From a virus (lineage: Duplodnaviria > Caudoviricetes): a DNA stretch of 41,586 nt. The notes under the pieces were generated by a model that had not been told where the DNA came from, did no database searches, and saw only the letters and a list, made by a program, of their open reading frames with translations. Position numbers and translations under genes: made by a program. The DNA lies in the IMG/VR virus record IMGVR_UViG_3300044580_000351, positions 1 through 41,586 of that record; one strand, 5' to 3'. Shown here piece after piece: positions 1-41,586 of the stretch (within the stretch, counting starts at the first letter, position 1; every line of letters starts with the position of its first letter).

Positions 1-2
1 AT

Positions 3-743
3 CAGCTGATTAAATCTTACATCCTCAATATCTATGCCGAACACAAAAAGAGACTCGGAATGTACAAAATTCACTATTTACTTAAGCGTGATTATGGCAT
101 TGACATAAGCTGCGGAAGAGTGTACCGCCTTATGAAACAAATGAATTTACCGCCAATATCTACAAAAAAGCCTAATTTTTCAGTGTACAATGACCAAAAC
201 GAATATGACAATCATTTAAAGCAACAGTTTAATCAGCTTGCTCCCGATACCGTATGGGTAAGCGATATTACTTACATTAAGGTATCCGGCAAATTCTATT
301 ATCTCTGTGTCATTATTGATTTGTTTTCAAGAAAAGTGATTGCCTACAACATTTCCAGCAGGCCCGATTCAGCTTTGGTAATTGAGACCTTCCTTTTGGC
401 ATATAAGTCAAGAAAAACTCCTTACGGCCTTATGTTTCATTCTGACAGAGGCAGCCAATATAATTCCTTTTCTTTTCGAAAATTGCTTGACGACTTAAAT
501 GTCGTTCAGTCTTTTTCTAAAAAAGGCCATCCTTATGACAATGCCGTAGCCGAAAGCTTTTTTAAATATCTAAAGCATGAAGAGATTAACCGCAGAAACT
601 ATTCATCTTTACAGGAACTGAAGCTGTCTGTATTTGAATATATTGAAGGCTACTACAATTCCAAGCGCCCGCATTCATCGCTCGGAATGTTAACTCCTAA
701 CCAAAAAGAGCAAAATTTTACCTGCGGGAATTCCCGCAGGTAA
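3..743 (+). CDS. IS3-family transposase OrfB (rve DDE domain), 5'-truncated by window
   Basis: Frame is open from position 3 (QLIKSYILNIYAEHKKRLGMYKI). Motifs WVSDITY, DLFSRKVI, HSDRGSQY, DNAVAESFFKYLKHE, YYNSKRPHSSLG. Confidence 0.95.
   Translation, partial: QLIKSYILNIYAEHKKRLGMYKIHYLLKRDYGIDISCGRVYRLMKQMNLPPISTKKPNFSVYNDQNEYDNHLKQQFNQLAPDTVWVSDITYIKVSGKFYYLCVIIDLFSRKVIAYNISSRPDSALVIETFLLAYKSRKTPYGLMFHSDRGSQYNSFSFRKLLDDLNVVQSFSKKGHPYDNAVAESFFKYLKHEEINRRNYSSLQELKLSVFEYIEGYYNSKRPHSSLGMLTPNQKEQNFTCGNSRR
718..743. repeat. Perfect 26-bp palindrome at the transposase stop
   Basis: TTACCTGCGGGAATTCCCGCAGGTAA equals its own reverse complement. Confidence 0.9.
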
Positions 744-800
744 GGAAATCCCTTTTAACATTTTCTCTTTTTTGTGTCTATTTGCTTGACTATTGTCCAC

Positions 801-829
801 TTGACATTGTGTCAAATTGACACTATAAT
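801..829 (+). promoter_or_regulatory. Consensus sigma-A promoter with overlapping inverted repeats
   Basis: TTGACA(801-806)-N17-TATAAT(824-829). GTGTCAA-A-TTGACAC at 809-823; TGTGTCAAATT repeated at 808 and 839. Confidence 0.75.
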
Positions 830-868
830 AGCAATATATGTGTCAATTCGCTACAATATAATATAAGG

Positions 869-1861
869 GTGAGGAAAATGAATAAGTTTATTAGATATTT
901 TTTATTTAGTGTTTTTATTGTTTTTAGCACACTTACTTTTGTTGGATGCGGCAATTTTGCAAATCATTATAATAAACAATATACTGTCACCTTTGACAGC
1001 AAGGGTGGCACACCAGTTGAAACAATTACCGGAGTAATTTCTTTTTCTAAAATTCCAAAGCCAGATGACCCTGTTCGCGAAGGTTATATTTTTCTAGGAT
1101 GGTATGATGTGGATTATCCTTCACTCATGTGGGACTTTGATACAAAGACTGTATATGAAGATACAACATTATTTGCTAAATGGGTAAATGCTAATGCATT
1201 ACAAGACGCTATTAATATAATTTCGGCTCGACTTACTGATAAGGGCATTCCTTTTATAGATGTGCAGATTAGCAATAAATATCAAAAACATAAGTATAAT
1301 CACGATGTCTTTGTTTATATTGAAAGCAATGATATTATAAAATATTCAGAATTGTACGAATTAGTATATGATATAAGACTTGAAGTCATTCTTGCCGATT
1401 TACCAGAATTAGATGACTTATATGTTTATTCTACTACAACATACACTGTATTTAATGGAAGAGAATACAGAATTACTTTAACACCAAGCGATACAACATC
1501 CTCTGAAAAGAGATTTCTTTATAAAAATCAATCACTTTCGCAAAGAGCCTATATTGAAATAATTGGTAAGAGTTTCAAACTATATGATACTTACCCTTCA
1601 TCATCGCGGACTCTATTGCAAGATGGCGTTCCGGTATATGAAACACCTGAAACGGTTCCAATTGCAAAAGGAACTTGTACTGTAAATACATCCACATTAA
1701 CTATGACTTTTCGTGAAATAGATTATTACGGCATTGAAACAGGATGGGCTACGGCAAATATTAGTGCCGATATGAAATACTTTAGAATAGATTATTGTAC
1801 ATCAAAGTCAAAATTCTATAAATTCAGTAGCAGCCTTGCATCAACTTTTGAATTACAATAA
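869..1861 (+). CDS. Putative lipoprotein with one InlB B-repeat (Listeria-Bacteroides repeat) domain
   Basis: Signal peptide ending FVGC. YTVTFDSKGG...PDDPVREGYIFLGWY...WDF...DTTLFAKW is the B-repeat signature. Start may be ATG 878. Confidence 0.8.
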   Translation: MRKMNKFIRYFLFSVFIVFSTLTFVGCGNFANHYNKQYTVTFDSKGGTPVETITGVISFSKIPKPDDPVREGYIFLGWYDVDYPSLMWDFDTKTVYEDTTLFAKWVNANALQDAINIISARLTDKGIPFIDVQISNKYQKHKYNHDVFVYIESNDIIKYSELYELVYDIRLEVILADLPELDDLYVYSTTTYTVFNGREYRITLTPSDTTSSEKRFLYKNQSLSQRAYIEIIGKSFKLYDTYPSSSRTLLQDGVPVYETPETVPIAKGTCTVNTSTLTMTFREIDYYGIETGWATANISADMKYFRIDYCTSKSKFYKFSSSLASTFELQ

Positions 1862-1922
1862 TGAGCGCATGAGTAGATTAAATAAATATCTTATAAAACA
1901 TTTTTATGAGGAGGAGATAATT

Positions 1923-2111
1923 ATGAAATAAACTGAGCAAACATTAAGGGAACTTGATTGTGAGCTAAAAAAAATCAAAATGCCTTTTGACAAAGGTTTA
2001 CCATTAGCACAAAGAATACTTTGGAGAATAGCAGAAAAATATAATATCACCGCCGCAGATGTATTAATGGAGTACTTTGAATGGAAAAATCAATGTATGA
2101 ATAGAAACTAA
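1923..2111 (+). pseudogene. Small hypothetical gene with a TAA at codon 3
   Basis: Strong RBS GAGGAGGAG, then ATG AAA TAA, then 59 open codons (TEQTLRELDCELKKIKMPFDKGLPLAQRILWRIAEKYNITAADVLMEYFEWKNQCMNRN*). Confidence 0.55.
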
Positions 2112-2234
2112 TTATCTCAAATAGGACTGTTATTTTAGTAGTCATGACAACATCTAATACATGAAACTTGATTGGCATAGTAAAAGAATTATTATAAAAG
2201 CAATTTAATCAATATAAAGAATTAGAGGCTAACT

Positions 2235-2831
2235 ATGGAAATAATTTATTGCCCTCATTGTGCTAAAGAGATTGACATTAATAGTAAATTTTGTAATGAA
2301 TGTGGAAAGGCAATTAATAAAGGAATCAGCATACCAGAAAGTGGGTCATCGACAATCTTTCAAAATAGTATTAATACTATGCAAAATAATATTGAACCGT
2401 TTTTTGCAAACAAAACAAGTACTAAATCGTGGCTTTCAATAAAACGCAATAAAATTACTGTAATATGTGTTGCGGTTGCAATCGTATTGATTGCAATTCT
2501 TACTCCAATAATTGTTTCTAACACTCTTAGTGGCAATGATAAAATTGTCTATGATCTTATACTGGAAGCCTCACACGATTTTAAAGACCCAAGTTCTGTA
2601 CGTATTATAAGCGGTTCTTTGTCAGTTGATAAAGATGGTGGATGGTTTATTCTTTCTGCTAAAAACTCTTACGGGGCAAGAGACACGGGAAATTATTTTA
2701 TTGGCTATATTGATGGTGAGGTGTTTGTGCTTGAACAAGATACTGCGACTTATTTACACAGGAAAACTAGTGAATTTAATATTGACAAGGTAAACAACGC
2801 TTTGGAAAAGTATTGGAAGAATTTTAGTTAA
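2235..2831 (+). CDS. Zinc-ribbon domain membrane protein
   Basis: N-terminal CPHC...FCNECG, one TM helix (ITVICVAVAIVLIAILTPIIV), C-terminal FKDPSS...AKNSYGA domain; RBS GAGG. Confidence 0.8.
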   Translation: MEIIYCPHCAKEIDINSKFCNECGKAINKGISIPESGSSTIFQNSINTMQNNIEPFFANKTSTKSWLSIKRNKITVICVAVAIVLIAILTPIIVSNTLSGNDKIVYDLILEASHDFKDPSSVRIISGSLSVDKDGGWFILSAKNSYGARDTGNYFIGYIDGEVFVLEQDTATYLHRKTSEFNIDKVNNALEKYWKNFS

Positions 2832-3093
2832 TTATAGTTGAGACGCTAAAAATGATATGCAAGCTAAGCATATTTTATTGAAGCAGTAAAAGAATAAATG
2901 ATTCTTGCCGATAAAATGAAATAAAACAACATACTTTTTATGGCACATGTTAACGGAAAAAAATATGTAATATACCGCCACTCTTGTGGGAAAATTATGA
3001 TTAATAGAAAGTATTACTTTGAGCTATTATTAGGCTCTTTGTCAAATGTTGGGGTGAACTTAGCAGAATTAATTTTCAAGAGTCAGATTGCCA

Positions 3094-3123
3094 TCTCCAT
3101 GGGAGGGTACCCTCCCATGGAGA
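3094..3123. terminator. Perfect 30-bp palindrome downstream of the ISL3 transposase
   Basis: TCTCCATGGGAGGGTACCCTCCCATGGAGA is self-complementary; terminator role inferred from position. Confidence 0.55.
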
Positions 3124-3133
3124 CATTTTGTTT

Positions 3134-4312
3134 TTAGGCGCAGATATGAAGGATTCTGTTTCTGAAGCGATTAAAGTTTCTGTAACCGAAGGCATTTCTT
3201 TTGAGAACTTTAATCTTGTTGTTGATTCCTTCGGTGAAGCCGTTAGTATAAGGACATTCAAAGGAATTAAGTATAGGAGTTGACCAATTGCTAAAGGCCT
3301 TTATGCAATCTTCAAATTCGGGGATATTGCATTCCTGAGCGGTAAATAAAAAGGCTTTTAGTTTTTTTCTTGCGGTTTCGTAATCTTTGGATTTTCTGAA
3401 CGTTGCAAACAACTCTTTCAATTGCCAGGCTTCCTGCAGGTCAAAGTGCTGGGATAACATGATACGGAGCGCCTGTTTGCTGTCAGAATCAAGTTTTTCA
3501 TAAGGCGCGAAGAGCAGTTTTTTAGAGCGTTTAAAATAGATGCGCTTATGCTTGCTGAAACCTTTTTGAACTCGCTTTCTGACCCGATCCAAAGCCCAGT
3601 ACACTTGGCGAACATAGTGGTACTTATCTACAATAATCTTTGCGTTTGGAAATAACATTTTGCAAACATCGTAATAACTTTCCCACATATCCATCACCAC
3701 ATACTTAACGTTTTCTCTGTTTTTAAACTGTAAAAAGTAATCTATCAGATAGGTCTTTTGACGGCTTGGCAAAATATCAAGTACCTTTTTGTTCCTTGGA
3801 TTAGTTATGATAACTTGATATTTTTCACTGCCCGCATTGCCTTTAAACTCATCAATCGCTATGACTTCCGGCAGGCGATAAAGCCGATAATCTACAATGT
3901 CAAAGACTCTGGACACAGTACTGACAGAAATATTGAACAGATTGGCAACAAGCTTCATAGAACAATTATTCCTCAGCATCCTTAGTATTTCAACATAAAC
4001 CCTTTGTGTCATATGGTGATATCTTGGCAAAAAAGAATACTTTTCATAAAACCTTTTTCCGCATCGCTTGCATACATATCGTCGCTTTTTAAGCAACAGA
4101 TAGACAAATTTATCTCTAATGGATAAATCCTTAATTCTCTGCTGTCGATAATCATGTATGTATGAAGTGGAATGCTTACAGCAAGGGCATATTTGAGGTT
4201 TGGGCTTTGTCTCTATGTCAATATATAGACTGGTTGCTGTTTCTGTAATATTTGTTATCAAAACATCTTTTAATCCAAGCAGTTTTGTGATAAAATTATC
4301 CTCAGAGAGCAT
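3134..4312 (-). CDS. ISL3-family transposase
   Basis: zf-ISL3 CPCC...CKRCG, IAIDEF, VVMDMW, IVDKYH, TNGFTEGINNKIKVLKRNAFGYRNF. Confidence 0.97.
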   Translation of the reverse strand: MLSEDNFITKLLGLKDVLITNITETATSLYIDIETKPKPQICPCCKHSTSYIHDYRQQRIKDLSIRDKFVYLLLKKRRYVCKRCGKRFYEKYSFLPRYHHMTQRVYVEILRMLRNNCSMKLVANLFNISVSTVSRVFDIVDYRLYRLPEVIAIDEFKGNAGSEKYQVIITNPRNKKVLDILPSRQKTYLIDYFLQFKNRENVKYVVMDMWESYYDVCKMLFPNAKIIVDKYHYVRQVYWALDRVRKRVQKGFSKHKRIYFKRSKKLLFAPYEKLDSDSKQALRIMLSQHFDLQEAWQLKELFATFRKSKDYETARKKLKAFLFTAQECNIPEFEDCIKAFSNWSTPILNSFECPYTNGFTEGINNKIKVLKRNAFGYRNFNRFRNRILHICA

Positions 4313-4643
4313 AGAGTTCCCTCCTTAGTAAGATTGTTGTGCAAACTAATTCTACTAAGTTTTGAGAATCTATGCTCCCTTTTTTATCCCTTTAAATGAA
4401 AAATGTTGAGGCCTTCTTCTCTTGACCCCAACATTTATTATAGAACCATAAAAAACACCCGTTGGGGATGTTTGTGGATAATAGTAGGTTATTATTATTT
4501 TTATCCCGCGATTATGCTATTCATAGTAATGTTAATTATTAATAAATTTCAGTATTTAGGAATCGCTCAAATTTAGATTCGCTACCGTTCATTCTAATTA
4601 TTAAAATCAAATGAATGCTCATGTAAAAATTAACACTGGGAAT

Positions 4644-5543
4644 TTATAACATCCCAGTGTTTTTAAGCTCATCTTCAGACAGTTCCAGGTTACACACAAA
4701 ACACCTGCCTACAGTTAAAAATTGCCCGCTCAGGTTGTCTTCCGATTCTGTATAGAGCTTAAGAACGCAAAAAGAAGCATTCCCACAGGCAGGACATTCC
4801 ATACTGTCTCGTACAATCTCCCTTTCATCATAGGAAGAACGAATATTGAATTTTTTTCTTTCCTTAATTAATTCAGGATTTAACTCGTTGTATTCTTCTC
4901 TCTTTTCCCTTATTTTCTGGCTTAAAGTGTCAGATTGCTGTCTTGTGAGTTCTTCTTCCTTTGCCTTAAGTTTCTCAAAAACAGTCTCATTAAAAATGTC
5001 TTCATATTTGTACGCATCAGATACTTCCTGAATCATTTCCCGAATAAAGGGTAATATTTCATTAAGAATAAACAAACCCTCATCTACAGGGTTAAAATAA
5101 TACTCGAAATAGTGGACAATATTGTTACGCATGTTGCCTAATCGAACTAGGGCCGCTTTTCTTCTGTCCCGTTCTTCGCGGATTCTTTTCAATTCGTGCT
5201 TATCCGTAACAGCTTCGTCCTCTTCAATGTTTAGATTAAACATCGCTTCGTATCGTGAAATAACTTCATTATACGGAATGGTAAGAAAGGTCTCGCGCCT
5301 TTCTTTACGGGTCATAAGGTTTTGTCTCGACTGTATATTTTTAACTTTGTCCTGAAGCTTCTTAAACCTGACCAAATGTTCTACGCTGTTGTTTTTATCC
5401 AGCACCAGCACATCGTCAAGCTCACATAAACGCTGTTTCATAAGCCGCTCAACGGCCACAGCAAATAGTACAACCGATAGCTCAAAATGCTCGCTGTCAG
5501 TAAAATATCTCAGCGCTTCGGACAGGAAAACTGAGGTGTGCAT
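4644..5543 (-). CDS. Hypothetical protein: HEPN-like RxxxxH domain plus C-terminal zinc ribbon
   Basis: AVERLMK helix, LGNMRNNIVHY (R-x4-H), CPACG...CFVC. ATG overlaps the hsdMS stop (TAATG). Confidence 0.7.
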   Translation of the reverse strand: MHTSVFLSEALRYFTDSEHFELSVVLFAVAVERLMKQRLCELDDVLVLDKNNSVEHLVRFKKLQDKVKNIQSRQNLMTRKERRETFLTIPYNEVISRYEAMFNLNIEEDEAVTDKHELKRIREERDRRKAALVRLGNMRNNIVHYFEYYFNPVDEGLFILNEILPFIREMIQEVSDAYKYEDIFNETVFEKLKAKEEELTRQQSDTLSQKIREKREEYNELNPELIKERKKFNIRSSYDEREIVRDSMECPACGNASFCVLKLYTESEDNLSGQFLTVGRCFVCNLELSEDELKNTGML

Positions 5544-8260
5544 TATTCTCCAAACACCTCCCTGTCCAGAATCATTTTTATGGTCTGTTTTGCGTTTTCC
5601 TTTAGCCTTCTGATATTGGTCAGCGTTTCAAACTGAACGTTAAGGAAATCCACTATTTCCTGCTGTTTTTCAAGAGATGGAAGGGGTATTTGGGCTAATA
5701 ACAAATCACTCGGATTTACTCTGGGAAGTTGTGCGCCTTTTGTATTTTTAATGGCCCATTCAACAAAAAAGCTACTTTTTAATACATAAAAGAGATATTC
5801 CCTTAAAACCTTATCATTAGGTTTCAACACCAATATATCCGTAGAACAAATACCTGATTTATTTGGAAGGTATACCTTTTCTAAATAAGGTCTAAGTTTT
5901 CCGTACAAAATTGAATTGTCGTCAAAAAGAAATTTCTCACTGGAAAGTTCAGATGGTTTTATCAATGTTTCTGTAATCAATGATGTTTTACTCTCTATAT
6001 GTTCGAGTCCAATATATAAGACACTTTCTAAGTTAAGATTTTGAGGATGAATTTTATCATTAACTAAGGAAGCCACTTTTCCTAACTCCACCCATTCCCA
6101 ATCTCCTTCAAAAATACTGTCATCGATTCCAGCTTCAAGAATGGCCTTTTCCATAGCATTGCACTGCTCAATAATAGCCTGCTGCTTGTCAAAGCGGGCA
6201 ACCAGTTCCTGTTGAACGGGAAGAGGTGGAAGAGGGATTTGGATACTATAAAAAGACTCCATATCAATATTTTTTTGTCCAACTCCTCTACCACACTCGT
6301 AAACCTTATCCTCAATGCATTTTAGAATATAATACAAGTATGAAGCAGATAACTGATTGTCATCCTTCGGCTCTATGCTGAAACCACTATCCAACAACCA
6401 GAATCGACCATTAACCATTCTTACACATTCTTCAGACATTCCAAACCTGCTTATGACTATTGAGTCTTCACGATTATAATTGTCTGTATAAAAAGTAATA
6501 CCACCACCACCATATACTGGATACAAACAACCCTCATGGTCTTTTTTTGTTATCCGTTCACCAAATGATACTTTAACAATATCTCTAAGTTCAACAACCT
6601 CCCACTTTTGCTTTCCTTTTATCGTTTTTCTGTACAGCCCAGGGTTAAGGTTATAATCTTTTGCTTTGATTTCCTCAATCGTCGCCGTCCAGCAGAAGTC
6701 ATTATCTATAAAGTCAGGTAGCGCCTCTGTCGGAGCCTTAATCCAGTCAATCCACTTTCTGAATACTTCCACTGCTTTAGGCAAGTTGCCACAGGGCGGT
6801 TCGTAAATGTTCGGGTCATCACCCTGAAAAGCTCCGTTAATTGGTCTTCTCTGGGTTGTTAAGGTAAATCCGTCATCTTTCACATCAACAAACAGCACGT
6901 GCTTTGTGGTGTAAGCATTTTGTTTCTTTGTCTCGTTCCATTCTTCTTTTGTGGGTTTTTCAAAATACAGCACTGTCGTTTTGACACCGGAATACGGCTG
7001 AAATATGCCTGCCGGCATGGAAAAGACAGCTTTCAAATCAAACTCTCGTAAAAGCTTCATGTAGAAGCAACCTGTACTACGGACGGTCATTACGACTTTC
7101 AAATCAAACTCTCGTAAAAGCTTCATGCGTATATTCTTGAATACAGAGGAATTGTCAAACAGAATCTTGTCCAAGATTATAACTATCGCTCTGGAACGCT
7201 TTTTACCTGGTTCAGAAGGTCTCAACGCTGCCATAATATGCTGGATGAACAATGCTTCGTAGCGTTTGGCATGGAACTCAAAAGTGCCAACCCGAGACTG
7301 AGCAAGTGGACCATACGGTGGGTTAGTTAACACTACATCATATTTTTCTTTGTGTTCTAATTGTGCCCAGTTATCAAGACTGTCGGCTTCTTTTAGGTTG
7401 GAATTACCATCATTATGGAGAATCATGTTCATAAGGGCAAGCTTGTAAACGTCAGGCGCTTTTTCTACTGCAAAAAGAGACTCTCTTGTTAATTTCCGGT
7501 AAAGAATTTCAGCTTCATCAGATTTGACCCCATCATATGCGGCAGTAGCTTCATTAACCCTCATTCCTGCTTTTACAAGATTATCAATTTTGCCCTTTAC
7601 TACTTCAAAGGCACGCAGAATAAAACCCCCCGTACCAGCCGCAGGGTCATATATCTTTTCCCCAATTTCCGGGTCAGCAAGCTCTACCATGAAATGGATG
7701 ATGTGGCGAGGAGTAAAATACTGACCGTACTGTTTTTGTTCGCCAAGTTTTTGAACAACAAATTCGTATGCTCTGCCCATAACGTCAAAGTTTTGTTCAA
7801 GTTCAAGGTCTTTCAGCCGCTTTATCAATTCCTTAATAGTCGGATTATACCTTATGCGCCATATATGATTTTTAAAGAGCCGTCTGAAAAGGCTTAAATC
7901 CCTGCCATCGTGGTCCTTAACTTCGGCCAGTTCGGAAAATATGTTTCTTACATAATCGACTATAGTAAACTCTCCATCGTCAGTCTTTACGGTTTTTCCG
8001 TCACTTGCCAAAATCTTTTCTGCCCATGTGGAAAACCTCAGGTGATTTGGTAAATCAGGCACAAATTTAGTTCCATCCAAACGGGCGAGTTCTTCTCTTT
8101 GTTTTTCTCTGTCGTCAAAGAGCTTTAAAAACAAAAAATAGCTAAACTCTTCCAGATACTCGGTGGTTTTGAGAGTATCGTCTCGAAAAATATTGGCAAT
8201 ATCCCAAAGCTCAGAACCAAGCCTGTGAAAATCTACTTTGTTGTTATTATTTTGCGCCAT
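5543..8260 (-). CDS. hsdM: Type I R-M fused methyltransferase-specificity protein (HsdM-HsdS)
   Basis: GQYFTPR, DPAAGTGGF (SAM binding), NPPY (m6A), YNLNP, then two TRD/conserved blocks (IPLPPLPVQQE; IPLPSLEKQQEIV). Confidence 0.92.
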   Translation of the reverse strand: MAQNNNNKVDFHRLGSELWDIANIFRDDTLKTTEYLEEFSYFLFLKLFDDREKQREELARLDGTKFVPDLPNHLRFSTWAEKILASDGKTVKTDDGEFTIVDYVRNIFSELAEVKDHDGRDLSLFRRLFKNHIWRIRYNPTIKELIKRLKDLELEQNFDVMGRAYEFVVQKLGEQKQYGQYFTPRHIIHFMVELADPEIGEKIYDPAAGTGGFILRAFEVVKGKIDNLVKAGMRVNEATAAYDGVKSDEAEILYRKLTRESLFAVEKAPDVYKLALMNMILHNDGNSNLKEADSLDNWAQLEHKEKYDVVLTNPPYGPLAQSRVGTFEFHAKRYEALFIQHIMAALRPSEPGKKRSRAIVIILDKILFDNSSVFKNIRMKLLREFDLKVVMTVRSTGCFYMKLLREFDLKAVFSMPAGIFQPYSGVKTTVLYFEKPTKEEWNETKKQNAYTTKHVLFVDVKDDGFTLTTQRRPINGAFQGDDPNIYEPPCGNLPKAVEVFRKWIDWIKAPTEALPDFIDNDFCWTATIEEIKAKDYNLNPGLYRKTIKGKQKWEVVELRDIVKVSFGERITKKDHEGCLYPVYGGGGITFYTDNYNREDSIVISRFGMSEECVRMVNGRFWLLDSGFSIEPKDDNQLSASYLYYILKCIEDKVYECGRGVGQKNIDMESFYSIQIPLPPLPVQQELVARFDKQQAIIEQCNAMEKAILEAGIDDSIFEGDWEWVELGKVASLVNDKIHPQNLNLESVLYIGLEHIESKTSLITETLIKPSELSSEKFLFDDNSILYGKLRPYLEKVYLPNKSGICSTDILVLKPNDKVLREYLFYVLKSSFFVEWAIKNTKGAQLPRVNPSDLLLAQIPLPSLEKQQEIVDFLNVQFETLTNIRRLKENAKQTIKMILDREVFGE
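7030..7127. repeat. 32-bp exact direct repeat flanking a unique 34-bp insert (repeat-spacer-repeat) inside hsdM
   Basis: CTTTCAAATCAAACTCTCGTAAAAGCTTCATG at 7030-7061 and 7096-7127; insert 7062-7095. The protein shows MKLLREFDLK twice. Confidence 0.95.
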
Positions 8261-8274
8261 TAATATTCCCTCCG

Positions 8275-10500
8275 TTACACATCAAGAAATGATACTGCTT
8301 TTATCTCGTCATAAAGCTGAACAAATTTGTCCAGCGAACCGAATAATCCTTTTATTCGGGCAATTCCACCCTTTTGTTGAAGAAGCTGGCTGTTAGAAAA
8401 CTGGGTAAAGGTAAGAGCGGGATTGCGTTTTTTGAAGTCATAGAACATCATAATAAATTCTACTTGTTCATCGTTCAAATGCTTTTTCTCCTTCAAATGA
8501 GCAATAACAGCATCCCTGTTCTTTTCTTCAACAGTCTTAAACCTTGTTTTACCAAGGGCGACATCGATAAAATCTTTGTAAGTGGCAGTGACTTCGCCGT
8601 AAATATCCCTTAAGGTACTAATGTCAAACCCAAAAGCCTCAAGATATTTTTCATCCACCGGAATACCAGGATTCAAAGCTTCCCAGGATAAAACTGCCTG
8701 AACAAATCTTTCTTTTAAAACCGTCTTTTTTTTGATAGCTTTAAGTTGCGGCTCAATTTGCTTTCTAATATGCTCAAAAGCAGATGAAGTAACAATTTCT
8801 GACTTGACTATCCAGACGGAGACGTCAGCAATCACCATTTCGATTTTTTCAGTTTCTTTAGGTTCCTTGCCCTGACCATCTTCTTTATCTGAAGGTATCT
8901 TTTCACCGTCAGAAGATACCTCTGTTTCTTCAGTAGTCTCAATTATTTCATCAGTTTCTAAGGTTTCATCGGTGACGACCTCTTCAATTCCTGCAAGGTC
9001 AACAAAGTCGATAAGTTTAAAGCTTTCCTTTGTCTTGCCGTGTTCTTGCTCGTTACACTTACGAGTGGCACGTCCTTTCATCTGAACATAGAGAATTTTT
9101 GACTTTGTGGGCCTAGCCATTACCAGAACTTCGATGTCAGGAGCATCAATACCGGTGGATAGCATATCTACGGAAACGGCAATACGAATTTCACTGTCGA
9201 TTTCCTGAAACTTTCTAATCAGTTCAGAGGCGTTTCTCACCTGATTATGTATTACAACTATAAAGTCTTCTGCTTCGCTTGAGTCCTTTGGGAGTTTGTT
9301 CAGTTCGTTGTATTTTGTTATCAACGCATCGCGCAAATGATTGGCGTGCGCTATGCTTGCCGCAAAAACCAGTGTCTTTGGAATCGTATGCGTCTGCTCA
9401 TATCCTATTACTTCAAAATATTTTTCGGCTATTAATTCATTCCTTCGCGGGACATCCACACGTCTGCCAAGGTCTTCCGGCTCAAAGTCAAAACCCATGT
9501 CATGAATCCCACTGAGGTCTACATTGGTCAGGAACTTATATCTCTCGGTAAAAGCTAGTATGCCGTCTTTAACTCCCTGATAGTAGCTGTATCTGAATAC
9601 CGGCTCTCCAAAATAATCGTCGGTACTCTGCGTTTCCTTATCAGATGGAGTTGCTGTTAACCCTAAAACTTTGGCCTTGCCAGTCCTGAAATGCTCAATA
9701 ACCGTGTGCCAATCTCCAAAATATGACCGATGGCACTCGTCAAGAATTACCAAGTCAAAAAAATTATTCGGGTATGCACGATACTTATCATTTACATACA
9801 AAAACTGAATTGTTGAAACAGAAATATCGTTATATTTATCTTCTTTTGTGCCGGTCAAGCGGTTTATTTTAAAGGTATCACCTAATACCTTATTGAAAGA
9901 ACGAACTGTCTGTTCAGCAAGAGAATCCCTATCTACTAAAAATAAGACTCTCCGAACAAGGCCGACTTTGTAAAGCTTGCCGATTATTCCCGCCGCTGTT
10001 ATCGTTTTTCCTGTTCCGGTAGCCATTTCGATATAGGTTCTTTCTCTGCCTAATTGAAATGCGCTTACCACCTGTGAGACGGCAATTTTTTGATAATTCC
10101 TTAAGCCTGCCAAAAGAATATCAGTTTCCGGATTTAGAAAATCTTTTATCTCGGCATAGGTCATTAGCCTGCTGATTTTTTCTGGTCTTGTATTTGCTTT
10201 AAGGTTTTGCCGGTAAAATGTTCTGCCATCTGAAGCAAAAATTAAGAAGACTTCCTTGCCACTTTCATTTAGTTTCTTTGCATAGTTTTTGGCTTGGACT
10301 AAAGCCGCATTCAAATCCATCCCCTGTTTCTTGGCCTCAATAATAGCCACAGGCAAGCCATTTACCAATATGGCATAGTCTGCTCTTTCTCCGCCCGGTA
10401 TAGGATACTCCTTAGTTATTTGAGTAAAATCAGCCAAATTCCAATTTAGTGCTCTTAAATGTTCGTCAATTAAGGACTTTGCATTTTCCTCCGTATTCAT
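8275..10500 (-). CDS. hsdR: Type I restriction endonuclease subunit R (EcoEI/EcoAI-like)
   Basis: ADY...IIEAKK nuclease motif, MATGTGKT, DECH, TATP, VDMLSTGIDAP, QMKGRATR. Confidence 0.93.
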   Translation of the reverse strand: MNTEENAKSLIDEHLRALNWNLADFTQITKEYPIPGGERADYAILVNGLPVAIIEAKKQGMDLNAALVQAKNYAKKLNESGKEVFLIFASDGRTFYRQNLKANTRPEKISRLMTYAEIKDFLNPETDILLAGLRNYQKIAVSQVVSAFQLGRERTYIEMATGTGKTITAAGIIGKLYKVGLVRRVLFLVDRDSLAEQTVRSFNKVLGDTFKINRLTGTKEDKYNDISVSTIQFLYVNDKYRAYPNNFFDLVILDECHRSYFGDWHTVIEHFRTGKAKVLGLTATPSDKETQSTDDYFGEPVFRYSYYQGVKDGILAFTERYKFLTNVDLSGIHDMGFDFEPEDLGRRVDVPRRNELIAEKYFEVIGYEQTHTIPKTLVFAASIAHANHLRDALITKYNELNKLPKDSSEAEDFIVVIHNQVRNASELIRKFQEIDSEIRIAVSVDMLSTGIDAPDIEVLVMARPTKSKILYVQMKGRATRKCNEQEHGKTKESFKLIDFVDLAGIEEVVTDETLETDEIIETTEETEVSSDGEKIPSDKEDGQGKEPKETEKIEMVIADVSVWIVKSEIVTSSAFEHIRKQIEPQLKAIKKKTVLKERFVQAVLSWEALNPGIPVDEKYLEAFGFDISTLRDIYGEVTATYKDFIDVALGKTRFKTVEEKNRDAVIAHLKEKKHLNDEQVEFIMMFYDFKKRNPALTFTQFSNSQLLQQKGGIARIKGLFGSLDKFVQLYDEIKAVSFLDV

Positions 10501-10558
10501 CTATTTTCCCCCTACAAAACTACTGTTCTTTAACATATAACTAATATAACTTAATTTT

Positions 10559-10729
10559 TTATTTTCTTCTAAACTTTGCATCTTCAGGCTTTTCCGCATT
10601 CTTTGATATAACCCACGCCCAACCCAAACGAACAGCGCCCTTAATGCGCCCTTGTTCGCATAAAACTTGAACTCTGCGCAGGGATATATTCCATTTTTCA
10701 GCAGCTTGTTTTGTCGTTAAGTAATCTAT
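10559..10729 (-). CDS. Small excisionase-like HTH DNA-binding protein; expected start codon reads ATA
   Basis: DYLTTKQAAEKWNISLRRVQVLCEQGRIKGAVRLGWAWVI. RBS GAGGT (10737-10741) lies 7 nt before ATA-GAT-TAC. Confidence 0.75.
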   Translation of the reverse strand: MDYLTTKQAAEKWNISLRRVQVLCEQGRIKGAVRLGWAWVISKNAEKPEDAKFRRK

Positions 10730-10765
10730 TATGAATACCTCGCAGAACACAAAATTCCAATTTTT

Positions 10766-10794
10766 ATTATATGCGAAAAAACGAACAATTTCAA
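10766..10794 (-). promoter_or_regulatory. Sigma-A promoter of the HTH-hsdR-hsdMS-HEPN operon
   Basis: TTGAAA-N17-TATAAT on the minus strand. Confidence 0.7.
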
Positions 10795-11060
10795 CATATT
10801 ACAACTATATACATAATAAATAAAGTCTTTTCAGAAAATGAGTATACCTGCATTAAATGTACATCCATCCTGTCTCCTCAACCCCTATGAAAAATGCCCG
10901 TTATCTAATCTGTCAACTCAACTCTATCGCTTTATGGGCAGTTGATATGTTTCCGCGAAAAGCAAAAATATGGGTTTCCTGACATTGTCGTTTCAGGCCA
11001 AACAGCCAAAAGAAAAGTTCAATGTCTGGAAACCCTTTATTTATGGGCACTTTCAGCCAT

Positions 11061-11126
11061 CTATTTCTCAACCCTTGACATCAATGTCACGCACTCAACG
11101 TGGGTCGAGTTGATGGAATTGATGTC
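11061..11126 (-). other. Attachment site containing a displaced 3' tail of rlmD/rumA (prophage boundary)
   Basis: Minus strand 11108-11061 reads STHVECVTLMSRVEK*, the RlmD C-terminus. Inverted repeats TCAAC/GTTGA and GACATCAAT/ATTGATGTC lie around about 11104. Confidence 0.8.
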
Positions 11127-11245
11127 TGCGGGCCACTTTAGAAACCATCTGTACGTGGGAATATGTCAATGTGTTTTTGGCTGTTTTTTGAAAAACCGTC
11201 GTTCAAGGAAACATATCAACCTAGTCCGAATAGGGCGAAAGATAT

Positions 11246-12607
11246 TTACTTGAATACAACAATATACTTTTCTGCATATTCTCTAAAAGTTGTATCGACT
11301 TCTTCGCAAATCACACTTAATTCTTTGAAAACAGTGCCTCTCACGTAAGCATCTCTTAATTCTGGCTTTTTTAATAGTGCCCACTTTAATTGCTTGTATG
11401 AATATTTTGCAAATAAGATCCATTGTGTATAATTTATCGCCATCGGATTTTTTGTAAAGAGTATTTTACCGGCATTTATTGCAGTAATCGCTGAATGTCC
11501 TATAAACAGCATCGTGCTTAGTTTCGGATGTTTTTCTCGATTCAATGAAAACGGGATAGATTCCTTTACTGGATAACCTTCCTTTATTCTTTTGAATGCA
11601 TATCCTATTCTAATCACTACTTCTATAATCATTGTCGGAATTGACATCGAACAGAAATGAATGAAATCATAGCCTTCATAATACATTCCTTGTACTATTT
11701 CTGCTATCGTCTGTTCTTCTTCACCTATGTTGCCAAATTGAAGCAGATTAAATAGTCCCATCAACGGAACAGGTAATCCCATTGAAGTAGTAATGTCTGA
11801 CTTGAAATGGATTATTTGCTTAGCAATTGCCGCAAATATATTGCTTTCTTTTCTATCCGCATAATTTTCCATTACCTGAGTTACGATTTTTCCCGTTTTA
11901 TCAATGGTTGTCATTCTGCCTGTCATAATATCAAACACACCGAATAACAGACCAAGCAAAGGATCATGTCCCAGAGATAACAGTCTGTGATAATACGCAG
12001 AAAGTCCGTTAACAAATTCTGTCGTGTTTCTATTATCCTGAGCATCATATGGAACCTTGCTAATTCTTGAATTTGCGAGCTTTTCCATTTCTTCTTCAGG
12101 AAACTTTTTATCAAACTACTCCCGTATATAATTCGACAAAGCACCTGCTTTAAGTCCATCAGGGGTTTTCTGTGGAATACCCACTAAGAGAATATCTACT
12201 GCTGCCCCTAATATTCCCGCCGCAGCACTTATTGTAATATCGAATTTATCAAGTCGATGTACCGCATTGAACTCTTCATTTAACAGTTTGATTGCCTGCT
12301 CATTAGCTCGCAATTCTTCCTTGGTAAAAAGAGTTTCCAAATCTGTACTGTTACCAACAGACTTCTCAGCCTCAGTGCACATTTCTTCCCAAGTAGGTAC
12401 AATATGCTTTCTTCTCTCTGATAATGGTATAATCTTTGGAATATCAGTCAGGGAATAACCAAGTGATTTTAGCAGTTCTTCACTCTCTGATATTCGTTTG
12501 TCCACTCCAGACACATCAGGACGTTGAATGCTCTTGAACTCTTGAGCCTGATAATTCAGAACATTATTTATTTGCTGTTCCCCATTAGAGTATTTGAACT
12601 TACTCAT
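11246..12607 (-). pseudogene. 453-codon hypothetical membrane-associated gene split by one in-frame TAG
   Basis: ORFs 12116-12607 and 11246-12088 share a frame: NYIRE*FDKKFPEEEMEKLANS, TAG at 12116-12118. Confidence 0.8.
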
Positions 12608-13152
12608 GCGGTTTCACCTAAATCCTTCTTTAAATCTTTTATAGCTTGTGTCAACAGGATATTAAGACTCTGTAAATAATCCAGGCGCTCCTTATCTGCA
12701 TTTGCTTCATCCTTCAACGCCAAAATAATGGCTTGATGCTTTTTAAGTGCTTCTTTATATAAACGCTCTTTCTCCTGTCTAAGCTGTTTATGTTTTAAGT
12801 GAGATGCAAGACCAACACCACCTGCTGCCAATAAAGCAACCGGAGCAGCAAGTACGAAAACTCCGGCAACCATTCCACCACCAACAATACCGCCTGCCGC
12901 TGCAAGTCCCGATGTGATTCCTGCAGCAGATAAACCGACTGAGCCCAAACCATATAATGCGGCAAATGAACCTACTCCGCCAATACCAGCACCAATAGCT
13001 CCTGCTAAAATTTCAGGAATAGCACTCTCTCTTACAGTTCGTGTCTTATCATTAACAGCTACTGCTGCTTCGTTGATAACATTAACAACCTGCTGTAATG
13101 ATTCTACACTTTGGAATACCATATCCTTCTTCTTTTTTATGTATTCACCCAT
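12604..13152 (-). CDS. Glycine-zipper membrane protein with C-terminal coiled coil
   Basis: GAIGAGIGG...GLSAAGITSGLAAAGGIVGGGMVAG hydrophobic stretch; ATGA overlap with the next gene. Confidence 0.8.
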   Translation of the reverse strand: MGEYIKKKKDMVFQSVESLQQVVNVINEAAVAVNDKTRTVRESAIPEILAGAIGAGIGGVGSFAALYGLGSVGLSAAGITSGLAAAGGIVGGGMVAGVFVLAAPVALLAAGGVGLASHLKHKQLRQEKERLYKEALKKHQAIILALKDEANADKERLDYLQSLNILLTQAIKDLKKDLGETA

Positions 13153-13227
13153 ACATATACCACCTTTCCTGTTTTACATACAGACACATTTCATATCATT
13201 ATCATCATTGCAATTATAGTGAACCTC

Positions 13228-13257
13228 AACTGAACAAACATACATATTTGTTCAGTT
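13228..13257. promoter_or_regulatory. 11-bp inverted repeat (operator or terminator) between cargo operons
   Basis: AACTGAACAAA-N8-TTTGTTCAGTT; minus-strand TATAAT at 13213-13218. Confidence 0.45.
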
Positions 13258-13263
13258 CAGCAA

Positions 13264-14271
13264 CTAACCCCACGTCTTATATTTAAGTAACTCTGCGATC
13301 TCCTCAGTTCCAGGTAGTTTTTCTGTTTCAAGAATTTGTGTTAAATCAAACACTCGTGAGCCCATCGGTGCTCTGGGAGTTATCTTCTTGAAATCAGTAT
13401 CGTAGAATTTTTCTACGAAAAAATATCTTGTAGCATCCATTACATAGCCATAGTTTTTACCATCTTCTCTTGCACGATCAATTTGCTGCTTTCTTTCTTC
13501 GGTCAATTCTCCAAGTTCGGCTTTATACTCAAGGCCATTTTCTGTAGTAACTGCAGTGATGATGGCATTGATTTTCCCGATTGCTCTTACACTTTTTTCT
13601 TTATATAGACCGAGATAATCATGTGCACTAAATCCACGCTCAATATCATCATAATAAAGGTTCTCACTAACATTAAAATTAAATGTAGTACCTGCCAGTT
13701 GTACTCTCATACGTTTCCATGAATCTGAAACAATTATGAGTTTATCGTTATAACAGTAATTCAAAAAGTCTTCTAAAACCTCTTGCATTTCATAATCCCT
13801 ATCATCAATAACATCTCGTATCGCATCAATAATACCCTCGAAAGTGGTATTAACGTGCATGACAGGATATCTCTGTGTGGCATTATATTTCTTTAATTGG
13901 TCATCGAATTCTTTTTTCTTTTCTGGAGCCATCAACTCCGGTGCTAAAGTAATTATTACTTTATACTTTTCATCACCAAAAGATTTTAAATGTCGTAGTA
14001 ACTGATCTGAATAAAACCAGTCAGACATTTTTGTCTCAACAACAATTTTAAAGCTTTCTTGTGTAATGGTAGCATCTGGGATACTTTTAGTACTCTTTTC
14101 CTGAAGGTTAAAAACAATCTCTGGTTCAAAGGAATCTGAAAAGAATTCTGATTTCAGGAAACGAAAGAACTTATCTGAAGAGTATGAATATAGCCGAGAT
14201 AATAGTAGCATCGTATTTGCTGTTGCGACATTCTCTTTCGCATGATATCTTTGGAAATAATGAATCTTCAT
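13264..14271 (-). CDS. Putative PD-(D/E)XK nuclease
   Basis: KENVAT helix, IPDATI...IVVETK motif, then DQLLRH. Confidence 0.7.
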   Translation of the reverse strand: MKIHYFQRYHAKENVATANTMLLLSRLYSYSSDKFFRFLKSEFFSDSFEPEIVFNLQEKSTKSIPDATITQESFKIVVETKMSDWFYSDQLLRHLKSFGDEKYKVIITLAPELMAPEKKKEFDDQLKKYNATQRYPVMHVNTTFEGIIDAIRDVIDDRDYEMQEVLEDFLNYCYNDKLIIVSDSWKRMRVQLAGTTFNFNVSENLYYDDIERGFSAHDYLGLYKEKSVRAIGKINAIITAVTTENGLEYKAELGELTEERKQQIDRAREDGKNYGYVMDATRYFFVEKFYDTDFKKITPRAPMGSRVFDLTQILETEKLPGTEEIAELLKYKTWG

Positions 14272-14273
14272 AA

Positions 14274-15302
14274 CTATTTGTCCCCCCTAATTTTCTTTCC
14301 ATAGGTTTTAGGGAAGTAATCCTTCCCAAGTAACCAAAGATACTGATCAATTTGCTTCAGGTTATATTTATCCAAGCCATAGAAAGCACGAAAATTTATC
14401 AGTATACGTTTAAATTTAATATATTCTTTCAAATCACCATCTGGGAAATCTGAGAATCCATCACGATTTCTAAAATATCGAAGCACCTCAACGACGTAGC
14501 TGTCATAAATCGGATAATCGAGTGGATTGTGATGGCTGCAATACTTTGTGGCAAAAGAGTAAAAATTCTTCTCTGTATCGCCGATATTTACATACTGGAT
14601 GTCTCCAACAAGAGTAACATCTCCAGCCTTAAGCCTCGTATCAATATTCAAAGTACATATGTGCTTGGCCACTGGATAGATAGAGAAAATATTTGTACTA
14701 TAAAAGTCGTTAAGCGCTGATGCTTTCAAAAGGACATCAATAATGTCCGTATTATTTGGACATAGCTCAAAGAACAGCTTATTAAGTGCATTCTCCTGCA
14801 GGCGATAGTTCTCAAGTGTATTCCACTTAGCAAGATATAACTCAACCTGTTCAGTTGATGGTTGAGGAACATTAATCTCAGTTTTTTTCTTACGTCTATA
14901 TGTACGATTAGCAGTATTATCCTGCTTAGGCGTTGATGTTTCAGCAGTTCCGTCAGAAGCTAAGAATAAACGGAATCTTCTTAAATGAGACAAATAACTA
15001 TTAACTAGTGAATTGACATTACCTGTCGAGTTCTCAGAAAGAGCCTTAATTAATGCCTCTTTCGCATCATTCTCAAAAGCAGGCGAAGTTACCGTATTCC
15101 AAAACAGGTCTTTACTCCCTTTCCTCCAGAGGTAGAAGGTATCAACATAAGATGTGTTTATAGTTGCCTTTGCAATACTCTGACTATGTAGGAATTCTCT
15201 ATATAAGGCACGTAACTCATCATACGATAGCGTTTTTATTTTGCTTATATCCAATTTCGGTGTCCCCTTTATAATATTGTTTAAACTCTTATTCCTCTTC
15301 AC
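14274..15302 (-). CDS. Two-domain hypothetical protein with an HhH-glycosylase-like C-terminal domain
   Basis: LNDFYST...SFATKYCSHHNP...YPIYDSYV...LKQIDQYLW pattern; helical N-domain, low-complexity linker. Confidence 0.55.
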   Translation of the reverse strand: MKRNKSLNNIIKGTPKLDISKIKTLSYDELRALYREFLHSQSIAKATINTSYVDTFYLWRKGSKDLFWNTVTSPAFENDAKEALIKALSENSTGNVNSLVNSYLSHLRRFRLFLASDGTAETSTPKQDNTANRTYRRKKKTEINVPQPSTEQVELYLAKWNTLENYRLQENALNKLFFELCPNNTDIIDVLLKASALNDFYSTNIFSIYPVAKHICTLNIDTRLKAGDVTLVGDIQYVNIGDTEKNFYSFATKYCSHHNPLDYPIYDSYVVEVLRYFRNRDGFSDFPDGDLKEYIKFKRILINFRAFYGLDKYNLKQIDQYLWLLGKDYFPKTYGKKIRGDK

Positions 15303-15612
15303 TATTTGAATATTTTTCTATCAAAGCGAAAATATAAGCAGTATTTCTTGATTTTCTGCTGACCTCATGCCTAACACCCGTTTCTCCATTAACCCAGCGA
15401 TCATAATATGAATGTATAAATAAAAAATCTTTCTTTGATATTGCTCTTTTCATTGATAGCTCGCTGGAAGGCGAATTGTAAATAGCCCTATCAACATACA
15501 ACCTTCCATCACGGGACGATGCAGTAAACCAAAGACCTGTTGTAGTTTGTATTTCTACTCCCGATGATGATAAAACCGAAGTTACGTGATTCCATAGTGT
15601 TTCACCATTCAT
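15289..15612 (-). CDS. Hypothetical protein (107 aa)
   Basis: Coupled to both neighbours (TAATG overlap; 14-nt overlap). Confidence 0.8.
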   Translation of the reverse strand: MNGETLWNHVTSVLSSSGVEIQTTTGLWFTASSRDGRLYVDRAIYNSPSSELSMKRAISKKDFLFIHSYYDRWVNGETGVRHEVSRKSRNTAYIFALIEKYSNSEEE

Positions 15613-16028
15613 TACTCTACACCATCCTTTAATTTGATATAGTTACCGGGGAGGGCCTCAAATAATTCCGGGTAATGCCCACACCTCGCCCTAATCTGTG
15701 TATATTGCGCTTTCTTCCCGTTTTTCTGCAAATACAACCTACGTTTGTATATTTCATCTGCCAGCTCAGATGCATGCATAGTTTTGTTTTCAACCTCTGA
15801 TAGCACTATCTTCATAGCTTCCTGAAGTGTATAGTTAGCATGCTTGTCTGCGACATTATCAGCAATTATGTCCTTTTCATCGTATTTCAGCACAATATAA
15901 GCAGGCTTATTATCTTTAAGAAGAACGACTTTTCCGTTCTTTTCTACCACTGAAAAAACATGTTCCAGATCAGTTCGTAATAAATCAAAGGGTATTAAAC
16001 TATCTATTTTTACGTCCATACTTTTCAC
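15612..16028 (-). CDS. Phd/YefM-like domain fused to a HARE-HTH-like winged helix
   Basis: N-terminal VFSVVEKNGKVVLLKDNKPAYIVL (Phd fold); C-terminal TLQEAMKIVL...MHASELADEI...QIRAR...ELFE. Start may be ATG 16019. Confidence 0.7.
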   Translation of the reverse strand: MKSMDVKIDSLIPFDLLRTDLEHVFSVVEKNGKVVLLKDNKPAYIVLKYDEKDIIADNVADKHANYTLQEAMKIVLSEVENKTMHASELADEIYKRRLYLQKNGKKAQYTQIRARCGHYPELFEALPGNYIKLKDGVE

Positions 16029-16054
16029 CTCGACCGACTAGGTTTGTTACCATG

Positions 16055-16083
16055 ATTATACATCTGATTAACCACTTTGTCTA
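16055..16083 (-). promoter_or_regulatory. Sigma-A promoter of the cargo operon
   Basis: TAGACA-N17-TATAAT upstream of a GAGGTG RBS. Confidence 0.7.
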
Positions 16084-16106
16084 TATAATTGTTCATATAT
16101 TTGTAT

Positions 16107-16152
16107 AAATAAGAAGACCGCCAATTGAGGTGTAACCCTTTGATTGGCGGTC
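16107..16152 (-). terminator. Intrinsic terminator after the recombinase module
   Basis: GACCGCCAAT (16116-16125) / ATTGGCGGTC (16143-16152) stem followed by TTCTTATTT on the minus strand. Confidence 0.7.
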
Positions 16153-16162
16153 AATCATAACT

Positions 16163-17734
16163 TTACATCTTAACGTCGAGTTCAACTCCTGACCTAAATT
16201 CGACAGTTAGTTTTTCATCAAATACTGTTATCTTTTCAATAAGCCTTCTTACTAACTGCTCATCATATTCTTGTAATTCAACAGACTGGTCATGTATAAA
16301 CTTCATCATTTCTTCTATACGTTCCCGCTTGCCTTCACGCTCAGCATTCTCGGCCAGTATGTTCTGCTTGAGTTCACGCAGATGGTAAATTTCATCCGCC
16401 ACTTTTTGATAGTCTGCTTTTGTATTGACCAGTTGAAGAAGCTCTTGCTGCAGCTCATTTAGCCTGCTTTCTATCTCTTGAATGGTCTGGTCGTTATCCT
16501 CATTTAAAACTGCCGCTATGTTCTCCTGCAGAACAGTAAGGAAGGTATTTTTACTTTCTAACACCTCATTGATTGCCTTTACTACAGCATCTTGCAGCGT
16601 AGCTTCACTAATAGTCCTAGAGGAGCAATCAGAATCCTTCTCTTCCAAGCGGCTGACACACCGCCAGACGATGGATTTGCATCCTCTGTTGTTCCAATGC
16701 ACTCTGCGGTAAATATCTCCGCATTCTCCGCAATATACAATACTGGATAATGCGTACTTGCTGCTATAAACTCGTCTTTTGCCGCTTTTTCCAGCCTGCA
16801 AATTAGCCCTACGCACCATCTCCTCCTGTACCTGCATGAAAATTTCACGCGGGATAATCGGTTCATGGCTGTTTTCAACGTAATACTGAGGAACAATACC
16901 GTTATTTACAACTCGCTTCTTTGAGAGAAAGTCTATGGTATATGTCTTTTGAAGCAGAGCATCCCCGATGTACTTTTCGTTTTGAAGTATTTTCTTTAAT
17001 GTTTCTGGGCGCCACTTTCGTTTGTTTGCGGCAGTTAGAATACCATCTGCTTCAAGACCACGCGCAATCTGTAATAGACTTGCTCCATCAAGGTATTCCC
17101 TGTATATACGCTTTACAACCTCTGCTTCTTCAGGAACAATGACAAGCCGCTTGTTTTCATCTTTGGTATATCCCAAAAAACGATTGTGATTAACCTGGAC
17201 CTCTCCTTGCTGGTATCTAAATTGGAAGCCAAGCTTTACGTTCTGGCTCAAGGATTGACTTTCTTGTTGGGCGAGGGAAGCCATAATGGTCAACATGATC
17301 TCGCCCTTTGAATCCATGGAGTTTATGTTTTCCTTCTCGAAGAATACCGGGATGTTCTTATCTTTCAGCTGTCGGATGTATTTCAAACAATCCAGAGTAT
17401 TTCGGGCAAACCGGCTGATGGACTTGGTAATAACCATGTCGATTTTGCCCTCCATACAGTCCTCGATCATACGGTTAAACTCATCTCGCTTTTTAGTATT
17501 GGTTCCCGTTATGCCGTCATCGGCGTATATGCCTGCAAACTCCCAGTCTGCGTTACCATTAATATAGTTCGTATAATGCTCAACCTGGGCTTCATAACTC
17601 GTGGCCTGTTCCTCACTGTCAGTTGAGACACGACAGTAGGCTGCAACCCGCAGTTTAGGCCTATCTTCTGCTTTTACGGTGTTTCCAACTCGAGCACGAG
17701 CTGGTATGACGGTTATATTCTTAAGATTGCCCAT
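16163..17734 (-). CDS. Large serine recombinase
   Basis: [19 protein letters not shown], recombinase domain, Zn ribbon CGECG...WRC, coiled coil. Confidence 0.96.
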
Positions 17735-18152
17735 CCGCTATCACCTCGCTTTCTATCAAACTGTAGGCATATTCAGCTTGTGTAAAAGGGTCTTCATAAA
17801 GTGTTTCAGGGGAAGGTGCAGAGAAACGCATCCGCTCCAATGACTTTTTGGGTTCTGCCTTCTCTCGTATTCGCCCAAGCATCCGGGCTCTTTTTATCTT
17901 CTCGGCTTCAGCTTGCTTGAAGGTATCCTCGTCAATTATCGGTGGATAAAAGGCATCCCCAAGGTATCGCTTGCAGGTCAACATTTTTGCGATTGAAGAA
18001 TGGCAACGCTTTATGCCCGCTCGTTTGGCGGCATCCACTAATGAGAAACCTGATATATAGGCATGAAACAGTTCTTTTACCTGGTTCGCCAACTTATCGT
18101 CTATGAATGCTATTCCATTTTTGATGATATAGCCATAAGGTGTATGAGCCAT
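17721..18152 (-). CDS. Small recombinase-domain protein (no catalytic domain)
   Basis: HTPYGY...[16 protein letters not shown]; middle gene of the recombinase triplet. Confidence 0.85.
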
Positions 18153-19712
18153 TTATCTCACCAGCCTTTCCTTTAAGGTAAGCCCACACTTCAGCTTAAA
18201 TCCGATTTCTTCCTGCGAATAGACTATGATGCTCTCAACATACCGGCTGAATATGGCTTCATCAAAGCTATTAATCATATCTGCTTTAGAAACCCACTTA
18301 AGGAGCTGCTCAACTTCAGATACAGCGGTCATACCACTATTCAAACTGCGGGAAAGCAATTTTTTCTTCTCCTTTAACATAGCTGCTTCTGCTCGCAGTT
18401 TATTGCTTTGTTCGCTGAACAAGGAGGAGGAAAGGTACCCCTTGGTTAGTAGGTTTGTCAATACCCGGCTTCGCTCCATGTTTTCCTCCAACATTTGCTC
18501 AAGCTCCAGTATTTCGGTCAGGTTTGCTGAATAATTCAAAGATCGCAAGCTCTTTAATAATGGCTTTAGGATAAACTCGTGTCCGAAGATAAGCTTGTTG
18601 ATCATCGTAATAAATGCCTTATGAATATCATCCTCGCGAATAAAACGCATTGAGCACTTTGCAATATCATGGATGTGCTTTGAACAGCACCAAGCAATAT
18701 ATTGACTTCCACCATAGAAATGAATCCTGCGTTTGAAGTGACTTCCGCACTCTGAGCATATGATTTTGCCGGAAAAAGGATATCTCTTTTGGTACTTACC
18801 GTTTCCTTTTTCTATGCCTTTCTCGTCACCCCGCTGCCTTAGCAATTCATTTACAGCATCAAATTCTTCATGACTGATAATTGCTTCATGGTTCCTACGG
18901 ATCATGATCTGGTCTTTTTCTCCGTTGTTACGATGACGTTTGAAATGGTCATCCGTGTATGTCTTTTGTAAGACGACATCACCGGTATATTTTTCGTTTG
19001 ATAGCATGCCGAGGATAGTAGATGCATTCCATAAGGCAGCCTTTTTAGGTGTTATACCGTCAGCATTCAAGTCATCAGCAATTTTCTGTGCTCCTTTGCC
19101 GGATAAGGCTTCAGAAAATATTCGCCTTACGACAGCAGCCTGTTCTTCATTTACTGTCAGTACACCATCTTTATAATCATATCCGTATGGCGGCGATGAA
19201 AGCTTAAATGTACCATTTCGGAAACGACGCTGGATTGACCACTTATTATTTTGTGATATAGAAATCGATTCGTTCTCTGCTATACTGCTTAAAATGGTCA
19301 GCATCAGTTCTCCGTCCATTGATTGGGTATTGATATTTTCCTTTTCAAAATATAGGAACACGCCAAGGTCTGACAGCTTACGAATAAGTTCCAGGCAGTC
19401 TATCGTATTGCGAGCAAATCGGCTTATAGACTTGGTTACAATAAAGTCAATTCTACCGTTCTCGCAATCTTCAATTAATCGTAGAAGTTCAGAGCGATTT
19501 TCTTTTTTTGTACCTGTGATACCTTCGTCAAAGTATATTCCGGCAAACTCCCAATCTGGATTTGACTTAATAATGGATTCATAGTGAGTTTTTTGGGCCT
19601 CCAAGCTGATTAACTGTTCATCGTTATCGGTTGAAACGCGAGCATAAGCAGCAACCCGTAGCTTAGGCTTAACTAATTTTGCGCTTGGCTCAATTTTTCT
19701 AACCTTTCTCAA
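18153..19712 (-). CDS. Large serine recombinase
   Basis: [29 protein letters not shown]...WCC; TTG start with GGAGGTG RBS. Confidence 0.96.
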   Translation of the reverse strand: MRKVRKIEPSAKLVKPKLRVAAYARVSTDNDEQLISLEAQKTHYESIIKSNPDWEFAGIYFDEGITGTKKENRSELLRLIEDCENGRIDFIVTKSISRFARNTIDCLELIRKLSDLGVFLYFEKENINTQSMDGELMLTILSSIAENESISISQNNKWSIQRRFRNGTFKLSSPPYGYDYKDGVLTVNEEQAAVVRRIFSEALSGKGAQKIADDLNADGITPKKAALWNASTILGMLSNEKYTGDVVLQKTYTDDHFKRHRNNGEKDQIMIRRNHEAIISHEEFDAVNELLRQRGDEKGIEKGNGKYQKRYPFSGKIICSECGSHFKRRIHFYGGSQYIAWCCSKHIHDIAKCSMRFIREDDIHKAFITMINKLIFGHEFILKPLLKSLRSLNYSANLTEILELEQMLEENMERSRVLTNLLTKGYLSSSLFSEQSNKLRAEAAMLKEKKKLLSRSLNSGMTAVSEVEQLLKWVSKADMINSFDEAIFSRYVESIIVYSQEEIGFKLKCGLTLKERLVR

Positions 19713-19736
19713 TTTTTCACCTCCCAGGTATGTGAC

Positions 19737-19765
19737 ATATTACCTCTGAACACCTGTATTATCAA
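19737..19765 (-). promoter_or_regulatory. Putative promoter of the recombinase module
   Basis: TTGATA-N17-TAATAT. Confidence 0.5.
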
Positions 19766-19770
19766 GCGTT

Positions 19771-19992
19771 TCAGGGCATTAACTCGGCTCCAAAAGGTGA
19801 GAAAGATTGACGGTTACGGAGGTCGATTTTCACGAACTCCTCTTGTGTAATCAGTCCTACATTCAGCATTTTTTGAAGCAGCATCAGTGAGCGATAATAA
19901 TCATACTCGTTCTGGAGCCTCTCTTCTGTTACGGGCTTCCGCTTGGCAGCAAATTGAGAATTTGAGAGTTCTGTGATTTGCTTCACTTGCAT
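19771..19992 (-). CDS. SHOCT-like small protein preceding the recombinases
   Basis: LQKMLNVGLITQEEFVKI motif; GGAGG RBS. Confidence 0.8.
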   Translation of the reverse strand: MQVKQITELSNSQFAAKRKPVTEERLQNEYDYYRSLMLLQKMLNVGLITQEEFVKIDLRNRQSFSPFGAELMP

Positions 19993-20053
19993 ATGGCATT
20001 ACCTCCTGCCGATATGCGAAAAAACAGCGTAATTCGAACCCCATGAAAAAGAC

Positions 20054-20100
20054 AAAAAAATAAAACCCACAACTCGGAATGGTTACCGTAGCTGTGGGCT
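20054..20100 (-). terminator. Terminator after the endolysin
   Basis: CCCACAGC...GTTGTGGG stem followed by TTTTATTTTTTT on the minus strand. Confidence 0.65.
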
Positions 20101-20114
20101 TATAAAGACTTATA

Positions 20115-20822
20115 TCAACTATATTTTATGAAACCATCAAAACCTGCCGCCTTAAGCTTTTTAAGCATCGATTCGGCATTTGCTTTGGATGAGAATGCGC
20201 CCACCTGAACACGATAGTATTTCTTATCGTCACCTGCAGACGTTTTCGGTTCCGTTTTTTCTGCCAATCCAGCCTTAACTGCCGCACGGAAGGTATCCAT
20301 GCTTTCACCGTGACGTGGGAACCAGTGCATCACATCGGCATGGTTTGATGCAATCCCTTTCTTGTATCCCTCACTATGACAAAGGATGTCATTCTCAGTC
20401 AGATTATAGAGTTTACAGAGATACACGCATAATTCTACTGCTTCAGAAAATACCTTGCGAAAATACGTCGCATCGGATAAATTATCTTCACATATCTCAA
20501 AACCTATATGGGTATCATTCGCTGCACCTCCAGCATGCCAGCCACGATGGTTCCATGGCAATGTCTGATAGGTTGCAATTGAACCATCTGCCAACTTGCC
20601 TATGAACGCACGAACACAAACCTGTCGACCATCGGGTTTGTCTTGATTCCAGTGATTGCCGTATTGATTTTTACCCAACAGGCCATCATCAGGTGCTACA
20701 TAGCGCTTCAACCAAGGATTGTTAGCCCCAGTTGAATGAACCATGATACCTTTCGGCGTTATTGTCCTGCCGGCCTTAAAGCAGGCGTTGTTAGTAAGTA
20801 TTTGTTTTTGTAAATTCATCAC
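20115..20822 (-). CDS. Endolysin: N-acetylmuramoyl-L-alanine amidase (Amidase_2) plus SPOR domain
   Basis: IMVHST, GWHAG, IGFEICED, CHSEG, NHAD; C-terminal YYRVQVGAFSSKANAE...GFDGFI. Confidence 0.92.
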   Translation of the reverse strand: MMNLQKQILTNNACFKAGRTITPKGIMVHSTGANNPWLKRYVAPDDGLLGKNQYGNHWNQDKPDGRQVCVRAFIGKLADGSIATYQTLPWNHRGWHAGGAANDTHIGFEICEDNLSDATYFRKVFSEAVELCVYLCKLYNLTENDILCHSEGYKKGIASNHADVMHWFPRHGESMDTFRAAVKAGLAEKTEPKTSAGDDKKYYRVQVGAFSSKANAESMLKKLKAAGFDGFIKYS

Positions 20823-20846
20823 TTATCACCTCAATTAGAAGCATGA

Positions 20847-22265
20847 TTATAGGTCTGCCGGGTACAGGTGGTAGGTAAATTTCAGATCGCAATATGCTGT
20901 TGATGATGTACCGTTGCTTCCCATGCGAATGTACAGACCGTATCCTGTAGGAACCCGAGCCTGCCGCATTTCAATTTGAACATGCTGAGCTTCAGCACTG
21001 CTGTCTGTTCCGATTGGCGTACTCCGACAGATTCTTGTGAAATTCTGTTCATCGTTTGAAATATACAGGTCTAGCTCCTTTTCGCTTGTATCCGATTGTC
21101 GGCAAAGGGTTATCAAATGGCAGTCATATCTAGTCGGTGAAAGATTTCCCCCTTGTCCTCCAATAACTACACTCCCAATAGGCAGTATCGTGTGTAAAGG
21201 CCCTCTGACACTGTTGGTACCACCCGCACCAGAGACGTTCCCTGACAGAATGTATCTCACATGTGGAGCACGGGTAAAAGCAATGATGCTCGCTGCTGCA
21301 GTTGAAGTCAGTGTCAAAGCAGTGGTCACATCCTCAGCTTTTTCAAGCAAAAACAGGCTCTCACCAGGAGCTATGGTTGTATCACCTACAGAAAACCTCT
21401 GACTCGTCCAATAAGCAGTACAAGATGGATGGGGATCTGTCCCTGTGCCGTAGGCAATGTTTGCATCATCTTGGACACCTCTAATGGCTTCAGCAAGTTT
21501 CTTTACGGTGTCACGTAGATTGTCTTGTATAAGCACCTGGACATTGTTATCAGTCGGGCTACCCAAAGCTGTAACGAAAGTATATGTTACCGGGCCAAGT
21601 ACAAGATTGTTGCCAGATGCTATGCTTGAAAATGTAATGGCCGCTCTGCGACTTGCCATATCTGGGGCAGTAGCCGTTTCCACCGGGTGCCAATGATTGA
21701 GTAGAATCCCTGTTCTTTGGTATAGCGTATTTTGCATATCTCCAAGTAGATTGTAGGTATCACCGATCTGTGATGTGGCACTGACTAAAAGATTGTGCGT
21801 TGTATTTAGTAGCGCATAGTTACTATTTAGTAAGTCGTATATAAGATTCAGTAGGCTGTTTGTTTCATCAACATCGAGTGCAGCTAAGGCCGACAAAACC
21901 TGATTTAACCACTCCTGCGCGGGTGGCTCCGGTGGCTCGACTATACCGTCAGCAAGAGCCTCCTCAACGATAGTGAGTATTCGTACACTTTTCCCGACTA
22001 CTTCACCTTGTACTACCCTTATCTCAAGACGTCCTACACCAACAATCTCTGTATCGGCAGAGTTGGGAGACCATGTCAAAACACCATCGGCATAGCTTGT
22101 GACAACGGGATAAGCAATTCCATCAGGCCTTTTGTATATTGCGTTTAAGGCCGTGCCCGGATATTCATCACCAAGCAGGCTTGAGACATCAAACTCAATT
22201 TTACGAAAATGATGCTCTCCACGCCGTCCAATAAACACAGTTGCAACTTTTGTTAAGTCTATCAT
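20847..22265 (-). CDS. BppU-like N-domain, coiled coil and beta-rich C-domain (putative fibre/receptor-binding protein)
   Basis: GRRGEHHFRKIEFD...KRPDG...LTW...DT...GRLEI...KS pattern, heptad Leu repeats; ATGA overlap with holin. Confidence 0.6.
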   Translation of the reverse strand: MIDLTKVATVFIGRRGEHHFRKIEFDVSSLLGDEYPGTALNAIYKRPDGIAYPVVTSYADGVLTWSPNSADTEIVGVGRLEIRVVQGEVVGKSVRILTIVEEALADGIVEPPEPPAQEWLNQVLSALAALDVDETNSLLNLIYDLLNSNYALLNTTHNLLVSATSQIGDTYNLLGDMQNTLYQRTGILLNHWHPVETATAPDMASRRAAITFSSIASGNNLVLGPVTYTFVTALGSPTDNNVQVLIQDNLRDTVKKLAEAIRGVQDDANIAYGTGTDPHPSCTAYWTSQRFSVGDTTIAPGESLFLLEKAEDVTTALTLTSTAAASIIAFTRAPHVRYILSGNVSGAGGTNSVRGPLHTILPIGSVVIGGQGGNLSPTRYDCHLITLCRQSDTSEKELDLYISNDEQNFTRICRSTPIGTDSSAEAQHVQIEMRQARVPTGYGLYIRMGSNGTSSTAYCDLKFTYHLYPADL

Positions 22266-22696
22266 GTTTCATCACCATCCGATGGTGGCTCCTCATCATG
22301 CCCGTGAAGCTGCTTAAGGACAGCTTTGAGCTTTTCAGGGATGGGTAGTCCAATGTGTCCTGCGTTTTCAAGGATAGAAATACCCTCATTACTTAAATAG
22401 AAGAAAATTATCGCCGTTCGCAGGGCACCTCCGTTCTGACTTCCTAATATCTGAGTGTCTAAAATGTGAGCGATACCCACCAGCACAAAGATGAGTACCT
22501 TTTTAAAGATACCTTTTGCCCCAATTTCGCTTGACAGCTTTCTATCAATAATTGCGCAGATCACTCCTGTCAGGTAATCAATGGCAACAAAGGCGATAAG
22601 CGCGTAAAGAAAGCCGTCCAGTCCACCCAGGAACCAGCCAAGGAAGCCTCCAATAACTGTGAGCGCTGTCTGAATCCAAGCCCATATCGTTTTCAT
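22262..22696 (-). CDS. Phage holin (toxin secretion/phage lysis holin family)
   Basis: IDYLTG...LSSEIGAKGIFKK...NEGISILENAGHIGLPIPEKLK; TM helices. Confidence 0.93.
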   Translation of the reverse strand: MKTIWAWIQTALTVIGGFLGWFLGGLDGFLYALIAFVAIDYLTGVICAIIDRKLSSEIGAKGIFKKVLIFVLVGIAHILDTQILGSQNGGALRTAIIFFYLSNEGISILENAGHIGLPIPEKLKAVLKQLHGHDEEPPSDGDET

Positions 22697-22726
22697 GATC
22701 AATACCTCCAATCTAAATTTGTATAT

Positions 22727-22760
22727 AGAAAAGCACTCCCATTTGTTGTGAGAGTGCTTG
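22727..22760 (-). terminator. Hairpin/terminator between tail and lysis genes
   Basis: AAGCACTC (22731-22738) / GAGTGCTT (22752-22759) with a short T-run on the minus strand. Confidence 0.55.
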
Positions 22761-22773
22761 TAAAAATAATGGT

Positions 22774-25245
22774 TTATAGAGTCAATAGCAAGTCATGGAG
22801 CTGGTTCATCACATCCGCTCTCGGGCGTCCGGTTCCAATGGGCAGCCATGTGACAGGCGGGATATCAAAAGTCGATGAATTATCGAAACCGTTAATCATT
22901 GTAACAACTGACTCAATAGCCCTTCGAAGCTCAAGAATATGGAATGGCCAATTCTTGACAGTGGTCTTTCCAACAATGATTTCCTCGCTCCAGTTTATCG
23001 GTGTCAGGCAGTGGTAATTGCGCACTGTGTTCACGGCAGTTCTGAGGGTCTGAATATGTGCTGCTTTCACATGTGTCAGGTTTGCGGTAATCTCCTCAAA
23101 AGCTGATGGCAGTATCGTAAATGTACGGGTAACCTCCGAACTTGCTGACTCAATATCACTGTCTCGACATCTGAAAGTAACGGTATGATTCCCGGCAGCC
23201 AGTGTTGCTGCCTGGTATATTGTTTTGACACCATTTCCCAGATAACCACCAACGGAGAAAAATTCAGGGTTGTCAACACTATTATGCCAATCACCGGAGT
23301 CAATCCTTACTTCCACAATCTGCAGCTGACCATCCGGCTCGTTGCCCGTAGTAATCATAAAGCGCGGTTTAGTGTTATAAGTCGAACTGCCGGACATCGG
23401 GCAGCTGATTACTGGTGCGGCAGGTGGACTATTTTTCTTTACCGCATTGCTAAGTACATAAGCAGAAACTGCATCTAATACATCCGTTACACCAATTCGG
23501 TATCGAGTATACATTCCAGCTATCGAAGATGCATTTGTCTCGTAAGTCCCGGAGGTCGCGCTTGAAGTAACAATCGCCAAAGCCTCAAAAGGAGACCAGT
23601 TTGTACCATCCGCAGAGGTAGATCTCTGTATGACATATTGCTTTATGGCACTGGTTCCTGGTACCGTACCGCTCCATGAGAGTGTTACAGTGTTGATTTC
23701 ATAAATGGCAGGGGAAGCGGTAAAGGATGAAGGCGGCATAGGCAGTGTGTTTTTACGTACACTGTTGCTCGTTACCTTCCACTCGGAATAAAAGCTCTCA
23801 CCGGCTGTCCCGCGAGTCCTTATCCGGAATCGGCGATAATTGCCACGTGTGGCAGGTGGGCTGACGCTCAAACTACCGCTTGTAGCAGATGTATTCACTG
23901 TAGTTAAAGCCATCCACTCGCCCCATGTGCTGTTATCGACCGAGTCACTGTATTGTATTTCATAGGATGTAATGGCATTGCCCGCTCCGCTGGCTGCACC
24001 ACTCCATGACAAAGTTACATTTCCTTCCGCTACTGTTGCACTCACTGTGCAAGAGGTTGGCGCTGCACAGGCAGTAATATCGCAATAGATGCTGTTACTA
24101 ATCTTCTCTGATGAGAAAACATCGAGATTATCTATCGTCCAAATACCAAATTGCGTATATGTGCCTGGAGTTCTTGATACATTTGGTGTATAACTGCCGC
24201 CACTTGAAGACAAGGTTAGAGTGGCTAAAACACTCCATGAACTCCATGTACTGTTATCCGTGGATGTCCTACTAGCAATCTGATATCCCTTGATAGCACT
24301 GGTTCCGCCAGAAGCTCCGCTCCATGTCAGTGTAATGGTCTCGTTACTGTAGTTCGAAGGTGAAGCAACTGCTGTGGTGGGTGGGTTTGGTACTGTATTT
24401 CTTCTGACAGAATTCGTTGATACCTTCCAGCCAGAATAATAGCTCGCTCCTGCCGCTCCACGTGTCCGCACCCGGAATCTACGGTAATTGCCTCTTGTGG
24501 AGGACGGTGAAGTTGCAACACTTCCGCTGGTGGCAGACGTAGAAACAATAGTAAGTGGTATCCACTCACCCCATGTAGCATTATCCGTCGATTCGCTATA
24601 TTGGATTTCGTAACCGGTTATTGCATTGTTTGTTCCACTTTTTGCGCCGCTCCATGATAAAGTGATACCACCTTCAGAGAGTGTGCTACTTACTGAACAG
24701 GAAGTTGGTGCCCCACAGGCTGTTGTACGGCTTGCCCAGTTGATGGTCAGTACAATCTTGCTTAAATCATCTCTGCCTGTAAAACCCATATAATTAACAG
24801 TGCTAGAGCCGCAATCAATAAACAAGCAGTTGCTGGCTCCGCTCCCGATGGAGTCTATCAGGGCAGTGGAAATAGTAATATCTTTTGCGCCTTGACCCGC
24901 CGGAATAGTGTAATTATATCCAGTCGTTACCTTTACAGGTCTACTTGCAGATACATTTGAATTAGATCCAACGGCTGGAATTCCATATTGATTTCCTGCA
25001 TAAAGCGTCATGGTTCTGGCAGAACCCCAATCACCTGCTGCCACGCGATTTAAGTGAAGGCTGGCAGATGTGGGATAATATCCGGCATAGGTATTCCTAA
25101 TACTGGTTAGATCAAAAACCATGACACCAACATTCTCATAGTTGTTAGCCTGTGTATATACTCCTTGCCTTACATTTGGCGTAACTCCTGGAATCCAGCT
25201 TCCGTTTCTCCATGTACATGCGTTAATGGCTTGATAAGTTGCCAT
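22774..25245 (-). CDS. Tail-associated Ser/Thr-rich protein with fibronectin-III-like repeats
   Basis: Four TLSWSG...Y-I modules arranged ABAB with a 216-aa period. Confidence 0.8.
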   Translation of the reverse strand: MATYQAINACTWRNGSWIPGVTPNVRQGVYTQANNYENVGVMVFDLTSIRNTYAGYYPTSASLHLNRVAAGDWGSARTMTLYAGNQYGIPAVGSNSNVSASRPVKVTTGYNYTIPAGQGAKDITISTALIDSIGSGASNCLFIDCGSSTVNYMGFTGRDDLSKIVLTINWASRTTACGAPTSCSVSSTLSEGGITLSWSGAKSGTNNAITGYEIQYSESTDNATWGEWIPLTIVSTSATSGSVATSPSSTRGNYRRFRVRTRGAAGASYYSGWKVSTNSVRRNTVPNPPTTAVASPSNYSNETITLTWSGASGGTSAIKGYQIASRTSTDNSTWSSWSVLATLTLSSSGGSYTPNVSRTPGTYTQFGIWTIDNLDVFSSEKISNSIYCDITACAAPTSCTVSATVAEGNVTLSWSGAASGAGNAITSYEIQYSDSVDNSTWGEWMALTTVNTSATSGSLSVSPPATRGNYRRFRIRTRGTAGESFYSEWKVTSNSVRKNTLPMPPSSFTASPAIYEINTVTLSWSGTVPGTSAIKQYVIQRSTSADGTNWSPFEALAIVTSSATSGTYETNASSIAGMYTRYRIGVTDVLDAVSAYVLSNAVKKNSPPAAPVISCPMSGSSTYNTKPRFMITTGNEPDGQLQIVEVRIDSGDWHNSVDNPEFFSVGGYLGNGVKTIYQAATLAAGNHTVTFRCRDSDIESASSEVTRTFTILPSAFEEITANLTHVKAAHIQTLRTAVNTVRNYHCLTPINWSEEIIVGKTTVKNWPFHILELRRAIESVVTMINGFDNSSTFDIPPVTWLPIGTGRPRADVMNQLHDLLLTL
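23430..24723 (-). repeat. Diverged internal tandem duplication (about 648-bp unit)
   Basis: TACGAPTSC...RGNYRRFRVRTRG at about 24723 versus TACAAPTSC...RGNYRRFRIRTRG at about 24075. Confidence 0.8.
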
Positions 25246-25256
25246 AAGAAGTCACC

Positions 25257-25760
25257 TCACTCATATACCGCCGACACAAGGGAATTCACCAAGCCACATA
25301 GATTCGTATTCAACCGTGTATCCGTGATATTGTTCGCAGCTATAGATGTTGCAGCTGCAGGCACTAAAACGTCTGCAATGCAAAGCTCATATACATCAGT
25401 TGTTCTTGTGAGTGCCGGTGCAGTTGGTGTAACTGCAGGAGTTCCGGTAACAGCAGCTAGCTGAATACTCCGGTTGATCATGCTTAGCCGAACCACAATT
25501 CTGTCAATGCGAGGATTGCTACCGTTTGCAGTAGCAAGTGGAATATTCATGGCATCGGTATTTTCATACCTATAACCATTAATCCATGCACTTCCTGCTG
25601 CCACGCTCACCGCTAAACCGGTTCCAGGCGATACCTGCAAGTTTGTAGGAGTGGTATAAAATATCCCATTAGAGACAAGGCTCCCGAAATACGCTGCAAA
25701 ATCCGTGGCGTCATAGACCCTGTCTCCGTCAGATGAGTTAAAGAAACCGCTTTTCTCCAT
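25257..25760 (-). CDS. Phage baseplate/tail structural protein
   Basis: SGFFNS..GDRVYDA..FA.YF, GSAWING, RIDRIVVRL, ITDTR...CG.V motifs typical of siphophage tail proteins. Confidence 0.8.
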   Translation of the reverse strand: MEKSGFFNSSDGDRVYDATDFAAYFGSLVSNGIFYTTPTNLQVSPGTGLAVSVAAGSAWINGYRYENTDAMNIPLATANGSNPRIDRIVVRLSMINRSIQLAAVTGTPAVTPTAPALTRTTDVYELCIADVLVPAAATSIAANNITDTRLNTNLCGLVNSLVSAVYE

Positions 25761-25775
25761 ACTGATTTCCTCCTG

Positions 25776-27710
25776 TTAAGCTCTCGCGTAAGAGCATGAT
25801 ATAATATAAAACCCTGTAGGCAATGTGGAAGCGGCGGCGTTCGCCACCACACCGTTTGCGTTAATCGTAATCGGCATACTAGTACCACTGCCCCCGACCG
25901 TAGTAGCAACAGAACGTACAGTCGAGTAGGGGTAAAAGTTCGGGTTTGTCATTGTTAGAATCGTTCCACCGGAGGGAACTCCCGAAGCCCCTACGTTAAT
26001 CTGCATCCCGATAGAAACAACACCCTTGTTTACAAATGACATATTATAGCCCATGCTCACGCCACTACCAAGTGAGTAAGTGAGGGATGTATCAGCTTCC
26101 TGAGCCATTTTTTCGGTAGTGACAGCTCCGTTTGCAATTCTCGCACCTGATACAGGCGCATTGTAAACATTATTGATACTTGCTGCAAAGGTGCTTCCTC
26201 GTACTGCGGCTGCAATATCCGTAAGATTACCAAGGGGAAAACTCAACCAGTTAGCCTGGCCAGATGGATTGTTAAACAGGAAAACCGATATTACATAAAA
26301 CGTCATGGTGTTCCTGCTAATGAAAAAGCCCATAGCCCGCTGGTATCCATTTCCTGTGTTATCGCCATTATGCTTCACTAAAAAGACATGCCCATCATCA
26401 CTAGGCTGGTCGCTGAACTTATTTCCGCTCCATGAGGTGAAATAAATGGTATCTCCGGGAACCATATGGTGCATGGCATACTGCCCGATAGATATTGTTC
26501 CTTCACCTACATTTACCTCAAGAGCAGGAAGTTTACCGAATAGATTGTTAATTGTATCTGTAACGGTGTCTCCTTGAATCTTCGGATTTACATCCTCTAA
26601 GTCACCTAGGACTTCTACCACCTCGGATATTCCTGACGGAGCTTGCAGGGCTGTTTTAACCTGGCTCATATCAGAGTTCAGCTTCTGTGCAATGGAAAGC
26701 ACCGACTTTCCGAACGTCACACCGATGCTTAAGCCAGTTGCATCGTATGTTTCCTCGATTTCCATGATCCGGGTTGACATTGACACGCCCCAAGGCTTTG
26801 AGATTACTTTGACAGTCTGGCCCAAGTCAAAATCCGTTTTATAGACAAGGTTACCGTGTGGATTGACAGACACATCAAAGGAATATCGTATGGCCAATTC
26901 ACTTAGCCTGCTTTGCCCTCGGAAGGTCAATGCCTCTGTGTATTCTGTACCGAAATCATCCTTTCGCAGGTCTTTGGCATCAACAAATATCTCACGGCGA
27001 GCCTCACCAGAACCGCCAGTAATAGCGACGAATGTGCGTTCAGACCCCTCTCCCTCGCCACCGACAAGTGCAGTGTTGGCATAATCCGCAGCACTTTCTG
27101 TGTATGTCTGCTCTGTCAGATTCTCGTATTCCTTAGAGAACACTGCTTGAGAAGCTGTGCCTTTGTACAGCGTTACCGTAAATGTCCCCTGGGCTGGTGT
27201 AAATACAGTCTTAATTCCGATACCCGAAGCGTCACAGAGTTCCATAACCGCTTCCATCAGGTTGCGATACGATATCTGTGTATTGATTTGCACGTCAAGT
27301 AACGGCGATGAGAATGAAATGCCCGTAATTTGCCGTGCTGGATCGGAAGGATTAATAAGGTTCTTATTAAGAAGCTGTTCCACACAAGATGACAGGTCAC
27401 CTGTGAGAGACTCCGTCTCCCAGATAATCCGTCGGGCCAGGAAAGAGGTAGCAAAGCGTCCAGTAGCTGTGATGATCTCACTGTCGGTTTGGGACAGTTC
27501 TAAATGCTCTATAATACCGGCTTCTTCATCGTCACTCTTCCAAAGAATGTTACCAGCCTTAAGAAGTGCAGTATTCTCCGGCGTGGCTATAGCTTTCAGT
27601 TCAAAAGAACCGCACTGAGAGTAGCGCCGTGTCCAACGCAGGTATTCGAAAGACTCTACAATACCAGCAAGTTGCCGGCTTGAATTAAAAACATATAGCT
27701 CCATACTCAC
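25776..27710 (-). CDS. Siphovirus ReqiPepy6 Gp37-like tail protein with C-terminal extension
   Basis: LRWTRRYSQCGSFEL, ALVGGEGEG..R, RREIFVDAKD, DFDLGQTV; follows Dit. Confidence 0.85.
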   Translation of the reverse strand: MSMELYVFNSSRQLAGIVESFEYLRWTRRYSQCGSFELKAIATPENTALLKAGNILWKSDDEEAGIIEHLELSQTDSEIITATGRFATSFLARRIIWETESLTGDLSSCVEQLLNKNLINPSDPARQITGISFSSPLLDVQINTQISYRNLMEAVMELCDASGIGIKTVFTPAQGTFTVTLYKGTASQAVFSKEYENLTEQTYTESAADYANTALVGGEGEGSERTFVAITGGSGEARREIFVDAKDLRKDDFGTEYTEALTFRGQSRLSELAIRYSFDVSVNPHGNLVYKTDFDLGQTVKVISKPWGVSMSTRIMEIEETYDATGLSIGVTFGKSVLSIAQKLNSDMSQVKTALQAPSGISEVVEVLGDLEDVNPKIQGDTVTDTINNLFGKLPALEVNVGEGTISIGQYAMHHMVPGDTIYFTSWSGNKFSDQPSDDGHVFLVKHNGDNTGNGYQRAMGFFISRNTMTFYVISVFLFNNPSGQANWLSFPLGNLTDIAAAVRGSTFAASINNVYNAPVSGARIANGAVTTEKMAQEADTSLTYSLGSGVSMGYNMSFVNKGVVSIGMQINVGASGVPSGGTILTMTNPNFYPYSTVRSVATTVGGSGTSMPITINANGVVANAAASTLPTGFYIISCSYARA

Positions 27711-28558
27711 ACCCCCAGAAATTGCGGTCGATAGTAAAGACTGACTTCAAGCAGTTCCATATTGACCGAGGCATCATAACGCAGGATGTTTTGCCCAGCG
27801 GCAAGCTGAAAAAAGGTTGAACCTGTATCCAATAACGAAAAGGCATTTGTTTCTGTTGAACCGTCCACACTAACCACACGTTTACCGGCAAAGTGGGTGT
27901 ATACCCTTATTTCATCACCGGCATTCATTGTGGTAAGCAAGCGTATATACTCGCCAGTGTCTATATTTAAAAGCTCAGGATTCGTGACTGTTCCAAGTGC
28001 CCGGAACACAATCTCACACCCGCAGGCCACATCACCGATATTGTTCACAGTGATGATCTGGCTTGGCTGGCGCATCCCGAATTCCATGCCTGTTTCAGGT
28101 ATCTCCAGTTCAAACTCGAACATAGGTATCCACGATGCCAGCTCCTGCCGCACCTCGTCAGGTGTTTCAAAAAATGGCGATGGACAGAGTAAACTAACAA
28201 AGAAGTTCGGTATTCGATGTCGGGTGGATACCGTGAATCCGGCCTCCTCCACAACGCAAGCAATCTGCCGCTCTCTATAAAGAAGCGTACCTTTTAGTTT
28301 CGGGCTGAATATATTTAAAAAGTGCTTTCGAAGCTCATATGCTTCATCGGGCGTATCCGCAATAACCGTACCTTCTAACGTAATGTTTCTCATATCCAAA
28401 GTGGACGAGATATAAAAAGCACCGTCTTGATCCGGTGCCTTGAAGGTATTTATGGTTTGGCGGATATTTCCCGTACCATCAATTTTAGTTATAAAATACG
28501 GACGGCTTTGTTTAAGTGTAATGCTCTCGCCGTCCGCGTTCGTGTATGTTAACTCCAT
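27707..28558 (-). CDS. Distal tail protein (Dit, Sipho_tail)
   Basis: QDG...LDMRNITLEG, LLCPSPFF, FFQLAAGQN; follows the tape measure. Confidence 0.88.
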   Translation of the reverse strand: MELTYTNADGESITLKQSRPYFITKIDGTGNIRQTINTFKAPDQDGAFYISSTLDMRNITLEGTVIADTPDEAYELRKHFLNIFSPKLKGTLLYRERQIACVVEEAGFTVSTRHRIPNFFVSLLCPSPFFETPDEVRQELASWIPMFEFELEIPETGMEFGMRQPSQIITVNNIGDVACGCEIVFRALGTVTNPELLNIDTGEYIRLLTTMNAGDEIRVYTHFAGKRVVSVDGSTETNAFSLLDTGSTFFQLAAGQNILRYDASVNMELLEVSLYYRPQFLGV

Positions 28559-28570
28559 GTGCCGACCTCC

Positions 28571-31315
28571 TCAATATGCCAGAGCTAGTTTACGGGACAG
28601 GTTCTTAAACTCCCGTGCCAGTTCCTTCTCGGACAGGGCTTTAGGTGTAACTACGGAAATACTCTGGTTTATAACGGTTCCGTTCGCTCCGAGAGCCCCT
28701 GCCCCTCGAGATAATGAACCTGCCAAATTGAGCCCTGCATCAACCTCGAAGTCAGTGGGTATTGCCTTTCTCATGTCTTCACTGACGCGATCCATCGCCT
28801 TCTCGAAGCCAACACCTATGCCAAGCCCCATATTGCTACCCAGTTCAGCAAACAGGGAGGAGGGGCTGTGTATGCCGAAGAAGTTCTTGATCTTGGTCAT
28901 TACATTTCCGAAGAAACCGGATATCTTTTCCCACAACCACGCAGCGGCATCATTTATGCCCTGCCATAACCCTTTAATGAGATCAAGACCGGCTTTTGCC
29001 ATCTTAGGGATATTCTCAATGATAGCCTTGACAATAGCCACAATGATTTGTGGAATTGCCTTAACAACCTCCACAATGATTGTTGGCAAATTGGCTATCA
29101 AAGCCACCAGCAGCTGGACTCCTGCAAGAATAATCTTGTCAATGTTTCCAAGTATGGCGCTCACAAGTGAAGTTATGATTTTAGGTATAGCCGCCACAAC
29201 AGTAGTAATGATCCTCGGTAGATTCTGGATAAGTGCAACCAGCAGCTTGATGCCTGCTTCAACGATCAAAGGAATTGCTTCAAACACAGCAGCAAGAATG
29301 CTGTCGATAATCTCAGGTATTGCCTCCACAATTGCATCAATAATCTCCGGCAAAGCATCCACAAGGGAAGTTAAAAGCTCGATGCCTGCCTGCACAATCT
29401 GGGGCAGGGCATCCAGTACTGCTCCAACAATTCCGTCGATAATCTGCGGCACGGCCTCCAGTATCTGTGTAATGATGGATGGAAGCTCCTGCACAAGCGA
29501 CACGAAAAGAGCTACACCAGCTTGCACAATTTGAGGTATGTTCTCGGTAATCACCGTAACCAACGCCTGCACGATCTCCGGTATGACTGCGACGATTTGG
29601 GGAATGGCTCCTGTTACAAATCCGATGAGCGCATCAATTACTGCCGGAAGCGACTCAATCAGCACCGGTATAGCTTCAACAATACCCTGGGCCAAGCCGA
29701 GCATCAGCTGAAGTGCCGCATCAAGCAGCAATGGTAGACTTTCAATGAGAGCCGTCACAATCTGAGTTACAGCAGAAACAGCTGCCGGGATAAGCTCAGG
29801 CAGCGCATTAGCAATGCCGGTAACAAGTGTCGCTATCATCTGGACTGCCGCTTCCACTATTGCAGGAAGGTTGGCTATAATTCCGTCGACCAGCGCCAGT
29901 ACAAGCTGAAGAGCACCCTCCGTGATTCCTGGAAGCGCACCTACCAATGCCTGAAGGAGTGTATTTATAATTTGGCTGGCCGCGTCCACGATGATGGGCA
30001 GGTTATCAATTATCGCAGAGCCTATGGAGGTTACGATGCTCAAAGCCAATTCTATAATATCGGGCAGCTGTTCCAGAAGCATATTTACAATGCCCCCCAC
30101 GGTATTGCCGATAACCTCACTGATTTTCGTCCAATCACCATTGGCTTCATTCAGTCCCCGGGTAAACTCACCCAACAGGCTTACACCATCGTCTGCTAAC
30201 ACCTGAAGCTGCGGGAGGAGCACCATACCAAGAGCATTCTTGGCTGCTTCACCTCCAGACTTGAGCCGCTGCATAGAATCATCAAACTTACCGAGGGCTT
30301 CCAAAGATTCCTGACTCATAACAGCCCCCATCGCTTTGGCTTCCTCGGTAAGTTGATTTATACCTTCTGATCCTTGTGCAATAAGAGGATTTAACTCTTG
30401 GGCACTCTTGCCGAAAAGCTGCATGGCAAGAGCATCTCTCTCGGTTTCATTTGCTACGTTACCTAGTGCATCGATAGTCTCCCAGTACACAGTTTCTGAA
30501 TCCCTGAGGTTACCGTTGGCATCGGTTATAGAAATGCCCAGTGCTTTGTACGCCTGTGAAGCTGCACCAGTACCCTCGCGAGCCGAGTTCATGGAACGTA
30601 TATTTCTCGCCATACTGCCGGTTAAGGTTTCCATTGAGGTATCTACCAGTTCGGCGGCATATTTATATGCTTGCAGTGATTCAGTACTCATGCCGGTAAC
30701 AGTTGACATGGTGAGAATATCGTCCGCATACTGTGAAGCACCAACAGTCATATCGGTGAGAGCTTTAGCCGCTCCAACCGCAGCCGTTCCAATAGCTGCA
30801 AACGCGGCACCCATGGCCACACCTATTCCTTTTAACGCCGAGCCGAGTTTTTCAAGTTTATTTGAGGACTCCTCGACATCATCAACGGATTCTTCTACGA
30901 CATTGCCGAACTCATCAACCTTTTGTCCTGCATCGTTATACCCACGATTCACATCACGGAGTGATTTTTCGTTTTCAGCCAGCTCACCCTCCATGCCGTT
31001 GAGCTCAGCCTGTGCTTTATTGAGTTGTATCTGCCAGTTTTGCGTGCGTCTGTCATTTTCACCGAAGGAGGCGGCGGCGTTGTCCAATGCAGCCTTTAGT
31101 GTAGCGATTTTCTCCCGCTGTGCATCTATTTCTTTATTCAAAACCGCATTTCGGGCGGTAATCGCCTGAACAGATTTGTCATTCTTATCAAATTGACTGG
31201 ATACGAGTGTCATCTCGCTACCCAATACTTTAAAGGATTGATTGATTTCCCGCAGGGCATCCTTAAATTGCTTCTCTCCCTCAAGACCAATCTTCAGGCC
31301 AAAGTTATCCGCCAT
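28571..31315 (-). CDS. Tail tape measure protein
   Basis: MADNFGLKIGLEGEKQF start, coiled coil, 11-aa periodic LP-I repeats, FGIHSPS near the C-terminus. Confidence 0.93.
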   Translation of the reverse strand: MADNFGLKIGLEGEKQFKDALREINQSFKVLGSEMTLVSSQFDKNDKSVQAITARNAVLNKEIDAQREKIATLKAALDNAAASFGENDRRTQNWQIQLNKAQAELNGMEGELAENEKSLRDVNRGYNDAGQKVDEFGNVVEESVDDVEESSNKLEKLGSALKGIGVAMGAAFAAIGTAAVGAAKALTDMTVGASQYADDILTMSTVTGMSTESLQAYKYAAELVDTSMETLTGSMARNIRSMNSAREGTGAASQAYKALGISITDANGNLRDSETVYWETIDALGNVANETERDALAMQLFGKSAQELNPLIAQGSEGINQLTEEAKAMGAVMSQESLEALGKFDDSMQRLKSGGEAAKNALGMVLLPQLQVLADDGVSLLGEFTRGLNEANGDWTKISEVIGNTVGGIVNMLLEQLPDIIELALSIVTSIGSAIIDNLPIIVDAASQIINTLLQALVGALPGITEGALQLVLALVDGIIANLPAIVEAAVQMIATLVTGIANALPELIPAAVSAVTQIVTALIESLPLLLDAALQLMLGLAQGIVEAIPVLIESLPAVIDALIGFVTGAIPQIVAVIPEIVQALVTVITENIPQIVQAGVALFVSLVQELPSIITQILEAVPQIIDGIVGAVLDALPQIVQAGIELLTSLVDALPEIIDAIVEAIPEIIDSILAAVFEAIPLIVEAGIKLLVALIQNLPRIITTVVAAIPKIITSLVSAILGNIDKIILAGVQLLVALIANLPTIIVEVVKAIPQIIVAIVKAIIENIPKMAKAGLDLIKGLWQGINDAAAWLWEKISGFFGNVMTKIKNFFGIHSPSSLFAELGSNMGLGIGVGFEKAMDRVSEDMRKAIPTDFEVDAGLNLAGSLSRGAGALGANGTVINQSISVVTPKALSEKELAREFKNLSRKLALAY

Positions 31316-31328
31316 ACCGTTTCACCTC

Positions 31329-31532
31329 CTACAATCCCGTCGGGATAATATCATCGATCGTTATCGTTTTCTTTGGCTTCTCGATACCGTGCCACTGCTT
31401 ATGGCAGGCCCACAAGTCAAGAAACAGACCGATGGGCATAAGCCAGAATTCATCTGCGCTCATGCCCATCTGCACTGTGCCGTAATAGTAAAGTCGGGTA
31501 AAGACCTCATCGTCTGTTACCCGACTTCCACG
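31329..31532 (-). CDS. Tail assembly chaperone -1 frameshift extension (gpGT-like)
   Basis: A-AAA-AAC heptamer at 31532-31538; the -1 frame reads RGSRVTDDEVFTRLYYYGTVQMGMSADEFWLMP...IIPTGL*. Confidence 0.8.
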   Translation of the reverse strand, partial: RGSRVTDDEVFTRLYYYGTVQMGMSADEFWLMPIGLFLDLWACHKQWHGIEKPKKTITIDDIIPTGL

Positions 31533-31903
31533 TTTTTTGATGCTTCTTCTTCGCTTTCTATATTACGCTTTGTGCCTTTGAACATCGCCTCAGTGATAGC
31601 GCTCTTATATGAAGCCAGTTCCAGTGGTGAAGTCAGAAGCTCTACATCCTCTTCTTTGAGAATTTCTTTAGGATTATCCTTGTTCTTTAAGTTGTGAACG
31701 AGGATAGACTGATTTGCCAGCAGAGTGATCAGCCACACGATCTCGTCCAGAGCCATTTCGAAGTTTTCAGATTTCATCAATTTATCGCCCAGATTCTCTA
31801 AGCCCCCGTAGCGGCGAGCAATCTCTTTTGTGGCTCGGGTGGTAAGTATCAGCTCAAATTCCATACCACCAATATTGATAACAGCACTTCTTTCTGTATC
31901 CAT
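31517..31903 (-). CDS. Tail assembly chaperone (gpG-like)
   Basis: Between major tail and tape measure; ends with a slippery site. Confidence 0.85.
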   Translation of the reverse strand: MDTERSAVINIGGMEFELILTTRATKEIARRYGGLENLGDKLMKSENFEMALDEIVWLITLLANQSILVHNLKNKDNPKEILKEEDVELLTSPLELASYKSAITEAMFKGTKRNIESEEEASKNVEVG

Positions 31904-31915
31904 CTTTCAATCCTC

Positions 31916-32506
31916 CTATGGCTCCGGCGTGTAGACCGGTTCATATACCTGTGTAAACCAGCCTGAAATAGTTGAGGAAGATACACCTGGATCACCTTCG
32001 GTGACCTCTGCTTTCCACGGGTGTTTTCCCATACCATCCAGCTTATTGCGGCGCATGACTGTCCCTTCAATGGTAGGTGTAGAAAAGGTGATCGAATCAG
32101 CCTTTGTCTGCAGGTTAGTGGCTGGAAGTCCAAACACCACACGGTATAACCAAAAATATCTGTATGTGCCGTTAGCCTTTTGTGCACGAAAGCCCACCGC
32201 GACCGGTGTCCCGGAGTTCTCGCTGGCTGAAATCAGAACTCCATTATCATCAGTAGTTGCACCAGTCAGATCCGCCGCAACAGTGGGTCCAATATCATCG
32301 ATACCAAGGGTAAGCGTACCGCTGTTGAACTCCTTCACTACCTCAGCAGCTCCGTCGTCTGCATATAGTATCGCTTCAACTAATTCAACCGAAAGCTCGG
32401 CAGTAATAGCTTTAGCGAGTACAATAGGTGTTCCATATGTTTCTTCGCCGTTGGCATCTTCGGTTATCTTTGAATAATACAGTCTGTCAAGACCGATGGT
32501 TGCCAT
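31916..32506 (-). CDS. Major tail protein (phi13 family)
   Basis: MATIGLDRLYY, LYADDG, VAVGFRAQKANG.YRYFWLY. Confidence 0.92.
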   Translation of the reverse strand: MATIGLDRLYYSKITEDANGEETYGTPIVLAKAITAELSVELVEAILYADDGAAEVVKEFNSGTLTLGIDDIGPTVAADLTGATTDDNGVLISASENSGTPVAVGFRAQKANGTYRYFWLYRVVFGLPATNLQTKADSITFSTPTIEGTVMRRNKLDGMGKHPWKAEVTEGDPGVSSSTISGWFTQVYEPVYTPEP

Positions 32507-32509
32507 ACA

Positions 32510-32851
32510 TTATTCCTCCAATCCATAGTTTTTTGCCACATCGATGGCATAATGGTGATAGCCGGTATCGTCCTCGTGTCCGATATACCGTCGCTCGGTT
32601 ACTATGAAATCTGCATTCAGCAAGGCAGCAATGATTTGCTTTTTACGCAGCTGATAATTCGCCTTTGAAAACAGTGATATCCGCGCTTCCTGTACCTCAA
32701 AGCCAGGACGGTTATCTGCATGAACTTCGAAAATGTCCGAAAGCGGGAGAATGACTACATATTCATCCGGCGCCATACCTGAAAAAACGCCGGTCTCCAC
32801 AGGAAGTGGCACGGCGGATATAAGGGTATTTAGTTCCGATAAAATGCTCAT
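32510..32851 (-). CDS. Tail completion/terminator protein
   Basis: Position before the major tail gene; EDDTGYHHYAID motif. Confidence 0.75.
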   Translation of the reverse strand: MSILSELNTLISAVPLPVETGVFSGMAPDEYVVILPLSDIFEVHADNRPGFEVQEARISLFSKANYQLRKKQIIAALLNADFIVTERRYIGHEDDTGYHHYAIDVAKNYGLEE

Positions 32852-33279
32852 ATTTTGCCGATTTCCTCCTCCAGTTTGGCAATCATGGCTTCAGTGCAAG
32901 GCTTTCTGGACGCCGACTGTGCAGGTTTAAGAAATGGTTTGGCGGGCTGACCATGCTTGCCATATTCGATGATGTTGGCAATCTTGGCATTGCTCTCTCC
33001 ATCTGATCGTGGCTCAGCAAAGCCAACCTTAACATTGAAGTTGCCATCCCTGTCCTGCTTGGCTTCCGAAAGTCCCAAAGATGATAGCATCTCACCTGTT
33101 GCCCTCGACGGGTATTTAGTTCCCTCGCCAATGGATGTGCGAAGATTACTTTTAACCTTTTCCAACACAACTTTGCCACCCACCTCGAGCACACGCGGTG
33201 CGATAACGTCGATCTGATCACCAAGTCTGGATATACGCAGGAGGAATTCATCAGGCATCTTTATACTAACTTTTGCCAT
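32848..33279 (-). CDS. HK97 gp10-family neck protein
   Basis: TGEMLSSL, IIEYGKHGQPAKPFLKPA. Confidence 0.88.
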   Translation of the reverse strand: MAKVSIKMPDEFLLRISRLGDQIDVIAPRVLEVGGKVVLEKVKSNLRTSIGEGTKYPSRATGEMLSSLGLSEAKQDRDGNFNVKVGFAEPRSDGESNAKIANIIEYGKHGQPAKPFLKPAQSASRKPCTEAMIAKLEEEIGKI

Positions 33280-33284
33280 ATATC

Positions 33285-33620
33285 TCACCTCACTGACGGC
33301 TCTAGCCGTTCGGCCAGAACCTCAATATACATACCACGACCTCGAACGTCCTCTGCACTGAGTATCCGGTACCGACCGTCAGCGCAGGTGATAATCATTC
33401 CGGCTGTAATCTCCAGGTTAGGAATCTTTCTGAATCGGAATAGGGAGGAGGCTGTAGAAAACACCGCCATATTACTCCATCGTTCGCTGCCATGGCGATC
33501 TTCCTTGTACGCCCGAACAGATGCGAGGATGGTATCAGTTTCGGCAGCGAAACCTTCTGCATCCTTCGCAGGCGCTGTGCTGATAACATCAATGAATGTG
33601 TTCATCTTTCCAAAGCTCAC
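33285..33620 (-). CDS. Head-tail adaptor/head closure protein
   Basis: Likely GTG start (SFGKMNTFI); FRFR...YRILSAEDVRGRGMYIEVLA. Confidence 0.85.
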   Translation of the reverse strand: MSFGKMNTFIDVISTAPAKDAEGFAAETDTILASVRAYKEDRHGSERWSNMAVFSTASSLFRFRKIPNLEITAGMIITCADGRYRILSAEDVRGRGMYIEVLAERLEPSVR

Positions 33621-33621
33621 A

Positions 33622-33942
33622 TTAAACACCCCACTCCCGGTCAAGCCTTAATAACAAATTCACCGTATTCCATACCTGTTGCCCCGCCTGAACGTTATCC
33701 GCATAAAAGCCTGCTGTCGAGCCATCTCTACTTTCATAGAAATGACTCGACAGCATAATAATTGCCTGTTCTGTGGTTGGTGGCATTGTGTGTGTTTCAT
33801 ACCATCCTGCAGCAACGTGCTGGTAGCTCTCGGCGTAGGACACGGCGGCTCTAATGAAGCTTAGTAGAAGGTCATCATCCGTGTCGTGAGTGAGGATAAG
33901 GTTGGCTTTGACCTTGGGTAAAAGATTATCTGATACCGCCAT
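33622..33942 (-). CDS. Head-tail connector (gp6-like)
   Basis: VKANLILTHDTDDDLL...AIIMLSSHFYESRD. Confidence 0.9.
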   Translation of the reverse strand: MAVSDNLLPKVKANLILTHDTDDDLLLSFIRAAVSYAESYQHVAAGWYETHTMPPTTEQAIIMLSSHFYESRDGSTAGFYADNVQAGQQVWNTVNLLLRLDREWGV

Positions 33943-33961
33943 GCTGTACGCCCCCTTTCTA

Positions 33962-34342
33962 TCACTCTTCGTCAGGTGCCATTAATCCAGCCGCTTTCAA
34001 TTTCGAGAGAAGCGCATTGAAGTCCGCTACAAGTGTGGCTGTGTCCTCAACTGTACTGTCGGCTTGATTCGCAGCCATTTTCACCAATCCTACGGCTTGC
34101 TCTGTAGCATCGGTAGGATACGCTGGAGTATACAGCTTCCCATCTTCGCCTATTTTAATTTCAACGGTATCACTCTCGCCTGCGGCAGCAGCTTTTACAC
34201 CGCCGAGAGTCTCCTCCGTTGCCATAAGAAGCGGATTGGCAGAGAGTCCTGTTACTGTAGCTCCTTCTTTGATTTCAAGTGTTCCGCCTATGACAGTTTT
34301 CTCTCCGCCTTGTTCGGTGTAGTTCTTAGTGTTATAGCTCAT
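33962..34342 (-). CDS. Head fibre/decoration protein
   Basis: MSYNTKNYTEQGG start, ATEETLGGVK repeat, DFNALLSKLKAAGLM end; directly after the capsid gene. Confidence 0.75.
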   Translation of the reverse strand: MSYNTKNYTEQGGEKTVIGGTLEIKEGATVTGLSANPLLMATEETLGGVKAAAAGESDTVEIKIGEDGKLYTPAYPTDATEQAVGLVKMAANQADSTVEDTATLVADFNALLSKLKAAGLMAPDEE

Positions 34343-34354
34343 ACTGCACCTCCA

Positions 34355-35560
34355 TTAAGCTTTCTGCTGGAGAACTTTTATAGCCTCCGGTAGAATCAGC
34401 TTTCCGTCTACACGCTGAGTAGCGACAAAACCGACCTGTCCGGTGACAGCATAAAGCTCGTTGAGTCGCTTAAATACACGCCCTTGACGATCTGCTACCC
34501 AGTAATAGCTGAAGTCACCAAAGACAATCGTCTTTGCCGACGCAGCAATAGTGGGCACATATGCCGAAGTATATAGCGGTCGATTTAGAATAGTGTCAGG
34601 GGTACCTGCCTGAACGGACGGCTGCCAGAGATACTGGCCCTGACCATCCTTTAGTTTGCGGATAGCCTTGACAGTCGCATCGTTCATGACAAACACTGCT
34701 CTATTGCGGTAAGGTGCTTTCAAACTGTAGAACAGATCGAGCACCTCGTCCATAGTGATTGCCGTAGCACTTGCAGTAGTAACACCGACTTGTGCTCCAC
34801 CTGTAGCGGCGAGAATACCAGTTGGTTTTCCAGAGCCATCGCCAATGAAAAATGCTTCTTCTTCCTTATTGCCAATACGACGAGCGAACTCTCTGGAGAT
34901 GTAGGCTTCAAGGTCAAACACAGAGTCATTCAGCAGTTCCTCGGAAACCTTTATCAAGGTGCCCAGCTTATATGCCCCAATAGATACCTGACCAAAGCTG
35001 TCATCGCTCTCAGGAATAGTGCCTTCCTCGTCGATCCATGCGGCAGTACCTTTAGTGGCAACAACTGGTATTTTTCTATCGCCAGAAGAAGTGGTGATAA
35101 CGTTGGCCAGGGTACGGAAGATATTCTCATCCTCGAGGGCTTCTACAAGAGTACGCTCAAATTCATCGGGAACCAGGTAGCCTCCCTCTGAATCAGTACC
35201 GATCTGGAGAGCATTTCTTACGGTTGGATCAAGTCCTTCTCCTGCACGAGTACGCATAGCACTCCAGAAAGCTTTTTTGTACTCTGCGGATGCACGACCA
35301 GTCTTTTCCTCAGCCACCTTGGAAGGAGCATTTGTAATAGGATTGCTGGTAGCTTTGGAAAGCTCTAAATCAATTACAGCTTGACGCTCAAGGCGTTCGA
35401 TTTCCTTCCCCAGAGCCACAACTTCGTTTTCCATTTTTTCATAGGTAGCGGTATCCTCTGCTGACAAAAGCCCGTCGCCACCACGCTTGGCGTCAAGGAA
35501 CGCTTTTGCAGCATCCCACGCCTTTGCACGCTTTTCACGCAGTTCAAGAATCTTATTCAT
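34355..35560 (-). CDS. Major capsid protein (HK97 family)
   Basis: N-terminal delta coiled coil, GGYLVPDEF, KVSEELLND, LKDGQGQYLW, FGDFS. Confidence 0.96.
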   Translation of the reverse strand: MNKILELREKRAKAWDAAKAFLDAKRGGDGLLSAEDTATYEKMENEVVALGKEIERLERQAVIDLELSKATSNPITNAPSKVAEEKTGRASAEYKKAFWSAMRTRAGEGLDPTVRNALQIGTDSEGGYLVPDEFERTLVEALEDENIFRTLANVITTSSGDRKIPVVATKGTAAWIDEEGTIPESDDSFGQVSIGAYKLGTLIKVSEELLNDSVFDLEAYISREFARRIGNKEEEAFFIGDGSGKPTGILAATGGAQVGVTTASATAITMDEVLDLFYSLKAPYRNRAVFVMNDATVKAIRKLKDGQGQYLWQPSVQAGTPDTILNRPLYTSAYVPTIAASAKTIVFGDFSYYWVADRQGRVFKRLNELYAVTGQVGFVATQRVDGKLILPEAIKVLQQKA

Positions 35561-35580
35561 TTTGATGTTCCTCCTTCAAA

Positions 35581-36282
35581 TTAGTGAGAAATTAAAAAGA
35601 GCCGCTTTTCCAGCTGCTCTATTGGGGTACCGGTTTTCGGTTTTGGTTTCTTGGGCATCTTCCCAAGCAGAGAGTTGTATACCGCTGCACGAGAGAATAT
35701 AAGGCCTTGTCCTGTGTCCAGAGGAATGCGCTCATCGTTCTCCATGAACAGAACTTTATCTGCAAATCCGAGTTCAATAGCCTTATTCGCATTCATCCAT
35801 GTCTCAGCATCCATGAGATGGGAGATCTTTGCTCGCGAAAGGCCTGACTTCAGTTCGTATGCGTTGATGATGCTTTCCTTGACCTCATCCAGCAAGGCCT
35901 TGGCACGGAGCATTTCCTCGCTATCACCGATGGCGATTGTCGAAGGGTTATGGATCATCATCATGGATACCGGCGACATATATACATCGCCGCCAGCCAT
36001 TGCAATTACAGAAGCGGCGCTTGCAGCAAGGCCATCAATTTTAACTGTGACCTTGCCGGTATAATCCATCAACATGTTATATATCTGCGCAGCCGCAAAC
36101 ACATCCCCGCCTGGCGAGTTAATCCAAACCGTGACGTCACCTGTGCCTGCCATCAGTTCGTCTCTGAACATCTTTGGCGTCACTTCGTCGCCATACCAGG
36201 TCTCGTCTGAAATTTCTCCGTTGAGGTATAAGGTGCGTTCTTCGGTAGTTTCATCTCGCACCCAATTCCAAAATTTCCTCAT
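35581..36282 (-). CDS. ClpP-like prohead maturation protease
   Basis: INSPGGDV, GLAASAASVIAMAG, MMIHNP, ETWMNA..AIELGFAD. Confidence 0.95.
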   Translation of the reverse strand: MRKFWNWVRDETTEERTLYLNGEISDETWYGDEVTPKMFRDELMAGTGDVTVWINSPGGDVFAAAQIYNMLMDYTGKVTVKIDGLAASAASVIAMAGGDVYMSPVSMMMIHNPSTIAIGDSEEMLRAKALLDEVKESIINAYELKSGLSRAKISHLMDAETWMNANKAIELGFADKVLFMENDERIPLDTGQGLIFSRAAVYNSLLGKMPKKPKPKTGTPIEQLEKRLFLISH

Positions 36283-37526
36283 TGGCTGTTAACCTCCTTT
36301 TGATAAAAATTACCTGCCTGTGAAAGAGGGAGCATGTTACCGTTCACCAGATACAGGTCTCCGCCTTCTTCAGCAGGGATACGGTTCATATCTTCAAGCT
36401 CCCGGATATCATTCGCTGACAGCCAGCCATTCTGACGTCCGACAGCATATCCGTTCATCCGGCTCTGGTAGTCGCCACGCAGCAGGCCATCTACATTGAA
36501 CTTAATAAAGATTGAGTTCTTCTCAGATGGCAAGAGTAACGATTGCTGAAGACTCTGCTCCCATCGCACCACCCATGGGTTAAGCGTGTATTTTACAAAC
36601 TCCAGCGATTGCTGCTCAATGTTGGAGAAGCTGGACTTTTCAAGGTCACCCACCATGTGTGGAGGTATACGGAAAATCCTAGCGATTTCATTGATCTGGA
36701 ATTTTCGTGTCTCCAAGAATTGAGCCTGCTCCGGAGGAATACCGATTGCCTGAAACTTCATTCCTTCCTCCAGCACAGCGATTCTATGGGCGTTTCCGCT
36801 GCCTTGATAAGCGCTGTTCCAACTGTCCTTGACTCTCTGGATGTCCTTGATTACACCAGGATGCTCCAGTACGCCACCTGGATTTGCTCCGTTTGCGAAG
36901 AAAGAAGCACCGTATTCTTCAGTCGCGAGCGACATGCCGATGGCGTTTTTAGCCATAGCAATAGGACTGTATCCTATAAGTCCGTCAAAGCCGAGACCGG
37001 GTATGTGGAGTATCTCATCTCTGCGGAGTATCACTGTTCCGCTGTTGGGATTGAGCCGACTTTCTTCGGAATCCCTGCGGTAGGTATATATCAGTTCTCC
37101 GTTTGTAGCTCTGCTAACTTCCATCTTGTTAGGAAGCAGTGGGTACAGTGCAATAGGCTGTCCGCGACCATTCCTTAAAATCTGCGCATAGGCATTGCCC
37201 CAAAGTAAAAGATGACTCATCAGTGTTTCTCTGAACACAAATGAAGTCATCTCCGGGTTAGGTTCGTTATGGAGCAAGTAGTATAACGGGTGCTGTGGTA
37301 TACGTTCTTTACTTCCATCCATTCGGTATTGGTAGACATGTAACGGAAGTCCGGCTATAGCCTCGGATAATATCCTCACACAGGCATACACTGCAGCTGA
37401 TTGCATTGCCGTCCGTTCGTTGACTGTCTTTCCACTAGTAGTGCTGCCAAACAGAAACGAAAATGCACTGCCAATATGATTTTTAGGCTTATCACGTGAT
37501 CGAAATAAACCTGAAAATATACTCAT
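36279..37526 (-). CDS. Portal protein (HK97 family)
   Basis: AVYACVRILSE, LLLWGNAY, GYSPI, EIARIFRIPP, FSNIEQQ; start set at the ATG after GGAGGTG. Confidence 0.96.
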   Translation of the reverse strand: MSIFSGLFRSRDKPKNHIGSAFSFLFGSTTSGKTVNERTAMQSAAVYACVRILSEAIAGLPLHVYQYRMDGSKERIPQHPLYYLLHNEPNPEMTSFVFRETLMSHLLLWGNAYAQILRNGRGQPIALYPLLPNKMEVSRATNGELIYTYRRDSEESRLNPNSGTVILRRDEILHIPGLGFDGLIGYSPIAMAKNAIGMSLATEEYGASFFANGANPGGVLEHPGVIKDIQRVKDSWNSAYQGSGNAHRIAVLEEGMKFQAIGIPPEQAQFLETRKFQINEIARIFRIPPHMVGDLEKSSFSNIEQQSLEFVKYTLNPWVVRWEQSLQQSLLLPSEKNSIFIKFNVDGLLRGDYQSRMNGYAVGRQNGWLSANDIRELEDMNRIPAEEGGDLYLVNGNMLPLSQAGNFYQKEVNSQ

Positions 37527-37552
37527 GTAGATCACCTCCGAAAAATGGCATG

Positions 37553-37578
37553 AAAAAGACACCGCCGAAGCGATGCCT
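37553..37578 (-). terminator. Intrinsic terminator closing the HNH moron
   Basis: Minus strand GGCATCGC-TTCG-GCGGTGTC-TTTTT (C(UUCG)G tetraloop). Confidence 0.75.
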
Positions 37579-37603
37579 ATAAATTGACCTATTCTTTTAA
37601 ATG

Positions 37604-38161
37604 CTATATCAACCCGTATTTCTTAGTTACTTCCTTAATATCTTTGACCCATTCTTCTAACGGTAGTATTTCGTTTCGTTCATTTGCTCGAATAGCTTCC
37701 CGTGCGACATCTCGTATAATAATGAGAACAGCATCAAGTTGTTCGAGTATGAATTTTCCATTTTCACCAAGCTCAGCATCGAGACTCTTTTCAGACTCTT
37801 TAAATTGGTACATACTCTGGAAATCCTTGATCTTCTCTAGCACCTGTGGGTCATTAATAAAAACGTCAATAGGTTGATCACGCCTTATTGAGTTGCATTT
37901 TTGGCATGCTGGTACAATATTTCCTTTAACAAAGCGTCCGCCTTTAGCTGAGGGTACTATATGGTCGGCAGTAAGTTGAATAACGTCACCGCTCATTCCG
38001 CAATAAGCGCAGCGATTATTAAAAAACTTTATGCCGCACTCGTAGGCATCTTTATCCTTACTGGATAGCAGCAGCCCATCACGAATCGCTTTTTTGAATC
38101 CGCCTTTTCCAATGCCAAGCTTCTGAGTTAAGTTTGTTTTCCTCTTGGCCGTATTCTTCAT
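37604..38161 (-). CDS. HNH endonuclease (moron)
   Basis: CAYCG...TADHIVPSAKGG...NIVPACQKCN, followed by a helical C-terminal extension; alternative start 38170. Confidence 0.88.
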   Translation of the reverse strand: MKNTAKRKTNLTQKLGIGKGGFKKAIRDGLLLSSKDKDAYECGIKFFNNRCAYCGMSGDVIQLTADHIVPSAKGGRFVKGNIVPACQKCNSIRRDQPIDVFINDPQVLEKIKDFQSMYQFKESEKSLDAELGENGKFILEQLDAVLIIIRDVAREAIRANERNEILPLEEWVKDIKEVTKKYGLI

Positions 38162-38166
38162 GAAGG

Positions 38167-38517
38167 TCATTCCACCTTTCTGTACCACTGAGTATTTGCA
38201 CTGTCTTTTTCTGTGGGTACTACACCTGGTACTTTCCCAGCGTTCACATAATTATAAAACGATCTTCCAAGAGCCAGTCGAACACCCTTGGAGATGCTAA
38301 TCCAGTCGGTGCCGAATACTGCTTTGATGTTAAACGCAGTATCTTTCGGAATTCGGCCAGTGCGGATAAGCAACTCTTGGAACCACTGTTGGAACTCGGT
38401 ATCCTCCAACACCTTGCTTTTGATGTAAAACGGAACAGTCACTCCCTCTTCTTGGGCTAAACGCTCGAGATCTGCAAATTCCTTATCTGTGAACGACACC
38501 TGAACCACTCTTGACAT
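38167..38517 (-). CDS. Ribbon-helix-helix plus DUF1413-like winged-helix protein (moron)
   Basis: VVQVSFTDKEFADLERLAQEEGVTVPFYIKSKVL (RHH pattern); FNIKAVFGTDW...RLALGRSFYNYV...QWYRK. Confidence 0.65.
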   Translation of the reverse strand: MSRVVQVSFTDKEFADLERLAQEEGVTVPFYIKSKVLEDTEFQQWFQELLIRTGRIPKDTAFNIKAVFGTDWISISKGVRLALGRSFYNYVNAGKVPGVVPTEKDSANTQWYRKVE

Positions 38518-38617
38518 ATAAAAACCACCTTCCACTTATCTTGTTCTGGTTTTTATTATAAACCTGCATGTTATTAAATGTCAAGCGGTTTTTATTAAAA
38601 ACATTTAGGTTTTTATA
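38517..38617 (-). promoter_or_regulatory. Moron promoter with repeated operator boxes
   Basis: TTGACA(38579-38584)-N18-TATAAT(38555-38560). GGTTTTTAT at 38548, 38587, 38608 and inverted at 38518-38526. Confidence 0.75.
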
Positions 38618-40217
38618 AAATAAGCAAGCCCCTTTTATTGTACACCGACTCACCGCTATTTACAGATCCACAACGAATGGCTCGGTCTAGCGCCATAATG
38701 GATGCTACCGCGCCATCTATTCTTTCTGTACTCTTCTCCTTATCTGGCTTTATGTTTCCTGCCGGATCGGTCTTAATGTAGATGTTATCCATCATCCAGC
38801 GGAGTACAGGATGGCCGCCGTGAGCGATTTTCTGCTCAAGTGTCAGTTTCATCAGTTCCTTGGTAGGTGGAGACATATCTTTAAAGCCCTGTCCGAAGGG
38901 AACAACTGTAAACCCGAGGCCCTCAAGGTTCTGTGTCATCTGAACAGCACCCCATCGGTCAAAGGCAATTTCTCTGATGTTATACTTCATTCCAAGTTGC
39001 TCAATAAAGCTTTCAATAAAGCTGTAATGCACAACATTTCCTTCCGTCGTCATAAGGTGTCCCTGTTTTACCCAGAGGTCGTACTGGACATGGTCACGAC
39101 GTACCCGGAGATCAATGTTATCCTCCGGCATCCAGAAAAATGGAAGTATCTCATACTTGTCCTCCTCGTTCTGTGGCGGGAATACCAGCACAAAAGCTGT
39201 AATGTCCGTTGTAGAGGAAAGATCAAGCCCACCATAGCATACCCGCCCTTCTAAGCTGACAGCATCAACCGGGAATGCACAGGCATCCCACTTTGCCATT
39301 GGCATCCAACGTACAGCTTGTTTAACCCACTGATTAAGTCGGAGCTGTCTGAAGCTGTTTTCTTCAGCCGGATTCTGCTTTGCACTCTCACAAGCAGCCC
39401 GAACCTTATCAATTCCAACCGTTATTCCAAGGGAAGGATTCGCTTTCCTCCATACTTTTGGGTCAGTCCAATCATCATCTTCCTTGGCACCATAGATCAC
39501 GGGATAGAAAGTAGGATCATGTTTTCTGCCTTCTAAAATGTCCAGCGCTTTCTGGTGTGTTTCATAGCAGATGCTCTGGGTATCTGATCCTGCTGTGGTG
39601 ATGAGAAAATATAGCGGCTGCATTCTTGCATCGCCAGAACCCTTTGTCATAACATCGAACAACTTCCTGTTTGGCTGGGTATGCAATTCGTCGAACACCA
39701 CACCGTGGATGTTGAAGCCGTGCTTGGAATAAGCCTCAGCTGACAGCACCTGATAGAAGCTGTTGGTTGGAAGATATATCAGTCGCTTTGTTGAAGCCAG
39801 TATCTTTACACGCCGCGACAGGGCAGGGCACATACGTACCATGTCGGCTGCCACCTCAAAAACAATGGAAGCCTGCTGGCGATCAGCCGCACAGCCATAT
39901 ACTTCGGCACGTTCTTCGCCATCACCGCAGGTCAGTAAAAGGGCAATAGCTGCAGCAAGCTCTGATTTGCCCTGCTTTTTTGGAATCTCAACATACGCCG
40001 TATTGAACTGACGGTAACCATTAGGCTTTAGAATGCCGAATATGTCACGGACTATCTGCTCCTGCCAGTCGATAAGCTCAAAAGGCTTTCCCGCCCATGA
40101 GCCTTTCGTATGGGAAAGAGCCTGTATAAAAGAAACCGCATAGTCTGCGGCATCTTTATCATAATAAGAGCCTTCGGCCATGAAGGCGGTTGGCTTGTAT
40201 TTCTTTAATTTACGCAT
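38613..40217 (-). CDS. Terminase large subunit
   Basis: PKKQGKSEL (Walker A), VVFDELH (Walker B), GGLDLSSTTD, RIDGAVA. Confidence 0.96.
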   Translation of the reverse strand: MRKLKKYKPTAFMAEGSYYDKDAADYAVSFIQALSHTKGSWAGKPFELIDWQEQIVRDIFGILKPNGYRQFNTAYVEIPKKQGKSELAAAIALLLTCGDGEERAEVYGCAADRQQASIVFEVAADMVRMCPALSRRVKILASTKRLIYLPTNSFYQVLSAEAYSKHGFNIHGVVFDELHTQPNRKLFDVMTKGSGDARMQPLYFLITTAGSDTQSICYETHQKALDILEGRKHDPTFYPVIYGAKEDDDWTDPKVWRKANPSLGITVGIDKVRAACESAKQNPAEENSFRQLRLNQWVKQAVRWMPMAKWDACAFPVDAVSLEGRVCYGGLDLSSTTDITAFVLVFPPQNEEDKYEILPFFWMPEDNIDLRVRRDHVQYDLWVKQGHLMTTEGNVVHYSFIESFIEQLGMKYNIREIAFDRWGAVQMTQNLEGLGFTVVPFGQGFKDMSPPTKELMKLTLEQKIAHGGHPVLRWMMDNIYIKTDPAGNIKPDKEKSTERIDGAVASIMALDRAIRCGSVNSGESVYNKRGLLIL

Positions 40218-40235
40218 ATGCGCCGCCTCCTTTAT

Positions 40236-40289
40236 AAAAATAGGCAAAAGAAAAGAGCCTCCGTAGAAGCCCTTTGCTTTTACCTATTT
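40236..40289 (-). terminator. Hairpin upstream of the terminase gene
   Basis: AAATAGGCAAAAG...CTTTTACCTATTT imperfect stem. Confidence 0.45.
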
Positions 40290-40295
40290 ATTCTT

Positions 40296-40484
40296 TTAGT
40301 CTGCTTCTTGCGTTTCACCGGTTAAAATGAAACGACAGTATTCAGCTTTATGGTCAATAAGGTAAGCTACCAGTTCGTAGTAGCCGCGCTCGTTTGCTTC
40401 ATATTGCACACGATTCACATCAAACATATTTGTGACACCACTATCTCGTATAGCGAGGATTTGCTCCTTAATTTTTTCATTCAT
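40296..40484 (-). CDS. DUF5049-like small protein
   Basis: MNEKIKEQILAIRDSGVTNMFDV...Y.RFILTG. Confidence 0.8.
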   Translation of the reverse strand: MNEKIKEQILAIRDSGVTNMFDVNRVQYEANERGYYELVAYLIDHKAEYCRFILTGETQEAD

Positions 40485-40935
40485 CAATAGATACCTCTTT
40501 CTCCACAGAGTCAATGGTGGCCTGGCGCAGGATATCCAAGTCAAAGCCCGCGTCCTTATAGCCTTCCAAAATAGTGGTATAGTAATAGCAACTTGGCTGG
40601 CCAAGCAGTCTACCCTCGTTCATTACATACATCATAGCTTTGACATTCTTGCCTCCCAGTTTTACCTTTACCGTTTCCTTTCGATAAAGAAAGGGCCAGC
40701 CTTCATAACGGTCGAGCGCAGCCTCGTCTGAAGAAGTCAATTCCCAAACCAATACAGGGACGTTGCCGCCCTTAAAGGGTTCTACTGTCGCCACCGCACC
40801 CGCATGTGCGCCCCGGAACAGGAGCCGCCAATCTTTCAGCATGCTGGCACCCACTACCTTTGCTGTGGGGCACCGGTTCGCCATTTGCTTTATGTTAAGG
40901 TTTGAGCCGTAGGCAATGTACAGTTTTTTATCCAT
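40477..40935 (-). CDS. Gamma-glutamylcyclotransferase (AIG2-like) family protein
   Basis: LYIAYGSNL, QMANRCP, LDRYEG; GGAGG RBS before ATG 40935. Confidence 0.9.
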   Translation of the reverse strand: MDKKLYIAYGSNLNIKQMANRCPTAKVVGASMLKDWRLLFRGAHAGAVATVEPFKGGNVPVLVWELTSSDEAALDRYEGWPFLYRKETVKVKLGGKNVKAMMYVMNEGRLLGQPSCYYYTTILEGYKDAGFDLDILRQATIDSVEKEVSIDE

Positions 40936-40979
40936 TATTCTTTGTATCCTCCTTCTTGAGCTTAGGTTTCTCGGACGGT

Positions 40980-41538
40980 TCAGGCCGCCCGAAATCGCCA
41001 TGCCGCCGATCCATTTAAGTGAGCTGTCAGGTGTTCGCGGCAGTTTGCAAACTCCTCACCGATAAAGCCAATGCGGTTTAAGTAAGTCCGCATGGCAAAC
41101 TTTTCGTTCTCTGTCTGCGGCTTCTTTGCTGATGCACATTTTTGCGTAAGCGCCTGATGGTTAAGGGCCAAGGCTAAAACCACATAGCTTCTTATCTTGC
41201 CAGCATGAAGCTCACTATTAAATCCCCTAAGCTCTACTGTGTGATTACCGGTGAAAAAGCTGTGTAGATTCAGGAAATGGTAACGGCTGTTGTGATAATG
41301 CTTGTCGCGGCTCTCACTGTAGCCTTCGTACCAAATCTCCTCAATTGCTCGCATGGTTTTAGGTTTGCGACGGTTCATTTTGTCGACCAGTATGCTGTCC
41401 ATCTTCTTGCAATAATTTATCCTCTCTGGCGCTATTTGAAGAGCCTTGTAAAAGAGGTCATTCTTGCTGGCGATGATGTTAATAAAGTTTCGGATGCTCC
41501 TTGGTGTGTGGTTGGAACCGTCGAGGTGAATGTGTATT
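40980..41538 (-). pseudogene. Amidoligase (Amidoligase_2) 3' part, 5' end disrupted
   Basis: IHIHLDG, RYHFLNLHS, TVELRGFN. The frame breaks just before the expected CG-IHIH; in-frame TAA at 41565-41567. Confidence 0.8.
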
Positions 41539-41586
41539 TTATGCAAAGCTTCACATAAAATACATTATGGCAAGAAGAACATTATG
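41539..41586. mobile_element. Probable end of a tyrosine-recombinase element inserted into the amidoligase gene
   Basis: TTATGCAAAG (41539), inverted TTATGTGAAG (41549-41558), TTATGGCAAG (41565), TTATG (41582), starting right at the junction. Confidence 0.5.

Follow-up and report, generated by a model that had tools for sequence, protein, structure and literature searches.

Introduction

The closest described counterparts of the locus analysed here are products of the CRISPR integrase Cas1-Cas2 acting outside its own arrays. In the accessible part of one report on off-target integration, the sites used in vitro resemble the CRISPR repeat in part and are cut one repeat length apart (PMC6698737). 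For Escherichia coli type I-E, 'neo-CRISPR' units arising in vivo are attributed to Nivala, Shipman and Church (2018; doi 10.1038/s41564-017-0097-z) in the accounts given by 10.1101/148544, PMC7054753 and PMC11788318. The available text of the first of these calls the natural frequency of non-canonical integration unclear, and factors that suppress off-target integration are discussed in the sections available of PMC9456107. Among main texts drawn mostly from outside the subscription journals, no report of the present locus or of natural scars in restriction-modification (RM) genes was found.

Here, we describe an in-frame insertion in a prophage-borne type I RM gene, hsdM-hsdS, found in a single virus contig of 41,586 bp that was analysed over its entire length and is referred to below as the window. 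We consider it likely, with a probability of about 0.7, that a type I CRISPR Cas1-Cas2 once integrated a spacer off target into a repeat-like part of hsdM and that this insertion is the scar left behind.

A duplicated 32-mer around a 34-bp insert

An exact repeat search of the 41,586-bp window identifies two identical 32-mers with 34 bp between them (Table 1). This pair stands alone, the longest other exact repeat being 14 bp or less, and no second scar-like near-duplication with a period of 55-84 bp is seen elsewhere in the window. The 34 bp have no local source: nowhere else in the window does an ungapped match exceed 19/34. The junctions are compatible with readings of 32+34, 31+35 and 30+36 (any repeat inside the 32-mer is allowed), and the 32+34 and 30+36 readings both amount to 66 bp around a common centre. 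On the + strand the insert encodes VEATCTTDGHYD and on the - strand, within HsdM, it reads VVMTVRSTGCFY. The gene has stayed open because 66 bp is a multiple of three and because no stop codon is introduced in this orientation.

A preliminary description of the locus had claimed an exact 32-bp duplication around 34 bp of unrelated DNA, a net gain of 66 bp that keeps the frame and adds 22 amino acids, and boundaries loose enough for 30+36 to fit as well. The identical copies and the poor local match of the insert, the 905-aa open ORF and the junctions bear these claims out. The hairpin that it had drawn on the duplicated unit does not hold up, as the 32-mer folds at -4.5 kcal/mol (z -1.37, with 20 of 200 shuffles folding equally well), compared with -12.8 to -18.7 kcal/mol for real I-C-type repeats.

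Table 1 Features of the insertion and its surroundings (positions within the window)
Feature	Position	Strand	Remarks
Fused type I HsdM-HsdS, 905 aa	5543..8260	-	Bears the insertion; N6-methyltransferase and specificity domains
Second 32-bp copy	7030..7061	-	Predicted source of native helix and strand of the methyltransferase core
Foreign insert, putative pseudo-spacer, 34 bp	7062..7095	+	36 bp if taken as 7061-7096
First 32-bp copy (gene direction), putative pseudo-repeat	7096..7127	-	Central 30 bp is 7097-7126; single copy in homologues and metagenome contigs
Would-be leader end in the 32+34 reading	7128..7135	-	Weakly leader-like; 5.4% of sites score equally
HsdR, type I restriction subunit, 741 aa	8275..10500	-	Open, full length; adjoins hsdM-hsdS
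Prophage genes	16163..41546	-	Three serine-recombinase-family ORFs, then lysis, tail, head, terminase

The gene bearing the insertion and its prophage context

The domains, motifs, fold and neighbouring HsdR of the ORF that bears the insertion identify it as a type I RM methyltransferase, an HsdM-HsdS fusion, with its catalytic motifs intact (a SAM-binding motif at residue 205 and NPPY at residue 313). The RM cassette, which has close relatives in several unrelated thermophiles, sits among accessory genes on the left of the prophage, with the recombinases and virion genes on the right. No cas families were detected among the 42 ORFs scanned in the window, and the flanking genes point to Bacillota or Clostridia only.

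The three consecutive serine-recombinase-family ORFs (16163-19712, - strand; 523, 143 and 519 aa) separate the lysis genes from the defence cargo. Matches to BnzB are divided between two ORFs (11246-12088, E 1e-54; 12116-12607, E 1e-8), and BnzA is matched in part at 12604-13152 (E 2e-10); together these regions (11246-13152, - strand) look like pieces of a degraded Bunzi-like defence system. An HNH endonuclease ORF and a DUF1413 ORF are located between the portal and large terminase genes (37604-38535, - strand). The left contig end carries an IS3-family fragment (1-800) whose closest copy is 94% identical, and an intact ISL3 transposase gene is present at 3134-4312. Two AT-rich genes without close relatives, one for a lipoprotein-like product with a Listeria-Bacteroides repeat (869-1861, + strand) and the other for a zinc-ribbon protein that forms a single-member cluster (2235-2831, + strand), may represent host flank.

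Metagenome contigs that match the M part diverge at the M/S border, at about 6590-6720 and leftward, and these loose ends would fit an exchange of specificity domains in the fused HsdM-HsdS cassette. The 905-aa protein itself has been clustered under an unrelated 56-aa representative, an oddity of database clustering.

The insertion is derived

The 22 additional residues are absent from all of the best 120 homologues aligned (of 510 found), as the preliminary description had expected of HsdM relatives; apart from the insert, around 13 positions distinguish the M part from its closest relative. In seven of eight public metagenome runs, contigs assembled from other samples contain an empty joint that leaves out exactly 66 bp and has 32 letters assignable to either side, and the eighth run, having neither the joint nor cover of the insert, is uninformative in both directions. 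Since no aligned homologue has the insert and the empty joint recurs in these seven runs, comparison of the sequences indicates that the 22-residue insertion is derived and that its target pre-existed in the ancestral allele.

The filled 905-aa protein is recorded on one contig only. No contig piece covering the insert was present among the pieces listed from the eight runs, the best-matching public run contained 0.65 of the words, and none of the RNA runs searched contained the stretch. A search for a second filled allele, using the junction pattern with any insert at the site, returned a single hit in metagenome contigs, unrelated and due to chance, and nothing in viral contigs. The 32-mer and close hsdM relatives were likewise absent from the viral contigs, where a single relative at 23% was found.

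Origin of the insert

Reading VEATCTTDGHYD from the strand opposite hsdM requires one ambiguous base on each side. We took this peptide to be a surface-protein repeat before any pattern was tested. A degenerate pattern made from its last ten residues then matched three of 185,579 genomes, against 0.07 expected: two Candidatus Coproplasma metagenome-assembled genomes (MAGs) and one Erysipelotrichaceae MAG. All of the matches are in frame and inside long repeat-bearing ORFs, and one ORF that was scanned also has BspA-type leucine-rich repeats. In both Coproplasma genomes (two of the three matched) the match extends to 12/12 residues, for which about 5e-5 would be expected by chance over six frames, and the Coproplasma copies are identical to the insert at 29-31 of 36 nt with the differences at third codon positions, though most of this agreement was forced by the pattern itself. 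A looser motif matched one of 201 genomes, the one already found.

Because its opposite strand encodes VEATCTTDGHYD, with a 12/12 match to a Coproplasma surface-protein repeat, the insert appears to be a cellular gene fragment and not a CRISPR repeat; most simply, it would be a piece of coding DNA from a surface-protein gene. Searches for the donor itself gave no exact copies in genome, metagenome or viral collections (from which the source's own records may have been left out), none with three or fewer mismatches in 401 genomes and none in two examined in a further search. Phages contained no copy of the insert and plasmids only chance 18-mers, and the surface-protein motif had no matches in viral contigs. 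In the position of a PAM, the homologous copies, which are not the donor, imply several different trinucleotides.

The repeat to which the motif ATCTTDGHYD belongs is Cys/His-rich, around 46 residues long and tandemly arranged in surface proteins (L003:1495-1944, L004, L005). No Pfam family matched it convincingly in the one protein scanned.

Geometry and site compared with real CRISPR arrays

For comparison, 80 Cas1 loci were fetched: the 30 best by PF01867 from the order of one Coproplasma genome, which we take to be Christensenellales, the 30 best by TIGR03641 from its class, and 20 picked by hand. Cas1 by PF01867 is found in 92 of 251 genomes of the order, and TIGR03641 in 46 of 300 genomes of the class (one genome unscored). 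An array finder recovered a full repeat in 49 of the 80 loci, the other 31 being excluded from the repeat counts, and 31 repeats were used for ranking after exclusion of the 16 of 47 distinct repeats that exceed 32 nt. We presume that repeats of 32-33 nt beside Cas1 are type I-C and those of 30 nt beside TIGR03641 Cas1 are type I-B.

In these arrays, 36 bp is the spacer length for 122 of 294 spacers between 30-nt repeats and 34 bp for 25 of 64 between 32-nt repeats, and 66 bp occurs more often than any other period in the I-B-type set (121/294). The duplication and insert thus match the modal lengths of Clostridial type I arrays, meaning arrays of the lineage and not of the host itself, and the ranges that the preliminary description had given for types I-B and I-C (repeats of about 30-32 bp, spacers of 34-36 bp) are indeed seen in Clostridia.

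The target site also resembles real repeats in part. In a permitted register it matches a 30-nt repeat (L047) at 18/30 positions and a 32-nt repeat (L080) at 17/32, and only 337 of 41,555 window sites are as repeat-like when the best of 31 repeats is taken in both orientations and all permitted registers (top 0.8%). Aligned in exact register with I-C-type repeats, the 32-mer shares 13-16 matches; a matrix of I-C repeats ranks the site 291st of 83,110 and a leader-plus-repeat matrix 70th of 83,094. The last 11 nt of the 32-mer match I-C-type ends at 7-9 of 11 positions (top 0.12%). The ten 5' bases are unmatched to I-C-type repeats, 38% of sites doing equally well, and another common 30-nt repeat family gives 10-12/30 only. 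The sizes and the 3' end are not independent evidence, because the feature was originally chosen by them.

Proposed off-target integration and its rivals

Integration by Cas1-Cas2 would account for the locus as follows. The complex of a Clostridia-class host, probably together with Cas4, would take up cellular DNA, probably of the host's own chromosome, as a prespacer; the integrase would attack both strands of the hsdM site 30-32 bp apart, and gap filling would then double the target. Either an I-B-like (30+36) or an I-C-like (32+34) system fits. This reading, which the preliminary description had proposed, is supported in part: the insert is derived, the sizes match Clostridial type I arrays and the site is more repeat-like than 99.2% of those in the window, but the hairpin invoked for it gives no support.

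Target duplications made by transposases are much shorter and are accompanied by the element. A repair-type templated insertion is unlikely, though it needs no CRISPR protein at all: a break with staggered ends, or a fork stalled within hsdM, would have picked up or copied 34-36 bp of another gene by way of 1-3 bp of microhomology before resuming 32 bp back. The base flanking the insert is the one that a donor would supply (the G of a Val codon in 5/6 homologous copies, and the last C in 5/6), an agreement that is otherwise a coincidence of about 1 in 16, and no host CRISPR is seen, the material being one 41,586-bp virus contig. Such an event, however, does not lead one to expect the 66-bp period or a target that ranks within the top 0.8% by repeat-likeness in a permitted register, and recombination is disfavoured because the junctions share only ~1 bp with donor-type sequence. 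That same short junction bears on an assembly or library artefact, in which the unit would have entered this one metagenomic contig through a chimeric molecule or a wrong path taken through the assembly graph, since a graph loop needs long words common to the donor and hsdM. A chimera would need two junctions in one molecule and, judging from the behaviour of assemblers, would have to outvote the empty path. We regard an artefact as quite improbable, even with the filled allele on one contig only, no spanning reads seen, the empty allele dominant elsewhere and no second filled allele in metagenome or viral contigs; it offers no reason to favour CRISPR geometry or a repeat-like site, and the window is free of N.

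The roles of the two parts might also be reversed, the 36-mer being the repeat of a class 2 CRISPR system and the 30-mer a spacer against hsdM, with the spacer-repeat-spacer order produced by a graph loop or by recombination with an array. The 36+30 geometry is that of five of the arrays fetched, whose repeats the 36-mer matches at 15-16 of 36 positions, but 16/36 is at the level of chance (p 0.055, or 0.38 with the ends fixed). The 36-mer has no exact copy in the genome, metagenome and viral collections (again with the source's own records possibly left out), gives three weak Rfam matches of which none is a CRISPR family, has no fold, and is at the same time the 12/12 protein match described above. 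As a CRISPR repeat it was rejected: known coding copies score 16-19 against 36-nt repeats, and because coding copies of the motif resemble such repeats as much as the insert does, this reading fails and we consider it extremely improbable.

Consequences for the methyltransferase

An alignment-based model of the filled HsdM-HsdS (pLDDT 80.8, pTM 0.85) keeps the HsdM fold, with 5ybb as the best match (E 1.4e-25); prediction from the single sequence gave a pLDDT of 35. In the alignment-based model, residues 380-397 are of low confidence and the second copy of the duplicated unit forms a helix (399-406) and a strand (408-414). The 22 extra residues are thus predicted to loop out, with the second copy restoring the native helix and strand. 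As low confidence is to be expected wherever no homologue covers an insert, the model suggests tolerance and nothing further, and on this footing the filled allele is probably a tolerated, near-neutral prophage passenger. The preliminary description spoke of an edited defence enzyme; the in-frame insertion stands and nothing beyond it is borne out.

Could the scar function as an array of one spacer borne by the prophage? In the hsdMS mRNA the repeat-spacer-repeat has the orientation of a type I-C crRNA, with 8 of 11 handle bases, and in principle could be processed into a guide running antisense to a surface-protein gene of the host. Canonical repeats, a hairpin, a leader and cas genes, which characterise functional CRISPR arrays, are not found in the window unit, and we hold this to be very unlikely. 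Were it true, the host processing enzyme would cut the mRNA of a restriction system and release the guide, and a CRISPR misfire would have made a new regulatory link between three systems that phage could carry to new hosts.

Read as an off-target integration, the scar adds a natural example of CRISPR memory writing acting as an insertional mutagen. As the common period of 66 bp is a multiple of three, such misfires can stay in frame and add a loop read from the opposite strand of an unrelated gene. Lying in mobile defence cargo, the scar would also imply that a cell capable of type I adaptation and bearing Coproplasma-like surface proteins once harboured the prophage, a clue to the host. Neither the genome that carries the closest copy of IS3 nor its family yielded Cas1 (0/2), and the three genomes with the peptide motif had no Cas1 match (0/3). 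On its own the scar raises no new question; it is useful as one entry in a survey of such scars, from which the specificity of integrases in uncultured lineages could be mapped.

Comparison with known systems

In domain content, motifs and fold, the cassette is like known type I RM systems with a fused HsdM-HsdS and an EcoAI/EcoKI-like HsdR, its closest relatives being 83-93% identical over the M part; it differs in the 22-residue insertion, which among the 120 proteins aligned is peculiar to that of the window. With Clostridial type I arrays the unit shares its lengths (32+34 or 30+36), its 66-bp period and a 3' TTGAAA or central core in register. Unlike those arrays, it has two copies only, with no more than 60% identity to any real repeat, and the window lacks a strong hairpin, a clear leader and cas genes.

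The nearest parallels lie in off-target integration. At non-CRISPR sites used by Pyrococcus furiosus Cas1-Cas2, the accessible text likewise describes partial resemblance to the repeat, with paired cuts 30-31 bp apart (PMC6698737); there, however, an archaeal enzyme acted on plasmids in vitro, whereas here the scar is in an assembled contig. The E. coli neo-CRISPR units, as far as the available accounts describe them, likewise consist of a spacer-length insert flanked by a target duplication as long as the repeat, and lie outside arrays. The present unit differs from them in being natural, without induced Cas1-Cas2 and with host Cas proteins not observed, in its Clostridial I-B/I-C geometry and in its in-frame position within a prophage defence gene. 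The mechanism is already published; what is new is the identification of the insert as a piece of a surface-protein gene.
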